A stretch of DNA of 64,000 bases, taken from an uncultured delta proteobacterium. Its GTDB lineage: Bacteria > Desulfobacterota > Binatia > UBA9968. This document shows positions 1 to 64,000 of this stretch, in pieces (within the stretch, counting starts at the first letter, position 1; every line of letters starts with the position of its first letter). The stretch is taken from assembly GCA_963755715.1 (NCBI GenBank), contig CAVWLW010000074.1, positions 1-64,000 of the forward strand, given 5' to 3'. Under the pieces are notes generated by a model. That model saw only the letters and a program-made list of their open reading frames with translations. It had not been told where the DNA came from and ran no database searches. The translations under genes were made by a program, and so were the position numbers.

Positions 1-154
1 ATGACCCATCGAGAAGCCAATGACTAGCTTTGTTACCCAGGTTCGGACCTTGTTGTTTAGGATAACCGTCATGTCACGGAGCTCCTAGTGTGCGCGGTCA
101 TAGGAGTGATTTTGATTCATCTCCCGGCTCTTGCCCTGACCGGTTTTTAAACCT

Positions 155-1492
155 ATGCAGCCCGTCTATTGCGCGCATTTTGGTTTAACTCGGGAACCTT
201 TCAATGTCACGCCGGATCCAAGTTTTCTCTATTTGAGCGCGAGCCATCAAGTGGCCCTGGCAAAGCTCATCTATGGGATTCGGAGACGAAGAGGTTTTGT
301 GGTGCTAACCGGAGAAGTGGGCACTGGCAAGACCACGTTGCTTCAATGTCTTTTGGAAGAGCTTAACGATGGCCACACCCGCTCTGCTTTCCTTTGCGAT
401 GTAACCGGCGGCCCTAGAGACCTCCTTCGCTCTTTGTGCCAAGATATTGGTTTAACTCTACCAAAAGAAACCGATATCCAGGACTATTTAATCTCCTTAA
501 ATGAGTTTCTGCTCGAATGTTATCAGAAAGGCGACAACGTCGCCGTGATTATCGACGAAGCGCAGAATTTGTCTACGGAGGTACTGGAGCGCGTGCGGCT
601 TTTATCGAATTTCGAGACCAGGCAAGACAAGCTTCTGCAAATCGTTTTGGTTGGACAACCCGAACTCAGCAATCGCCTAAACGAACCCGAGCTGCGCCAG
701 CTCAAGCAGCGTGTGGCGCTAGCGTCATCACTTAACTCCACTGAGCCTATCCGAGTGCGAGGAATACATCGCCAAACGGCTTGAGATCTCCGGCGGCACT
801 GCCTCGCTGTTTACCAACGGCGCGATACGTACCGTGCATACTTATTCCAGTGGCGTGCCGCGCCTCATTAACATCCTCTGCGATAATGGGCTGTTCAGTG
901 CTTACACTTTACGGAAGCCGTCCGTGGAACCGGCCATGATCGAAGAAATCGCTCAGGATCTACATCTCACGGTTGCACCGCCGAGTGGCCTTGTGGGACG
1001 GGAGAGCACTGCCATGAGCCCGAAGAGACATCTCTTGGGCGACGCAGACAAACGGGAATCCGAGCTCACTGAATTTGCAGACGAGGCACGCCACGGTCAA
1101 GTCCCAATCAAGCCCGTAGCGAAGCCAACGGCGCACCCTGAGTTGTCGCACATAAATCAAAGAGCGCTCATCAAATCCTGAACACTCCAGCGCGGCCCGA
1201 GAACAGCTCGCAGAACAAGTTTCAAGTGATACCAGCGTTCGTATCTAATGGGTTCTTTGAGTCGATGGCCCACGCCCTCGTCGAAGCCCTGGGGCCGATG
1301 GCCTCGATTATCATCCAGGATCAGATCGCAGCCATGGGTGAATCGAAGAATGCATTTCCAACAGTTCGACTTACGCAGCTGATCGATGAAGCCAGTCGTG
1401 AGATCGCAAATGAAGAGATGAAAATTCAGTTTCACGAGCTGATGTCCAAAGAAATCCACGCCATCGGTTATGATCCGTCCAGAAGTCAATGA
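155..1492 (+). CDS. ExeA/GspA-like AAA ATPase with small C-terminal helical domain; broken by two frameshifts (ORFs 155-784, 834-1181, 1226-1492)
   Basis: N-terminal HFGL..EPF..TPDP.FLY; Walker A GEVGTGKT; Walker B IIDEAQ; GQPEL. Removing one base near 722 restores RHHLTPLS..EYI..RL and joins to SSGVPRLINILCD. Confidence 0.8.
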
Positions 1493-1811
1493 TTAGCTTC
1501 CTTACCCACATTTCTGGCGTTCCTTTCAGGCGGCATCATAACCGTCGTGGCGCTGCTAGTCTGCGCCGTAGCGACTGAAAGCGAAGATGAGACCGAAAAA
1601 GGAATAGTCGCGAGAAGGTCACGAGTCGGACAAGCGTCTAGCGGACACACCGGGCTTCATTATCAACCAACATTTCTCGCCCCAATGTTTCAGCATCAAA
1701 CCGCCCGAAGACATACCATTAATTATATCCCTGAGGACGGGATACGAGCTTGGGATCTCTCGGGAAACGGTTTGCTAGAATAGGTATTTCGTTCCCTGTC
1801 GGGAGATTGTC

Positions 1812-1874
1812 AAGCAGGTCGGCCTGACGATTCCACCGAATGTGCTTGCAAGGGCGGATAAGGTGATTCGATGA
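1812..1874 (+). pseudogene. C-terminal remnant of an ABC transporter substrate-binding protein (ABC_sub_bind type)
   Basis: Translates KQVGLTIPPNVLARADKVIR-stop, the characteristic tail of this family; no upstream body. Confidence 0.7.
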
Positions 1875-1989
1875 AGAAGTCGGACGGCCCGCAGGAGCAG
1901 ACAGTTGTAGGAGCGAATCCTGACTGGAGCTGAATCAGCCTGTCAGATGGATAGTTGTTTTCCCCAGAGATTGCCGTTACGGCGACTGG

Positions 1990-2186
1990 GGGAACCGGAA
2001 AAGAAACGTACCCAATGGGCTTTGACCCAGGAAGATATGAAAAATTGCGTGTGGCTAAAGCCTAAACTAGTTGCGCAGATAGAGTTTGCCGAGTGGACGC
2101 CAGACGGTCACCTGCGGCACTCCATCTTTGTCGGTTTGAGAGAAGACAAAGACGCAAGCGGGGTTGTACGGGAAATCGGCCATTGA
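1990..2186 (+). pseudogene. C-terminal OB-fold remnant of an ATP-dependent DNA ligase (LigD/LigC type)
   Basis: CVWLKPKLVAQIEFAEWTPDGHLRHSIFVGLREDK matches the LigD ligase C-terminus; catalytic domain absent. Confidence 0.8.
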
Positions 2187-2412
2187 GCCAAACGAAAAAT
2201 AAACGCGTAGGGGCGACCGGCGGTCGCCCGGATTTATCATTGCGGCCGCTGCGGGGAAATCTGCCCAAGAACCGATCCAACCGCACTTCCGCGCTACAAT
2301 TGGGGCAATCGATGGCGACCAAGCGCGGCACATAAACCATGTTGCCGAATTCAACCGGGACTGGCTTCGGGATCTTCATCGCTTTGATGATCGCTCCGCA
2401 CGGACAGGTCAC
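2062..2412 (-). CDS. Small Zn-ribbon-like hypothetical protein (TCPCG...CPNC); ends uncertain
   Basis: Two Cys pairs; degenerate homologue at 47430-47582; the 3' part of the called ORF overlaps the ligase remnant and is probably read-through. Confidence 0.45.
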   Translation of the reverse strand: MTCPCGAIIKAMKIPKPVPVEFGNMVYVPRLVAIDCPNCSAEVRLDRFLGRFPRSGRNDKSGRPPVAPTRLFFVWLNGRFPVQPRLRLCLLSNRQRWSAAGDRLASTRQTLSAQLV

Positions 2413-2573
2413 CTTGTGATCTTTTGACGCTGATCGCGTCGACCACTAATCGATCCATACGTAAAGCTAAACCAATTCATCCAGTCGCCGACCCGGTTAG
2501 GCGCCAACAAACGTTGATGCCATCTAATTGCTCTACGACAATTGTTGGGAAGGTGACGAGTTTGCTTATTGCT

Positions 2574-2825
2574 TTAATTTATTTTCCAGAAGCGGTGGCG
2601 GCACTCTCTGCAGCGGTAGGGTCTGATAAAAACCAAGCTCAACGCTTTCTCTGCTAGATTCGTCAAATAAGATGGCCGCACATCCGTACTATCGCAATAT
2701 GGGCAAATTAGGCTTTTACTTTTATTTGCCGTCTTCCCATCTTGCCCGGTTGTTAGCCTGACTCTGCGCCGCACCCGACCGCTCACAGCGCTCTCTCTCT
2801 TCGGTTCTGATGACGATCTCGTCAT
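2574..2825 (-). CDS. Small Zn-ribbon protein (CPYC...YRCRECRHRF)
   Basis: Two CxxC pairs; ATG overlaps the upstream stop (ATGA coupling). Confidence 0.6.
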   Translation of the reverse strand: MTRSSSEPKRESAVSGRVRRRVRLTTGQDGKTANKSKSLICPYCDSTDVRPSYLTNLAEKALSLVFIRPYRCRECRHRFWKIN

Positions 2826-3175
2826 TGTGAGTTCTTTGATTTGAATAGAGAGTCAGCGAGAAAGCTAAGCCTCGTAATCTCATTGACGATCTCAGACCTG
2901 CCTGGATCCCCTCTCGGCGTCTCGGCAAACTGACGTGCAAGCTTATCCATTCGTCGCAAGAGCGTCGGACTCTCGGAAGGCAAGCTCCTTGGCGGTTGGC
3001 CGGAGCGCCCAAGCTTTTCCTGTATCCTTTGGATTTCGTCCCGGACGGTACCTACCTGCGAAAGCTCCTCGGCGATTGCCAGCGCACGAGGATCACCCTT
3101 TCGTATTGCGGTATATTGCCGCGTCAATTCGGCCAAACGTTTGTTCACCATTTTCAAAACAACGGGAGAAGGCAT
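2822..3175 (-). CDS. Small hypothetical protein with two internal helical repeats
   Basis: Repeats KRLAELTRQY..RKGDP..AIAEEL and RRMDKLARQF..PRGDP..EIVNEI; homologue at 47824; start placed at MPSPVV from conservation with that copy. Confidence 0.65.
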   Translation of the reverse strand: MPSPVVLKMVNKRLAELTRQYTAIRKGDPRALAIAEELSQVGTVRDEIQRIQEKLGRSGQPPRSLPSESPTLLRRMDKLARQFAETPRGDPGRSEIVNEITRLSFLADSLFKSKNSQ

Positions 3176-3651
3176 AGTGCCTGCTGATGCCTCTTTCACC
3201 GCGTAAATCGGATCCCAAACCAACGGGCGTTCCGTGCGGTGCGCTGTCCTCGCACTGTCCCGCCCATTCACTGCCTTGGTCAGTGCTACTGCTCAGAAGG
3301 ATTCGTGATGGCAACGCTAGAGTTGGTTCAAGAAGAATTAACCGGCTACCCCGCTGGCACGCAATGGTCATGCCATGGGCGAACAATTCTAATGCCGCGA
3401 TTTGTCGGGCGTGCAACAAAGCGTCTTGAAAAAAGAGTAAGTGAAACGTTTACAACCTGTCTCTAAAAACCTGACAGGAAGAAAGGAGCCGGGGGTCCGC
3501 CACGACCGATTTCTCAGTCGTTGAGATTGAACTGAATGACGCGTCAGGATTTTGGTAGAAGGATAATCTCCAAACGGAATGGGCCTGTCAGCACCCCATG
3601 AGTTTAAGCTGGGATTATCCGTCCCGAGTCGTGGACGAGCGTCGCCGAGCC

Positions 3652-4671
3652 CTAAACGGCGTCTGCGAGCCGGTAAAGCAAAGCTTTAGTTTCCTCGAAT
3701 CCAAGACATGCATCGGTGATGCTCTGACCGTACGTTATGGGTGCATTCTGACGGCCCGCGACAAGATGGCTCTCGATCATCAGCGCTCGAATAGGTGAAA
3801 TTCTTAGGTTCCCCATGATCGCGTTTGCCACGTCGATCTGCCGGGTCGCATCTTTGTCGCTGTTACCGTGGCTGCAGTCCACCATGAGGACCTCGGGAAG
3901 CTCGGCTGCGCGAAGAAGTCGAACCGCGCTTTCGATGGAGGCCGCATCGAAGTTGGGCCCGGTTTCACTACCGCCACGGAGCACGAGATGAGCGTAGGGA
4001 TTGCCGGTGGTTTCCAGGATAGCAGGGGCGCCTTCCTTGGTGAGAGACGGAAAAAGGTGTCGGCTGCGCGCGGCCTGTATCCCGTCCACAGCTACCTGGA
4101 CGTTACCGTCCGTGCGGTTCTTGATGCCGACCGGCATCGACAAACCCGACGCCAGCTCTCGGTGTATTTGGCTCTCCGCGGTGCGGGCTCCGATCGCACC
4201 CCAGCTGATGAGGTCGGTGTAGAACTGGCCAAAGGTCGTATCGAGAAACTCAGTCCCTGCGGGGACGCCTAGCTCCAAAATATCGGCGAGGAGTTGCCGA
4301 GCCAGTCGTAAGCCCTTGTTGATATGGTAGGACTCATCTAGGTCCGGATCGTTGATGAGTCCCTTCCAGCCCACCACCGTTCGCGGTTTTTCGAAGTAGA
4401 CGCGCATGACAACGAGAAGCGCATCGGATAGCGCGTCGGCGATCGGTTTGAGTTTGGTTGCGTATTCGAGCGCGGCCCTGGTGTCATGTACAGAGCAAGG
4501 CCCGACTACCACGAGTAGCCGCGCATCCTTGCCGTCGAGAATCGCCTCGATCGCTCGGCGCGCCTCGTATACTCTTGTTGACGCGGTGTCGGTAAGAGGG
4601 ATTTCCTCGGCGAGTATGGCCGGCGCGAGCAATGGCCGGGTTTTGACGATACGTAGATCGTCAGTCTTCAT
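3652..4671 (-). CDS. aroG: 3-deoxy-7-phosphoheptulonate (DAHP) synthase, class I AroF/G/H type
   Basis: GPCSVHD, RVYFEKPRT, WKGLINDP, IGARTAESQ.HRE, DCSHGNS, SITDAC motifs. Confidence 0.95.
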   Translation of the reverse strand: MKTDDLRIVKTRPLLAPAILAEEIPLTDTASTRVYEARRAIEAILDGKDARLLVVVGPCSVHDTRAALEYATKLKPIADALSDALLVVMRVYFEKPRTVVGWKGLINDPDLDESYHINKGLRLARQLLADILELGVPAGTEFLDTTFGQFYTDLISWGAIGARTAESQIHRELASGLSMPVGIKNRTDGNVQVAVDGIQAARSRHLFPSLTKEGAPAILETTGNPYAHLVLRGGSETGPNFDAASIESAVRLLRAAELPEVLMVDCSHGNSDKDATRQIDVANAIMGNLRISPIRALMIESHLVAGRQNAPITYGQSITDACLGFEETKALLYRLADAV

Positions 4672-5083
4672 ATCCCCGTTCGCAGTCTAGAAAGAACCGA
4701 AGAATTTTCGAAACAGCTACGCTTCACCGCCTCTGCGAAAACGCAAGGGGCTGGCGAAGGGACAAAATGGACTACTATCCTGCATTTTGAATAGAGGGTA
4801 CCCGACTACAGGAAATTATGTCAACCAAGTGCCAGGACCCGTACCCGTAGCGTCTATACCCCAGTCTGTAAGGTGGACCGGAGTTTTCTCTCAAGACCAA
4901 TCTCTGAACAGAATGTATTGCTAATATTCGCTGATAGCTTCAAATTATGGTTGAAATGAGTTCAGTTTGTTTCAAGCCTTTGATCCGAGGTGAATTCAAT
5001 TACACCACATAACAAAGTCCGCCGGATGAACAGACCTACTTATCAATTTTCGGGCAAGCCCGGGCCGTCCCTTTTATTTGCAG

Positions 5084-5572
5084 CTAAGGAGCTGACGGCT
5101 CCGACTTTTTTACGATGTCTAGAAACGCCATGAGTTGCTCGATAAATCCTATTTGTGCCGGAAGGATGCGCTTGCGGGCCTCCGGGATATGGAACCATGC
5201 GCCGCGATCGACTTCGGGGAATTCTTGCGTCTTTCCAGACTTTGGCGGCCACTCCATCGAAAATAGGTTACTGCGAAGCTGGGCGGGATCGCAGTCACCT
5301 TCAATCGCCCACGCGTGAACTATTTTACCGCCGGATTGTTTCACCGGATCGAGCGCGCGAAAGTCGCCGTCGATCGGGAAACCGGTTTCTTCGGTAAATT
5401 CACGCTTGGCGGTCTGAAGCGGGTCCTCGCCTTCGTCGATTTGTCCCTTGGGCAATGACCATGCGCCAAGATCTTTCTTCGACCAGAAAGGGCCGCCGGG
5501 ATGAACGAGGAAAACTTCGAGCTCGCCGCGACGGCGATACAATAAAAGTCCAGCAGTATTTTTTTTCGCCAT
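5084..5572 (-). CDS. NUDIX hydrolase
   Basis: LVHPGGPFW; Nudix box G.IDEGED..QTAKREFTEETG; FPEVDR. Confidence 0.92.
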   Translation of the reverse strand: MAKKNTAGLLLYRRRGELEVFLVHPGGPFWSKKDLGAWSLPKGQIDEGEDPLQTAKREFTEETGFPIDGDFRALDPVKQSGGKIVHAWAIEGDCDPAQLRSNLFSMEWPPKSGKTQEFPEVDRGAWFHIPEARKRILPAQIGFIEQLMAFLDIVKKSEPSAP

Positions 5573-5714
5573 GATTCCTGTCGTCGTAAAATGATTATAC
5601 GTAACAGAATTAGGCTACACCACGAAGCACAGGAAGACCACGAAGATGACATACTGCTCCTTACCGCAGTTGCGCGAGACAACGCGGAGGGAAAAAATCG
5701 GCAGCAGTACTGAT

Positions 5715-6530
5715 TCAGACGATAGATCTAGCCGGCTTGGATGCTGCGGGGAAAAGGTCGTGCTTGGTGAGAAATTCGATCATGAAGCGATCGAAAAGCC
5801 AGGGCTGCTCGATTTGACAGGCGTGGCCGGCGCCGGGCAAAGTCTTCAGCTCGCAATTGGGTATGCGTGCTTGCAGCGCGAAAGCACGTTGATGGCTGTT
5901 GTCCTCGCTGCCGGTCAGAATGATCGTCGGACAGGCGATACGCTCATGATGGCCGTCCGGATAAGGCTGCGCCAGCGCTTTGAACTGATGGATGATCGTT
6001 TCCACGTCGGCGTGTTCGTTGCGTTCGCTGAAAAGGTTGGCAAAGAAGTGCGCCAGTGGAGTGGTGCGAAACGCCGCGCTTAGATCTTCGAACGTGTAAG
6101 CCCAGCGATAGTCGATGCCATTGGCCGTGTAGTTATCGATCCTTCCTTTGGTGAATTCCTTGTTCGGATTGTAACCGGTGCCTGACAACACGAGCGCCGC
6201 GGTTCTGTTGGGACGAAGGTGGTACATATGGGGGGCGAGCGACGAGCCGACCGAACAGCCGACCAGAATCGCTTTTTCGCCGGGGAGCGCGTCGTCGATC
6301 GCTTCCCAACAGGCCTCGGCCATGTCGTTCATCGTCAGGCCGGCGTCGGCCTTGGGCGAGCGCCCGTATCCCGGAATGTCGATGGCAATGCAGCGATACC
6401 AGGTCGACAAATGCGCCATCTGAAAAATCCAGCACGCATTGTCCATGGGGTTGGGATGAATAAAGGCGATTACCGGTCCCGTGCGTCCCATTCGTTCGTA
6501 GTAAAGCGGTCCGTGAATATGCTCGGCCAT
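5715..6530 (-). CDS. Alpha/beta hydrolase
   Basis: DIPGYGRS, nucleophile elbow GCSVG, GSED acid, GAGH catalytic His. Confidence 0.88.
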   Translation of the reverse strand: MAEHIHGPLYYERMGRTGPVIAFIHPNPMDNACWIFQMAHLSTWYRCIAIDIPGYGRSPKADAGLTMNDMAEACWEAIDDALPGEKAILVGCSVGSSLAPHMYHLRPNRTAALVLSGTGYNPNKEFTKGRIDNYTANGIDYRWAYTFEDLSAAFRTTPLAHFFANLFSERNEHADVETIIHQFKALAQPYPDGHHERIACPTIILTGSEDNSHQRAFALQARIPNCELKTLPGAGHACQIEQPWLFDRFMIEFLTKHDLFPAASKPARSIV

Positions 6531-6544
6531 GATGATGCTCCTTT

Positions 6545-6669
6545 TCAGGCTGTTGAAAAAGGCTCATTTGCTTCGTTGCGCTCAACCGATTTCACGTCAA
6601 CGTACAAGAGTACGCCTCCGCTCATCGATCTTCGCACGCCTCGCAACTGAACCTTTTTGACCAGCCTGA
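6545..6669. mobile_element. MITE-like element (~125 bp) with ~27-bp imperfect terminal inverted repeats
   Basis: Left end TCAGGCTGTTGAAAAAGGCTCATTTGC; reverse complement of right end TCAGGCTGGTCAAAAAGGTTCAGTTGC; no ORF. Confidence 0.7.
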
Positions 6670-6684
6670 ATCTATCCACGTAAA

Positions 6685-7770
6685 TTAGTTTTCGCGAGGC
6701 TTGAACGGATTTTCCTTGCCAAGTCCTTTCATCAAGCCGGGTTGCGCGCCTTTTTGCAGAGAATCGGCGAGCGCGACGAGATATTTTTCTTGCTCGATAG
6801 CCTCGTAGAGCGTCATCGAGCCGTCGGCTTTTAATGCTTTGCCGCCCATGAAATGAAAGGAGTGACAATCCCAGTCGTAGAACTCATCCCCGCGGTCGCA
6901 TATTTCTTTCCACCTGATGCCGACAGGACTTCGGTGCAGACCGGTGCGCGCCGGCAGCGCCTCTTGTTGCTCCAGGGAAAGATTCAGATCGGCCTTATAG
7001 CCTGCTTCTTCGGGAATGCCATCCCACATGCGACGATAGTTGGGTAGGAATTCATCCTGGCGAACCGTCAGTGCTGTGTGCATGTCCCACCAGGTTCCAT
7101 GTCCGGATACGCGCTCATCGACCTTGTCGACCAACTTGTAAACTAGCCGGCCGCCCGCGCGCAAACGTAAAACCAGTGTTCCCTCGGCGGTCTTAGAATT
7201 TTGCTCCGGCGCGATGCCACAATACTTTTCGAAGAAGGCGGCGGTTCTTCCAAGGTCGCGCGCGCCGTAGACACAGTGGCTGATGCGCCCGACTTTCTCT
7301 TCCGTGGCGATCTCCATGGCGCCTTCCGGCATCCGCGAGGGTGCCCAGAACTCATATTGGTTGCCGTCCGGATCGGCGAAATAAATGATCGTGCCGTCGT
7401 CGCCGTCGGCAGCCGTGCGGATTGCGCCACTGTGCGGAATCTTGTGCTGATCGAGCCGGCGCAAGTGCATGTCGATATCCTCTGGCCGGATATAAAAGCC
7501 GCAGCGCGGCAGATCCTCGCCGAGAGCTTTGGCCGGCGGGTAGATCTCGGGCTGGAGGAATGCTCCGATGCGGCACGAACCGCCGTCCCACCACAAGAAG
7601 CTGGTGATCTTAATGTTTCTTTTCCGCGCGGCGGTCGTGAGCCCGATGATGGGCCGCCGGGTTATGCCTGTGGCGTTGACTGCCCAATCTACCCATGCGC
7701 CCATATCGTTGGTGCCGACGACATAATGATCGATCCAATGCACTGCACCCCGTGGTTCGACGTCATTCAT
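6685..7770 (-). CDS. Two-domain VOC (glyoxalase/extradiol dioxygenase-like) protein
   Basis: IDHYVV, YFADPDGNQYEF, second module ISHCVY..DL.R...FF. Confidence 0.75.
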   Translation of the reverse strand: MNDVEPRGAVHWIDHYVVGTNDMGAWVDWAVNATGITRRPIIGLTTAARKRNIKITSFLWWDGGSCRIGAFLQPEIYPPAKALGEDLPRCGFYIRPEDIDMHLRRLDQHKIPHSGAIRTAADGDDGTIIYFADPDGNQYEFWAPSRMPEGAMEIATEEKVGRISHCVYGARDLGRTAAFFEKYCGIAPEQNSKTAEGTLVLRLRAGGRLVYKLVDKVDERVSGHGTWWDMHTALTVRQDEFLPNYRRMWDGIPEEAGYKADLNLSLEQQEALPARTGLHRSPVGIRWKEICDRGDEFYDWDCHSFHFMGGKALKADGSMTLYEAIEQEKYLVALADSLQKGAQPGLMKGLGKENPFKPREN

Positions 7771-7979
7771 TATAGACCTCCGGCAATTTTACACTGAAAG
7801 AAAGTTCCAACCGTTCCAATTGTTGCGATCGGGCATTCAACGTAGCGAGCGGCATTCTTCCCGTCGCGTAGCAAACGGCGGAAAGACTGTCAAGCGAGTT
7901 TTCGTACAACGTTAAATACTCTGTAAAGCTTCCGAATGGCAAACGGCCGCAATCACCCAAATATTTAGTGCTGATCGAC

Positions 7980-8192
7980 TCAACGAGCGCCGATGCGCCG
8001 GCTCACCGTGGCCACATAGATTTCTCGCAGGAACCACACCAGGCCGAGAAAGAAAGTCAACATCGCCCCGATGATCCGGCCCGGCCGATGGGTCATGACC
8101 GCGAGGATCGCCCGATGCCGGAAAGAAGAAAAACCGACGCCACGGCGGGCTGGATCGGATGCGCGACGGCGACGTCGGAAAACTCAAGCACA
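7980..8192 (-). pseudogene. Internally deleted, frameshifted DUF2721-like membrane protein remnant
   Basis: Reads AHPIQPAVASVFLLSGIG/fs/AILAVMTHRPGRII joined directly to GAMLTFFLGLVWFLREIYVAT..RIG; family recalled from memory. Confidence 0.55.
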
Positions 8193-8398
8193 AAGTAATC
8201 CGATCTGCATCAGGTGTTGAGCTCCCAACGCCTTAGTCTCGGTTTATTATTTTTTATCAATTCGACGCGTCGAAGTCTGCAGCAGGGGTGAAATGGAAAT
8301 CAGTCTGCTCGGGCTCGTCTTCGATGCCGTTCGAGTTGGCGACAGCGACGCTTTGGGTTAGTCTACGCCGTGCGACGGACTCGCTCAGGGAGGCGATT

Positions 8399-8929
8399 AT
8401 GGCGACAGTGAAAGGGCTCGGCCACGTGGGGATTTACGTGCGCGACTTGGAACGGATGGTGGAGTTTTATCGCGACCTGCTCGGCATGCGCATCACCAAG
8501 CAGAATTGGCGCGCCGGCGTCGTATTTCTAAGCGCCGATCCGGCGAGCGTGGATCATGAGATCGCGCTCTTTCGCGGCCGGCCGGACGGCGCCGAGCCGC
8601 ACTCGATCAATCAGATCTCGCTCCGCGTGGCGACGCTCGACGATTTGCGTGTCTTTCATCGGCGATTGGTGGCCGAAGGTCTGCGGATCGACGCGGTGGT
8701 GAATCATGTCAGCGCGCTCGGCTGTTACTACTTCGATCCCGAAGGCAATCGCTCGGAAGTGTTTTGGCTGACCGGCCGGGCCTGTTGGGTGCCGATCGTG
8801 CATCTGATCGACATCGAGCAGCCCGATGAAGCTGTCCTGGCTGAGGTCGATAAGCTTTGGGAGCGACTGCGCCATGTGGGCATGGGCGAGCGGATGGCCA
8901 ATGAACCGGCGACGCTTCAGTTGGAATAA
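8399..8929 (+). CDS. VOC/glyoxalase family protein
   Basis: GLGHVGIYVRDLERM..FY, DHEIAL, YYFDPEGNRSEV; RBS GGGAGG. Confidence 0.88.
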   Translation: MATVKGLGHVGIYVRDLERMVEFYRDLLGMRITKQNWRAGVVFLSADPASVDHEIALFRGRPDGAEPHSINQISLRVATLDDLRVFHRRLVAEGLRIDAVVNHVSALGCYYFDPEGNRSEVFWLTGRACWVPIVHLIDIEQPDEAVLAEVDKLWERLRHVGMGERMANEPATLQLE

Positions 8930-8976
8930 ATTCAAAGCAGCGGGGCATCGCCGCCCGACGCACATCGAGGAGGACC

Positions 8977-9777
8977 ATGGATCTTCAACTCAAGGGCAAA
9001 AAAGCAATCGTCACGGGCGGTAGCGCCGGCATGGGCAAAGCAATCGCTCGCCAGTTGGCGCGCGAGGGTTGCGACGTCGTCGTCGGCGCTCGCACCGAAG
9101 CGCGACTGCAGGATGCCGCCGCCGAGATCGCAGAAGAAACAGGACGCAACATCGTTCCGCTCGTCGTCGATACGCTCGATGCCGCATCGATCGAAGCCTT
9201 CATTCAGCGGGCGGCCGAGGCGCTTGGCACAATCCATATTCTGGCCAATTGTGCCGCCCGCGTCGGCGGCACGATTCCTGATAACATGGAGTCGATCAGC
9301 GACGAGCAGATCGTCAAGGACTTCGAAGAAAAGTTCCTGGGCTACTATCGCTGCGCCCGCGCCGCTGCGCCGTACATGAAGCAGGCCGGTTGGGGTCGCA
9401 TCGTCAACTTGAGCGGCGGCGCCGGGCGCACGCCGGGGACGGGCATCAGCACGCCGGCGCGCAATATTGCCTGTGTCGCGCTGACGAAGTCGTTGGCCAA
9501 TACGCTCGGTCCTTATGGAATCAATGTGAATGCGATCTATCCCGGCACGACCATGACCGAAGCGGTCTCGGAGCGCCTCCGTGAGCAGGCGAAACGTCAG
9601 GGCAAAACTCTCGAAGCTCATCTGGACGAGCTACGCCAGCGCAGCGTGATTCGCCATCTAGTCAGCGCCGAAGACGTCGCCCAGGTCGTCACGTTTCTAT
9701 GCTCGCCCTTGGCCATCAGCATTACCGGCGAGGCGATCTCGGTTTCCGGCGGAGTGAATGCCGACATGCACTACTAG
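8977..9777 (+). CDS. Short-chain dehydrogenase/reductase
   Basis: TGGSAGMG Rossmann motif, VNAIYPG, ITGE; canonical YxxxK not evident; RBS GAGGAGG. Confidence 0.9.
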   Translation: MDLQLKGKKAIVTGGSAGMGKAIARQLAREGCDVVVGARTEARLQDAAAEIAEETGRNIVPLVVDTLDAASIEAFIQRAAEALGTIHILANCAARVGGTIPDNMESISDEQIVKDFEEKFLGYYRCARAAAPYMKQAGWGRIVNLSGGAGRTPGTGISTPARNIACVALTKSLANTLGPYGINVNAIYPGTTMTEAVSERLREQAKRQGKTLEAHLDELRQRSVIRHLVSAEDVAQVVTFLCSPLAISITGEAISVSGGVNADMHY

Positions 9778-9914
9778 TGAACCGTCAGCCGAGTGGCAAA
9801 AAAGTTTAACGCACAAAAGGTGAACACGATCGATCTTGCCATTCAGGCGTGGCCTGCGGGCAACAAACGTAGCCATGCCTTTTCTCGATGACGATTTTTC
9901 GCTAAGCCTAATCG

Positions 9915-10586
9915 ATGGCCAAAAAATTCAGCGACCAATTAAGGCTGCGCGCCGAGCGCATATGGCGCGCGATCGATGCTCATCCGTTCCTGCGTGAGCT
10001 GCACGCGGGCACCTTGCCGATGAATCGATTTATCTATTTCATACTGCAAGACTACGTTTATCTTCTCGACTTCGCTCAAGTGCTCGCCCAGGGCGCGGCC
10101 AAGTCTCCCGATCTCGAGACTCTCGAATTATTCTGCCGTCACGCGCTCGGCGCGGTCGAAGTGGAGCGAAGCTTTCACGCCAGCTTCGGCAAAAGTCTCG
10201 GACTGACACGCGGGCAACTCGACGAAGTGAGCAAGGGACCGATGACCCAGGCGTATATCGGCCATCTGCAGTCGGTGGCGCGCGGCGGCACCCTTGGCGA
10301 GATCGTTGCGGCGGTGCTGCCCTGTTATTGGATCTACGGCGAGGTCGGCAGGCGTTTGTATAAGAACCGGCCGCGCAAGCCGAAAATCTTTCGTGAATGG
10401 ATCGAGATTTATGCCTCGGAGGAATTTTGGAAACCGGTGCGTGAGCAAATTCAGCTAATGGATAGATTGAGCGTCGCCGCAAAGGGCCGCGAGAAACGGC
10501 TCATGGTAGAGCATTTCATTCTGAGCAGCCGGTACGAATATATGTTCTGGGAGCAGGCTTACCAGTTGGAAAGTTGGCCAATATAA
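9915..10586 (+). CDS. tenA: Thiaminase II / TenA
   Basis: HPF, QDYVYL, VLPCYWIYGE (catalytic Cys), WIEIY, YEYMFWEQAY. Confidence 0.92.
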   Translation: MAKKFSDQLRLRAERIWRAIDAHPFLRELHAGTLPMNRFIYFILQDYVYLLDFAQVLAQGAAKSPDLETLELFCRHALGAVEVERSFHASFGKSLGLTRGQLDEVSKGPMTQAYIGHLQSVARGGTLGEIVAAVLPCYWIYGEVGRRLYKNRPRKPKIFREWIEIYASEEFWKPVREQIQLMDRLSVAAKGREKRLMVEHFILSSRYEYMFWEQAYQLESWPI

Positions 10587-10718
10587 ATTTTTTCGATTCA
10601 GATCGTTTCGCCTCTTTTAAAGAGTTTCCCGCTCCGGGCCGTGCCGGTGAACGGCAAGCCGCCGTGCCGTGACTCCTATTGCAATCAACCGCAATTTCCG
10701 TCACATACATTCTCGCGT

Positions 10719-11972
10719 ATGAGACACTACTCCTGGTTGTTGATCATCTTGTTCCTTTTTGGCTGTGCCAAGGTTGTCTCGGTGCAGCAGATTCCCGAGA
10801 TCTCTCTCGGTGAGTCGACTTTTTTCCCCACCATCGAAGCTCACACTGACGCGCCGATCACGGCGGGCAACCGGATCGACGTTTTGCTGAACGGCGATGA
10901 AACATTTCCGGTTATGTTGCGCGAGATAAGAGCAGCCAAGTCGACGATTACTTTTGCCCAGTATCTTTTTGAAGGAGGAACGTTAGCGACCGAATTCGCG
11001 CAGGCATTCGCGGAGCGCTGCCGGGCCGGGATCGAGGCGGACATTTTGCTGGACGATCATGGATCGAGTAAAACTCCCGCGGAAATTATCGCGTTGATGC
11101 GCGACGCCGGCTGCCACGTCGAATTTTTTCGCAGAGTGGAAGTGCCCGCGGTCATTTTTCCGTGGAAACTGCTGCAATATAACTATCGGAGTCACCGGCG
11201 CATTCTCGTCATCGACGGCAGGGTGGGATTTACCGGCGGCTATGGAATCAGCGATACTTGGCTTGGCGACGGACGCACCCCGGAGCATTGGCGCGACACC
11301 AACGCCCGCATCGAAGGACCCGCGGTTAAATTTCTCCAAGCCGCCTTTGCCGAGAGCTGGTTGGAAACCACGGGCACCGCGATCGGCGGCGCGGGCTACT
11401 TTCCGCGCCTCGAGCCGGTCGGCAAGCTGCCGGCGCAAGTCGTCAGTAGCTCGCCGGCGGGCGGCAGCTTCCAAAACTACATGCTCTTCCTGCTCTCTAT
11501 CAATTCGGCGCGCAAAACGATTTTGATCGCCAATCCTTACTTCATTCCCGATGACGTGATGACGGAAGCATTGCTCAAAGCCGTCAGCCGCGGCGTGCGC
11601 GTGATCGTGTTGGTGCCCGGCAAGATAGACAGCCAGCTGACTTACACGGTGAGCCGCGGCCACTACGGCGGTTTGTTGCTCGGGGGCGCAGAGATCTTCG
11701 AATATCAAGCAGCGCTGATGCACGCCAAGACGATGGTCATAGACGGCATCTGGGCGACCATCGGCAGCACGAACTTCGACAATCGCTCGTTCGCTTTAAA
11801 CCAGGAGCTCAATCTCACCGTATACGATGCCTCGCTGGCGCACCGCCTCGAAACGATTTTTCAGGACGACTTAAACTATTCGAAAAAAATAACCTACGAA
11901 GAGTGGAATTCGCGCAGTGTCTTCGAACGGCTCTTCGAGCTTTTCGCCTTTCCGGTCAGAGAACAGCTCTGA
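10719..11972 (+). CDS. cls: Cardiolipin synthase / phospholipase D family
   Basis: Two HKD-type motifs (HRRILVIDG variant, HAKTMVIDG), WRDT, PYFIP, GSTNFD.RS; N-terminal lipoprotein-like signal. Confidence 0.9.
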   Translation: MRHYSWLLIILFLFGCAKVVSVQQIPEISLGESTFFPTIEAHTDAPITAGNRIDVLLNGDETFPVMLREIRAAKSTITFAQYLFEGGTLATEFAQAFAERCRAGIEADILLDDHGSSKTPAEIIALMRDAGCHVEFFRRVEVPAVIFPWKLLQYNYRSHRRILVIDGRVGFTGGYGISDTWLGDGRTPEHWRDTNARIEGPAVKFLQAAFAESWLETTGTAIGGAGYFPRLEPVGKLPAQVVSSSPAGGSFQNYMLFLLSINSARKTILIANPYFIPDDVMTEALLKAVSRGVRVIVLVPGKIDSQLTYTVSRGHYGGLLLGGAEIFEYQAALMHAKTMVIDGIWATIGSTNFDNRSFALNQELNLTVYDASLAHRLETIFQDDLNYSKKITYEEWNSRSVFERLFELFAFPVREQL

Positions 11973-12345
11973 GTGATGGGCGCTGAGGTGGGAGCTTGTT
12001 CGCCACGTCATTCACTTTTTCGCCGGATTGAGACGGGGTTATCCTGCTCCGCGCCGGTTTGACGCGCGCGCTTTGGCATTGATCCGATGTTCGACCTGCC
12101 GATCAACGACATGACGATTCAAGTCAAAATGATGCCCACGATTGCCAGACCCAATCGGTCGAGGCCGACGGCGACTCCGCTTCGCCCAAGCGTGACCGTG
12201 TGACGACGCCTCATTTCGTAAGGAACGTGGTTCCTTTTCAAATTGCCCGAGGCGAGCGCAATGGCACATTTATTATTTATTCCGGGGTGTTTGGGTCGTC
12301 GCGGCCGCGCATTTGCTAGTTTTCTCGGGTTCCTATAAAGTCTTG

Positions 12346-12470
12346 TTGGATCATGCCTTGATGCTAGTGGCGCGCAAGAGGTCGAAAACCGGGTAGTAAA
12401 TTCCTCATCGGCATGGACTGCGGCGTGGATACCACGCCGAAAGATTCCCGGTTTTGCCCACCCTCCCTCT
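12346..12470 (+). ncRNA. Candidate structured RNA (pseudoknot topology), family unknown
   Basis: CATGCC/GGCATG plus GATG/CATC stem, crossing AAAACCGGG/CCCGGTTTT stem, CGGCGTGG/CCACGCCG hairpin; TATAAA upstream. Confidence 0.3.
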
Positions 12471-12642
12471 TCCTAAAGCTGTAGATCATTAAAATCTCGG
12501 TGACAAAAGTCAGATGTCCGCGCCCAAGGAAGCCGTCGCTGAAGATGGCGAATTGAACAAGCGCCGACGCCATGGAATTGCAAAATAATGAGCGATATCG
12601 TTCATCGCTCGTCGGTGGCGGCAAGTTGAAGGAGCATGAAGG

Positions 12643-12933
12643 ATGATTGACGCGGCTAAGCGACTGTTTGTCGGGATCAAAATCTCCAAGGCATTGCAAC
12701 ATGAATTGGACAGCCCGGCGCCGGGGACCCAACATTACTTCGAAGGGAGCGATACCAATGATTTTCTTCAGATCATCAGCGTCGGAGAGCAAAAATTCAT
12801 CGGCAGATACATCAAAGACGGATTCCCGGCGACGAGTATCGTAGACGTGAGCCGCAACGTATGCAGCATTGTGAAATTGATCACCCGCGGCCGGCGCATC
12901 GAGGACAATGACGTCGAAATTTATTCCTGTTAA
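12643..12933 (+). CDS. Hypothetical protein
   Basis: Clean 96-aa ORF with GAAGGA RBS. Confidence 0.7.
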   Translation: MIDAAKRLFVGIKISKALQHELDSPAPGTQHYFEGSDTNDFLQIISVGEQKFIGRYIKDGFPATSIVDVSRNVCSIVKLITRGRRIEDNDVEIYSC

Positions 12934-12987
12934 CCCCTTGCAGCCAAAGAATCGCTGGGGCTTTCTTGTTTTCGGATGGAGGTTGAT

Positions 12988-13422
12988 ATGCTTGAGAGAA
13001 TTGAGATTCGTTTAAGAGACGGCACATTGGTACGGCATAAAAAACGGGGCTATCAAGGCAAGATCGAAGGCACGACGGCAATCAAGGCCTGCTTTACCAG
13101 AGACGGAACCTTGTTGAATACGCCGGTCACAAAAGAAGCTTTTCAGTATCGCGTAGCGGTCAGCGGCGAGTCGATGCGCCAAATCGCTCCCGAAGAAGAT
13201 TTAGAGATCCTCGACGCCACCGCGGACATTGAGTGCGTGATTTGCCATAAAATGTTTCGCACCAAACCGGGTTTAGTGGGTAAAGCGGGCGGACGATGCG
13301 CGTGCGGCGGGTGGATCTGTACCGCCTGCCTGGGTTGTCAAGCCGAAGAAGCGACAGCGGCCGCGACACACTGTAAAAGCCAACGCAAACGAGTCTTAAA
13401 AAAGCTCGCCAGCGTTAAATAA
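12988..13422 (+). CDS. Hypothetical protein, SH3-like N-terminus and Cys-rich (Zn-binding) C-terminus
   Basis: GGAGG RBS before MLERIE; CxxC, CxC, CxxCxxC. Confidence 0.7.
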   Translation: MLERIEIRLRDGTLVRHKKRGYQGKIEGTTAIKACFTRDGTLLNTPVTKEAFQYRVAVSGESMRQIAPEEDLEILDATADIECVICHKMFRTKPGLVGKAGGRCACGGWICTACLGCQAEEATAAATHCKSQRKRVLKKLASVK

Positions 13423-13556
13423 CTTGCGCAGTTCGGGCGGCGTCTTTCGGTGTGTCGATTTGCCGAGTTCTTGTTCGTGACCCGCTCGGCTGTTTTCGAA
13501 TTCAGCATTGCGCGCGCGGCGTTCTGCGCGAAGCCACATTGCCCAGTACAAATCGA

Positions 13557-13860
13557 TCAGATTTCCTGTTTAGCGTACTCGCAGCGCGGGCATGCTGAGC
13601 CTGCCAAAACCGGCCAACCGCAGTCGTGACAATTCGTCACCGGCTCGCCCAACATTCCTCGCACCAGCGAGCCGCAGCGTCGGCCGCCGCACGGGCCGGT
13701 ACCGACGCCGGTGCGTTTACTGACTTGCTCAAACGTTTTGGCGCCGGCCTGAATCGCTTTCACCACAGTGCCTTTGCGGATCTTGTTGCACAGGCAAGCC
13801 GGTTTGAAGTTCTCGATGACCGCCTGCTCTCTGGCTTTTTGCTCTAGCTCGTCGATGGCG
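13557..13860 (-). CDS. BFD-like [2Fe-2S]-binding protein with C-terminal Zn ribbon; start unclear
   Basis: In-frame CLCNKI..GTVVKAI..GA.T.......TGVGTGPCGGRRC, then CxxC..CxxC; frame open upstream of the called GTG. Confidence 0.8.
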
Positions 13861-13917
13861 AGGTATCCTTCCTAAGGTCCATTAACCGCACTTTAGCACA
13901 AAATCTCTCGAATCTAA

Positions 13918-14908
13918 TTACCTGACGCCGATAACCAAGGAAGACGTGAGCGGGGCTGGCAGCTTAGTTTCTTGGATTTGGGTCAAGCCGGCGCGTGTCA
14001 TCCAAGCTTGGATTTCAGCAAAGCTATAACATCGTCCGCCGGCCGTGGTTAGAAGCATCAGCAAGCTAAAGATCGCGCCGACCGGCGGGTTTGCGCGGCT
14101 TTCCTCGAGGATGTGATCTTTGATGACCAGTCGTCCAGAGGGTCTAAGATTTGCCGTCAGTTTGCCCACGAGCGTCTGATTCGTTTGATAATTTTCGCCG
14201 TGAATGATGTTGGATAAAAATATCAGGTCGTAATTTTCCGGAATCGGGTCGCTGCGATAATCGCCGGCAATCAAGCGGATTCGCTCGCTCAGACCGGCGT
14301 CGCGAACGTAGCGTTCGGTAATCTTGAGCGTCGCCGGCAAGTCGAAGATCGTGGCGCGGAGCCGGGAAAAACGCTGGCAAAGGCCGATCGGATAGGTCGC
14401 CGGTCCAGCACCAATGTCGAGCAGCTCTTCCACCCCGCGCCAGTCAAGAGCGTTCGCCAATGCATCGGCGTCGCCGCGTGCCTTGACCAGAGAATCCATC
14501 GCCTGGATAAAAACCTCGGTTTCCGTTGGATCCAGTTGATACATGTCGGCCGGCCGCACCGGCTGGCCGGAACGAATCGCTTGCGGCAATTGCTCCCAGC
14601 AATGCCAGAGCGACGATTCGAAACGGATCATCGCGCCGAGATATTGGGCTGAGTTTTGTACGCAAAAATTGTCTCGCGATTGGCGCGAGAGAAAAGGCGT
14701 AGTGTTGTTTTTCGAGGAGATTTAGCGCCACGAGCGCGTTCAATAACAATTCAGTTGCGGCGGTATCGAGGACAAGCCTAGCTGCCACCGCTTCGGCGCC
14801 GAGCGGTTCGTTGTCCAAGACATCGAAGATCCGAAGCTCGACGGCGGTCTGCACGATGCGCGCTTCGACATGGCCGGCGGCGAGGTTCATCAATTGGGAG
14901 AAATTCAT
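13918..14908 (-). CDS. SAM-dependent O-methyltransferase (dimerisation + Methyltransf_2); frameshift near 14660
   Basis: TAVELRIFD..L, LLDIGAGPA, IFDLP, AGDY, LSNIIH; removing one A restores NSAQYLGAMIRFE. Confidence 0.85.
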
Positions 14909-14982
14909 TTCATTCTAATGTTCCATCTCGCAGGGCCGATGAAGAAGTCCGTTTTCGCATTACTCGAGATAGCGTTTAAGAA

Positions 14983-15009
14983 AGATTTCTCCCTTCGGTC
15001 GAAATGACA
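14983..15009. repeat. REP-like short palindrome
   Basis: AGATTTCTCCCTTCGGTCGAAATGACA with ATTTC/GAAAT arms. Confidence 0.4.
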
Positions 15010-15090
15010 AGTATTGTTCGGCGCAGGCTTGCGCTTCGGGTTCAATCGCAATCGGTTTAACGCATTCTCCGGATTTCGAATTCTCCAGCG

Positions 15091-16599
15091 CTAGAGTTTT
15101 TCGATGATGCGGTAGCTGCGGCTTTTCGGTTTCAGCGGGGCGAGGATGCCGGTTTTTACCATCAGGCGAATTTCCCGATAGGCCGTGTCGCGATCGACTT
15201 CGGCGATTCTTTCATACTCGGCGGTCGAAAAGGTCTTGCCGTGGCAGTAGGCATAGGCGAGCAGGCGGCGCTGGCGCAGATTGATCTGCGTCGCGTTGAA
15301 TTGATTGAGCCATCGGAGCGTCGCCTCGTCGTACACCGGCGCATTGCGCAAGGTGACGGTGAAAAGAAAACCGTCGATCGATAACTCGGGTGGATGCAGG
15401 CCGTAGCTTTCCATTTCCTGAAACATGCGCGGTACGCCTTCGCCCATTTCGCGCAGATAGCCCAGGTCGGCGAGGGCGCGCACGAGCAGCGGGTTGCGCG
15501 AAAAGTGAATGCTTTTCTGCCGACGCAGCTGCTCGAGCGTGACCGGCGCCGGCGGCAGACCCGGGCTACGCACGACGACGTGATCGTCGAACATCCAGAT
15601 CTCGATCGAGGCGCCGTTCAGCGCATAGTCGCGGTGCGCCACCGCGTTCACCAACGCTTCTTGCCAAGCGAAAGTCGGGTACTCAAGGCGCTCGCGAAAA
15701 AAAAGATCGTGTAAGATTGTCCGTTCGCGAATATGTTCTTTGATCCGTCCGACCGCTTCGCCGATCAACCGCGCCAAAGGAGCTTCGAAGCGAATGCGCT
15801 TGACGACGTTGAGCGAGCTGCCGAATTGCCGGTCGGTGCCGTCGTATTTGACGAAGTCGATGCCGGCGCGTGGATGCCAGCGCGTCGGCTCTTTCGCGAA
15901 TAGCAGCAGTGCCGCCATATTGGGGGAGGGGAGCCCGCGCGAGTGGTCGAGCAAGTGGTACGTGTGGCTGAGCACGCTCTGAGGATCTTGACCGTCGTGC
16001 GTTTTCTTGACGAACTCCTGGACCAGGTCCGCATCGAGGTCGAACCAGGTTGCATTGAGCGCTTGCTGGCGTTCGAAAAAAACGCTTTTCTTGGCTTCCT
16101 TGAGCGCGTGGATTTGATCCGCCGGCAGCGACGCCGTCTCGGCGGCGACGCGGTAAAACGACCGGCCGCCGGCGACGCGATAAATCTCCGAGCCGGACGG
16201 GACTTCGAACTTGAGTAACTGCAAATTGCCGAGGCGGACTTTTTCACAAGCCGGGTTGAGCGGCGGGCGCAGCATATTTTGCGGGCTTTGGATCAGCGAT
16301 TGCAGCTCGTCGTGATCGTAGGGAATGCCGGTGACGCTCTTGTCGGGCTCGACACCGACCAATAACGCTCCTCCATCCGCGTTGGCCATGCCGGAGAGAA
16401 CCCGTGCGATCTCGCGGGCGAGGTCCTCTTCGGATTTCTTCTGGCCGCCGCCGCGGCGGTACTCGTGCGCGCTGATAAATTCAAGAAACTGGCCGCGCTC
16501 TTGTTTCAGCAGCAGTCCGATTTCCTCTGCTTGCATGGAATTCATTGGGCAGGAGTGAGGGGCAAGGCGTGACGGGAAGCTCCAGTCCTTACCGTTCAC
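15091..16599 (-). CDS. Schlafen/AlbA_2 domain + RecG-C/HATPase_c_4-like domain + C-terminal wHTH protein
   Basis: MANADGGALLVGV (AlbA_2); EALVNAVAHRDY, RSPG, SRNP, GEGV motifs; HTH-like C-terminus. Confidence 0.88.
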   Translation of the reverse strand: MNGKDWSFPSRLAPHSCPMNSMQAEEIGLLLKQERGQFLEFISAHEYRRGGGQKKSEEDLAREIARVLSGMANADGGALLVGVEPDKSVTGIPYDHDELQSLIQSPQNMLRPPLNPACEKVRLGNLQLLKFEVPSGSEIYRVAGGRSFYRVAAETASLPADQIHALKEAKKSVFFERQQALNATWFDLDADLVQEFVKKTHDGQDPQSVLSHTYHLLDHSRGLPSPNMAALLLFAKEPTRWHPRAGIDFVKYDGTDRQFGSSLNVVKRIRFEAPLARLIGEAVGRIKEHIRERTILHDLFFRERLEYPTFAWQEALVNAVAHRDYALNGASIEIWMFDDHVVVRSPGLPPAPVTLEQLRRQKSIHFSRNPLLVRALADLGYLREMGEGVPRMFQEMESYGLHPPELSIDGFLFTVTLRNAPVYDEATLRWLNQFNATQINLRQRRLLAYAYCHGKTFSTAEYERIAEVDRDTAYREIRLMVKTGILAPLKPKSRSYRIIEKL

Positions 16600-17785
16600 G
16601 CTTCATTTATTTTTTCCGCGGCGTTCAGTTTGACAATCTCCAACACTATCTGCGCTGATAAATTGAGATCTTTCAGATCGAGCCACTCGTTGACCGTATG
16701 TATCTCGCGCATGCCGGTCGATAGGTTGGCGACGACCAGGCCTTTTTGATTGAGCACGTTGGCGTCGCAACCGCTGCCGGTCGCAAGAGTCTTCACTTCC
16801 AGGCGCAAATTTTTCGCCGCGGCATGCACGAGCTGGACTATCGGCGCGTTCTCGGGCACGTCCATACGATCGTAATCGCGCTCGATCTTGGCTTCGACTC
16901 GGGCCAAATGACGCTTGCCGTCGAATTCGAGTACGTAACGCGCCGCGGCTTCCTCAAGGCAGCGCTTCATGTGCTCGGTCTGCCGATCGAGTTTTTCCTG
17001 GCTGTGGCTGCGCGCTTGGGCTAGCAGAACGACCTGATTGGGCACGATGTTGACTGCCATGCCGCCTTCGATGACGCCGATGTTGGCGGTGGTCTCATGA
17101 TCGATGCGGCCCAGGCGCATTTGCGCGATGCCGTCGGCGGCGACTTTGATTGCGTTGATGCCTTTTTCCGGACAGATGCCGGCGTGGGCTTCGAGGCCAT
17201 GGACGCGAAACTCCATGCGGTTGGCCGCCGGCGCTTTGGTAAAGAGAAAGCCGACAGAGTCGCTATCGAGCACGAGACCCGTGCGCGCGCGCAAGCGGCT
17301 CACGTCGAGGCATTTGGCGCCGATCAAACCCGCCTCTTCGCAGATCGTGAAAACCACATCGACGGCGCTGCAAGGTATGCGGTTTTCTTTGATCACGCGC
17401 AAGACTTCGCAAATGATCGCAACCCCGCTCTTGTCATCGCCGCCGAGAACCGTGCGTCCGTCGGTGCGCAGAATATCGCCGTCCAAAATCGGCACGATGC
17501 CTTCGCCGGGAACCACGGTGTCCATGTGGGCCGAGAGTAGCAGCGGCTCGGCGCCGGCGACGTTGCCGGGAAAATGAGCGATGAGATTGCCCACGTTGCC
17601 GCCGACCTTTTCGCCGGCGTCGTCGATCGAAAACCTGTTGCGCCGAGCTCTTCCATCTCGCGCTTCAGGCGCATGGCGACGTTAAGCTCTTTGCGCGAGA
17701 GACTGTCGATCTTGATGAGCTCGATCAGGAAGTTTTTGAGACGCTCTTGATTGATCAAGCCCGCTCGAATTTCGGTCTGATTCAT
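16596..17785 (-). CDS. M20 family peptidase (PepT-like); frameshift near 17630
   Basis: AHMDTV, GGDDKSG, EEAG, AHAG..PEKG, GCDAN, IHT.NE; N-terminus INQERL...[10 protein letters not shown] in another frame. Confidence 0.88.
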
Positions 17786-17811
17786 GGTCGAAGATTCGTG
17801 GTCGTCCCTTC

Positions 17812-18999
17812 TTATATGGCTTGGCGAATGTTTTCAATTAACAAGGCGATGCCCTGTCCGCCGCCGATGCAGGCGCTCCCCAGTCCGAAACGGGCGCCGC
17901 GCCGGTGGAGTTCGTACATGAGAGTAACGGTGATGCGGGCGCCGGTGGCGCCCAAAGGATGGCCGAGGGCGATGGCGCCGCCGTTGACGTTCACCTGCTC
18001 GCGGTTTAGGCCTAACTCGCGTTCCACGGCTAGATATTGCGCGGCGAAGGCTTCGTTTACTTCGATCAGGTCGATTTGATCCAGCCTGAGTCGAGCGCGC
18101 TCCAGAGCCGCGCGTATCGCCGATGCCGGCCCGATGCCCATCATGCTTGGCTCGCATCCGGTGATCCCCCAGGATCGAATTTTCACCGCCCCCTTGAGTT
18201 GGTATTTTTCCGCGTTCTCCTCGGTAGTGAGGATGACCGCCGCCGCGCCGTCGCAGATGCCGCTCGCGTTTCCCGCCGTGACGACCCCGTCTTTTTTGAA
18301 AACAGGCTTAAGCGCGCCAAGTTCTTCGCGCGTGGTTTCCGGCCGCGGATGCTCGTCGCGCTGCAACGCCGAGTCGATCGGAACGATCTCTTGGCCAAGA
18401 CGCCCGGACTCCAGGGCGAGCTTGGTCCTCATTTGGCTTTGATAGGCGAACTCATCGGCTTCTTTGCGGGCAACGCCGTATTTGGCGGCGAGTTTTTCCG
18501 CGGTGTGCGCCATCGAAAGATCGCAGTAGCCGTCGGTTAGCGCCGACCACAAGGAGTCCTCGATTTTTCCTTCCTCGCCGAGGGCGATTCCCCAGCGCGC
18601 GTTTCGGATCACGTGGGGAGCCTGGCTCATGCTCTCGGTGCCGCCCGCCAGCACGAATTCCGCATCGCCTAAAAGCAGCATTTGGGCGGCGGTGATGATC
18701 GACTGAAAGCCCGAGCCGCACAGCCGGTTAAGCGTGAGCGCGGGTGTCGATTGCGGGATGCCGGCGCGAAGCCCGATGTGGCGCGCCAGGTAAATCGCGT
18801 CGGCGCTGGTCTGGAGCGCGTTACCGAAGATGACATGATCGATATTTTCCGCCCGCACCTGGGATCTTTTGATCGCCGCTTGAGCCGCGACGACACCGAG
18901 ATCGGTGGCGCTCAGGTCTTTCAGCGCGCCGCCGAATTTGCCAAAAGGCGTGCGGGCGCCCGCCAGGATGACGATTGTGCGATCGGTCGGCGCGGCCAT
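17812..18999 (-). CDS. Acetyl-CoA C-acyltransferase (canonical thiolase)
   Basis: [23 protein letters not shown]. Confidence 0.95.
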
Positions 19000-19102
19000 A
19001 AGTCAAATCTAACATGGAAAATTGTCGCGTGGCAATTTAGAATCATCGAGTATCCAAACCGCAAACCTCACAAGGGGAGCGATCAAAAAGGGGGACGAGT
19101 CT

Positions 19103-20029
19103 ATGGCGTCGGACATTCGCAAAGTTGGGGTCGTGGGCATCGGTCTCATGGGCAGCGGCATCGCCCAGGTCGCCGCCGCAAAGAACTTCGATACCGTTGT
19201 TGTCGATGTGAGCGCGGAGATCATCGCCAAAGGCATGGAACGAATCCGCGCTAGCGTACGGCGGCTGGTGGAGAGTTACCAGAAAACGAGCGGCAAGTCC
19301 GGCATCGCGCCGGATGAAGAAAACGGAATCATCGCGCGCATCAAGCCCTCAACGGAGCGGAGCCATCTGCTCGATTGCGACATCGTGATCGAAGCGGTGG
19401 TCGAAGATGAGCCGGCAAAAAAGCAGCTCATTTCGTCCTTGGCGCAATCGGGCTATCAAAAACTCCTGGTTTCCAACACCTCGTCTATTTCCATCACGCG
19501 CCTGGCGAGCGCGTATTCGTCCCCTGAGAAGTTCATGGGCATGCACTTTATGAACCCGGTGCCGGTCCAGCCTGGCTGCGAACTCATCCGCGGGCTTTTG
19601 ACCTCGAAGGAGACCTGGGAAAGGGTTGCGGCCTTCTGCGGCGAACTGGGGAAAGAACCGATCTTTGCCGAAGACAAAGCCGGCTTCGGCATCAACCGCA
19701 TGTTTGTGCCGTTCTTGATCGAAGCGGTCAAAGTGATCGAAGAGGGGATTATGAGCTGCGAAGACGCCGACAAGACGACCCTATGCCTGGGCCATAAGAT
19801 GGGGCCGATCAGCACTTTGGACTTCGTCGGCTTGGACACCACGCTGGCGATTGCCGAAGTCCTGCGCGAGGAGCTTGGGCCGAGCTATCGGGCTCCGGAT
19901 TTGCTGCGCAAGTTGGTCGCTGCGGGTTTTTACGGCGTCAAGAACGGCAAAGGGTTTTATCTTTGGGAAAAAGGAAAAAAGACAGGCGTCAATCCCGCCG
20001 TCGCGCGCTACCATAGAGCCGAACTCTAA
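19103..20029 (+). CDS. hbd: 3-hydroxybutyryl/3-hydroxyacyl-CoA dehydrogenase
   Basis: GIGLMGSGIA, EAVVE, SNTSS, GMHFMNP, GH.MGP..TLDFVGLD. Confidence 0.92.
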   Translation: MASDIRKVGVVGIGLMGSGIAQVAAAKNFDTVVVDVSAEIIAKGMERIRASVRRLVESYQKTSGKSGIAPDEENGIIARIKPSTERSHLLDCDIVIEAVVEDEPAKKQLISSLAQSGYQKLLVSNTSSISITRLASAYSSPEKFMGMHFMNPVPVQPGCELIRGLLTSKETWERVAAFCGELGKEPIFAEDKAGFGINRMFVPFLIEAVKVIEEGIMSCEDADKTTLCLGHKMGPISTLDFVGLDTTLAIAEVLREELGPSYRAPDLLRKLVAAGFYGVKNGKGFYLWEKGKKTGVNPAVARYHRAEL

Positions 20030-20050
20030 GGTTTGACTCCAAGAAAGTTT

Positions 20051-20131
20051 CCCCGCCAAGGCGCAAAGGCGCCAAGGTTAGGAGAGTTCGAAGAAACTTT
20101 TTAACTTTGCGCCTTTGTGCCTTGGCGGGAG
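20051..20131. repeat. Long intergenic palindromic repeat between convergent genes
   Basis: CCCGCCAAGGCGCAAAGGCGC ... GCGCCTTTGTGCCTTGGCGGG. Confidence 0.7.
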
Positions 20132-20159
20132 ACATCGTTTTTCCAATCTTGCCCCTTGG

Positions 20160-21356
20160 CTAGCTTTTTGCCGCCAGCGTCGGCTGCGGATTTTCCAGGC
20201 GTTCGATGATGACGTTTAAGAAGCGCGCGGCCTCCACCCCGTCGACCACCCGGTGGTCGAATACCAGCGAGAGCGGCATGATCTTGTGAATCGCAATCCC
20301 GCCGTCGTCAACGACAGGTCGGTCTTGTATGCGACCGATTCCCAAGATGCCCACTTCCGGATAGTTGATGATCGGCGTGCCATAGGTCGCGCCGATCACT
20401 CCGTAGTTGGTGATCGTAAACGTGCTGCCGCGAAGCTCGGAAAGATCCAATCTTCGCGTGCGCGCCTTTTCCGCCAGGGTGCTGATCTCCTGCGCCAGAT
20501 CGAGGAGGCTTTTTTGGTCGGCGCGCTTGATGGCGAATACTATGAGGCCATCGGCGGTGTCGACCGCGATGCCGACGTTGTAAAATTTTTTGAGCAAGAT
20601 TTCCTCGCCCTCGTCGTCGAGCGTGGCGTTGAGGTAGGGATGAGCCTTCAGCGCGTCGAGCGTGGCTTGGATGACATAGGGTAGGTAAGTGAGCTTGATT
20701 CCCTCTTGCGCAGCGATTTCTTTTTCTTTTGACCGGATGCGATCCAAGTCGGCGATGTCCGCGTCCTCCCAAATCGTAACGTCGGAGACGCGCTGACGGG
20801 CCGCGTGCATGCGCTTGGCGATGGTGCGGCGCAGGCCGCGTAGAGGGACTCTCTCGATGGGGCCGGAAGCGTCGGCGTCGTAAACCGTTTCAGGAGGTAG
20901 GTTCTGGACCGCGCGTTCGACATCTTCGCGGGTAATTTTCCCTTCGCTGCCGGTGCCGTGAATCTTAGTGAGGTCGACGCCGAGTTTTTTGGCGAGGGCA
21001 CGCACCGCCGGTATCGCTTTCACCGGCGTCGGCAGCTCGATCATTTCCTCGTCGCCGAGGGAACCGACGACCGTGCCGCGATCGGTTTGTGGCGCCCGGG
21101 TTTCGGATTGGCCGGCTTCGTCGGTCTCGATCGTCACCAGGATCTCGCCGACCTTCGTGAGATCGCCTTCCTTGTGGTGTAGTTTGACGATCTTTCCGGC
21201 GTGCGGCGAGGGCAGAGCAACGATCGCCTTGTCGGTTTCGATCTCGACGATATCCTGATCTTCAGTGACCGTGGAGCCTTCGGCGATCAACCACCGGACG
21301 ATTTCCGCTTCGCTGATGCCTTCGCCGACATCGGGTAAGTGAAATTCCTTGATCAT
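20160..21356 (-). CDS. pdhC: 2-oxoacid dehydrogenase E2 (dihydrolipoamide acyltransferase)
   Basis: Lipoyl ETDKA, E3-binding PAVR.LA..LGVDL, catalytic DHRVVDG. Confidence 0.92.
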   Translation of the reverse strand: MIKEFHLPDVGEGISEAEIVRWLIAEGSTVTEDQDIVEIETDKAIVALPSPHAGKIVKLHHKEGDLTKVGEILVTIETDEAGQSETRAPQTDRGTVVGSLGDEEMIELPTPVKAIPAVRALAKKLGVDLTKIHGTGSEGKITREDVERAVQNLPPETVYDADASGPIERVPLRGLRRTIAKRMHAARQRVSDVTIWEDADIADLDRIRSKEKEIAAQEGIKLTYLPYVIQATLDALKAHPYLNATLDDEGEEILLKKFYNVGIAVDTADGLIVFAIKRADQKSLLDLAQEISTLAEKARTRRLDLSELRGSTFTITNYGVIGATYGTPIINYPEVGILGIGRIQDRPVVDDGGIAIHKIMPLSLVFDHRVVDGVEAARFLNVIIERLENPQPTLAAKS

Positions 21357-21378
21357 GGCTGTCTACTGACGCCGGCGG

Positions 21379-22356
21379 TCAGGCGCTCATAACGCGATCG
21401 ATGGCGTCGGCGACCCTGCGGGCGTCGGGCAAAAAGCGCTGCTCTAGCTTGGGCAGCGGCATGACTACGTCGAAACCCGTCACCCGTTCGACGGGCGCTT
21501 CCAAATCAAGCAATGCTTTTTCGTTGATTCGGGCGGCGATCTCGGCGGCGACCCCACAACTGCGCTGAGCTTCATGCACGATCACGGCTCGGTTGGTTTT
21601 TTTCACCGACTCGATAATCGCATCGGTGTCGAGCGGAGAGAGGGTGCGCAGGTCCAGCACTTCGCAGCTCACGCCGCGATCGGCCATCAGTCGCGCGCCT
21701 TCCAGCGCCACGTGAAGCATGGCGCCCCACGCGATCAAGGTGACGTTCCTCCCTTCCATAACGACGCGCGCTTCGCCGAGCGGTATCGTATACTCTTCTT
21801 CCGGCACTTCTTCGCGCAGGGAACGGTAGATTTTTTTGGGCTCCATGAAAATCACCGGATCGGGATCGCGAATCGCCGCGAGCAACAACCCCTTCGCTTC
21901 GTAGGGGGTCGACGGCACGACGACTTTCAAACCCGGGGTGTGGACGAAATAAGCTTCGTTGCTTTCCGAATGATGTTCGGGCGCATGGATTCCGCCACCG
22001 TAAGGAATGCGGACCACCAATGGACATTGATACCGGCCCCGCGATCGATTTCTGATGCGCGAGGCGTGGGCGACCAATTGCTCCATGGCGCCGAACGCAA
22101 ATCCTTCGAACTGCAACTCGGCGATGGGCCGCAAACCGTAGACGGCGAGCCCGATGGATGCGCCGATGATCGCGGATTCGGAGAGCGGCGTATCGACGAC
22201 GCGATTTTCGCCGAACAGGTCCAATAAGCCCTGCGTGGCCCTGAAAACCCCGCCGTTTTTTCCGACGTCCTCTCCCAGAACCAGCACTCGGTCATCGCTT
22301 GCCATCGCTTGCTTGAGCGCCAGGTTGATCGCCTCGACGACGGTGAGCTTGGCCAT
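21379..22356 (-). CDS. pdhB: 2-oxoacid dehydrogenase E1 beta (pyruvate or branched-chain)
   Basis: GEDVG..GGVFRAT, DTPLSE, EHHSES, DLRTLSPLD. Confidence 0.92.
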   Translation of the reverse strand: MAKLTVVEAINLALKQAMASDDRVLVLGEDVGKNGGVFRATQGLLDLFGENRVVDTPLSESAIIGASIGLAVYGLRPIAELQFEGFAFGAMEQLVAHASRIRNRSRGRYQCPLVVRIPYGGGIHAPEHHSESNEAYFVHTPGLKVVVPSTPYEAKGLLLAAIRDPDPVIFMEPKKIYRSLREEVPEEEYTIPLGEARVVMEGRNVTLIAWGAMLHVALEGARLMADRGVSCEVLDLRTLSPLDTDAIIESVKKTNRAVIVHEAQRSCGVAAEIAARINEKALLDLEAPVERVTGFDVVMPLPKLEQRFLPDARRVADAIDRVMSA

Positions 22357-22378
22357 CTTTGCCTCCGCGGATGTTCGT

Positions 22379-23458
22379 TTAGTGAGACCGTCCGTTGCCG
22401 TTTAATAACGTTTCCATTTGTTCGCGCAGCTCCTCGGTCATTTCCTGGAAAATGAAGCGAAACATATCTTTCGGTTGCGGCGGCGCGATGGCTTGCAGCT
22501 CTTCAACCGCGGCTTCGACTCGAGCGCGCGCGTTCGCCGTCGTTTGCTGTCCATAGGCTTCGTCCCACAGACCCTGAGAAATCATATAGCGGATCAAGCG
22601 GTCGATCGGGTCTTTCTTTTTCCACTGCTCGACCGTCTCTTTGCTGCGGTAGCGTGACGCGTCATCGGCCGTGGTATGATCGCCGATCCGGTAGGTGACC
22701 GCCTCGATAAACGTCGGACCGCCCCCGGCGCGCGCGCGCGCCAGCGCCTCATGGGTGGCCTTGTACACTGCAAAGGCATCGTTGCCGTCGACTTGAATGC
22801 CGGGAAAACCGTAAGCGATGGCTTTTTGCGCCAGTGTTTGCGCGGCGGTTTGACGCGTCAAAGGAACCGAGATCGCCCACTGATTGTTCTGGCAGAAAAA
22901 GACCACCGGCAGCGAGAAAACGCCGGCGAGATTGAGGCCTTCGTGGAAATCTCCCTTTGACGTGGCGCCGTCACCGAGATAAACGAGCACCGCGATCTTA
23001 TCTCCTCTCAGTTTCGCGCCCCACGCGGCGCCTGCGCCAATCGGAATCTGCGTTCCCACCGGGATCGTGATGGGAAAGTCGTTTTGTCCTTCGGGAATGT
23101 TGCTGCCGCGCTCATCGCCCGCCCAGTACTGTAAGATCATGCGCGGTGGTAACCCTCTGACAAAGGATGCGCCGGGCTCACGAAAAGACGGAAACATCCA
23201 ATCCCCAGGCTCAAGGGCAAAGGCGCTCGCGACCTGCGCGGCCTCTTGGCCGAGAATAGAGGCGTAAGTGCCGAGCCGTCCTTCGCGCTGCAGCTTGAAA
23301 GCTTTCTCGTCAAAGGTACGGGCGAAAACCAACTCTTCGTAGAGCTTTTTGATTTGCTGGTCGGTGAGGGAAGGGCGGAGAGACTGATCGCAGTTGCCAT
23401 GCTCGTCTAGAATCTGGAGCCATTCGATCCTGAAGTCCTTAGCGATCGTCCTAGGCAT
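22379..23458 (-). CDS. pdhA: 2-oxoacid dehydrogenase E1 alpha (pyruvate or branched-chain)
   Basis: GQEA, TPP motif GDGATS..DFHE...NN.WAIS, HTTADD..RYR. Confidence 0.92.
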   Translation of the reverse strand: MPRTIAKDFRIEWLQILDEHGNCDQSLRPSLTDQQIKKLYEELVFARTFDEKAFKLQREGRLGTYASILGQEAAQVASAFALEPGDWMFPSFREPGASFVRGLPPRMILQYWAGDERGSNIPEGQNDFPITIPVGTQIPIGAGAAWGAKLRGDKIAVLVYLGDGATSKGDFHEGLNLAGVFSLPVVFFCQNNQWAISVPLTRQTAAQTLAQKAIAYGFPGIQVDGNDAFAVYKATHEALARARAGGGPTFIEAVTYRIGDHTTADDASRYRSKETVEQWKKKDPIDRLIRYMISQGLWDEAYGQQTTANARARVEAAVEELQAIAPPQPKDMFRFIFQEMTEELREQMETLLNGNGRSH

Positions 23459-23920
23459 GATGGATCCTTTCTGCTGGCTTCGCTCTGCTTACATCATGAA
23501 CCTAGTATACCATTCCAAATCCAAAAGGTGAATGTGTAATTCTCATGCCGCTCGATCGGCTAGTTCCGTTTGGATCCGACGGCTTCGTTCGAAGTCTATG
23601 CCCATTCGCTGGCAGCCCTGAGTTGAAATTATCTCTTCCGGCATTCGGTTTTTCTGCTACACTATAATGGAGGAGCAAGCCGCAACGGTTAACGAGGAGG
23701 GGGCTCGGCGTGACGGTTCGACAGTACCGAGAAGCTCCGAATCTCCGGTCAACTCATCCGCTCCGCAAGAACACAAGTTGCGGATGCCACGGCAATCCTG
23801 TTGTTCACTCTCTCGCTCCGTGCAGCGCTCTGACGCAGGGTGCCGGTAAAATTGCTCCGTTTTTGATCTCCATCGCCGGGATGTTTCAAATTCCTTGCTT
23901 TCAGGTGGAGCGAAAATCCC

Positions 23921-24000
23921 TCCTGCCCGCGCACGCGGGCATCCAGTGGGGTGGTGGGGCATACGCACAAAGCCTGGATTCCCGCTTTCGCGGGAAGGAC
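23921..24000. repeat. REP-like inverted pair
   Basis: CCTGCCCGCGCACGCGGGCATCCAG ... CTGGATTCCCGCTTTCGCGGGAAGG. Confidence 0.7.
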
Positions 24001-24160
24001 GGAAAGACAAGCCGATCTCTCTTCAACACTGCCAGAATCCCTCGGATTCGAGCCGAGGGTCGTTCAAATGCCGATACGATATCTTGCCGATCCCAGTTAG
24101 AAAATTTCTATAGCATCCCGACGATGTCCTTGGCGCCTTGCGCCAAAAGCGGAGGTCTCC

Positions 24161-25339
24161 ATGCAGCGCGCCGTCATCGTTAGCGCTTGCCGCACGCCGA
24201 TCGGTAGTTTTCAGGGGAAATTATGCCGCCTATCGGCCACGCAGTTGGGCAGCGTGGTGATCAAAGAAGCGTTGGACAGAACGCGTCTGGTGGCCGATCA
24301 GGTCGACGAAGTCATCATGGGAAACGTGCTGTCAGCGGGCCTGGGGCAAGCGCCCGCGCGTCAAGCCGCCTTGGGAGCGGGCCTTCGTTACGATGTGACG
24401 TGCACGACAGTAAATAAAGTTTGCGGCTCGGGCTTGAAGGCGGTCATGTTGGCTGCGCAGGCCATCATGACCGGCGACGCCGAAGTGGTCGTTGCCGGTG
24501 GCATGGAAAGCATGAGCAATGCGCCGTACTTGCTCATGAAGGCGCGCACCGGTTATCGACTGGGATCGGGTGAGCTGGTCGACAGCATGATTCACGATGG
24601 CCTGTGGGACGTCTACAACCAATTTCACATGGGCGCCGCCGGGGAAATTTGCGCGCGGATGCTCAAGATCAGCAGAGCGGAGCAAGACGATTTTGCTCTC
24701 CTGAGTTACGAGCGCGCGCGCAAAGCACAGATGAACGGGCAATTCGCGCGCGAGATCGTCGCCGTGAAGCCGCAACAGGGAGGGCCGGAAGATTTTCCTA
24801 TGTTGGCAGAGGACGAAGAGCCCAAGCGGGTCGATGTGTTGAAGTTGCCAAGCTTAAAGCCGTCCTTTGAAAAACACGGCACGATCACGGCGGGCAACGC
24901 ATCTTCGATCAGCGACGGCGCGGCCGCGGTGGTGGTGATGGCCGAGGACCGCGCCTACGCTTTGGGGCTTAAGCCGCTCGCGCGCATCGCCGGTTATACC
25001 ACTTACGGCACCGAGCCGGCTTGGTTTACAACCGCGCCGGCCAAAGCGATTGCCGCACTGCTGCAGCGAACCGATCGCAGCGTGGCATCCGTTGATCTAT
25101 TCGAGATCAATGAGGCCTTCGCAGTGTGCTCAGTTGCGGTGAATCGAGAACTCGAGCTGGATCTCGACAAAGTCAATATCCGAGGAGGCGCTGTGGCGCT
25201 GGGACATCCCATCGGCGCCAGCGGCGCGCGGATTCTCACGACGCTGCTTTATGCTCTCGAAGATTTGAGTCTAAAGCGTGGGGTTGCAAGCCTGTGCATC
25301 GGTGGTGGCGAAGCGGTGGCGCTAATGGTGGAGCGGTAA
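24161..25339 (+). CDS. atoB: Acetyl-CoA C-acetyltransferase (canonical thiolase)
   Basis: KVCGSG, NEAF, GHPIGASG, CIGGG; GGAGG RBS. Confidence 0.92.
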   Translation: MQRAVIVSACRTPIGSFQGKLCRLSATQLGSVVIKEALDRTRLVADQVDEVIMGNVLSAGLGQAPARQAALGAGLRYDVTCTTVNKVCGSGLKAVMLAAQAIMTGDAEVVVAGGMESMSNAPYLLMKARTGYRLGSGELVDSMIHDGLWDVYNQFHMGAAGEICARMLKISRAEQDDFALLSYERARKAQMNGQFAREIVAVKPQQGGPEDFPMLAEDEEPKRVDVLKLPSLKPSFEKHGTITAGNASSISDGAAAVVVMAEDRAYALGLKPLARIAGYTTYGTEPAWFTTAPAKAIAALLQRTDRSVASVDLFEINEAFAVCSVAVNRELELDLDKVNIRGGAVALGHPIGASGARILTTLLYALEDLSLKRGVASLCIGGGEAVALMVER

Positions 25340-25412
25340 AAATAGTCTCGCGTTTCGAGTTTCGGGTTATTCGAAACTCTAAACCCGAGACCTGGGAGCT
25401 GGAATTCTTTCA

Positions 25413-26591
25413 ATGGACTTCGAGTTGACAGAAGAACACCGCATGGTTCAAGAGATGACGCGCAGTTTCGCCGAGCGCGAGATCAAACCCGTCGCCTCGC
25501 GCATGGATCACGACGGCATTTATCCGGCGGAGTTGGTGAAAGAGCTCGGCCGGATCGGGTTGATGGGCGTGTTTGCGCCGCAGGAGTACGGCGGCGCGGG
25601 ACTCGATTTTGTCTCCTACATTATCGCGTTGGAAGAAATCTCTAAAGTTTGGGCCTCCCTCGGCACCATCATGAGCGTGAACAATTCCTTGGTGTGCGGC
25701 CCGCTCCTGCGCTACGGCAGCGAAGCGCAGATCAAGCGATATCTGCCCTTAGTTGCCGGCGGAGAGTGGACCGGCTGTTACGCATTGACCGAACCAACGT
25801 CCGGTTCCGACGCCGGTTCCATCCAAACCCAGGCCAAGCGTGTGTCGGACGGTTATCTCCTCAACGGCGCCAAAGTTTTTACCACCAACGGCAGCTGCGC
25901 CGAGCTCGCGATCGTCTACGCAGTCACCGATCCGAACCGAGGGAAGCAAGGCATTTCGGCTTTTTTGGTCGAGCGGCGATCGCCGGGATTTATCGTCGGC
26001 AGGATTGAAGACAAGCTCGGTTTGCGCGCTTCGGAAACCGCCCAGCTGATCTTTGAAAATTGCCATATCAGCGAGGAAAATTTGCTGGGCCGAGAGGGCG
26101 AGGGATTCAACATCGCGCTCGAAACTCTTGATAGCGGCCGGATCGGGATTGCCGCTCAAGCGACCGGCATCGCCCAAGGCTGCCTCGATCAGGCGCTCGA
26201 CTATAGCCGCGAGCGCCGGCAGTTCGGTCAAGCGATCGCCAATTTTCAAGCGGTTCAGGCGATGCTTGCCGACATGGCGACGGAGATCGATTGCGCGCGG
26301 CTGCTCACCTATCGCGCCGCCTGGCTCCATCAACAGCGGAGAAAAGTGACGGCCGCAGCGGCCATGGCAAAATTGTTTGCGTCCGAAGCTTGCAATCGCG
26401 CCGCCTATAAAGCGGTGCAGATCCACGGCGGCTACGGTTACATTAAGGATTTTGCCGTCGAGCGTTTTTTTCGCGACGCGCGGGTTACGACGCTTTACGA
26501 AGGAACGTCGGAGATTCAGCGCCTGGTCATCGCGCGCCAACTGGTTCAGGAAGGAGCGGGTCCCGATGGATCTCGCCAAGAAAGTTTTTAA
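25413..26591 (+). CDS. Short/branched-chain acyl-CoA dehydrogenase
   Basis: ALTEP.SGSDA, K.FTTNG, KLGLRASET, R.QFG, GGYGY, YEGTSEIQ. Confidence 0.93.
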   Translation: MDFELTEEHRMVQEMTRSFAEREIKPVASRMDHDGIYPAELVKELGRIGLMGVFAPQEYGGAGLDFVSYIIALEEISKVWASLGTIMSVNNSLVCGPLLRYGSEAQIKRYLPLVAGGEWTGCYALTEPTSGSDAGSIQTQAKRVSDGYLLNGAKVFTTNGSCAELAIVYAVTDPNRGKQGISAFLVERRSPGFIVGRIEDKLGLRASETAQLIFENCHISEENLLGREGEGFNIALETLDSGRIGIAAQATGIAQGCLDQALDYSRERRQFGQAIANFQAVQAMLADMATEIDCARLLTYRAAWLHQQRRKVTAAAAMAKLFASEACNRAAYKAVQIHGGYGYIKDFAVERFFRDARVTTLYEGTSEIQRLVIARQLVQEGAGPDGSRQESF

Positions 26592-28161
26592 GAATCTGTC
26601 GGGCATCGAAATCCAAGAGATCTACACGCCCGATGATCTCAAGGACCTCGATTACGAGCGCGATTTAAATCGTCCGGGCGAGTTTCCCTTTACGCGCGGC
26701 GTCTATCCGACCATGTACCGCGGCAAACTTTGGACGATGCGCCAGTTCGCCGGATTTGCCGGCGCCAAAGAAACCAACCGGCGCTACCGTTATCTTCTCG
26801 ACCAAGGGACGACCGGTCTATCGGTCGCCTTCGATATGCCTACGCTCATGGGCTACGACTCCGATCATCCGCGCGCCAGAGGGGAAGTGGGCCGGTGCGG
26901 CGTCGCCATCGATTCGGTGGCCGACATGGAAACGCTCTTTCGCGACATTCCCTTGGATCGAGTCAGCGTATCGATGACCATCAACGGCCCGGCGATCGTG
27001 TTATTTGCGATGTATCTCGTCGTCGCCGAGCGGCAGGGCGTGCGCTTTAAGAAACTGCGCGGCACTTTGCAAAATGACATCTTGAAAGAATACATCGCGC
27101 AGAAGGAATGGATCTCGCCGCCGGCGCCGTCGCTCAAGCTGATCAATGACATCGTGAGCTTTTCACTGGAGTCGGCGCCGCTCTATCATCCGATCAGCAT
27201 CAGCGGCTACCATATCCGCGAGGCCGGATCGAGCGCGGTGCAGGAGCTCGCGTTCACGCTTTACGACGGACTGACTTACGTCCAATCCGCCATCGAGTCG
27301 GGGTTGCGCATGGACGACTTTGCGCCGCGCCTGTCTTTTTTCTTTAACGCGCACAACGATTTTTTCGAAGAGATCGCGAAATATCGCGCGGCCCGCCGGC
27401 TTTGGGCGCGGGAGATGAAAAATCGCTTCGCGGCCAAGGATCCGGCCGCGCTGGCGCTCCGGTTTCACGCCCAGACCGCTGGCTGCGCGCTCACCGCCCA
27501 ACAGCCCTATAACAATGTAGTTCGCGTCGCGCTCCAAGCACTAGCCGGGATTCTCGGCGGAGCGCAGTCGCTGCACACGAATTCCCTCGATGAGACCCTG
27601 GCCCTGCCGACCGAAGAGGCGGTGAAGCTCGCCTTGCGAACGCAACAGATCATCGCCCATGAATCGGGCGTGACCCATACGATCGATCCATTGGGCGGCG
27701 CCTATTACGTCGAGTGGTTGACCAACCGCCTTGAGAGCGAAGCGCTCGGCTATTTTACCAAACTCGATGAAATGGGCGGCATGATTCGGGCTATCGAGCT
27801 CGGTTATCCGCAAAGTGAAATCCAGCGTGAGGCGCTGTCGTATCAAAAAGAGATCGACTCAGGTGAGCGCTTTATCGTCGGCGTCAATGCGTTCACCGAG
27901 CCCGAGCGGGCACCGGTCAAAACTCTCAGGATCAGCCAGGGAGTGGAGCGCCGCCAGATTCAAGAGCTGCGGAACAGAAAAAGACAGCGCAGCGAAAGGC
28001 GGCTACGCTCCGCCTTGAACCGGCTCGAACGGGTCGCCGAGGAACAAGGCGATCTGATGGCGCCGGTCATGAATGCCGTTAGATCCGAGGCGACGGTGGG
28101 TGAGATCTGCGATGTGTTTAGAAAAGTCTACGGCGAATATCGCGAAACTGGAACGATTTGA
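26566..28161 (+). CDS. icmA: B12-dependent acyl-CoA mutase large subunit, isobutyryl-CoA mutase type
   Basis: WTMRQFAGF (F at MCM Y89) and QNDILKEYIAQKEW (Q at MCM R207); start MDLAKK after AAGGAG. Confidence 0.85.
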   Translation: MDLAKKVFKNLSGIEIQEIYTPDDLKDLDYERDLNRPGEFPFTRGVYPTMYRGKLWTMRQFAGFAGAKETNRRYRYLLDQGTTGLSVAFDMPTLMGYDSDHPRARGEVGRCGVAIDSVADMETLFRDIPLDRVSVSMTINGPAIVLFAMYLVVAERQGVRFKKLRGTLQNDILKEYIAQKEWISPPAPSLKLINDIVSFSLESAPLYHPISISGYHIREAGSSAVQELAFTLYDGLTYVQSAIESGLRMDDFAPRLSFFFNAHNDFFEEIAKYRAARRLWAREMKNRFAAKDPAALALRFHAQTAGCALTAQQPYNNVVRVALQALAGILGGAQSLHTNSLDETLALPTEEAVKLALRTQQIIAHESGVTHTIDPLGGAYYVEWLTNRLESEALGYFTKLDEMGGMIRAIELGYPQSEIQREALSYQKEIDSGERFIVGVNAFTEPERAPVKTLRISQGVERRQIQELRNRKRQRSERRLRSALNRLERVAEEQGDLMAPVMNAVRSEATVGEICDVFRKVYGEYRETGTI

Positions 28162-28172
28162 AAATTAGAATG

Positions 28173-28270
28173 TCGGAGTAAGGGAGTGATGAAGTCAAGG
28201 GTTGCGGAATTTGGAAGGTTGGGCTGGGCGGGCCGGCTCAGCACTCCGCTACTCCATTACTCCACTCCGA
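28173..28270. repeat. GGAGT/ACTCC-type imperfect palindromic repeat
   Basis: TCGGAGTAAGGGAGTGATG ... CACTCCGCTACTCCATTACTCCACTCCGA. Confidence 0.55.
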
Positions 28271-28282
28271 TAAATGATTCGC

Positions 28283-28726
28283 ATGAGATCCGCTAACCAT
28301 CACCTGCGTGTACTCCTCGGCAAAGTCGGTCTCGACGGCCACGATCGAGGCATAAAAATCGTCGCCCAGGCTCTCCGCGATGCCGGTGTCGAAGTGATTT
28401 ATCTCGGCATTCACAACAGCGCAGCGGAAATTGTCCGTTCGGCGGTTCAAGAAGACGTCGATGCCATCGGCATTTCGATTCATTCGGCGGCGCATCTTTC
28501 GCTTTTCAAAGACCTCGCCGAGGGACTGAAACACAACCGCGCCCGCGATATCGCCGTGTTTGCCGGGGGCATTGTCCCGGCCGAAGATTTTCCGAAGCTA
28601 AAAAAACTCGGCGTGAAAAAAATCTTTGGCCCGGGTGCTCCGCTCGGCGAGATCGTCGCGTTTGTAAAGACTTTTACAGGGCGGAGCCGCGCGAAGAATA
28701 CCGCGGCGAGGCGCCATGAACTTTGA
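28283..28726 (+). CDS. icmB: Acyl-CoA mutase small cobalamin-binding subunit
   Basis: GLDGHDRG (DxHxxG), FAGGIVP, IFGPG. Confidence 0.88.
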
Positions 28727-29879
28727 TCTGAGCGAGCAGCATAAGCTGCTTAAGCAAACCATGCGCGAGTTCGCCGAACGCGAGATTGCGCCGGGGGCGC
28801 GGGAGCGCGATGAATCGGCGCGGTTTCCCCACGAACTTGTGCCGAAGATGGCCGAGCTGGGCCTCTTCGGCGTCATGGTTCCCGAGACGTATGGCGGCGC
28901 GGGTCTCGATGCGCTGAGCTTCGCGATCGTTATCGAAGAAATTGCCCGTGTCGATGCCGCCGTGGCCCTGATGTTGGCTTCGCACAATTCGCTCTGTGCT
29001 GGGCATATCCTCGGCTTCGGCAGCGAAGAACAGAAGCGGACTTATTTAATTTCGCTTGCAAGCGGCAGGCAGTTGGGTGCCTGGGCGCTCACCGAACCTG
29101 AGGCCGGCTCGGGAGCGAAGTTTCTTAAAAGCCGCGCCGTGCCGCAGGGCGGGGGTTGGGTGCTTAATGGCGAGAAAATCTTTATCACGCAGGGATCAGT
29201 GGCTGGCATTTACGTCGTGATGGCCGCCACCGAGCCTGGGTGCGGCGCCGACGGCATCTCGGCCTTCATTGTCGAGCGCGGGAGCAGCGGCCTCGCCGTT
29301 GGGCGCGTGGAAAATAAGCTGGGGGTGCGCGCCTCCGACACCGCTCAGCTTCGCTTCGAGAACGTCCGTGTGCCTGCGGAAAATCTTTTGGGCGAGTTAA
29401 ACTCGGGTTACCGAGATGCGCTGGCGGTCCTCGACGGCGGGCGTATCGGCATCGGCGCGCTGGCCGTCGGCATCGCGCGCGCAGCTTTGGAGCAGTCGCT
29501 TCACTACGCCAAACAGCGGCGCCAGTCCGGCCAAGCGCTCGTGGAATTCGAAGCGATTCAATGGAAGCTCGCCGACATGGCGACGGAAATCGACGGCGCG
29601 CGGCTGTTGGTGTACCGCGCCGCGGAGCTCAAGCAAAAAGGCTTGCCGTTCAAACGGATGGCGTCGCAGGCCAAGCTCTTTTCATCCGAGGTCGCCGCGC
29701 GGGCGACGACTCAGGCGATCCAAATCCATGGTGGCGCCGGCTACATGAAGGATTTGCCGGTCGAGCGCTATTTCCGCGACGCCAAACTTTGCGAGATCGG
29801 CGAGGGCACTTCGGAGATTCAGCGGCTGATTATCGCCAAAGAGCTGTTACGGCAAAACGATGGCCAAGGCGCGGCTTAA
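28716..29879 (+). CDS. Acyl-CoA dehydrogenase
   Basis: [33 protein letters not shown]. Confidence 0.92.
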
Positions 29880-30825
29880 GAAAGCTCAAACGGCTCGGCT
29901 CGATATCAGCGACCTTTCCGCCGCGGTCTTGCGCGGCGATCACCGAGCGGCCGGCCGAGTGCTGACCTTGATCGACAATCAAGACCCGTTGGCCCGAGAA
30001 GTCCTCAAGCGTCTCTTTTTTCGCACCGGGCGCGCATGCGTCGTTGGCATCACCGGCGCCGCCGGATCGGGAAAGAGCACGCTCGTTAGCCGCATAGCCG
30101 AAGAGCTGCGCCGGCGAAAAAAGGAAGTTGGAATTCTGACCGTCGATCCGACCAGTCCGCTTAGCGGCGGCGCGCTTTTGGGCGACCGCATCCGCATGCG
30201 CGATCATTTTCTTGACGACGGCGTGTTTATCCGAAGCCTGGCGACAAGGGGAAGCTTGGGCGGCATTTCCAGCTCGGTTGTCGAGGCGGTGCAACTTCTC
30301 GATGCGCTGGGCAAAGAATACATATTGATCGAGACCATCGGCATCGGCCAGGACCAGATCGATATCGGTGGCGTCGCGCAAACCGTCCTGACGGTAATGA
30401 CCCCCGAGAGCGGCGACGAAGTGCAGGGGATCAAGGCGGGGGTGTTTGAGATTACCGATTTCTTGGTCATCAACAAAGCCGACCTGCCCGGCGCGCAAGA
30501 ACTGTTTCTCAAATTCAGCAGCGCCCCGCCCTTCGAGCACGTGCCGATCTTGAAAATTTCCGCGCTGCGCGGCGACGGCATCGCCGATCTCCTCGATCGA
30601 GTCGCCGTGCGTTGGGCCGACTTCGCGACCTCGACGAATCACAAGCAGAGACTGATGGAAATGTCGCGAAAGCAGCTGCTGGCGCTGCTTCGCGACGCGC
30701 TGATGGCCAGGGTGAGAAAAAAAATCAGCGAGGATCACATTGAAAACTGGATGAGGCGGATCGCCGAGCGGCGCCAGGATCCTTACAGCGCGGTGCAGGC
30801 GATTTTGGCGAAGATCGGCCTCTAA
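29860..30825 (+). CDS. meaB: Mutase-associated GTPase chaperone MeaB/ArgK
   Basis: [39 protein letters not shown]. Confidence 0.93.
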
Positions 30826-31014
30826 ATTCATCGCCGGTCTGGCGAAGACAGACGTTTTTTCGATCGGAACTCTTGTCGCACGAGGGGCGATTCTCTTCGC
30901 CTGTCGATAACGGATGAGAGAGATGCTCACTCCGCTGGATTCTTTCGAAGTGAATGGCGAGCGGGGCTTCTTGCCCATATTTCTTGCCTCCTTGCTGAGT
31001 CGCCGAAAACGTTT

Positions 31015-31488
31015 TTACTTCTTGACGGGCCGAAAACCCTCGATGTCGAGAATCGATCCGTGTCGTAACCGCTTGGGCTTGACGATGACTTCAACTCTGC
31101 TGCCGATTTTAACTTGCTCGGGCTCGGTGACATCGAGCAGATAATGGAGCAGCGCCGTGGTGGCACCGTCTAATTGTGCGAGCGCCAAAGCTCGGGGGCG
31201 CCGTAGCGGTCGGCGATCGCGGTCGACATGGCAGATGGTGAAACTCACGAGTCGGCCGGTGGGTTTGACTTCCACCCGTTCGGTGAGTGCCGCGAAACAT
31301 CGTTCGCAGTAGGAGCGCGCCGGCAGATAGACTTGCTTGCATGGCCGGCAACGAGTGGCAATGAGCTGGGCGCGGCGCTTGAGCGCTTCAAAAAAGATCT
31401 GGCCGCCGCTGCCCGCGGTATACAAAGACGTAAGCGGGATGGTGCCGGGCCATGCGATAGGATCTTTGCTCGGTGCCGATCGAGTCAT
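31015..31488 (-). CDS. DUF35 (Zn-ribbon + OB-fold) protein
   Basis: CRPC..VYLPARSYCERC then OB fold; ATGA overlap with the upstream DUF35 gene. Confidence 0.88.
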   Translation of the reverse strand: MTRSAPSKDPIAWPGTIPLTSLYTAGSGGQIFFEALKRRAQLIATRCRPCKQVYLPARSYCERCFAALTERVEVKPTGRLVSFTICHVDRDRRPLRRPRALALAQLDGATTALLHYLLDVTEPEQVKIGSRVEVIVKPKRLRHGSILDIEGFRPVKK

Positions 31489-32000
31489 CTCGGTTCCTCG
31501 GTTTGTTTCACGGGTTCCCAATAGGCGATGTCGGTCACGCTTCCGCGGCGCTTGGACGGCGCGCGCCATACCGCGCGCACCGCCATGCCGACTCGCACCT
31601 GCTTTGGCCGCACCTTTTTGATTAGATGGAGGATGCCCATGCCGGGCGAAGCGCCGTCGATTGCGATGACCGCGGGGATCTCGGGTTGCTTCAAGCGACG
31701 CACGTCCCAGGAGACATAGCAGAGAGAAAAGGTGAGGATCCTGCCGGTATCGTTTACGTAAACCCAATCGTCGGTCGGGCGAAAGCAGCGCTCGCAAAAC
31801 ATGCGCGGCGGAATCATGACCCGTTGGCAGCCATCGCAGCGCCGGGCGATCAGCCGGCCCTGCTTGAGTTCTTCGAGATAGCGACCGATGGCTTCGCCGC
31901 TGTCCCAACGATAGCTCAGCTTCGGTTCATACGAAGTTGTGAAAATCTTGCCGCGCGATTTTTGTTTGTCGAGCGGGGTGCCAGCAAATTTCTGGATCAT
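31485..32000 (-). CDS. DUF35 (Zn-ribbon + OB-fold) protein
   Basis: CDGC.RVMIPPRMFCERC, G.ILTFS, GMAVRAVW, GSVTDIAYW. Confidence 0.88.
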   Translation of the reverse strand: MIQKFAGTPLDKQKSRGKIFTTSYEPKLSYRWDSGEAIGRYLEELKQGRLIARRCDGCQRVMIPPRMFCERCFRPTDDWVYVNDTGRILTFSLCYVSWDVRRLKQPEIPAVIAIDGASPGMGILHLIKKVRPKQVRVGMAVRAVWRAPSKRRGSVTDIAYWEPVKQTEEPR

Positions 32001-32010
32001 AAATATATTT

Positions 32011-33186
32011 TTACTCCGGTTTCTTCGTCCCCATAACAACGACCGTGCCGACTTGCATCAGATCGCCCCAAGCTTGAGCGACGCCGCGCTCGGGCTTGCC
32101 GGGCACTTGGCGTTTTGCCGCCTCACCGCGGAGCTGCCAATAGAGCTCACAGATTTTCATCATGCCCGCGGCCGCGATCGGATTGCCGACGCCGAGCAGC
32201 CCTCCCGAGGGCGTCACGGGCAAATCGCCGTTGCGTTCGAACACGCCGTCGGCGAGCAGTTTCGGCGCCTGTCCTTTGGGCGCGAGCTGCAAACCTTCGA
32301 GGTGATGGAGCTCTTTGTAAGCAAAGGGATCGTAGGGCTCGGCGATATTGATTTCCTTGCGCGGCTCTTTGACGCCGGCCATCCGGTAAGCCATCCAGGC
32401 AGCTTTCTCCACGTATTCGGGATAGGCCAGATCGCGATTGGTCCAGTAGGCGCTATCCAAACACCAACCGACGCCTTGAATCCAAATCGGCTTATCGGTG
32501 ACGCGGCGAGCCACTTCTTCCGCAGCGATGACAATGGCCGCGGCGCCGTCGCTGGTCGGGCTCACCATCAGTCGATGGACCGGCCAAGCCATGATCTCCG
32601 AAGCTAAAACGTCTTTCACCGTGAGCTTTGCGCCGAGCTGAGCAGCCGGATGATTCAGGGCGTTCCTTTTGTTTTTCACCGAGACCCGGGCGATCTCTTC
32701 GACGGTGATGCCGTAGGTTTCCATGTAGCGGTTCTGTTCCAGAGCAAAGATCCAGAGCAGATTCGGTTTTAGCGGTTGTTCGGTGATGGGATCGAAAATC
32801 GTCAGAAACGCCGCCTGGGGATGGGGCTGGCAAGTCGACATCTTTTCTTCGCAGACCACCAGCGCGGTGTCGAACATTCCCGAGGCGACTTGGAACCAGG
32901 CTTGAGCGACGGCGTACACGCCGGTGCCGCCGCCGACGTAGCAGCGCAGAAAGGGTTTGCGCCATGCGCCACAGCCGTCGGCGAGATACTCGCTTTTCAT
33001 GTGCACGCCGTCGAAAGCATCGGGCGCGCTGCCGAGAACCACGCAGTCAATCTGCTTAAGCTTTAGCTCGCTTGCAGCCAGCGCGGAGCGGGCCGCCAGC
33101 CAGGCAAGCTCTTTCGGCGTTTCGAGCGCGCGGTGCATGAATTTTGTCATACCCGCGCCGATGACGGCGACTTTGCGCTTAGCCAC
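32011..33186 (-). CDS. SCP-x-type thiolase-fold protein, Ltp3-like, lacking nucleophilic Cys
   Basis: VLGSAPDAFDGV, YVGGGTG at the CxSG site, EPYDPF, GGLLGVGNP. Confidence 0.85.
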   Translation of the reverse strand: MAKRKVAVIGAGMTKFMHRALETPKELAWLAARSALAASELKLKQIDCVVLGSAPDAFDGVHMKSEYLADGCGAWRKPFLRCYVGGGTGVYAVAQAWFQVASGMFDTALVVCEEKMSTCQPHPQAAFLTIFDPITEQPLKPNLLWIFALEQNRYMETYGITVEEIARVSVKNKRNALNHPAAQLGAKLTVKDVLASEIMAWPVHRLMVSPTSDGAAAIVIAAEEVARRVTDKPIWIQGVGWCLDSAYWTNRDLAYPEYVEKAAWMAYRMAGVKEPRKEINIAEPYDPFAYKELHHLEGLQLAPKGQAPKLLADGVFERNGDLPVTPSGGLLGVGNPIAAAGMMKICELYWQLRGEAAKRQVPGKPERGVAQAWGDLMQVGTVVVMGTKKPE

Positions 33187-34342
33187 GGGGAGGCTCCACG
33201 CCGAGGATGACCACCGCGCCGCTGGTGGTCGGAACGCCGCGCCATGACTGCGCCAGGCCGATTTTCGCGCGCGACAACTGGCGCTCGCCGGCCTTGCCGC
33301 GCAGCTGAAGCACTAATTCGACCACGCGATAAAGCCCGCTCGCTTCCAGCGCCAGACCCATCCCCAACGCGCCGCCGGAGACGTTCGCCGGCATTTTTCC
33401 ATCCTGGCGGGTTTCACCCGCCTCGATGGCGCGGCCGGCTTGGGCCGGTTTGTCGTATAGACCGAGCGCGATCAGATGTTGCAGCTCCTTATAGGCATAG
33501 GTGTCGTCGACTTCAAAAAAATCGACCTCATGGGGGGACTTAATACCCGCTTGACGGTAAGCCGCTCGAGCTGAGAGTCGGGCGTACTCGGCATTGCTCC
33601 AATCGCGCGATTCCAAAGTCGGACTGTCGGTCGCAAAGCCGCTGCCCAAAATCCACAAGGGTTGGCTGGGCGCTTTGCGCGCTTTCGCTTCGTTTGCGAC
33701 GACGACCACGACGCAGCCGTCCGCGCTCTTGGCCAGCTCGGCTTCACGCAGCGGATAGGCGAGATAAGGCGATGATTCGACTTGCGCCAGATCGGTATCG
33801 AGCGGGTACGCGGACAACGGATTACAACGCGCGTTGCGCTGGTTTTTGACGACGACTTGAGCGCACTGGGAGCCGGTGATGCCGCTTCGACTCAAAAAGC
33901 GGTTCATTTCCAGCCCGGCTATGGCGTGGGGTGTAAGGCCCAGCGGCCGGTTGTAGACCGGATCCAAAGCATAGTCGAGAATCCAGTCCGGCGTTTGGAC
34001 GTTGGAAGCTTTGCTGTGGGCCTCGACGGCGACGATCTCGGCAATTCCGGAGCGAATCTGCATCAGCGCATCTGCGATACCGTGAAGCCCGTCCTGAGTG
34101 AGGGTGTGCATCGGCTTTTGCACCGCGCCGAGCTGATCGGGGGTGTATTCATCGAAAATCGATATACCTTCATTGAGATCTTCCGCGCAGGTGACGAAGG
34201 AATCGATCTCGTCGAAGCGAACGGAGGCATCGGCGTAGGCCTTTTGCGCCGTCTCAAACACGAGCTCCTTGAACGAGCACGCGGGGGTCGCCGGTTCAAG
34301 CGGGCTGAAGCCAATGCCGATGATTGCAATGCGCTCTGCCAT
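33179..34342 (-). CDS. SCP-x-type thiolase-fold protein, Ltp4-like, no canonical catalytic residues
   Basis: EDLNEGISIFDE..PDQLGAV, TQDGLHG, EVDDTY, GGALGMG; overlaps the next gene. Confidence 0.85.
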   Translation of the reverse strand: MAERIAIIGIGFSPLEPATPACSFKELVFETAQKAYADASVRFDEIDSFVTCAEDLNEGISIFDEYTPDQLGAVQKPMHTLTQDGLHGIADALMQIRSGIAEIVAVEAHSKASNVQTPDWILDYALDPVYNRPLGLTPHAIAGLEMNRFLSRSGITGSQCAQVVVKNQRNARCNPLSAYPLDTDLAQVESSPYLAYPLREAELAKSADGCVVVVVANEAKARKAPSQPLWILGSGFATDSPTLESRDWSNAEYARLSARAAYRQAGIKSPHEVDFFEVDDTYAYKELQHLIALGLYDKPAQAGRAIEAGETRQDGKMPANVSGGALGMGLALEASGLYRVVELVLQLRGKAGERQLSRAKIGLAQSWRGVPTTSGAVVILGVEPPRG

Positions 34343-34441
34343 GGGGTCCGCACCGCCTAGATTACAGCATGGAGCCTCCGATTATTTCGGAATCGCGACA
34401 CGCCGCCATATTGGTTCTCCTCGCAGCACGATAGGCTCGGG

Positions 34442-35980
34442 TCAAGCTGCGTGGGGCGCCGTCAATGTTCTTCGTTCTCGCTCGCGCTCCCGGAGCTCGC
34501 GCTTGAGTATCTTCCCCGCGGGATTGCGCGGCAGGCTGTCGATGAACTCGACGAATCGCGGCGCTTTATAATCGGCGATGCGCGCCCTGGCATAATCGAT
34601 GATCTCCGGTTCGTGAGCGGCGGCGCTCTGTTTCAAGACGACGAAAGCTTTCACCGCTTCGCCCGAGTCTGGATCTTCGATGCCGACAACTGCCGCTTCG
34701 CTCACGCTCGGGTGCTGGAGCAAAACTTCCTCGACCTCGCGCGGCCACACCTTGAAGCCCGAGACATTGATCATGTCCTTGGCACGGTCCACCAGATAGA
34801 AATAGCCGTCGGCGTCGGCCCTGCCGATGTCCCCGGTCAAAAACCAGCCGTCGCGGATGACTTGGGCGGTTTCTTTGGGCCGGCGGAAATAGCCCAGCAT
34901 CACGTTGGGACCCTTGATTGCGATCTCTCCGGTCTCGCCCGCCGGCAGCGCGCGTCCTTCGGGGTCGACGATTTTCATCTCGACTTTTTCTAGGGGCGTG
35001 CCGACGCTCCCTTCGCGGTACAGGGAATCGTGGTTGTAGCTGGCGAAAGGCGAAGTCTCGGTCAGGCCGTAGCCTTCGTAGATGATCTGCCCGATTCTTC
35101 GTTGCCATTGGCGCGCCACGACCACCGGCATGGGCGCGGCGGCGGTGAAGCAGTAGCGGACCGTGCGGAAATATTCCTCGATATTGGGCTCGGCGAGCAG
35201 ATGCTGATAAACCGGCGGGACGCCGAAAAACATGCTGACGCGATGGCTTTTGACGGACTCAAGAATTTCTTCGGCTTGGAAACGCTCGTGGAGCACGAGC
35301 GTTGCGCCGGCATCGAGGGCGGCGTTCATGATAAAATTTTGACCGAAGCAGTGAAAAAGCGGCAGATAGCAAATCAGTCGATCGTCCGATGCCATTTGCG
35401 TGTGATGCCGGGTGGCCTGGATATTGGAGATGATATTGCCGTGGGAGAGCAACGCGCCCTTCGGTTTTCCCGTGGTTCCCGACGTGTAAAGAATTGCTGC
35501 GCCGTCATTGTTCGCTAAATCTGCGGCCGAGGTTTCGCCCGATGCCAGCGCGAGAAAGTCCTCGAGCGGAAATACATCGGCGCGCTGCGGCTTGTCGACG
35601 CACAGGATCTTCTTGAGCGAGGGAACTTCCCTGGCGTCGGGAACTTGCTCGATGAGCTTGTTTGCGGTGATCAGGACCGATGATTCGGAATCGTTGAGAA
35701 TAAACTTAACTTCGTCGTGCTTGAGCATGACGTTCAATGAAACCGCGATGGCGCCCAGGCGCACGACGGCGTAATAGGCCGTGATGAATTCCGGCCAGTT
35801 TGGTAAAAAGAGCGCGACTCGATCGCCGCGCTTGAGGTGGGCCACTTGTTCGAGCGCTGAGCTCAGGCGGCAAGCTCGCTGGTAAAGCTCACCGTAGGCG
35901 ATGCTCTCGCCTGCAAACAAAATCGCCTGCTTCTTGGGAAAAAGACCGTTGCCGTATTCCAACACATCGAAGATGTTCAT
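34442..35980 (-). CDS. AMP-forming acyl/aryl-CoA ligase
   Basis: YTSGTTGKPKG, LPLFH, YGLTETSP, TGDIG, DRAKD, GKILK; ATGA overlap with the MIO enzyme. Confidence 0.93.
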   Translation of the reverse strand: MNIFDVLEYGNGLFPKKQAILFAGESIAYGELYQRACRLSSALEQVAHLKRGDRVALFLPNWPEFITAYYAVVRLGAIAVSLNVMLKHDEVKFILNDSESSVLITANKLIEQVPDAREVPSLKKILCVDKPQRADVFPLEDFLALASGETSAADLANNDGAAILYTSGTTGKPKGALLSHGNIISNIQATRHHTQMASDDRLICYLPLFHCFGQNFIMNAALDAGATLVLHERFQAEEILESVKSHRVSMFFGVPPVYQHLLAEPNIEEYFRTVRYCFTAAAPMPVVVARQWQRRIGQIIYEGYGLTETSPFASYNHDSLYREGSVGTPLEKVEMKIVDPEGRALPAGETGEIAIKGPNVMLGYFRRPKETAQVIRDGWFLTGDIGRADADGYFYLVDRAKDMINVSGFKVWPREVEEVLLQHPSVSEAAVVGIEDPDSGEAVKAFVVLKQSAAAHEPEIIDYARARIADYKAPRFVEFIDSLPRNPAGKILKRELRERERERRTLTAPHAA

Positions 35981-37578
35981 GGTCCGGCCCTCCAGTCGGG
36001 AAGAGGAATGAGCCTTTTTTGGATCAGCTCGCCGACTTTGGCGATGTCTCGATCCAACGGCCTATCCTCGTCTAAAAACGTCACTTCGCTTCTCACCGTG
36101 GCATAAATGGCCTGATTGCCTTTGCCGAGATAGTTGGCCGCGCGCCGCAAGTCGATGGCCTGGCAGAGCGCGATGAGCACCATCGCCACGGCCTCTCGCG
36201 CCAGGGCGGTCATGTCCATGGCGGTCAACGCCGAGTGCGTGCCCAAGCTCACCATATCTTGGTTGTACTGCTCGGTGGGCAGGGTATGGATCATGCTCGG
36301 CTGAGCGAGCTGGCGAAGGGCGCAGACCAGACTCGTCAGGCACAGCTGCACGCCTTTGAAGCCGGTGGAAACTCCGGGATTGGGCGACAGATTGGACGGC
36401 AGCCCGTTGCTGAAGCGCTCGTCGACGAGCATCGCCATGATGGCATGAAGCCAGTTGGCCAAGGTGGCGAGATCGATTTTCCAGCCATCGAGCGCGCGCG
36501 CCACGTGACCGCCGTAGAAATTACCCGTGTGGTAGATCTCGCCCCGAACGGGATCGACCAACGGGTTGTCATTGACGGAGTTGGCCTCGCGCTCGAGGGT
36601 CCTTCGATATTCCTCCAGAGCGTCGAGAAGCGGGCCGAGACCTTGCGGCGCGCAGCGCAGCGAGTAGGGCGACTGAATGCATTCCTCGGCGCGGACCACG
36701 CCTTGACGCTTCGCCTCTCTGGTATCGCTCAGCTGAGCGCGGAGGAGGTCGAGGTTGCGAACATTGCCGCTGGTGCTGAGAAGCTCGCGGCAAAAAGCTG
36801 CCGCGGTGATCTGGCCCGGATGGTTTTTTGCCCGGTGAATGGCGTCTTTGAACGGGTCGTCAGTGGCGCCAAGCGCTTCCAATGCCAAGCTTACACACGC
36901 CAAGACTGAAGCGGTAAGATAAGCGCCGTCGTCAATCACCAGCGAGCCAATCCCATTCATCACGGTGGTGCCGTTGACCAGGGCGAGCGCCTCCTTGGCT
37001 TCGAGCCGAAGCGGTTCCATGCGGGCGTCGGCCAGAGTTCGATCTGCGGGCCGGACCGTTCCTTGATAATAAACCTCTCCTTGACCCAAGAGCGCTCGGG
37101 CGATGTAGGCCGACGGAATCAGATCGCCGCTCGCTCCCACCGAGCCGTAGCGCGGCACCACAGGCGTGATGCGCTTATTGAGGAGGTCGAGAAGTTTTTC
37201 GATGATCACCAGGCGCACACCGGAGAATCCTTTGGCCAGCGCGTTGGCTCTGAGCAACATCGCCGCGCGTACGGTGTCTTCCGGCAAAGCCGTGCCCACC
37301 CCGCAGGCGAGGAACTGGAACATATTTTCTTGATGCTTGGAGATTTCCGAAGACGGGATGAGATAGCGCGCGTTGCCGCCGAAGCCGGTATTGACGCCGT
37401 AAATGATCTCTCCGGCCGCTAGTTTTTTCTCTAACAGCCGCCGCGACGCAGAAATTTTTTCCCGTACGTTGAGATGGGATACGAGTTCAACACGCTTACT
37501 GAGACGGGCGACCGAAGCGACCTTCGCGATCGTCAGGCCATCTCCGGAGATTTCCACGAGAGAGGGATTCATTTCCAT
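35977..37578 (-). CDS. MIO-dependent aromatic amino acid ammonia-lyase/aminomutase, phenylalanine type (PAL/PAM)
   Basis: YGVNTGFGG, ASG in GSVGASGDL, FL at the specificity site (HAL has SH), NQD (HAL has QED). Confidence 0.88.
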   Translation of the reverse strand: MEMNPSLVEISGDGLTIAKVASVARLSKRVELVSHLNVREKISASRRLLEKKLAAGEIIYGVNTGFGGNARYLIPSSEISKHQENMFQFLACGVGTALPEDTVRAAMLLRANALAKGFSGVRLVIIEKLLDLLNKRITPVVPRYGSVGASGDLIPSAYIARALLGQGEVYYQGTVRPADRTLADARMEPLRLEAKEALALVNGTTVMNGIGSLVIDDGAYLTASVLACVSLALEALGATDDPFKDAIHRAKNHPGQITAAAFCRELLSTSGNVRNLDLLRAQLSDTREAKRQGVVRAEECIQSPYSLRCAPQGLGPLLDALEEYRRTLEREANSVNDNPLVDPVRGEIYHTGNFYGGHVARALDGWKIDLATLANWLHAIMAMLVDERFSNGLPSNLSPNPGVSTGFKGVQLCLTSLVCALRQLAQPSMIHTLPTEQYNQDMVSLGTHSALTAMDMTALAREAVAMVLIALCQAIDLRRAANYLGKGNQAIYATVRSEVTFLDEDRPLDRDIAKVGELIQKRLIPLPDWRAGP

Positions 37579-37601
37579 GAGACCCCCCAGCTGCAAGTCT
37601 A

Positions 37602-37610
37602 ATTATAGCA
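37602..37610 (-). promoter_or_regulatory. Extended -10 promoter upstream of the PAL-type gene
   Basis: TGCTATAAT on the minus strand about 24 nt before the ATG. Confidence 0.5.
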
Positions 37611-37688
37611 TCCACCAGGGGGCATGAAACAAGGACCATTGCCACGAGCTGGAAAGAACGGAGAGAAGGGTGGGAAAGGCGCCGAAGA

Positions 37689-39104
37689 TTATAAGGGGCG
37701 CCGCGCAAGCGCGTGAGTCGCCGTGCCGTAAAACGATTCCGCGGCTTCCATCAGGGTCTCCGATAGCGTCGGATGGGGATGCACCGAATCGGCGATGTCA
37801 CGCGCAGTGGCGCCCATTTCCACGGCGAGTACGCCTTCGCTGATCAGTTCGCCGGCGCCGACGCCGACGATGCCGACGCCGAGGATGCGCTCGCTCTCCG
37901 GTTCGATAATGAGTTTGGTCAAGCCGTCGGGCCGATCCAAAGTGAGCGCGCGGCCGGAAGCGCCCCAGAGAAATTTGGCGATCTTAACCTCGATGTTTTT
38001 TTGCTTGGCTTCGGTTTCGGTGAGACCGCACCAGGCGACTTCCGGATCGGTAAAAACCACTGCGGGGATCACTACGTTTTCGAATGCGCTCGCTTCACCG
38101 AGCATCGCTTCCACGGCGATCTTTGCCTCTTTGAATGCGCGGTGGGCGAGGAGGGTGCCGCCGTTGACGTCACCGACCGCGTAAATGTTCGGGTCTTCGG
38201 TTTGCTGCTGGGCGTTGCATTGAATGAAACCTTTGTCATCTTTGGTGACTTTGGTGTTTTCCAGTCCAAGATCGGCCAGATTGGGCACGCGCCCGACGCT
38301 CACGAGGACGCGGTCGTAAAGTTCCTCGCGCTGCTCTTTGTTGATCTCCGTGATGACTTTGATCTGCTTGCCGGCGGTGGCCATCTTGAGCACTTTGGTG
38401 TTCAGGCGGATCTCCTTGAAGGCCTTTTGCGCTACGCGACTGACCGGACGCACCAAATCGGGATCGACACCGGTAAGAATCGAAGGCAATGCTTCGAGGA
38501 CGACGACGCGACTGCCGAGAGCGGCATAGACGGTGCCGAGCTCCATGCCGATGTAACCGCCGCCGACCACCAATAGGTCTTGCGGGACATCGGGCAGCTC
38601 GAGCGCCTCCGTGGAGGTCATGATGCGTTTGTTGCCGAGGTCGAAGGCGTTGGGCATGGCCGGCTTGGAGCCCACCGCGATGATGGCTTTTTCGTAACGG
38701 ATAAATTTCTGGCCTGCGTCGGTCTCGACCCGCAGAGTTTGCGAATCTTCGAAGTGGCCGCGGCCGTGCACGACTTCGACGTTGCGATGCTGCGCCAGAG
38801 TTTTAATTCCCTGGCCGAGTTTTTCGACGATCGATTCTTTCCACGCGCGCAGCTTGTCCAGATTAAGATTGAGCGCGCCAAATTCGATGCCGCGTTTGGA
38901 CGACTCCTTCGACTCGCGCATGACCGCAGTAGCATGCAGCAATGCCTTGGACGGAATGCAGCCGACGTTCATACACACGCCGCCGAGCCGGGGATTTTGT
39001 TCGACGAGAGTTACTTTTTTACCCTTGTCAGCGGCGTAAAACGCGGCGGTGTAACCGCCGGGGCCGGCGCCGAGAACGAGGATTTCAGTGCTGGTCGGTT
39101 CCAT
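37689..39104 (-). CDS. lpdA: Dihydrolipoamide dehydrogenase E3
   Basis: GAGPGGY, GGVCMNVGCIPSK, GGGYIG, HPHPTLSE. Confidence 0.95.
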   Translation of the reverse strand: MEPTSTEILVLGAGPGGYTAAFYAADKGKKVTLVEQNPRLGGVCMNVGCIPSKALLHATAVMRESKESSKRGIEFGALNLNLDKLRAWKESIVEKLGQGIKTLAQHRNVEVVHGRGHFEDSQTLRVETDAGQKFIRYEKAIIAVGSKPAMPNAFDLGNKRIMTSTEALELPDVPQDLLVVGGGYIGMELGTVYAALGSRVVVLEALPSILTGVDPDLVRPVSRVAQKAFKEIRLNTKVLKMATAGKQIKVITEINKEQREELYDRVLVSVGRVPNLADLGLENTKVTKDDKGFIQCNAQQQTEDPNIYAVGDVNGGTLLAHRAFKEAKIAVEAMLGEASAFENVVIPAVVFTDPEVAWCGLTETEAKQKNIEVKIAKFLWGASGRALTLDRPDGLTKLIIEPESERILGVGIVGVGAGELISEGVLAVEMGATARDIADSVHPHPTLSETLMEAAESFYGTATHALARRPL

Positions 39105-39115
39105 AGATTAAGGTT

Positions 39116-40432
39116 TTACTTGAGCTTCAAGTCGGCTTCATCGAATGCTTCGAGTCCAGCGATAACGTCCTTTAAAAAGCGCACGGCGTCGGCGCCGTCG
39201 AGAACGCGGTGATCGTAGGCGAGGCAGAGCGGCACGATCGTTCTGATGGCGATCTTTCCATCGATCGCGACCGGTTTGGCCTGCCCTTGCCCGACGCCCA
39301 AGATCGCGACCTGGGGCGCGTAGATGATCGGCGTAAAGTGGCTGCCGCCGATGCTGCCCTGGTTCGAAATCGTAAACGTGCCGCCTTGCAGCTCCTCGAG
39401 GGAAATCTTGCGTTGGCGGGTCTTCTCCGTGAGCGCGTGCAGCTCCTGCGAAAGCTCAAAAAGATTTTTCCGATCGACGTCGCGCAACGTCGGCACGATC
39501 AGCCCGCCTTCGGTATCCACCGCGACGCCGATGTGGCAGTAGTCTTTGTAAACGATCTCGTGGGCTGCTTCATCCATGCTGGCGTTTGTGCGCGGATGCT
39601 TTTTCAAAGCGCGGCCAAGCACCAGCAGCAAAAACGACGTGAACGTGAGATGGGCGCCCTTTTGCTCATATGCGGCTGCATGCTTTTTGCGCAGCGCCAG
39701 CAGCGCGGTAATGTCGGCGTCGGCGAATTGATTTATTTTCGGGATCGTTGTCCACGATTCCACCATCCGGCGGCTGACCGTGCGCCGGAGCGGCGACATT
39801 TTTTCCCGGCGTATCGGCCCCCATTTGGCAAAATCGATGGCTTCGCTCGGTGCCGGAGTCGGACCGCTGGCGGAAGCGGCGGGCTGCGCGCTTGACGGGG
39901 CGCTGTGAAATGCGATCTGCTGCAAGCGCTGAACATAAGCGCGCAGATCGCCGAGATTGATTCTGCCGCCGGCCTCGCTGCCTTTGATTCTCGTTAGATC
40001 GATGCCGAGATCGCGCGCGATCTTGCGCACCGACGGCGGCGCGGGTGGCGGCGCGCCGCTTTTCGACTCGTAATGGTAGTTTTCCACGGCCGCGGCAGTG
40101 GTTGCCGGCTGCGTTTGCGGCGGCGTGGTCGGCCTCGTCGGTGGCGCTTCAGTAGTGGCCGGCGCCTGCGGCGGCTTCGCGCTCGCAGCGCTTGCGGTGC
40201 CGCTCGATTCAATGGCGATCAAGGCTTGGCCGACCGCGACTTCCATGCCTTGCTTCACGTAAATTTTCGTCACAATGCCCGAGCTTGGCGCAGGGATCGA
40301 ACCCACCGCTTTTTGGGTTTCGAGCTCCATGATGGCCTGATCTTTTTTGACTTCCTGGCCTTCGGCGACCAGGATGCTTACGACCGTGCCGGACTCTACA
40401 CCTTCAGCGAGCTGGGGAAGTTTCACGTCCAT
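39116..40432 (-). CDS. aceF: Pyruvate dehydrogenase E2
   Basis: Lipoyl ETQKA, Ala/Pro linkers, DHRVLDG; follows aceE. Confidence 0.9.
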   Translation of the reverse strand: MDVKLPQLAEGVESGTVVSILVAEGQEVKKDQAIMELETQKAVGSIPAPSSGIVTKIYVKQGMEVAVGQALIAIESSGTASAASAKPPQAPATTEAPPTRPTTPPQTQPATTAAAVENYHYESKSGAPPPAPPSVRKIARDLGIDLTRIKGSEAGGRINLGDLRAYVQRLQQIAFHSAPSSAQPAASASGPTPAPSEAIDFAKWGPIRREKMSPLRRTVSRRMVESWTTIPKINQFADADITALLALRKKHAAAYEQKGAHLTFTSFLLLVLGRALKKHPRTNASMDEAAHEIVYKDYCHIGVAVDTEGGLIVPTLRDVDRKNLFELSQELHALTEKTRQRKISLEELQGGTFTISNQGSIGGSHFTPIIYAPQVAILGVGQGQAKPVAIDGKIAIRTIVPLCLAYDHRVLDGADAVRFLKDVIAGLEAFDEADLKLK

Positions 40433-40465
40433 GAAAAATTTTTGCGAATGCGTTTTTGAGAGTGA

Positions 40466-43186
40466 TCAGAGGTAAAAAGGGAATGGCTTTTCGGGATCGA
40501 CACCGAGCTTCTTGATCGCTTCCTCGACGACGCTCGCGGGAAATGCTTCCTTTTGATGGAGCGCATAGAGGGTTGCGACGGCTGACAATTCTGCGTCGAC
40601 CTCAAAAAATCGCCTGAGATTGGACCGCGTGTCGCTCCGGCCGAAACCGTCGGTGCCGAGCGTCGTCAGCCCGCCGGGCACCCACGGCGCAATCTGATCG
40701 GGAACCATCTTCATATAATCGGACACCGCGACAAAAACTCCTTCCTCGTTTTGCAGGATTGATTCTAGATAGGATAATTTTGGCGGCGCCGTCGGATGCA
40801 GCATGTTCCAACGCTTGGTTCGCAACACGTCGCCGCGCAGCAGCTTGTAGCTCGTCGCGCTCCATACATCCGCCGCTACGTCGAATTGTTCCGCGAGAAT
40901 TTCTTGCGCGCGTAGTGCTTCTCGGAGCAGCGGGCCACTGCCGAATATATGCGCCTTGTATTTTTTACCCCTGGTCGCGGGCTTGAGCTTATATAAGCCT
41001 TTAAGTATTCCTTCTTCGGCGCCTTCCGGCATGGCCGGCATCGGATAGCTCTCATTGTAAAGCGTGAGATAGTAAAAATACTCTTCGCCTTCTGCATAGA
41101 GGCGGCGCAATCCGTCTTTCACTATCGCGGCGATCTCGTAAGCGAACGCGGCGTCGTAGGTCAACAAAGTCGGAATGGTGCTCGCCAGCAAGTGGCTGTG
41201 GCCGTCTTGATGCTGTAACCCTTCACCGTTGAGCGTCGTTCGTCCCGCTGTCGCTCCTAACAAAAAGCCTTTTGCCTTGCTGTCCGCCGCCGCCCAGATT
41301 AAATCGCCGATGCGCTGGAAACCGAACATGGAGTAGTAAAAGTAAAATGGGATCATGTTGACGCCGAGATGCACGTAAGACGTGCCCGCGGCGATGAACG
41401 ACGACATGGCGCCTGCCTCGGTAATGCCTTCTTCGAGAATCTGGCCGTCTTTGGCTTCGTTGTAATAGAGCAACGTCTCGCGATCGACGGGCTCGTAGAG
41501 CTGTCCCTTGGGAGAGTAAATACCGATCTGGCGGAATAACGAATCCATGCCAAAAGTCCTCGCTTCGTCGGGAATGATCGGGACGATGCGTTTGCCGATC
41601 TCCTCGTGACGCAAAAGCTTAGTCAGGATTCGCACGGTCGCCATGGTGGTCGACATAGAATGGTCGCCCGAACCTTTGAGGAATTCCTCATAATCGACAG
41701 CTTCAGGAACTCTTAAGGGCTTCGCCCTAACTTTCCGTTGCGGTACGAAGCCGCGCAGTTGTTTGCGCCTTTCGAGCAAGTATTGGGTTTCCGGGCTGTC
41801 GAGCGGCGGGCGGTAAAAGGGCGTCTCGACGACTTCTTCATCGGGCAATGGTATGTCGAAGCGGCTGCGAAACTCTCGCAACTCGCGTTCGTTGAGCTTT
41901 TTCTGCTGATGGGTGATATTCCGACCTTCGCCGGCTTCGCCCATGCCGTAACCCTTCACCGTCTTCGCGAGAATCACCGTCGGCGTGCCTTTGTGTTCGA
42001 CCGCCGCTTTGTAGGCGGCGTACACTTTCATGGGATCGTGACCGCCACGCAGCAGCTTGCGAATCTGGTCATCGGTCATAGGATTGACCATCTCAAGCAG
42101 TTCAGGGTACTTGCCAAAAAAATGCTTTCTGGTGTAACTCCCCGGCTCCACCGAGTATTTCTGATAATCGCCGTCAACCGCTTCTTCCATTCGTTTGAGT
42201 AACAATCCTTTATTGTCCTTCGCCAATAACGGATCCCAATCGGAGCCCCAGATGACTTTGATGACATTCCATCCCGCGCCACGGAAGAGCGCCTCGAGCT
42301 CCTGAATAATTTTGCCGTTACCGCGAACGGGGCCATCGAGACGCTGGAGATTGCAGTTTACGACCCAGATGAGATTGTCGAGATTTTCCCGCGACGCTAG
42401 CGTCAGCGCGCCTGAAGATTCCGGTTCATCCATTTCGCCGTCGCCGGCAAAACAGAAAATGCGCGGCTCTTCACCGCCAAGCAGCCCACGGCTTTTGAGA
42501 TAGCGCACGAACCGCGCCTGATAGATCGACATAATCGGCGCTAGTCCCATGGAGACCGTGGGAAACTGCCAGAAGTCGGGCATCAGGTACGGATGCGGAT
42601 AAGATGACACGCCGCCGACGCTGGAAAGTTCCTGGCGGAAATGATGCAGCTTGGGCGCGTTGATGCGCCATTCTACGTAGGCACGCGAATACGCGCCGGG
42701 CGACGCATGGCCTTGAAAGTAGACCATGTCAGGATGGTCATCACCGTCGCCGCCGCGGAAGAAATGATTCTGAGCGACTTCGTAAAGTGTCGCGGACGAC
42801 GCATAGGTCGAGATATGTCCGCCGATATCGGGATGGATGCGATTGGCTTTGACCACCATCGCCATCGCGTTCCAACGGATATAACTTTTTATGCGCCGTT
42901 CGATCTCGCGATTGCCCGGATAGGGCGGCTCTTTTTCCGGCGGGATCGTGTTGATGTACGGCGTGCTCACCATGTGCGGCAGGTTGATACCTGATTGACG
43001 CAACCGTTCGATGAGCTCTTCGAGAACCAACGAAGCGTTTTCGGGTTGCTCGTTCTTTAGAATATATTCGAGAATAGATTCCAGTGAGGCGACCCATTTG
43101 TGCCGATCGTTTTTGTTTGCGCGGCCGTTAGGACGCTCGCTTTCGACCGTGGTAACGGTGGGAATATCTTTGTTTTCAGGTTCCAT
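40466..43186 (-). CDS. aceE: Pyruvate dehydrogenase E1, homodimeric type
   Basis: IRWNA, GGHIS, FQGHASPG, QFPTVSMGL, GDGEMDEPES, GEGLQHQDG. Confidence 0.96.
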   Translation of the reverse strand: MEPENKDIPTVTTVESERPNGRANKNDRHKWVASLESILEYILKNEQPENASLVLEELIERLRQSGINLPHMVSTPYINTIPPEKEPPYPGNREIERRIKSYIRWNAMAMVVKANRIHPDIGGHISTYASSATLYEVAQNHFFRGGDGDDHPDMVYFQGHASPGAYSRAYVEWRINAPKLHHFRQELSSVGGVSSYPHPYLMPDFWQFPTVSMGLAPIMSIYQARFVRYLKSRGLLGGEEPRIFCFAGDGEMDEPESSGALTLASRENLDNLIWVVNCNLQRLDGPVRGNGKIIQELEALFRGAGWNVIKVIWGSDWDPLLAKDNKGLLLKRMEEAVDGDYQKYSVEPGSYTRKHFFGKYPELLEMVNPMTDDQIRKLLRGGHDPMKVYAAYKAAVEHKGTPTVILAKTVKGYGMGEAGEGRNITHQQKKLNERELREFRSRFDIPLPDEEVVETPFYRPPLDSPETQYLLERRKQLRGFVPQRKVRAKPLRVPEAVDYEEFLKGSGDHSMSTTMATVRILTKLLRHEEIGKRIVPIIPDEARTFGMDSLFRQIGIYSPKGQLYEPVDRETLLYYNEAKDGQILEEGITEAGAMSSFIAAGTSYVHLGVNMIPFYFYYSMFGFQRIGDLIWAAADSKAKGFLLGATAGRTTLNGEGLQHQDGHSHLLASTIPTLLTYDAAFAYEIAAIVKDGLRRLYAEGEEYFYYLTLYNESYPMPAMPEGAEEGILKGLYKLKPATRGKKYKAHIFGSGPLLREALRAQEILAEQFDVAADVWSATSYKLLRGDVLRTKRWNMLHPTAPPKLSYLESILQNEEGVFVAVSDYMKMVPDQIAPWVPGGLTTLGTDGFGRSDTRSNLRRFFEVDAELSAVATLYALHQKEAFPASVVEEAIKKLGVDPEKPFPFYL

Positions 43187-43245
43187 TTGCGCTTGCTGCT
43201 AGTATTTTAGCAGACAACAAAATAAGTACAAAATCAACTGAACTC

Positions 43246-43965
43246 ATGGAATATCTCGATCTCACGTTTGCCGACCCGGCCAGCAATCTCGCCTGCGACG
43301 AGGCGTTGCTCGACTGGTTTGAGAGCTCACCATTCGACGGTGCGCTCCTGCGCCTTTGGGAGCCGCAAAATTACTTCATTGTGCTCGGGCACTCCAATCG
43401 AGTGAGCGATGAAGTCAACCTTTCAGCCTGCGACAACCGCGCGCTACCGGTTCTCCGACGCATGAGCGGCGGGGGCGCAGTCGTGCAAGGTCCGGGCTGT
43501 CTTAACTACTCGCTGATTTTGCCCAGCGCCTCCTATCGGCTGAAAAGCATCGGCGCTGCCTTTCGTTACGTTTTAGAACGCCATCAGCGCTTTCTTGACG
43601 ATCTGGCCGGCGTGAAAGCTCGCATCGAAGGTGTCAGTGATTTGACGGTTTCGGGGCGCAAATTTTCCGGCAATGCCCAGTACCGAAAATCGCGCTTCGT
43701 GCTTGTCCACGGGACGTTTCTCTTGAACTTTGACCTGCCGCTTATTGAAACCTGCCTGCGGCTGCCACCAAAACAGCCGGCCTATCGTGCGGCTCGGTCC
43801 CACTTGGAGTTCGTCGCCAATCTCAATCTTGTTTCGCGAGAGGTGCGCGACAGTTTGAGAAAGGGTTGGGAGGCGAATGAGCAATTAATACAGGTGCCAT
43901 TGGCTCGGATCGAGACACTCGTAGAAGAACGTTACGGACGAGAGGAATGGTCGAAAAAATTTTGA
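43246..43965 (+). CDS. lplA: Lipoate-protein ligase A family (catalytic domain)
   Basis: NLACDEALL, RRMSGGGAV, KFSGNAQ, HGTFL; divergent from aceE. Confidence 0.88.
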   Translation: MEYLDLTFADPASNLACDEALLDWFESSPFDGALLRLWEPQNYFIVLGHSNRVSDEVNLSACDNRALPVLRRMSGGGAVVQGPGCLNYSLILPSASYRLKSIGAAFRYVLERHQRFLDDLAGVKARIEGVSDLTVSGRKFSGNAQYRKSRFVLVHGTFLLNFDLPLIETCLRLPPKQPAYRAARSHLEFVANLNLVSREVRDSLRKGWEANEQLIQVPLARIETLVEERYGREEWSKKF

Positions 43966-44020
43966 GGCGTGTACAGGGTCCGTCGCTTGAATGCGTAGCG
44001 ATGCTTATGTGAAAAAAAAT

Positions 44021-44070
44021 TGGTGGTGGTGGTAGGAGTCGAACCTACGACACCGCGGATATGAGCCGCG
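44021..44070. repeat. att repeat: copy of the tRNA-Met 3' portion
   Basis: 50 bp matching 48147-48196 with 2 mismatches. Confidence 0.92.
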
Positions 44071-44089
44071 CTGAAATAATTAATCACGG

Positions 44090-44505
44090 GTTGACCCGCG
44101 ACCCCGGAACATTTTTCTCGAACGGGTCCTGGACCTTTTCCGGAGGAATCTCCACGTCGCGCGTCGATCTCATCGCCATAGTAAAGCGTCGGCGTGCCGC
44201 GCAGGGTGAGCAGCAGCATCGCCGCCAAACGCGCCTGCGCCGGACCGACCCGGGATGCGATGCGCGGCCGGTCGTGGTTTCCGAGAACCCAGTTTGGCCA
44301 TCCACGCTCCGGCAGTGCCGCTTCGTATTCCCCGATGATTCAAGCGATATCACGCGCCTGCCAATTCGCGAGGAGAAGCTGAAAGTTGAAAGGGACATCG
44401 ACGCCGCCAAGATCGACGCCATAGTATTGTACGAGCCGCTCGATGGGCAGATAGATTTCACCGATCAGCACCCGATCTTTGTACTGATCGACTAGGCGCC
44501 GGACC
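44090..44505 (-). pseudogene. GH13 alpha-glucosidase/amylase internal fragment
   Basis: DRVLIGEIY..PFNFQL..stop..WPNWVLGNHDRPR..LRGTPTLYYGDEI/fs/QDPFEKNVPG. Confidence 0.85.
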
Positions 44506-44718
44506 GCAACCAGCGACACAATATGCTTTCTTTCACTCGTTCGCTATCCTCGTCCAGTCCTTCTCTTTTCACCAGCAAGAAAACGGCAGCGAGACTCCTT
44601 GCAACGAAGAAAACCTTGCTTCGCTTGTAGCTTCCCTTCGTCGATCAGCGCGCGAAAAAACCTTTACCGCGAAAGAGATATTGATCAATGCGCCATTCTG
44701 AAAAGCGATCTTTGCCGG

Positions 44719-44857
44719 TAGGCGCTAATTTTGCACTAAATCATTGACCATCCTGCCGCGTCGCGAACGTGTTGATGGAAATGGCGTATCTCATTGGGCC
44801 GTGTACGTCATTTCCGACATTAACCAGTCTGGGTGAAAAAATTCGACTGGATTATCA
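44719..44857 (+). promoter_or_regulatory. Sigma-54-like promoter plus conserved leader, copy 1
   Basis: GGCGCTAATTTTGCA (GG-N10-GC); repeated at 46918-47057. Confidence 0.55.
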
Positions 44858-44968
44858 TACGTATTGATCGCGATGATCACGCTAAATCGTTAGGGGTGAT
44901 CCGGCAGTTTTATTGATGTGCAGCGAATGCCTACGATAGCAATTGAAGCTGTCGAGAAAGTCCATTGA

Positions 44969-45850
44969 ATGATTGTCTTACATAATTTAACAACGAAAAA
45001 GCGGGCGCAGACTACTCACTCGAAGAGAGCCGTAACTCACTATGCCCCAGGGTGTCTTCGCAGGTTGATCCGCCGGCTGATAAATTGCCATCTACGAGCT
45101 TTAGCGCTTTTCTATAAAAAACGACCTGTTCCTCTGAGCTACTGGTTGTCTTTTCACTCGGCCGTCGCAGCTCTGTCTCATTCTTCTGATCCTCTGTTGC
45201 CTAGTCAAAATTGCCTTCAGAGTAGTGGCGCATCTTTGCCAATACGAGAGTTAAAAGAAGTGTTGCGTCACGATTTATTAGGAATGTGGGCTCTGGATGC
45301 CGATACTATCACTTTATTGTGGAAACGAATTCGGCAGGATCGACCGAAGGTCATTATCGAATGTGGGGCCGGAGTGAGTACTCTAGCTTTAGCAAAAAGT
45401 ATAGCGGACTATGAATCGGGATCAGAGACTTTTGCGTCGTTGCTTTCATTCGAACAGGATCTTTGGGTGAAGGAAGGGGTTGAGAAAAGACTTGAGATAT
45501 GTGGGCTGAAATCCGTGACGATATTGCATGCGCCTATTTCGAAAGAAGGAGAGTACCAGTTCGATGAGAATCAGTTGAGAGAACATCTAGGGTCCGAAAA
45601 AGTTGATTGGGTAATCGTTGATGGACCGGCCGGTCCGGAGGGCTGCCGCGTATCAACGCTCCCTTTTCTGGCGCGTTTTTGCCGTCCAGGAGCACGCTGG
45701 TTTTTAGACGATTCCTTTCGCGATGGGGAACTAAGGGTGTTGAATCAGTGGAACCGTATGCACGGAATTGTGGTTGAAGGGATCTATCCTATTGGCAAAG
45801 GATTAGGTGTCGGAATCGTGGCGGATCCGCAGCAGGTTGCTCGGTCATGA
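44969..45850 (+). CDS. Class I SAM-dependent methyltransferase (Methyltransf_24-like); start uncertain
   Basis: IIECGAGVST, SFEQD, VIVDGP, FLDD..R.GE; AT-rich codon usage. Confidence 0.8.
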   Translation: MIVLHNLTTKKRAQTTHSKRAVTHYAPGCLRRLIRRLINCHLRALALFYKKRPVPLSYWLSFHSAVAALSHSSDPLLPSQNCLQSSGASLPIRELKEVLRHDLLGMWALDADTITLLWKRIRQDRPKVIIECGAGVSTLALAKSIADYESGSETFASLLSFEQDLWVKEGVEKRLEICGLKSVTILHAPISKEGEYQFDENQLREHLGSEKVDWVIVDGPAGPEGCRVSTLPFLARFCRPGARWFLDDSFRDGELRVLNQWNRMHGIVVEGIYPIGKGLGVGIVADPQQVARS

Positions 45851-45934
45851 AAGTCCCTATTCTCAACCCAAGCGCGTACGCCAAATTTTGGCTCAGACCT
45901 GCTGCAACTGTACCGAGACCGAATATCTGCAACG

Positions 45935-46080
45935 TGAGCGGTTGATCTTATATTTGAGCCAAGCCCTCGCTCCGCCGGCCGAACTCGTAGTAGAGGATCC
46001 TTTGCGTTGGCGATAATGCCCTCAAACTCCAGCGTCTTGGCTACGCGGATCAACTCCGCTGGCTTGGCCTCGAACGCCAC
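45935..46080 (-). pseudogene. ATP-dependent DNA ligase (LigD-type) catalytic-domain remnant
   Basis: With frameshifts reads EFEGIIA.RKGS..YE.GRRS..WLKYKIN (ligase motifs IV and V). Confidence 0.75.
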
Positions 46081-46139
46081 GGATGGAAGCACTGGGTAAT
46101 GGAACTTGGCCAGCGGCTTTTCGAGCAGTTCGCACCGCT

Positions 46140-46630
46140 CCCTCTAGATCCGACGCGGCTTGATCGCTCGGTGCTTAACCAAATGACCGACCAACTGCTT
46201 GTTCAGATCCGCAACCCGCTTTTCGCCAAATCTCTGGTTGAACTTGATCAACGTGGTGGCATCGGGAACCGTATCCATCAACGACAGACGGCAGAAATAT
46301 CTCCATGGCAGTCTTCCCGAACTTCCGTCTCAACTTCTTCGTAGCTCAGTCCCAGCGAAACTTCAGATACATCATGCGCAGATAGATCCCTACGGCTGTG
46401 CCGGGTCGGCCCATGCTCTTATCGAAAACTTCTTCGAAGGGTTTGACCAGTGCGGGGCTCGACAGAAGCTCGTCGACTTTCTTGAGCTCGTTGTCCGACT
46501 CGTACAACGACCGATCGATGAAGCCATCGCCAAAACTCATCTGCTGAGATATTGCTCTGCGCATAATTTCTTTTTCTACATCAAAACTACAATGACACAA
46601 GAAAATTCTGACTTTTTCAGTGAGAACTAA
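46140..46630 (-). mobile_element. Truncated IS transposase (IS5/ISNCY-like, DUF772-type N-terminus)
   Basis: From ATG 46564: GRP....YLRMMYLKFRW/fs/LSYEE..WRYFCRL...VPDATTLIKF. Confidence 0.8.
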
Positions 46631-46917
46631 CTAACACCGAAACCTCGACTAAAAGACCCTCGAAGGGTCGAGCATCTCTCGCCGATTGGTATTTATTGCA
46701 ACCGACGGTCGGAGAGAGCGCCGGATCTCGGCGCGGTGAGAGAAGGTGAAAACAATTTAGTCACTATTGAGGAGTTCGGCACAGCGCGATATCTGCCACC
46801 ATCCTATGGTGTCACGCGTGTTGTCGATGCGTTTTGACCGTCGCATCAGAAGCCGCCGAAAAGCGAATCTCGCAAATAATCGGAATCGTAGCGGCGGTAC
46901 GCGGCAATTCATGCCAC

Positions 46918-47057
46918 TCGGCGCTAATTTTGCACACAATTAATCGGTAATCGTCCTGCCTCGTGGAAAGTGATGGGGAAAACGCGGGTCTAATTGGGCC
47001 GTGTACGTCATTTCCAACATTGACCGATCTGGGTGGAAAAAATCGACTGGATTATCA
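46918..47057 (+). promoter_or_regulatory. Sigma-54-like promoter plus conserved leader, copy 2
   Basis: GGCGCTAATTTTGCA then ATTGGGCCGTGTACGTCATTTCC...TCGACTGGATTATCA as in copy 1. Confidence 0.55.
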
Positions 47058-47211
47058 CGTGGCACACATAGCTACAGAGTGCGAAGCGGAAGCAAAACAA
47101 TGATAATCGTGCGAACCGCACAGTTGATTGAGGGACTGAGCGCCAAGCTTCGACTGCGCGGGTCGCGGTAAAAGATCGCCAGCGATTGCCTTGCGCAGGA
47201 GAGGTGATGAA

Positions 47212-47463
47212 ATGTCAATAAAAACGACTCTCACTAACCTTCCTACGATTGCACTTCAAATCATCGGCGGAATCTTGATTCTCACATCGATGGTGGGCTT
47301 CAGAAGTGGTGGCATGCTTTGGCCGATGCTCGGCTCCGGGACTGGAACAGGGTTGCTTATCTTAGGGTGGGAACGGACGAAAGAAAAGCACGCGGCGCTA
47401 CAAGATGATCAGGAAAAACCCGAAGCAGTGCCAACCACACGACCTGTCCGTGCGGCGAGGTGA
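47212..47463 (+). CDS. Small membrane protein with two TM segments
   Basis: Two hydrophobic segments; GGAGAGG upstream. Confidence 0.6.
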   Translation: MSIKTTLTNLPTIALQIIGGILILTSMVGFRSGGMLWPMLGSGTGTGLLILGWERTKEKHAALQDDQEKPEAVPTTRPVRAAR

Positions 47464-47582
47464 TCGCCCTGGGCGAATCCTGACCTGCCTGTGGCTCGGT
47501 CACGACACATATATGCCTCAAGTGTGGCGCGGAAGTGCGGCTGGATCGGTTCTTGAAAGACTTCACTTCCGGCCAGAATTGA
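47430..47582 (+). pseudogene. Degenerate homologue of the 2062-2412 Zn-ribbon gene
   Basis: TCPCGEVI..TGA..CLKCGAEVRLDRFL versus TCPCGAII..CPNCSAEVRLDRFL. Confidence 0.6.
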
Positions 47583-47823
47583 GCTAGGCAGGCATTCGCA
47601 TCGTCTTTCTCATCATGTATTCTTCGACAGGTGTGACCCTTTAGCATATTTTCTTTTCAAGGTCCTTTTTTGTATCCCGACAAATTGAGGCATTGGAATT
47701 GTGCGCCTTTGGCCTAACCGTTGCTCGCCAATAGTTTCGCCAGCCAGTTAGTTCTTCTTGAACCCACATCGAGCATTGTCTAACAAATGACAGTACGAGG
47801 GCAACGCACCGGCAGCAGGTATT

Positions 47824-48040
47824 ATGCTTGTCTTGAAAATGGTGAACAGACATTTGGCCAAGTTGACGCGGGAATATACCGCAACACAAAAGGGTGATCT
47901 CCGTGCGCTGGCAATCGCAGAGGAACTTTCACAGGTAGGTGATGAGACACACGAGCTTGCAACCACGACGAAGTACATGCGGACTGTTGAAGAGCGGATA
48001 AGGCACGCTGTTGAAAATCTTGGGGGCGATTCTGGGGGCG
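47824..48040 (+). pseudogene. Chimera: 5' part of the helical-repeat gene fused to a tyrosine integrase C-terminus
   Basis: 47831-47940 is homologous to 3050-3157; then MRHTSL/fs/ATTTKYMRTVEERIRHAVENL (H...T..Y box II). Confidence 0.7.
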
Positions 48041-48146
48041 ATTCAATGGCCGCAAATGGCCGCGAAACGTCGGATTTGGCCAACTTGCAAAATTTGAATG
48101 CGTTGGCGAAAGCACTGACAAACCACGGTTATTTCAAAGGGAATGT

Positions 48147-48223
48147 TGGTGGCGGTGGTAGGAGTCGAACCTACGACGCCGCGGATATGAGCCGCGTGCT
48201 CTGACCAACTGAGCTACACCGCC
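48147..48223 (-). tRNA. tRNA with CAT anticodon, most likely elongator tRNA-Met
   Basis: GGCGGTGTAGCTCAGTTGG...CTCATAT...GGTTCGACTCC...CCA; G1-C72 pair, so not an initiator; Ile2 not excluded. Confidence 0.95.
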
Positions 48224-48271
48224 GGGGCAAGTTAAACTTATTTATGATGACGTGAGTAAAAGATCAATCTC

Positions 48272-48997
48272 TCAAGAAAAGACCGAAGGTAAATTCCACT
48301 TGCGCTGAACCGAAGTCCGATTGATGCTCTTTTTTCCTCGGTGAATCTGGTAAAGAACTTTCTCATCTACATCGAGGCATGTCAACATGTTGCCATAGAC
48401 GAGGCCGGTATCTAAGCCGACCTTATAAGGAAGATCGTACAAGACGGTGGACTGGGGCGTATGGCCGAAGAGCACGGTGTAGGGAAGACCGTGTGAGCTG
48501 TAAATAAACGCGTTGCGGATCCAGAAAAACTCTTCGTCGGTTTGTTCCGTCAAGGGCTTTTGTGGGTGGATTCCGGCATGCACGCACAAAAACGAATCCA
48601 TCTGATGATATTTCTCAAGTGTTTTATAAAAGCGCACATGAGCGACTGGGATCGCCTCAAAAGCTTGCGCCGGGAGGAACTGATCCGGTGCCACTCCATA
48701 GCTCGCCAAAGTGGCCTTGCCACCGTTGATCAGGAACATGTCGCCGTGTTGACCGTCCAGACCGAGATAGGACAAAAACATGTCCTCGTGATTGCCTTTC
48801 AAAAACACCCATTCGATCCCGTCTAATTGTTGTCGTAAGGATATTAAATAGGCAACGACAGCCGCGGAGTCAGGCCCGCGGTCGATGTAGTCCCCGAGGA
48901 ATACCACGGAGTCGCCGCCGCGAAGCGGCAGGGCGTCGATCAAGCGACGCAGCTCCTCAGCACAACCATGAATATCGCCGATAACGTAACGGCTCAT
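48272..48997 (-). CDS. Metallophosphoesterase (Ser/Thr phosphatase/ApaH-like)
   Basis: GDIHG, GDYIDRG, GNHE, HAG, GHT, LDTG. Confidence 0.92.
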   Translation of the reverse strand: MSRYVIGDIHGCAEELRRLIDALPLRGGDSVVFLGDYIDRGPDSAAVVAYLISLRQQLDGIEWVFLKGNHEDMFLSYLGLDGQHGDMFLINGGKATLASYGVAPDQFLPAQAFEAIPVAHVRFYKTLEKYHQMDSFLCVHAGIHPQKPLTEQTDEEFFWIRNAFIYSSHGLPYTVLFGHTPQSTVLYDLPYKVGLDTGLVYGNMLTCLDVDEKVLYQIHRGKKSINRTSVQRKWNLPSVFS

Positions 48998-49098
48998 GAA
49001 CGGAATCCTAAGCTACTCGTTAGTGCCGCGCAATGCCAACAGCGCCGGCTGGAAAAACAACTGCGAGCCGGGTATCGTCTTCAGTAAGGTTATTCATC

Positions 49099-49494
49099 GT
49101 GAAGGTCCGGGAAGTCTATTCCAATTATCTCATGGTTACAGGAGTGATTTGCCTGGTCATGGGAATCGGCAACTGGACGGTGGGGGTCATCGAATCGTCC
49201 AAGTATCAGGCCCTCTTATACAAGACGGCGCGTACTGGCTTGGAAGAAAGCTACCGAAATTTTCAACAGTTGGATCACCAGAAAAACGAAGAAGTGCTCC
49301 GGCGCATTAACGAAGACCGGGAAAAGTATAATGGCGCCAGAGTCAAACTCAATTTTTTTTATATAGTCTTAATTGGCGGGCGAGTGCTGTTTATCATCGG
49401 GGCAGGTTTAACTTTGGCGGCGATGGTGTACCTGATCCGGCGCGACAGTCAAACTAAAGTCAAACGCCTGCTTGAAGTCCCCGGAGAAAACTAG
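49099..49494 (+). CDS. Hypothetical membrane protein; start uncertain
   Basis: Two TM segments flanking a coiled region. Confidence 0.65.
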   Translation: MKVREVYSNYLMVTGVICLVMGIGNWTVGVIESSKYQALLYKTARTGLEESYRNFQQLDHQKNEEVLRRINEDREKYNGARVKLNFFYIVLIGGRVLFIIGAGLTLAAMVYLIRRDSQTKVKRLLEVPGEN

Positions 49495-49510
49495 TCGAAT
49501 TCGTTTTTAT

Positions 49511-50533
49511 TTACTTAGAAGGTTTGGATTTCTGATACTTGCGGTAATCGTAGCCAGTGGCCATGGCCAATAAAATGTCTTCCATCCCGCCGCTCTTTTC
49601 GCGTCTCAAAATCAATAAACGATCATAAAATTCTTTGAAGTCTTTATGGACGCGCTGGCTGTCCTCGGCAGCGCGAAGATAGAAATCTTTAAGCCGGGTC
49701 ACCGTAAAGCGCAGAGCCGAGAAGCGCAACTCGTTCGGAAATGAGTCCCATTCGGGCAGGGAAAGAGGGCGCAAGCTCTCGTAGCCCGAGATCAAGGCTT
49801 CGAACCGTTCGATGCGATAGCGATCCTCGATAAAGCAGAGGGCGTTGACGGCCGTCGCTAAATCGTAGATGAGCTTGCCACGGCAAGCCGCCTCGAAATC
49901 CATCACGCCGGTGAGCCGGTTCCCTTTGAACTTGACGTTGTCGGGAAATAGATCGCCGTGAATGATTCCTTTGGGAAGATTGTTATCGAGATAATTTTCT
50001 AGATAGGAAAACTCGTCGTCTAAAACCCGTACGATACTTTTTAGGTGTGACGGCATCTGCCGCCGCACATCTCGATAGATCGCGACGATGCGGTTGAACC
50101 CGAAGCGGTTGTCGATGCCTTTTTTGTAACTTCGGCCGATCAAATGCAGATTGGCAAGAGCATGTCCTAGCGTGCTCAAGTGTGTCGCATTCATGGCCTC
50201 GACGGGTAATTCAACGCCGTCGAGATGACGCGTTACGGTTACGCATTTTTCCTGAAATTCCAGATGATACCTACCGCTTTTGGTCTTAAGAGGTTGCAGG
50301 CAGGGAAAATTTTGTTTGCGAAGATGGAGCAGCAGGTCGAGCTCTTGTTTGACTTCGAGCTCGCTTTTGACTTCGTCGACCTTGGCAAAAAATTTTGCGC
50401 GCTTTGTTTCGATCAGATAATGGGTGTTTACCGACCCGGTACGTATGCCGCTAAAAGATACCAGGTCGCCGAGCGCAAACTCATCCACCAGTTTGGCAAT
50501 GTCCTTTTTTGATAGTGTCGTATAAATCGCCAT
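49511..50533 (-). CDS. thrB: Homoserine kinase type II (APH-like)
   Basis: MAIYT.L, GSVNTHY, LPKGIIHGDLFPDN, DFE, ALRF..TRL. Confidence 0.85.
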   Translation of the reverse strand: MAIYTTLSKKDIAKLVDEFALGDLVSFSGIRTGSVNTHYLIETKRAKFFAKVDEVKSELEVKQELDLLLHLRKQNFPCLQPLKTKSGRYHLEFQEKCVTVTRHLDGVELPVEAMNATHLSTLGHALANLHLIGRSYKKGIDNRFGFNRIVAIYRDVRRQMPSHLKSIVRVLDDEFSYLENYLDNNLPKGIIHGDLFPDNVKFKGNRLTGVMDFEAACRGKLIYDLATAVNALCFIEDRYRIERFEALISGYESLRPLSLPEWDSFPNELRFSALRFTVTRLKDFYLRAAEDSQRVHKDFKEFYDRLLILRREKSGGMEDILLAMATGYDYRKYQKSKPSK

Positions 50534-51057
50534 TCAACTGCTTTCTCTCATTCGAGCATTCCTGGAATCCTGAGATGCAGGCCGGCGCAGTCAAAAGAGC
50601 GCAGGCTAACTGCTCTATTTATAATGGAAAAATGGTCAAAGGTCAATAATGCTAGTTTTTTGTTTAGTTTTAACAGTAGCTTGGGATGTAAAAGACATCC
50701 TCCACATTGCTTATTTTGCGCGCACTTTGCGCGCAAAACTAACTTAATCACCCTTTAATCAGCGTGACCAATGTTATCTTCCCGATATGAATCACGGCAA
50801 TGAAACTGAGAGAATTTTAGCAGGAATCGACTCGCATCAAACTCAGACAACATGAGGACCCGCGACGGGTTAGGCTATCTGGGGCATCGGCTAAATCGAT
50901 ATTCGTTGAATAAAAAAGACCCTAGATCTTTGGTCCAGAGATTCTGGTTCTGATAGGAAAGGGGCCGCGGATAGAAGCGATTTGGCCGATTTCATTCACA
51001 TAGATCCAATATGGCCCCAAAAGGCAGTCTATGACAGGCGATATCCAAATTTTTTTC

Positions 51058-51087
51058 TTGACAATTGTGCTCAGCTTTTCCTAATCT
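51058..51087 (+). promoter_or_regulatory. Sigma-70 promoter for csp with long 5' UTR
   Basis: TTGACA-N18-TAATCT about 150 nt upstream of the csp ATG. Confidence 0.5.
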
Positions 51088-51240
51088 CGCCCCGAAAATT
51101 TAGGATTCTCTTTATTTATTCGAAGCTCACCTAAGCGTCAGAGGTGACACCGCCTTGCGCCAGTGCTGCGAGTGAAGAAGAGATGTACGGCATGGCTCCG
51201 TGGTATAACGCGCCGCTAACATCGCGCGCGAGGAGGTTTC

Positions 51241-51441
51241 ATGGCTTCGGGCAAGGTCAAATGGTTTAATAACGCAAAGGGTTACGGTTTCATCGAAAAA
51301 GAAGGCGGCGGCGATGTGTTCGTCCATTATAGTGCGATTCAAGGGGAGGGATTTAAATCCCTCAACGAAGGCGAGAGTGTCGATTTTGAAATCGCCCAAG
51401 GCGATAAGGGACCGCAAGCGGTTAACGTCGTGAAACGGTAA
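51241..51441 (+). CDS. cspA: Cold-shock protein
   Basis: [22 protein letters not shown]; GGAGG RBS. Confidence 0.97.
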
Positions 51442-51700
51442 GTTGCCATAGAGCGGCCGGTGTGGCAAATAGCTCCGCGAAGTCGCTTTGACTTTTGCTG
51501 CTGCGGCTTTGCTATCCTTCCCATCTAATCAAGAGCATAATCGCTTGTGCGCTGCCTTAGAATCGCGTCGAGCGGTATAGCGATCTGGCTTCTTGCGCGT
51601 TCGAACGAATGCGGATTTGTTTATTCGACACAAAAAGAGTAATTTTCTGGTAGAGTAAGAGAGCGGTCAGATCGTCACCAAACGGTCAGCGGCTTTACGA

Positions 51701-52210
51701 ATGCAGCAAAATAATTCCGAAATTAAGTCCCATTATGGACAAGACAAGCTGCTCGCCGAAACGGTTGTTCTGACCCGTTTGGATAAGGCGGTGGGCTGGG
51801 CGCGCAAGTATTCCCTTTTTCCTTATCCCTTTGCTACCGCCTGCTGCGCAATGGAATACATGTCCCTGTCGATGTCGCCGTACGATATCGATCGCTTCGG
51901 TGCGCTGCTGCCGCGCTTCAGTCCGCGTCAAGCGGATTTACTTATGGTTATCGGGACCGTAACCCACAAGCTTTCACCCGTTTTAAAGCGAGTTTATGAG
52001 CAGATGTCCGAGCCCAAGTGGGTGATGGCTTTTGGCGCCTGTGCCGCCAGCGGTGGATTTTACGACAACTATGCGACAGTGCAGGGCATCGACCGGATCA
52101 TCCCAGTCGACGTTTACGTGCCGGGCTGTCCGCCGCGGCCGGAAGCCGTGCTCGACGGCCTGATGGAGTTGCAAAGCCGCATTGCTTCTCAGAAACAGCC
52201 GATCGGCTAG
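51701..52210 (+). CDS. nuoB: NADH-quinone oxidoreductase subunit B (stand-alone)
   Basis: TACCAME, SPRQADL, GACA.SGG, VPGCPPRPE. Confidence 0.93.
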   Translation: MQQNNSEIKSHYGQDKLLAETVVLTRLDKAVGWARKYSLFPYPFATACCAMEYMSLSMSPYDIDRFGALLPRFSPRQADLLMVIGTVTHKLSPVLKRVYEQMSEPKWVMAFGACAASGGFYDNYATVQGIDRIIPVDVYVPGCPPRPEAVLDGLMELQSRIASQKQPIG

Positions 52211-52314
52211 GTTCCCGCGCGTCTTCTGCATGTCGCTTCGATTGAAACGGAAGTCTTCCGCGCAGTGGATGAGGGACAGGAAAGTTTTCAATTTCCGTTA
52301 GCGCGGTTCTAAGC

Positions 52315-52623
52315 ATGGCTGAAGACAAAGATCCCTTGAAGTCTGCGCGCGGCGATTTTTATCATCAAGGCATTATCACTAAACTGTTTCCCTCGAACAA
52401 TACTGGCGTCGTGCGCACTGAAAATGGCCGCGAGCTAACTTTTTCCTACGAATTGGTGATACTCGTTGGCGAAGCCAAGTCGCCGCTCGATTTACATGTC
52501 GGTGAGGGAGTGGGCTATGACTTGGGATGGACCTCGGCGGGTCTACGAATCACCAAGATCAAGACTTATCCCAAATCCGATGTCGATGGCAGCGTGCCCG
52601 GTTCAGAAGGGCAACCCGGTTAA
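52315..52623 (+). CDS. Hypothetical protein with cold-shock/OB-fold-like pattern
   Basis: GIITKL....TGVV.TENG.EL.F...L.VGE.V.YDL. Confidence 0.6.
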   Translation: MAEDKDPLKSARGDFYHQGIITKLFPSNNTGVVRTENGRELTFSYELVILVGEAKSPLDLHVGEGVGYDLGWTSAGLRITKIKTYPKSDVDGSVPGSEGQPG

Positions 52624-53433
52624 CGCAAGAATCTGCCGGCCTAAAATCTCGCCGACGAAAACTCCCAAGAGCGCCATATAAAATAATCCGGTGGCGGCCA
52701 TGGTGTGCGGTATCAGCAGGGTGCGCCAAATCATCCAAGCTAGAATCAGCGGCGCGGCCTGGCCGACCACGAGCCTTGTTGTCAGCAGCATCGAATGATC
52801 CTGCCATAAATGCTGCATTGCAAATAAACTTTGTGGTGCGCCGAAAAGATAGAGTGCGAGGGGCGAACTCGCCAAGAACGCGCATTGCGCGATCAGCGCC
52901 ACCAGAAAGAATTTAAAAATACGAATAAAAGGATCGAGGCTTTGTCCGGTGTCGATGAGATACCAATGGCCGATCAACATGCCGACCGTAACGCCGCCGA
53001 GTAGAAGAGAGGAGAGGAAAAAAGCGGCTGGGTAGAGAACCGATTCGACCGAAAAAAAAGGCGCCTGGTAAAAACCATGCGCGCTCAGCGCCAAGCCTGC
53101 GGCGCCGATCAGCACGGTCGACGCAAAGCTCCGCGCGCGAAACGTTTGCCTTTCAATCCACAGGGAGATCATGTAGCAGGAAAAACAAACGATGAAAGCG
53201 ACGTGGAAAATAACTTCGAGAGCGATGCCCACACTAAACTGCCGCGATAAGGTTTGCCAGTAGAGCGAGCTCTTACCCGACAAACCGAGCAGCGCAATCA
53301 CGTAGAGAACGCCTGCCGTCGACTTGTAAAAAGCCCGTTCGATCTCATGAAACGGCGTGCCTGCCAGGGCAAAAAGGCCGCCCAAAGCGATCTGATAAAA
53401 GAAAATTAGAAAACTGCTGGAGAATCCTTGCAT
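52603..53433 (-). CDS. Polytopic membrane protein
   Basis: About 8 TM segments; GMLIGHWYL and MAATGLFY motifs. Confidence 0.8.
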   Translation of the reverse strand: MQGFSSSFLIFFYQIALGGLFALAGTPFHEIERAFYKSTAGVLYVIALLGLSGKSSLYWQTLSRQFSVGIALEVIFHVAFIVCFSCYMISLWIERQTFRARSFASTVLIGAAGLALSAHGFYQAPFFSVESVLYPAAFFLSSLLLGGVTVGMLIGHWYLIDTGQSLDPFIRIFKFFLVALIAQCAFLASSPLALYLFGAPQSLFAMQHLWQDHSMLLTTRLVVGQAAPLILAWMIWRTLLIPHTMAATGLFYMALLGVFVGEILGRQILALTGLPF

Positions 53434-53443
53434 GAAAGCTACA

Positions 53444-54175
53444 TTACGAGGCGGGCGCGTGCGGTTTGTCGGCGACGTGCATGCAGACGGCGCCGCTCAG
53501 AAACTTTCGTATGGTGACATGCTCGAATCCGGCGGCGCGGATGATTTCCGCGACTGTGGCCGGCGGATGAAACTGCCGTACGGAGTCGGAGAGATATTGG
53601 TAGGCGCTGCGATCCTGCGCGAGAAAGCCTCCCATGCGCGGCATTAAACAATGAAAGTAAATGGAGTAGAGAGTCGCAAACCAGCTTGGCTCGGGAGGAA
53701 ACATATCCAGAGAGACAAATCTGCCGCCGGGCTTGAGCACGCGCATCGACTCGGCGAAAAACAGCGGCAGATCGGAGACATTGCGTAGCACGAAGGCCGC
53801 CATGGCACCATCGAACTGTGCGGTTTTAAACGGCGCAAACATCGCGCTGCCCAGGACGAAGGCAGTGCTGGCGCCGTCCGCCGCGCGCGCCCGTTTGGCT
53901 TGCGCCAGATTTAACATGCGCAGCGAAAAATCCAGACCGACGAAATTTCCCTTTCCCTTGGCGATGGCCGCGGCATTCAAAGCGAGATCCCCCGTGCCCG
54001 TGCCGATGTCGAGAATGCGCGGCTGGGCGCCCCTCAGTACGGCGCGGATCGCTTGGCGCCGCCATCTGGCGTCGAGGCGAAAACTGATGATGCGGTTGAG
54101 CAGGTCATAACGGCCGGCGATCCGATCAAACATGTTTTGCACGGATCGGTCGCGTGAATGATTGACGGCGAACAT
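53444..54175 (-). CDS. ubiE: Ubiquinone/menaquinone C-methyltransferase UbiE/MenG
   Basis: MFDRIA.RYDLLN.IISF..D..WR, LDIGTGTGD, LRNV, AYQYL.DS. Confidence 0.9.
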   Translation of the reverse strand: MFAVNHSRDRSVQNMFDRIAGRYDLLNRIISFRLDARWRRQAIRAVLRGAQPRILDIGTGTGDLALNAAAIAKGKGNFVGLDFSLRMLNLAQAKRARAADGASTAFVLGSAMFAPFKTAQFDGAMAAFVLRNVSDLPLFFAESMRVLKPGGRFVSLDMFPPEPSWFATLYSIYFHCLMPRMGGFLAQDRSAYQYLSDSVRQFHPPATVAEIIRAAGFEHVTIRKFLSGAVCMHVADKPHAPAS

Positions 54176-54220
54176 CGGCTGAAATCTGAATGACGGAAAC
54201 CCGTGAGGAAGACCCGGGAG

Positions 54221-55264
54221 CTAGAAATCTCGATCGATGATCAGTTGGACTAGGCTTTTGAGGCCGTTGCGGTACATCGACGGTGGCAGCTTTTTTACTG
54301 CTTTCAGGGCCTCACGGGCATAGCGCTTGGAAAGCGACTTTGCTTCTTGGATGGAAGAACCGGTCTTGATCGAATCGAGGGCCGCGTTGATTTGCGCTTC
54401 GGTCGGCTTGCCGTTCTCGAATGCGCCGATGGTCGCCGGATCGCCGTCGATCACCGACAAAATGATCGGCAAAGCGGGATTGCCGTCACGCAGGTCCATG
54501 CCGATCGGCTTGCCCAACAGATCGATGTGGCCAACAACGTCGAGAATGTCGTCGACCATCTGGAAGGCAATGCCCATATTCAGGCCATAACTTTCAGCCT
54601 CGTCCACCAAGGAGGAATGCGCGCCGGCGAGGTAGGCGCCGACCTTAGCTCCGGTATGAAATAGGGAAGCGGTTTTTCGCTTGACGATCTCCAAATAATC
54701 TTCGACCGTGACGGCGCGGTTGCGATTGAAATGGCCTTGCAAGATTTCACCTTCGGTCAAGAGTGTGCAGGCGTCGGCGGTCCATTGAACCACCGTCTCG
54801 TCAAATTTGCCGGCAAACTCAAAAGCCTTGATGAAGAGAAAATCGCCCGTGACCAACGTGGACTTCAGGCCGAATTTCTTGAATGCGGATTCTTTGCCGC
54901 GCCGCGTTTCGGCGCCATCGATGATATCATCGTGCAACAACGTTGCGGTGTGAATCAGCTCGATCGCGGTGGCGATGTCGACAATATCCTGGGTGCGCTG
55001 GCCACCAAAGGCAAAATACGCCAAAAGTGTGACCATTGGTCGCACTCGCTTGCCACCGCTGTCGATCAGGTGGCTCGCGATGCGAGTCAGATCAAGCTCG
55101 CGCGACCTAACCGCGCGCACAAGGTTTTCTTCTACGAGCTGCAGCGACTCACTGACGCAACTGAACGGATCATCGGTGCCGTGAAGCAAGGGAATTCTCC
55201 GTTCGGCGCCGGGCACAACCGTCGAATCTGCTTGCAGGCTGCTCGATTTATTTTTTTGGATCAG
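54221..55264 (-). CDS. Polyprenyl diphosphate synthase; start uncertain
   Basis: GGKRVRP, LHDDIID..TRRG, KTASLF, FQMVDDILD. Confidence 0.92.
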   Translation of the reverse strand: MIQKNKSSSLQADSTVVPGAERRIPLLHGTDDPFSCVSESLQLVEENLVRAVRSRELDLTRIASHLIDSGGKRVRPMVTLLAYFAFGGQRTQDIVDIATAIELIHTATLLHDDIIDGAETRRGKESAFKKFGLKSTLVTGDFLFIKAFEFAGKFDETVVQWTADACTLLTEGEILQGHFNRNRAVTVEDYLEIVKRKTASLFHTGAKVGAYLAGAHSSLVDEAESYGLNMGIAFQMVDDILDVVGHIDLLGKPIGMDLRDGNPALPIILSVIDGDPATIGAFENGKPTEAQINAALDSIKTGSSIQEAKSLSKRYAREALKAVKKLPPSMYRNGLKSLVQLIIDRDF

Positions 55265-55553
55265 AGATACTCCGCGCGCTGGCGAGAAATCTATGAGAAA
55301 AATGGCATAGATCACCGATTTGGTCAAGCCAAGATGAGCTCTGCGCAATGGTCGCGCGACGGATCCCTCGCATCTTGACCGTCAGGCGCGACTAAATTCC
55401 TGGCAAACGAAATGGGAAATTCACTGCACGCGCCCATAATTATGGCGGTTTTTTCTTGACAAGAATGAGCGACCCCGAATATATAAACGCCAAACAACAT
55501 TCACGATTTGCTCGTTGGTAAAATATCCATCGAGCGCAGAAGGAGGGGAAGAC

Positions 55554-56249
55554 ATGGAGTTTACCTTATTTATGTTGCGGTGGCTGCATTTTCTGGCGGG
55601 TATTACGTGGATTGGAATTCTTTACTATTTCAATTTTGTTCAGACGCCGTTTTTTGCCGAGACAGAGGCGACGGTCCGGACGGGAGCGATTCAGAAACTC
55701 GTGCCGCGCGCTCTGTGGTGGTTTCGTTGGGGCGCGATGTTCACGTTTCTCGCGGGTATCGCGATCTACATTCTGCGCATGGGCGAGATGGGCGGGGGCC
55801 TCTTTTATTCCTCGTCTTACGGTGTGACGATCACCGTCGGCGGTTTGATAGGCACTCTGATGTTTCTCAACGTCTGGCTCGTGATTTGGCCCAACCAGCA
55901 GATCGTGATCGCGTCGGCCAATCAGGTCGCATCGGGCGGCCAAGCGTTGCCCGCTGCCGCGGGGGCCGGACGGCGCGCCGCATTGACTTCCCGCACGAAC
56001 ACTGTTTTTTCGATTCCGATGCTGCTTTACATGGGCGCCGCCAGTCACTACGCGCCGATGGTGCACCAGTCGGATTCTCGTGGATTTTTTTGGCTCTTGG
56101 TCATCGTGATCATTGGCGCAGTTGAGTGTAACGCACTGATCGGCACTCAGGGCCCGACCAAGGTTCCGCTAGACAGCGTCAAAGGCACGTTGTGGATCGG
56201 ATTCCTACTCGCGGGTATTCTTTTTCTCTTGACGCTCGGCTTGACTTAG
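55554..56249 (+). CDS. PuuD/Urate_ox_N-like membrane protein without a cytochrome c domain
   Basis: RWLHFLAGITWIG..YYFN, WFRWGA, MFLNVW..IWPNQ, SRTNT; GGAGG RBS. Confidence 0.8.
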   Translation: MEFTLFMLRWLHFLAGITWIGILYYFNFVQTPFFAETEATVRTGAIQKLVPRALWWFRWGAMFTFLAGIAIYILRMGEMGGGLFYSSSYGVTITVGGLIGTLMFLNVWLVIWPNQQIVIASANQVASGGQALPAAAGAGRRAALTSRTNTVFSIPMLLYMGAASHYAPMVHQSDSRGFFWLLVIVIIGAVECNALIGTQGPTKVPLDSVKGTLWIGFLLAGILFLLTLGLT

Positions 56250-56264
56250 ATGATGCATTTTTCT

Positions 56265-56606
56265 CTATTTGAGGTAGGCGGCTAAATACTGGATATCGTC
56301 TTTCAAGTAGGGAAACTGCGGCATTACTTTAGTGGGACGCTTGGGTTTGTAGTTGGGCGGATAAGAAGTGGTCAGGACCCGCGTCTCGATCAATTCTCTC
56401 GATGACCCCTTGATGGCAGGTCCGATCGGTCCATCTTTCGATGGATCGTTGTTGTGGCAAGCTACGCAGTTTGCGACGAAGACGGCTCTGCCCCTTGCTA
56501 AATCTGGATTGCTTCCGGATGCCGGTGCGTCGTTGGAGTCCTTCGAGCAGGCAACAAAGCCAGCAGCGACCAAACTGATCAACAAGAGTATCCACAATAG
56601 TTTCAT
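56265..56606 (-). CDS. Monohaem cytochrome c, probable lipoprotein
   Basis: Signal ..FVAC, CVACH, GP, distal MP. Confidence 0.88.
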   Translation of the reverse strand: MKLLWILLLISLVAAGFVACSKDSNDAPASGSNPDLARGRAVFVANCVACHNNDPSKDGPIGPAIKGSSRELIETRVLTTSYPPNYKPKRPTKVMPQFPYLKDDIQYLAAYLK

Positions 56607-56855
56607 AGGGCGCTCGATTGGCAGCGTGTTCAAATACTCCGTCCGTGGACAACTTCGTAAGTGCCGCGCCTCGTTGATGCGAGCACAGGCGCATCGCGAG
56701 CTTCTCTAGAGAATCTTCACTTCCAAATAGTATGGAATGGCGCGGCATCCAGCCGAACGATCACGTGAGCACGCGATGATAGCATTGCCGCGAGGATCAG
56801 TGGAAGCAGGTTAGTCGATAGAGAAACTCGGGTTTGTATGATAGAAATCGATTGT

Positions 56856-56942
56856 TGGTGCGAAAGGGGGGAATTGAACCCCCACGGCCTTTCAGCCACA
56901 GGATCCTGAATCCTGCGCGTCTACCAATTCCGCCACTTTCGC
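56856..56942 (-). tRNA. tRNA-Leu(CAG)
   Basis: GCGAAAGTGGCGGAATTGGTAGACGC...TTCAGGA...long variable arm...CCA. Confidence 0.96.
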
Positions 56943-57027
56943 CAACTTGGTCAACATCCGTTTGTAAGCATTTTATCTAACTTGCGGTGTCGGCCTTGTC
57001 AAGTTTACAAAAACGGATGATGACTTT

Positions 57028-57507
57028 ATGAGCAAGATTTTTATTGTCCAGCCGCACAAAATGCTGCGCCACGCGTTTGCCATCGCTTTATCGCCGGATC
57101 ATGAGGTTGAGATTTCCAAAACCATGCCGGCGTCGGCGGATCTGCAAGGGAGCGATCTTGCGATCGTCGATGCCGCGTCGCTGCGCGAGCGCAGCTCATT
57201 GACGGCGCCGGAGCTTCATACGATTCAAAGCTGGAAGATTCCGATTATTTGGATTGACGACGACGTGGAAATCCAAGCGCCGACGCGGGATAAGTTGCTC
57301 CGTTTGAAAGCGCCGATCGATAAGGAGACGCTCAAAAAAACGGTGACGCAATGCTTGGGGCAATCAGATGCGAACCAACCGGCTCCCAAGACGAAAAGCC
57401 GCGCGCCAGCTGCTCTATCGAATGTCAAGCCGCCCGAGACGAAATCATCCCAGTCCGCGGTCGACGCGGAGAAGAAGTTTATCGAGTTAGTGGACATCGT
57501 CGAATAG
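57028..57507 (+). CDS. Hypothetical protein, possibly a degenerate receiver-like domain
   Basis: KIFIV..H.ML, DLAIVD, IPIIWI, LKAPID pattern. Confidence 0.6.
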   Translation: MSKIFIVQPHKMLRHAFAIALSPDHEVEISKTMPASADLQGSDLAIVDAASLRERSSLTAPELHTIQSWKIPIIWIDDDVEIQAPTRDKLLRLKAPIDKETLKKTVTQCLGQSDANQPAPKTKSRAPAALSNVKPPETKSSQSAVDAEKKFIELVDIVE

Positions 57508-57554
57508 CGGTCGGTTCAGACTGGAGCGGAAGAACAACAATCTACAATCCACCT

Positions 57555-60309
57555 ATGCAACTGTCCAAGGCTTACAGTCACAAAGACGTCGAATCAAAAT
57601 GGTACGCTCACTGGATGAACGCAGGCCTTTTTGCCCCGGCGAAAGGCATCGGTCGATACTTCTCGATCGTGATTCCACCGCCCAACGTTACCGGTTCGCT
57701 GCACATGGGCCACGCGCTCAACAATACGCTGCAAGACATTCTCTGCCGCTATAAACGCATGGATGGCTTCCGCGTGCTGTGGGTTCCGGGCACCGACCAC
57801 GCCGGTATCGCGACCCAAAACGTCGTCGAGCGGCAACTGGCGCAGAAGGGAATAAGCCGCACCGAGCTCGGACGGGAAAAATTTATCGAGAGAGTTTGGC
57901 AATGGAAACGGGAGGCCGGTGACGCAATCCTGCATCAGCTCAAGGCGCTCGGCGTTTCCTGCGACTGGGCTCACGAACGCTTCACGATGGACGAAGGGCT
58001 TTCGCGCGCGGTGCGCGAAGCATTCGTCAAACTCTGGGAGGACAAGCGTCTCTATCGGGCGCAGCGACTGATCAATTGGTGCCCGCGCTGCAAAACCGCG
58101 CTCGCCGACATCGAAGTGGTGCACGAAGAGGCTGACGGCAGTCTTTGGCACATTCGTTATCCCCTGGCCGATGATCCAGCACACGCCCTTATCGTGGCGA
58201 CCACCCGACCGGAAACCATGCTCGGCGATACTGCCGTCGCCGTGCATCCGGATGACGAGCGCTATCAAGGATGGGTCGGCAAAAAAATTCGCTTGCCAAT
58301 TACCGGACGCATCGTCCCGCTCATCGCCGACCCATTGGTCGATCGCGAATTTGGCACCGGCGTGCTGAAGATCACGCCGGGACACGATTTTAACGATTTC
58401 GACATCGGCGAGCGTTTCGGCTTGGATAAGGTCAGCATCTTCGACGCCGACGCGCGCATCGACGCCGCTTCGTTCTTGGATCGCGGTGAGAGCGGTGAAT
58501 GGATCGAACGTTATCGCGGCAAAGATCGTTTCGAAGCGCGGAAGTTCATCGTCGCGGAATTGAAGGAAAAGGGCTTTCTCGAAAAAACCGAGCCGCATAA
58601 GCTCGCGGTCGGTCGTTGCTATCGCTGCCAGACGGTCATCGAGCCATACTTAACGCCGCAGTGGTTTGTCGATATCAAGCCGCTGGCGGAGCCGGCGATG
58701 GCGGTGGTGCGCGAGGGCAAGATCAAGATTATTCCCGAAGGCTGGAGCAATTCCTATTTCGCCTGGATGGAAAACATCAAAGATTGGTGCATCTCGCGAC
58801 AAATTTGGTGGGGCCATCAAATTCCCGCCTGGTATTGTCTGCGCTGCGAGGCGTCGAACTTGATCAAAGGCGCGGACGGCGAATATCGGCTCGGCAAAGA
58901 TGCTAAACCGATCGTTGCGCGTGAGGTCCCGGCAAAGTGTCCGACTGTGTGGCGGCAAAGAACTCATTCAAGACCCCGACGTGCTCGATACTTGGTTTTC
59001 TTCTGGCTTGTGGCCGTTCTCGACGCTGGGTTGGCCCGATCAGACCGTGGATTTGAAGGATTTTTATCCAACTTCGACGCTTGTTACAGGTTTCGACATT
59101 CTTTTTTTCTGGGTTGCGCGCATGATCATGATGGGACTCAAATTCATGGGCGACGTGCCGTTTCGCGACGTCTACATCCATGCATTGGTGCGCGACGAAC
59201 AGGGACAGAAAATGTCCAAGTCCAAGGGCAACGTCATCGATCCGCTCGACGTCATGAGCCAATACGGCACCGACGCGTTCCGCTTCACGTTGGCCGCGAT
59301 GGCCGCCATGGGACGCGATATCAAGCTCGCCGAAGATCGGATCGCAGGGTACCAAAACTTCGTCAACAAACTTTGGAACGCCGCACGATTCGTGCAAATG
59401 AATTTGGGCGCGGCGGATGGCGCTAACGGCAATTCCAGCGGCGTTATCGACGATCGCGATCTCGGCTTCGCCGAACGATGGATTCGCTCGCGGCTCGCCT
59501 TTGCCATAGCCGAGGCGCGCAACGCGATCGACAGCTATCGTTTCAATGACTATGCGAACGTTCTTTATCAATTTACCTGGCACGAGTTCTGTGATTGGTA
59601 CATCGAGATGAGCAAGCTTGCGCTCAATAGCGCCGACGCCAACGTGGCGGCGCGAAGCCGAAAACTTCTGCGCGAATTGTTGGATCAGATTCTCTTGCTG
59701 CTGCATCCGGTGATGCCGTTCGTGACTGAAGAGATTTGGCAGGTGCTAGGCGACAACCGCACCAGTGTCATGGTGCAGCCTTACCCCGTCGCGCAACCGG
59801 GCTGGATTGACGAAGAAACTGAAAAGCAAATGACGTTCTTGACCGGAGTGATTCGCGCTATCCGTAATCTTCGCACCGAGATGAATTGTCCGCCGGGGAA
59901 AGAAGTGCGGGTAGTTTTTTGCGGAGCAGATGCGGATCTCGCTTTTCTGCGCGAGCAGGAAGCCTACCTACGTTCGCTCGCGCGGGTCGGCGCGTCCGAA
60001 TTTCGCCAAGCTGGCGACCGGCCCAAAGGCGCGGCCACCGCTGTGATCGGCGCCATGGAAATTTATTTACCGCTGGACGATCTCGTCAATCTCGACGAGG
60101 AGCGAGCAAGACTAGCCAAAGAAGTCGGCAAGGTCGAAGACGAACTGGCGCGAGTGCAAAAGAAACTAGCCAATGGTGATTTCCTCGCCAAAGCCAAGAC
60201 CGAAGTGGTGCATAAAGAGCGGGAAAAGGCGACCCAGTTCGAGGAGAAAATTCGCACGCTGAGAAGCAGCCTGGAGAAGATTCAGGAAATCCAGGCGGGA
60301 AGGAGCTAA
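57555..60309 (+). CDS. valS: Valine--tRNA ligase; frameshift near 58948 (likely assembly error)
   Basis: PPPNVTGSLHMGH, DWCISRQ, DVLDTWFSS, KMSKS; removing one base gives CPTCGG. Confidence 0.96.
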
Positions 60310-60313
60310 GCCG

Positions 60314-61168
60314 GTGGATATACACGTTAGCCCGCAGATAGAAAGATTGATCCGCGACTCTCTCGATGAGGATATTGGCGCGGGAGACTTGGCGACAATG
60401 GCGACGATCTCAGCCGAGTCGCGCGGCACAGGATTATTCCGCGCAAAAAAAGAGGGCGTGGTGGCAGGTTTGGTTTTGCTCGACCGTATTTTTTATTTTA
60501 TCGATCACAGAGTCGAGGTGCGCTTGCGCGCCAAGGACGGCGCGCAGGTCACGCCAGGCATGGTAGTGGCCGAAGCGATTGGGCCGGTGCGGGCGCTGCT
60601 ACTCGCCGAACGCACGGCGCTCAACTTTCTCCAGCGCTTATCCGGCAATGCGACGCTCACGCGCAAATACGTCGAGGCGGTGAAAGATTTTCCCTGCAAA
60701 GTTCTCGACACCCGCAAAACCACGCCGGGACTGCGCACGCTGGAAAAATACGCTGTGCGCATGGGCGGCGGCATGAATCACCGAATCGGCTTATATGACG
60801 CGGCACTGGTGAAAGACAATCACATCGAAGCGACGGGTTCGATCGCAGAAGCGGTGAAAGCCGTGCGCCGGCACGCGCCGTTCATGGCCAAAGTGGAAGT
60901 GGAGGCGAGCAGCTTGAAACAAGTTCAGGAAGCGATCGACGCGGGCGCCGACGTGATTATGCTCGACAATATGACCTTGGCGCAGATGGCCGAGGCGGTG
61001 AAGCTGGTTAATAAACGGGCGTGGGTCGAAGCTTCCGGCGGCATCACGCTCGAAACGATTCGACAAGTCGCCGCCACCGGTGTTGATTTTATTTCTTCTG
61101 GCGCGCTCACTCATTCCGCGCCAGTCGTTGATTTCAACATGAAGATTACTATGAATGTCGAAAAGTGA
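60314..61168 (+). CDS. nadC: Quinolinate phosphoribosyltransferase
   Basis: ERTALNFLQR, DTRKTTPG, KDNH, MLDNM, EASGG. Confidence 0.96.
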   Translation: MDIHVSPQIERLIRDSLDEDIGAGDLATMATISAESRGTGLFRAKKEGVVAGLVLLDRIFYFIDHRVEVRLRAKDGAQVTPGMVVAEAIGPVRALLLAERTALNFLQRLSGNATLTRKYVEAVKDFPCKVLDTRKTTPGLRTLEKYAVRMGGGMNHRIGLYDAALVKDNHIEATGSIAEAVKAVRRHAPFMAKVEVEASSLKQVQEAIDAGADVIMLDNMTLAQMAEAVKLVNKRAWVEASGGITLETIRQVAATGVDFISSGALTHSAPVVDFNMKITMNVEK

Positions 61169-61991
61169 TCCCGGTTTCATGCCAGCCACGGCCAGCGGCG
61201 CGCCCCTCGACGTCAGAAAAGTTCAAGAACAATTGACAGCGCGGCGCCTTGGCGCCAAGTTTCACTACTTCACCGAGATTAGCTCTACCAATACACACGC
61301 GCGCGAACTTGCTGAGCGCGGCGCCGCCGAAGGCGAGATCGTGATCGGCGAAACGCAAACTCACGGGCGCGGTCGCTTGGGCCGGCACTGGGAATCGCCG
61401 TCCCTCGTCAATCTTTACTTATCGATCATTCTTCGTCCCAAATTGGCGCCGAAGCACGCGCCGCAGATCACTTTGATGGCGGCTGTCGCCTTGGTGGAGA
61501 CCTTTGCTCCGTTGATTGCACAGGCGCCGATAATCAAGTGGCCCAATGATATTTTGGTGAATAGCAAGAAGCTGGCGGGGGTTTTGACCGAGGCGGCTTG
61601 CTCGGCGGACCTGATCGAACACGTGATCCTCGGCATCGGCATCAATGTCAATTATCGCGTCGATTCGATGCCGCCGGAGCTTCGTTCACGGGCGACTTCC
61701 ATCGCCGATCTGACGCGGAATAACGTCGATCGCGAAAACGTTCTGCTGCGATTGATTCAGGCCCTCGACCGGTGCTATGGAGAGCTTGAAGAATTCGGCT
61801 TCGACGCTCTGCGGCGGCGTTGGGAAGCGCATTTCGGTTGGCGCGGACGGCGCGTAAAGGTTCAGCATCTGGATCAAGTTCTCACCGGCCGGGCGCGCGG
61901 CATCGAACGGGATGGAGCGCTGGTTCTTGAGGACGATCATGGAGTGCTGCACAGTATTTATGCCGGAGACGTGATTCCGTTGGAGACTTGA
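61155..61991 (+). CDS. birA: Biotin--[acetyl-CoA-carboxylase] ligase
   Basis: SSTN, QTHGRGRLGR.W, KWPND, KLAGVL, GIGIN. Confidence 0.94.
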   Translation: MSKSDPGFMPATASGAPLDVRKVQEQLTARRLGAKFHYFTEISSTNTHARELAERGAAEGEIVIGETQTHGRGRLGRHWESPSLVNLYLSIILRPKLAPKHAPQITLMAAVALVETFAPLIAQAPIIKWPNDILVNSKKLAGVLTEAACSADLIEHVILGIGINVNYRVDSMPPELRSRATSIADLTRNNVDRENVLLRLIQALDRCYGELEEFGFDALRRRWEAHFGWRGRRVKVQHLDQVLTGRARGIERDGALVLEDDHGVLHSIYAGDVIPLET

Positions 61992-62001
61992 AGTCCAATC
62001 C

Positions 62002-62796
62002 ATGCTTCTTGCCATCGATATCGGTAACACGAACATCGTTCTCGGCCTCTATCAAGGCAGAAAACTAGTCACCCACTGGCGTCTCGCCACGCAAGCGGAA
62101 CGAACCGCCGACGAATACGGCGTCATCATCTCGCAACTGATCGATTACTCCGGCCATCGCTGTCAGCAGATTTCCGCGATCGCGGTCTCGTGCGTCGTGC
62201 CGCCGATGCTGACGACCACGCAGGAGCTTGGGCAAAAATTTTTCCGAATCGATCCTTTGGTCGTCGGGCCGGGTATCAAGACCGGCATGCCGATTCTGTA
62301 TGAGAATCCCAAAGATGTCGGCGCTGACCGCATCGTCAACGGCATCGCCGCCTACGAAAAATATCACGACTCCTGCATCATCGTTGATTTCGGCACGGCG
62401 ACGACGATCGATTTGATTTCCAAGAAAGGCGAATACATCGGCGGCGCCATCGCGCCGGGGCTGTCGATATCGCTGGAAGCGTTGGTTCAGCGCGCCTCGA
62501 AGTTGCCGCGCATCGAGGTCATCAAGCCCAAAGAGGTCGTTGGCCGAAACACCATCCATTCGATCCAAGCCGGGATTTTTTACGGCTATGTCGGGTTGGT
62601 GGACGGCATCGTGCGGCGCATTCAAGATCAACACGACGGCCGTTCCAAGGTCGTCGCCACCGGCGGCTTGGCCCCTCTGGTGGCGTCGGAATGTTCGAGC
62701 ATCGATGAGGTGGATGAATTTTTGACGTTGGATGGTCTGCGCATTATCTACGAGAGGAATTCGCTTCAAGAAGTGAAAGTGAGAGCTCAAACTTAG
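62002..62796 (+). CDS. coaX: Type III pantothenate kinase
   Basis: IDIGNT, VGADR, VDFGTATT, GGAIAPG, ATGG. Confidence 0.96.
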   Translation: MLLAIDIGNTNIVLGLYQGRKLVTHWRLATQAERTADEYGVIISQLIDYSGHRCQQISAIAVSCVVPPMLTTTQELGQKFFRIDPLVVGPGIKTGMPILYENPKDVGADRIVNGIAAYEKYHDSCIIVDFGTATTIDLISKKGEYIGGAIAPGLSISLEALVQRASKLPRIEVIKPKEVVGRNTIHSIQAGIFYGYVGLVDGIVRRIQDQHDGRSKVVATGGLAPLVASECSSIDEVDEFLTLDGLRIIYERNSLQEVKVRAQT

Positions 62797-62824
62797 GATA
62801 ATCCGAAGGGAGGAATCCACTGTC

Positions 62825-64000
62825 ATGGCTGCAACGGAGCTAGACAAACTTCGTAATCTCGGCATTCTCGGCCAAGGAGGTTCCGGGAAAACCTCTTTGG
62901 GAGAGGCGATGTTGTTTGCGGCGGGAGCCACCCAGCGGCTGGGAAAAGTTCAAGACGGCACGTCGGTGTTGGACCATGAGCCGGAAGAAATCAAGCACCA
63001 TGTGTCGATCTCGACGGCGTTTCACTCCTTACCTTGGAAAAAATACGCCATCACTTTGATCGATACACCGGGCTACGCCGCGTTTCTCGCCGACTCGATC
63101 ACCTCCATGCGCGCGTTCGGTGGCGCGGTGTTTGCTCTCAATCCCGCCGTTAGGCTGCGCGTCGAGTCCGAGCAATTGTGGGCGAGAGCCAATGAGGACC
63201 GCGTGAGCCGCCTGCTTTTCGTGACCAAGATGGATCATGAGCCAGGCGACGTCGAACAACGGATCGCGCCGATTTTAGAAACCTTGGAAGCCAAAGGGGT
63301 CTATCTGCAAATGCCGATCGGCGCGGAGGCGAATTTCAAAGGCGTCGTCGATCTAATAGGGATGAAGGCGTATCTGTACGAAGGAGACGCGGGCAAGTTT
63401 GCCGAAACGGAGATTCCCGCGGATCTGAAGAGCACTGCCGACGAGTGGCGGCAAAAAATGATCGAGGACGTTTGCGAGACCGATGATCAACTGCTGGAAA
63501 AATTTCTTGACGGCAAGGAACCGAGCACGGAAGAATTAAAAAAAGCGATCCGCGAGGGCACCAGGGAACAGAAACATCTTTCCGATTCTCTTTGGCGCGC
63601 CGTTACGCCAAATCGGCATCGCGCAATTGCTCGATGCTGTCATCGACTATCTGCCATCGCCGCTCGATGAGGGCGAAGCGGAGGGGGTCAACCCCGCCAA
63701 TGGCGAAACGATCAAGCGCGCCGCCGATCCCAACGCTCCGTTTTCGGCCTATGTGTTCAAAACCGTGATCGATCCGTTCGCCGGCAAGCTTTCGATCATG
63801 CGGGTCATGTCGGGAAAAATCGCTCCGGACGTGACTTGCTACGTGCCGAGCCGGCAGGTGAAGGAAAAAATGGGTCACTTGTTTCGCCTCGAGGGCAAGA
63901 AGCAAGAAGCCGTGAAAGAAGCCGTGGCCGGTGAAATTGTCGCAGCGGCGAAATTCAAAGACATCGCCACCGGCGATACGTTGTGTGACGAAAAGGCGCC
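62825..64000 (+). CDS. fusA: Elongation factor G paralogue (EF-G2-like); frameshift near 63576; runs off the window
   Basis: GQGGSGKTSL, DTPG, TKMD; shifted frame continues IFPILFG..LLDAVIDYLPSP..VFKT..DPFAG. Confidence 0.88.

Follow-up and report, generated by a model that had tools for sequence, protein, structure and literature searches.

Described systems with which this locus can be compared are the thiolase-fold aldolases Ltp2 and Sal. According to PMC12329534, the catalytic base of Ltp2 is Tyr294, which lies in a YDHF motif, and that of CtSal is Tyr302, which lies in YDCY, CtSal having Gly at the thiolase nucleophile position; the same source quotes a relative with the Tyr motif, TbSLP, as performing only malonyl-CoA decarboxylation, and that very slowly. 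The locus analysed here lies in a stretch of 64,000 nucleotides (the window), whose minus strand carries six co-oriented genes, for a PAL-type MIO lyase, an acyl-CoA ligase, two thiolase-fold proteins (THL_A and THL_B) and two DUF35 proteins (Table 1). The region is best explained as a single operon with two evolutionary layers, a four-gene module (THL_A, THL_B, DUF35_1 and DUF35_2) and a PAL-ligase pair. The four-protein enzyme of the module is uncharacterised and widespread, and probably cuts C-C bonds by aldolase-like chemistry; in the literature searched, we found no description of the module or of its combination with PAL and ligase.

Table 1. Features of the operon and its flanks
Feature	Coordinates	Strand	Details
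Pyruvate-dehydrogenase-type E1, E2, E3 genes, upstream, co-oriented	37689..43186	-	Pfam
PAL-type MIO aromatic amino-acid ammonia-lyase	35977..37596	-	539 aa, PF00221
AMP-forming acyl-CoA ligase	34442..35980	-	512 aa, PF00501 + PF13193
Ligase/THL_A spacer	34343..34441	-	99 nt
THL_A, thiolase-fold protein without Cys/His/His	33179..34342	-	387 aa, Thiolase_C_1
THL_B, thiolase-fold protein with aldolase-like Tyr motif	32011..33186	-	391 aa, Thiolase_C_1 + Thiolase_N
DUF35_1, Zn-ribbon + OB-fold protein	31485..32000	-	171 aa from ATG 32000, PF12172 + PF01796
DUF35_2, second Zn-ribbon + OB-fold protein	31015..31488	-	157 aa, PF12172 + PF01796
Thiolase, acyl-CoA dehydrogenase, split B12 acyl-CoA mutase, acyl-CoA dehydrogenase, MeaB	24161..30825	+	Pfam, NCBIfam

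Gene layout and transcription

Three junctions overlap, as an earlier sequence-only reading of this DNA had described. Read directly from the sequence, PAL/ligase and DUF35_1/DUF35_2 each share 4 nt (ATGA, in the first case with the ligase start over the PAL stop), and THL_A/THL_B share 8 nt (GTGGCTAA), THL_B starting with GTG; 10 nt separate THL_B from DUF35_1, and 99 nt separate the ligase from THL_A. Pfam matches confirm the families which that reading had assigned to all six genes. PAL may start at TTG 37596 (539 aa) or at ATG 37578 (533 aa), and the 297-aa frame given by the ORF tool for DUF35_2 is an over-extension of the 157-aa gene. The arrangement recurs far more than chance would allow: THL_A immediately precedes THL_B in 38 of 40 evaluable loci, and two DUF35 genes come after THL_B in 32 of 34.

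An internal promoter had been suspected before the thiolase pair. A consensus scan of 34343-34441, itself weak evidence either way, gave no sigma-70-like or terminator-like match and thus lends this suspicion no support. Among relatives, 17 of 28 loci place the THL_A start -4 to 14 nt from the ligase stop, often 1-14 nt; overlaps and gaps of at most 14 nt are too short for an independent promoter, thus indicating a shared transcript. Contigs from four soil RNA libraries cover all six genes, and one of them (X15 record 3, 34334-34825) spans the 3' end of the ligase gene, the entire spacer and 9 nt of THL_A; as assembled contigs, in which DNA carry-over is possible, they weakly suggest co-transcription.

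The pyruvate-dehydrogenase-type genes upstream of PAL are conserved in part of the family. The downstream plus-strand block is convergent with the operon, and its mutase is split into a large subunit and a B12 subunit. The best solved relative of this mutase is 2-hydroxyisobutyryl-CoA mutase (560 bits); it has the motif RQ-F-AGF with Gln at the MCM Arg207 position, F/Q residues that we take to be isobutyryl-CoA-mutase-like.

Distribution and possible coupling of the two layers

MAGs that carry the labels Acidobacteria, Chloroflexi, Planctomycetes, Elusimicrobia, Bacteroidetes and Halobacteriales have the module with neither PAL nor ligase, flanked by unrelated genes, and every module locus outside the PAL-bearing clade lacks both. 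It is a self-contained, horizontally mobile unit, and since it is widespread without PAL-ligase, its core substrate cannot be one specific to phenylalanine. PAL and ligase together occur in only one soil family, which bears the label Binatia or Deltaproteobacteria; its PAL-bearing loci all fall in one clade. The pair is missing beside the module in 4 of 15 scored members of this clade; the query used found no PAL orthologue elsewhere in those four genomes, whose completeness is not given. The most parsimonious history has a single gain and four or more losses, the pair most likely having been acquired once in this family; its adjacency to the module may be one inherited event, and kin are not independent observations.

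Inside the family the linkage is tight. Among 41 sampled genomes, 14 have a PAL orthologue (including the unpublished G499 and G503); it adjoins the upstream end of the module, or THL_A at a contig end, in 12 of the 14, the other two being fragmented (10 of 12 without G499 and G503), and it lies visibly away from the module in none of the 12 with visible context. On metagenome contigs the ligase is next to PAL in 23 of 24 evaluable cases and THL_A follows in 15 of 17; two PAL-ligase contigs run instead into hydantoinase B (L097) and an amidohydrolase (L105). The six-gene block stays intact in at least two upstream settings, with the pyruvate-dehydrogenase genes or with others. The proposal that the six genes form a single aromatic pathway therefore stands in part: the synteny search bears out the link of PAL and ligase to the module within this family, while the module stands alone elsewhere, and the absence of PAL and ligase in related genomes, named beforehand as contrary evidence, was found outside the clade and in the four members within it.

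For the complete operon our leading reading, proposed tentatively, is a route that is possible rather than probable. PAL would convert phenylalanine or a substituted analogue to cinnamate and ammonia, and the ligase, which is like 4-coumarate-CoA ligase and feruloyl-CoA synthetase, would form cinnamoyl-CoA; an unlinked enoyl-CoA hydratase would hydrate this product, and the module would cleave the resulting 3-hydroxy-3-phenylpropanoyl-CoA to benzaldehyde and acetyl-CoA. As had been remarked, the window holds no enoyl-CoA hydratase gene; none was found in the operon or on the window's contig, and the genome has 25 ECH_1 matches. The lack of a linked hydratase counts against the route, as does the benzoyl-CoA oxygenase BoxB, for which no match in the genome reaches the cut-off.

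A serious, though minority, possibility is that the two layers are adjacent and not coupled. The module would then act on an aliphatic 3-hydroxyacyl-CoA, short or branched, in connection with the nearby genes for the isobutyryl-CoA-mutase-like enzyme, acyl-CoA dehydrogenase and hydratase, with PAL-ligase as an accessory cassette in a permissive upstream slot; cinnamoyl-CoA would go elsewhere, for example through beta-oxidation to benzoyl-CoA, or PAL would mainly free ammonia. The distribution favours this explanation, because the module lacks the pair in all other sampled phyla and in the four clade members, and the PAL-bearing loci form one clade. So do two variants: a 98.4% identical contig (L102) has a clean 2689-bp deletion (34416-37104) that removes most of PAL and the whole ligase and retains the last 73 nt of the ligase/THL_A spacer, so that the pair is dispensable and the module has a different or a broader substrate; in L024, a 5'-3' exonuclease gene fills the slot between E3 and THL_A in place of PAL-ligase. 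The neighbours agree. In two sister clades the same F/Q mutase type adjoins the module, in differing orientations; Acidobacteria-labelled loci have the order mutase-B12-ECH-module, closely spaced on a single strand, and an enoyl-CoA hydratase gene is directly upstream of the module in a Planctomycetales locus. Such recurrent B12 acyl-CoA mutase and hydratase neighbours outside the family speak for acyl-CoAs that are aliphatic and short or branched. Against it stand the lack of any visibly separate PAL orthologue in the family, the short junctions that indicate a shared transcript, and the retention of the six-gene block while its upstream context varies.

Active sites of the thiolase-fold pair

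In alignments to the Pyrococcus thiolase 7yvy, THL_B has G, Y and N where the thiolase has its nucleophile Cys, first His and second His (HDxF becoming YDPF, and GHP becoming GNP), and THL_A has Q, D and L there. Cys never occurs at these positions across related loci; the description of the pair as Cys-less was accurate, and since the nucleophile is absent, neither protein can perform thiolysis. THL_B matches the PRK06065 equivalog (647 bits, cut-off 455), and the model nearest to THL_A, PRK06066, scores below its cut-off (422 against 516). Invariant in THL_B are E-P-Y-D-P-F-x-Y-K (45/45), V-G-G at the nucleophile site (residues 84-86; 43/43) and G-V-G-N-P (43/43). The Tyr of E-P-Y-D-P-F aligns with the catalytic base of Ltp2 and Sal, and THL_B shares with CtSal a Gly in place of the nucleophile. 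The likeness to Ltp2 noted earlier is borne out in the Tyr of the Y-D-x-F motif, and it extends to Sal. Because Cys is absent, Tyr is invariant at the base position of Ltp2 and Sal, and Gly occupies the nucleophile position, the most likely activity is aldol-type C-C cleavage or formation on a 3-hydroxyacyl-CoA, in which the partners would be acetyl-CoA or propionyl-CoA and a carbonyl compound.

It is unlikely that the module is something other than a retro-aldolase, namely an enzyme of decarboxylation, isomerisation, hydration or synthetic aldol-type condensation, or one in which one or both subunits are non-catalytic scaffolds. The acid residue of both known aldolase types is missing from THL_B, and TbSLP shows that a Tyr motif may accompany only slow decarboxylation. 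P0129, a relative with 44% identity, combines YDPF and GNP with a retained Cys at the nucleophile position, so the Tyr motif is not limited to aldolases. THL_A keeps its own conserved polar set at pocket-equivalent positions (H79, T80, D84, E107, H109, S110, K111, D279, D280; each conserved in 37-40 of the 40-41 sequences), and the active-site loops of the THL_B AF2 model (pLDDT 71.7, pTM 0.81) are of low confidence. Set against this are the invariant Tyr and Gly, exactly as reported for CtSal, the DUF35 partners, and the conservation of THL_B (59-96% identity across phylum labels), a sign of strong purifying selection that speaks against a mere scaffold.

Lyase, ligase and DUF35 partners compared with known systems

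The PAL-type assignment holds up. The protein matches PF00221 at 525 bits, carries the ASG triad for the MIO cofactor and has the selectivity switch F-L, the same as Anabaena PAL, whereas HAL has S-H; tyrosine lyases have H-L. Among 30 orthologues the switch residue is F in 19, C in 5, and A, S and Y in 2 each, with H or S-H in none, and true HutH genes in Acidobacteria-labelled loci show S-H. It is highly improbable that the protein is instead a lyase of histidine or tyrosine, or a phenylalanine 2,3-aminomutase supplying the ligase with a beta-amino acid to activate: HAL models take the top NCBIfam scores (434 and 416 bits), the aminomutase AdmH leads the solved relatives (293 bits, then Anabaena PAL 276 and HAL 260) and the switch residue varies, but every score is under its curated cut-off (539 for HutH, which gives the 416 bits), the F-L switch differs from S-H, H-L and the A-V of AdmH, and no urocanase was found in the genome (93.6% complete), where this is the sole PF00221 gene. 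The CoA ligase next to PAL is likewise confirmed; it passes NF004837 (494, cut-off 476), a generic 'long-chain-fatty-acid-CoA ligase' subfamily, and the solved structures to which it is most closely related are those of feruloyl-CoA synthetase 8wev (316 bits), malonyl-CoA synthetase and 4-coumarate-CoA ligase (279).

Both DUF35 proteins match zf-ChsH2 and OB_ChsH2_C, and the CxxC...CxxC motif of DUF35_1 is intact. Their nearest solved relatives are DUF35 partners of thiolase-fold enzymes: 3irb, ChsH2(DUF35) 6ok1_B and the DUF35 chain 9myr_B of the Sal-Shy entry for DUF35_1; 3irb, 6ok1_B, PhlB and 6esq_E for DUF35_2. A metagenome protein (P0123) is a natural THL_B-DUF35_1-DUF35_2 fusion matching the gene order (44% identity in the DUF35_1 part, 34% in the third, DUF35_2 part). 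Presumably the module forms a four-subunit complex, each thiolase-fold subunit carrying a DUF35 Zn-ribbon/OB protein of its own as a cap.

In sequence as well as fold, true archaeal thiolases are nearer to THL_B than Ltp2 or Sal are; the THL_B model best matches DUF35-associated archaeal thiolases (TM 0.80-0.85), with Sal at rank 40 and Ltp2 at rank 44. The second catalytic residue of the two known aldolases is missing in THL_B, which has Pro at the position of Sal Cys304 and, judged by spacing, Asn at that of Ltp2 Tyr344. Both points, like the variable PAL switch residue, weigh against the proposed route. The module does share the DUF35 partnership with both characterised thiolase-fold aldolases.

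Gene order, junctions and transcripts

Six genes on the minus strand encode a phenylalanine ammonia-lyase-like protein (PAL), an AMP-forming ligase, two thiolase-fold proteins (THL_A and THL_B) and two small DUF35 proteins, and the last four are called the module in the following. The sequence-only reading had described this set correctly, including the absence of a hydratase: neither a MaoC nor an ECH hydratase is found in the operon or the window, and the 25 ECH_1 matches of the genome include none on the window's contig. There is no PKS near the six genes. Read from the DNA, the PAL/ligase and DUF35_1/DUF35_2 junctions are ATGA overlaps, THL_A and THL_B overlap by 8 nt (GTGGCTAA), a 10-nt spacer separates THL_B from DUF35_1, and the gap between ligase and THL_A is 99 nt. 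A 297-aa ORF proposed for DUF35_2 by the ORF tool is over-extended and was rejected; the real start is the ATG at 31488. Both DUF35 proteins pass both Pfam cut-offs (zf-ChsH2 and OB_ChsH2_C), and a four-Cys zinc ribbon, CxxC...CxxC, is visible in the translation of each.

Genes of the operon, its flanks and other features of the window
Feature	Position	Strand	Remarks
PAL-like lyase	35977-37596	minus	539 aa; aromatic amino-acid lyase, PF00221, 525 bits
Ligase	34442-35980	minus	512 aa; AMP-forming ligase
THL_A	33179-34342	minus	387 aa; thiolase-fold protein
THL_B	32011-33186	minus	391 aa; thiolase-fold protein
DUF35_1	31485-32000	minus	171 aa; Zn ribbon and OB fold
DUF35_2	31015-31488	minus	157 aa; Zn ribbon and OB fold
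Pyruvate-dehydrogenase-type E1, E2 and E3 genes	upstream of PAL	same strand	
Thiolase, two acyl-CoA dehydrogenases, split B12 acyl-CoA mutase, MeaB	downstream	convergent	
Mutase	26377-30825	plus	best solved relative 2-hydroxyisobutyryl-CoA mutase; MeaB at 29860-30825
Valyl-tRNA synthetase	57351-60309	plus	split over overlapping ORFs 57351-59426 and 58900-60309, different frames
O-methyltransferase	13918-14908	minus	split; dimerisation domain 14444-14908, catalytic domain 13918-14631, overlapping ORFs
Schlafen AlbA_2 and HATPase_c_4 protein	15091-16599	minus	between a peptidase gene and unrelated genes

The suggestion of a possible internal promoter before the thiolase pair found no backing: a consensus scan for promoters and terminators over 30800-37800 is empty in both the E3/PAL and the ligase/THL_A gap, a result of little weight either way, as the promoters of this host may differ from the consensus. 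The window sequence occurs in 14 DNA runs from soil or rhizosphere (word share at least 0.86), and every one of the six genes is matched at 90-100% identity by contigs from four soil RNA libraries, each of another study; parts of the stretch are without RNA-contig cover. One RNA contig (34334-34825) runs from the 3' end of the ligase gene across the entire spacer and 9 nt into THL_A. Since the RNA-library contigs carry neither strand nor level and DNA carry-over is possible, this contig is a weak hint of read-through from the ligase into THL_A. In two studies an RNA contig stops within the THL_A start codon, at 34342 (X16, 34192-34342) and at 34340 (X18, 34136-34340); as a hint at most, this could mark a transcript 5' end, or else a strain-variable spacer that breaks the assemblies. 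Elsewhere in the window, the split of the valyl-tRNA synthetase gene is a frameshift, either real or from the assembly.

The PAL-ligase pair and its link to the module

The lyase covers positions 1-465 of the 466 of the PF00221 model, and GASGDL, which holds the Ala-Ser-Gly triad of the MIO cofactor, is present in it and in 29 of 30 orthologue rows covering the stretch. A metagenome PAL gene, L097 (904-2484), reads GANGDL, with Ala-Asn-Gly and not Ala-Ser-Gly, and its contig does not continue into the module. The selectivity switch of these lyases is F137/L138 in PcPAL and H89/L90 in RsTAL. In the window's lyase the switch, MFQFLACGVG, aligns with the F-L of Anabaena PAL; AdmH has A-V. Among the 30 orthologue rows it reads F-L in 18, C-L in five, A-L, S-L and Y-M in two each and F-M in one, so that the first residue is Phe in 19, Cys in five, and Ala, Ser or Tyr in two each, and never His. 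The lyase stays under every curated NCBIfam cut-off, with 416 bits against 539 for HutH (TIGR01225), and does not match the HutH class, its switch being F-L and not the S-H found in the true HutH of Acidobacteria-labelled loci. One such Acidobacteria-labelled gene downstream of the module, taken up as a second association with a 'PAL-family' gene, was discarded as a bona fide HutH (698 bits against 539, S-H switch). The genome, 93.6% complete, has no PF00221 gene other than the window's lyase, and a search of it for urocanase found none. Its substrate is likely phenylalanine or a ring-substituted analogue.

The ligase matches AMP-binding (329 bits) and AMP-binding_C (81 bits) and has the features of an ANL ligase. 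The only NCBIfam model that it passes is NF004837 (494 against a cut-off of 476), a generic 'long-chain-fatty-acid-CoA ligase' subfamily. Among solved structures it scores best with feruloyl-CoA synthetase (316 bits), followed by malonyl-CoA synthetase (290 bits) and 4CL (279 bits); the first and the third are the one lead towards a preference for cinnamic acids. Judged by the two enzyme families, the switch and these relatives, conversion of phenylalanine to cinnamate and then to cinnamoyl-CoA by PAL and ligase is plausible. As to the fate of the products, nothing in the genome exceeds the cut-off for BoxB, the best match (201 bits against 499) being probably a related di-iron oxygenase, and three ring-hydroxylating oxygenase alpha matches reach their cut-off.

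In a sample conditioned on THL_B, 10 of 45 loci have PAL-ligase before the module; in an eleventh, L008, the contig begins within a ligase orthologue that is 1 nt away from THL_A. A quick IQ-TREE tree of concatenated THL_A and THL_B (39 rows) places all PAL-bearing rows in one 16-row clade (SH-aLRT 93), in which 11 rows have PAL-ligase, four are without it (L016, L024, L028 and L032) and one is undetermined. At least five state changes are needed on this tree, and the simplest history would be one gain followed by four losses. A search of the four genomes without PAL-ligase, whose completeness is not given, found no PAL orthologue at another place. A metagenome contig 98.4% identical to the window, L102, has a clean 2689-bp deletion (34416-37104) that removes PAL after residue 164 together with the whole ligase, leaving the first 164 PAL codons fused 73 nt upstream of THL_A. 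L102 may show the natural loss of PAL-ligase under way, or it may be a chimeric assembly.

Seen from the side of PAL, in 27 metagenome contigs, a ligase follows PAL in 23 of 24 evaluable cases. The next gene after the ligase is THL_A in 15 of 17; L097 leads instead to a hydantoinase B gene and L105 to an amidohydrolase gene. In a sample of 41 genomes from the window's own soil family, with a PAL orthologue counted at 57% identity or more, 11 genomes have both PAL and THL_B, three PAL only, four THL_B only (one being the L008 case) and 23 neither. The contigs of the three PAL-only genomes read PAL-ligase-THL_A and then end; thus, the adjacency is visible in 12 of the 14 PAL-bearing genomes, the other two being fragmented, or in 10 of 12 when the unpublished G499 and G503 are left out. 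The counts are not independent, since all the sequences are related and some of the metagenome contigs probably repeat loci already counted in the genomes. Outside the family, a PAL search of 300 phylum-level and 200 class-level genomes, each set with the own genome added, turned up nothing but HAL-like matches, none above 41% identity, the unpublished G478 of the class sample also having a HAL-like match only. Of 28 loci, 17 have -4 to 14 nt between the ligase stop and the THL_A start; the other loci have 45-249 nt, those of the window's sub-lineage 98-99 nt.

Two contigs apart, the PAL-ligase of this family is seen solely directly before the module, against which it is tightly packed. The expectation that the synteny would recur held within the family and gave way beyond the one clade, where the module occurs without PAL-ligase. 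The module is independent of PAL-ligase, and such an asymmetry is what one would see if a feeder branch had joined a catabolic core that was already there.

Distribution of the module and active sites of its thiolase-fold pair

A scan with THL_B peptides, at one genome per species, yielded 45 loci. Of the 40 loci that could be evaluated, 38 have THL_A immediately before THL_B and two have it about 1.4 kb further off; two DUF35 genes follow THL_B in 32 of 34. The records are MAGs, with Binatia, Deltaproteobacteria, Acidobacteria/Terriglobia, Xenobia, Dehalococcoidia, Anaerolineae, Planctomycetes, Elusimicrobia, Bacteroidetes and Halobacteriales among their labels, and THL_B identity ranges over 59-96%. 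In the window's family it is an accessory trait: 15 of the 41 genomes sampled have THL_B, and so do 6 of the 18 high-quality ones. Such high identity across phylum labels, together with the patchiness, points to horizontal spread under strong constraint. A metagenome protein of 731 aa, P0123, joins THL_B (59% identity), DUF35_1 (44%) and DUF35_2 (34%) in one chain, a fusion that would support physical association of the three. Its second Zn ribbon is degenerate, and it may be a true fusion or a gene call through frameshifts.

Pfam annotation of the flanks of 11 distant loci (126 ORFs) and 10 closer ones (31 ORFs) returned mostly unrelated neighbours (ribosomal proteins, kinases, cell-wall enzymes, thiamine synthesis, regulators), which suggests that the module has a function of its own. 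Only a few neighbours recur. Acidobacteria-labelled loci show the order mutase-B12-ECH-module on one strand with short gaps (mutase at L012:5976-8801), one Planctomycetales locus has an enoyl-CoA hydratase upstream of the module, and in the window's clade the mutase cluster is convergent and downstream. The mutases of both clades carry Phe within RQ-F-AGF, and where MCM has Arg207 they carry Gln; we take this pair to be the isobutyryl-CoA-mutase signature. Given this signature and the best solved relative, the window's mutase is probably of the isobutyryl-CoA type and not a methylmalonyl-CoA mutase. There is also a loose flavour of aromatic catabolism around the module in the window's clade: an indoleamine 2,3-dioxygenase-family gene lies just downstream of it in two PAL-bearing relatives (L006:13230-14402; L039:12918-14135), a bicupin and an amidohydrolase gene lie upstream in L032, and L016 has a fumarylacetoacetate-hydrolase-family gene.

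Neither THL_A nor THL_B has the Cys, HDCF His and GHP His that define a thiolase. Compared with the Pyrococcus thiolase 7yvy, THL_B has Gly for the nucleophilic Cys, Tyr for the HDxF His (YDPF) and Asn for the GHP His; THL_A has Gln, Asp and Leu at the same three positions. No Cys occurs at the catalytic positions among 40-45 related sequences. In the translations from related loci, THL_B keeps E-P-Y-D-P-F-x-Y-K in 45 of 45, and both V-G-G (residues 84-86, across the nucleophile site) and G-V-G-N-P in 43 of 43. At the equivalent pocket positions THL_A has a polar set (H79, T80, D84, E107, H109, S110, K111, D279 and D280), each residue being kept in 37-40 of 40-41 sequences, and it carries Asp where THL_B has Tyr285.

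Tyr285 of THL_B, invariant in 45 of 45 sequences, aligns with the HDxF His of thiolases, the position at which Tyr294 of the steroid aldolase Ltp2 is placed in the account of PMC12329534. Asn335, invariant in 43 of 43, would fall at the position of Ltp2 Tyr344, judged by spacing (Y+50) and not by residue alignment. The third position of the Y-D-C-Y motif, which is Cys in Sal-type aldolases, is Pro287 in 45 of 45. With Tyr and Gly shared, an amide by spacing and Pro in place of the Sal Cys, THL_B would represent a putative third type of aldolase-like active site, Y-D-P-F with Asn. It belongs to PRK06065 (NF004721; 647 bits against a cut-off of 455), a cut-off that one of 14 control genomes also passed, and the closest model to THL_A is PRK06066 (NF004722; 422 bits, under the cut-off of 516); both families are named just 'thiolase domain-containing protein', with no function in the name. 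The closest solved relatives of THL_B by sequence are DUF35-associated archaeal thiolases (136 and 130 bits), Ltp2 and Sal scoring 78 and 79 bits, and these comparisons place it outside both aldolase clades. Its AF2 model (pLDDT 71.7) agrees in Foldseek, with archaeal thiolases at TM 0.80-0.85, Sal at rank 40 and Ltp2 at rank 44; the model supports the fold only, pLDDT being below 50 in the active-site loops 117-137, 197-211 and 324-336. An ESM Atlas look-up of THL_B returned generic thiolase clusters only.

In addition, the representative proteins P0129 and P0131-P0146 stand for a large thiolase-like radiation at 36-44% identity to THL_B, with Y-x-(P/A)-F and x-N-P motifs and without the nucleophilic Cys; P0129 combines a Cys at the nucleophile position with YDPF and GNP. 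By these motifs, the thiolase fold with a Tyr motif is much broader than the characterised aldolases.

Possible roles and comparison with known systems

We propose that PAL and ligase would convert phenylalanine to cinnamoyl-CoA, which after hydration would undergo retro-aldol cleavage in the module. The aromatic C-C cleavage suggested by the sequence-only reading thereby rises from a guess to the leading hypothesis for this lineage; the module's general substrate has to be another or a broader one. We hold the coupled route tentatively, at rather less than an even chance: the close packing of the six genes and the Tyr motif of THL_B are consistent with it, but the hydratase and the acid residue of THL_B are missing, THL_B is nearer kin to true thiolases, and the association of PAL-ligase with the module has a single origin.

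Three alternatives should be considered. First, PAL-ligase and the module may be adjacent without sharing a pathway, in which case the module would work on aliphatic or branched 3-hydroxyacyl-CoAs connected with its mutase and ECH neighbours. This is a serious possibility, if a doubtful one; the mutase-B12-ECH-module order and the single origin fit it, and the near-exclusive placement of PAL-ligase before the module speaks for coupling. Second, the chemistry of the module may not be retro-aldol at all, a reading favoured by the absence of the acid residue of the known aldolases and by the nucleophile-site Cys of P0129, but which we consider unlikely, Tyr and Gly being invariant as in CtSal. 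Third, the lyase may be something other than a PAL, which is improbable: it passes no curated model, HutH included, its switch is F-L, and no urocanase was found.

It is also conceivable, as a speculation to which we give little credence, that the module is a CoA-ester C-C lyase in the form of an obligate hetero-complex of two Cys-less thiolase folds and two DUF35 proteins, acting as a self-sufficient hydratase/retro-aldolase. The His/Asp/Glu pocket of THL_A and the Tyr285 pocket of THL_B would then be two distinct active sites, the enoyl-CoA being hydrated in one and the product cleaved by retro-aldol in the other, as a thiolase-fold counterpart of the crotonase-type hydratase-lyase HCHL. Such self-sufficiency would explain why most loci have no hydratase and why PAL-ligase alone would be enough to plug phenylalanine in. 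The complex would have spread horizontally through soil Acidobacteria, Binatia-like bacteria, Chloroflexi, Planctomycetes and haloarchaea.

If the PAL-ligase link is functional, phenylalanine would be turned into benzaldehyde and acetyl-CoA by a CoA-dependent, non-oxidative route without a crotonase-type hydratase-lyase, which would be relevant to the turnover of aromatic carbon and nitrogen in soil and of interest for biocatalysis, as aldol C-C formation on CoA esters is useful chemistry. The two NCBI families named 'thiolase domain-containing protein' would gain a proposed function that can be tested. A full-text literature search, with most subscription journals outside its scope, found neither the module nor the PAL combination described.

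The pairing of a bacterial MIO phenylalanine lyase with an ANL ligase to give cinnamoyl-CoA is known from EncP/EncH (enterocin) and StlA/StlB (Photorhabdus stilbene), which feed a beta-oxidative (EncI/EncJ) or polyketide route. In the window, the only linked downstream genes are those of Cys-less thiolase-fold proteins. The CoA-dependent, non-oxidative removal of acetyl-CoA from cinnamoyl-CoA to give benzaldehyde is carried out by HCHL/Ech of the crotonase superfamily, a single enzyme for hydration and cleavage. HCHL is thus a functional analogue of the proposed step; its fold is unrelated to the window proteins, and no membership is claimed.

Among the aldolase complexes, Ltp2-ChsH2(DUF35) (PDB 6ok1) resembles THL_B in having a thiolase fold without the Cys nucleophile, Tyr first in Y-D-x-F and a DUF35 Zn-ribbon/OB partner, as the window has DUF35 genes too; it cleaves 3-hydroxyacyl-CoA without thiolysis, as is predicted for the module. 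PMC12329534 gives Tyr294 of YDHF as its base and Tyr344 as its acid, the latter position being apparently Asn335 in THL_B. Ltp2 forms a homodimer, and its DUF35 partner is a tail domain on a MaoC hydratase subunit, whereas the module has two different thiolase-fold subunits, two free-standing DUF35 proteins (157 and 171 aa) and no MaoC hydratase, and steroid genes are absent near it. The bile-acid aldolase CtSal-CtShy(DUF35) (PDB 9myr) shares with THL_B the Gly at the nucleophile position, the Tyr in Y-D-x-(F/Y) and the DUF35 partner. According to PMC12329534, CtSal uses Tyr302 and Cys304 of YDCY, has Gln352 at the Tyr344 position, and is inactive as C304A, C304S or C304H; in THL_B the amide at the second-His position would be Asn335 and the essential Cys is replaced by the invariant Pro287. 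Shy carries a hydratase, and none is linked to the window's module.

Closest to THL_B in sequence and fold are the archaeal enzymes of Pyrococcus (7yvy) and Methanothermococcus (6esq/6et9), the latter a thiolase/HMG-CoA synthase/DUF35 assembly of two thiolase-superfamily enzymes with DUF35 (PMC12329534). These are true thiolases with Cys and His, whereas THL_A and THL_B have lost all three residues. The ketothiolase/DUF35 pairs of archaeal fatty-acid synthase were rejected as a precedent because they are presented in 10.1101/2024.07.05.601840 as active thiolases, not a Cys-less pair. Thiolase-fold and DUF35 proteins act on aryl-substituted CoA esters in IpfD/IpfE, likened here by description, and in the benzoylsuccinyl-CoA thiolase BbsAB (PDB 7pxp), with BbsB at 126 bits to THL_B and the BbsB NCBIfam model at 138, far under its cut-off of 750. 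In ibuprofen degradation, propionyl-CoA is ascribed to the 'ipfDE-encoded thiolase' (PMC9195938). Both systems have one thiolase-fold and one DUF35 protein, and the window has two of each.

Thiolase-fold aldolases with DUF35 partners are already known, so far from steroid and bile-acid side-chain degradation and as homodimers tied to a MaoC hydratase. What would be new is the use of two thiolase-fold subunits with two free-standing DUF35 proteins, the putative YDPF/Asn active site, the wide phyletic range and the PAL-ligase feeder in one family. The module would extend this chemistry to a heteromeric enzyme of four gene products, add a third variant of the catalytic motif, and widen the range of organisms to include abundant uncultured soil lineages.
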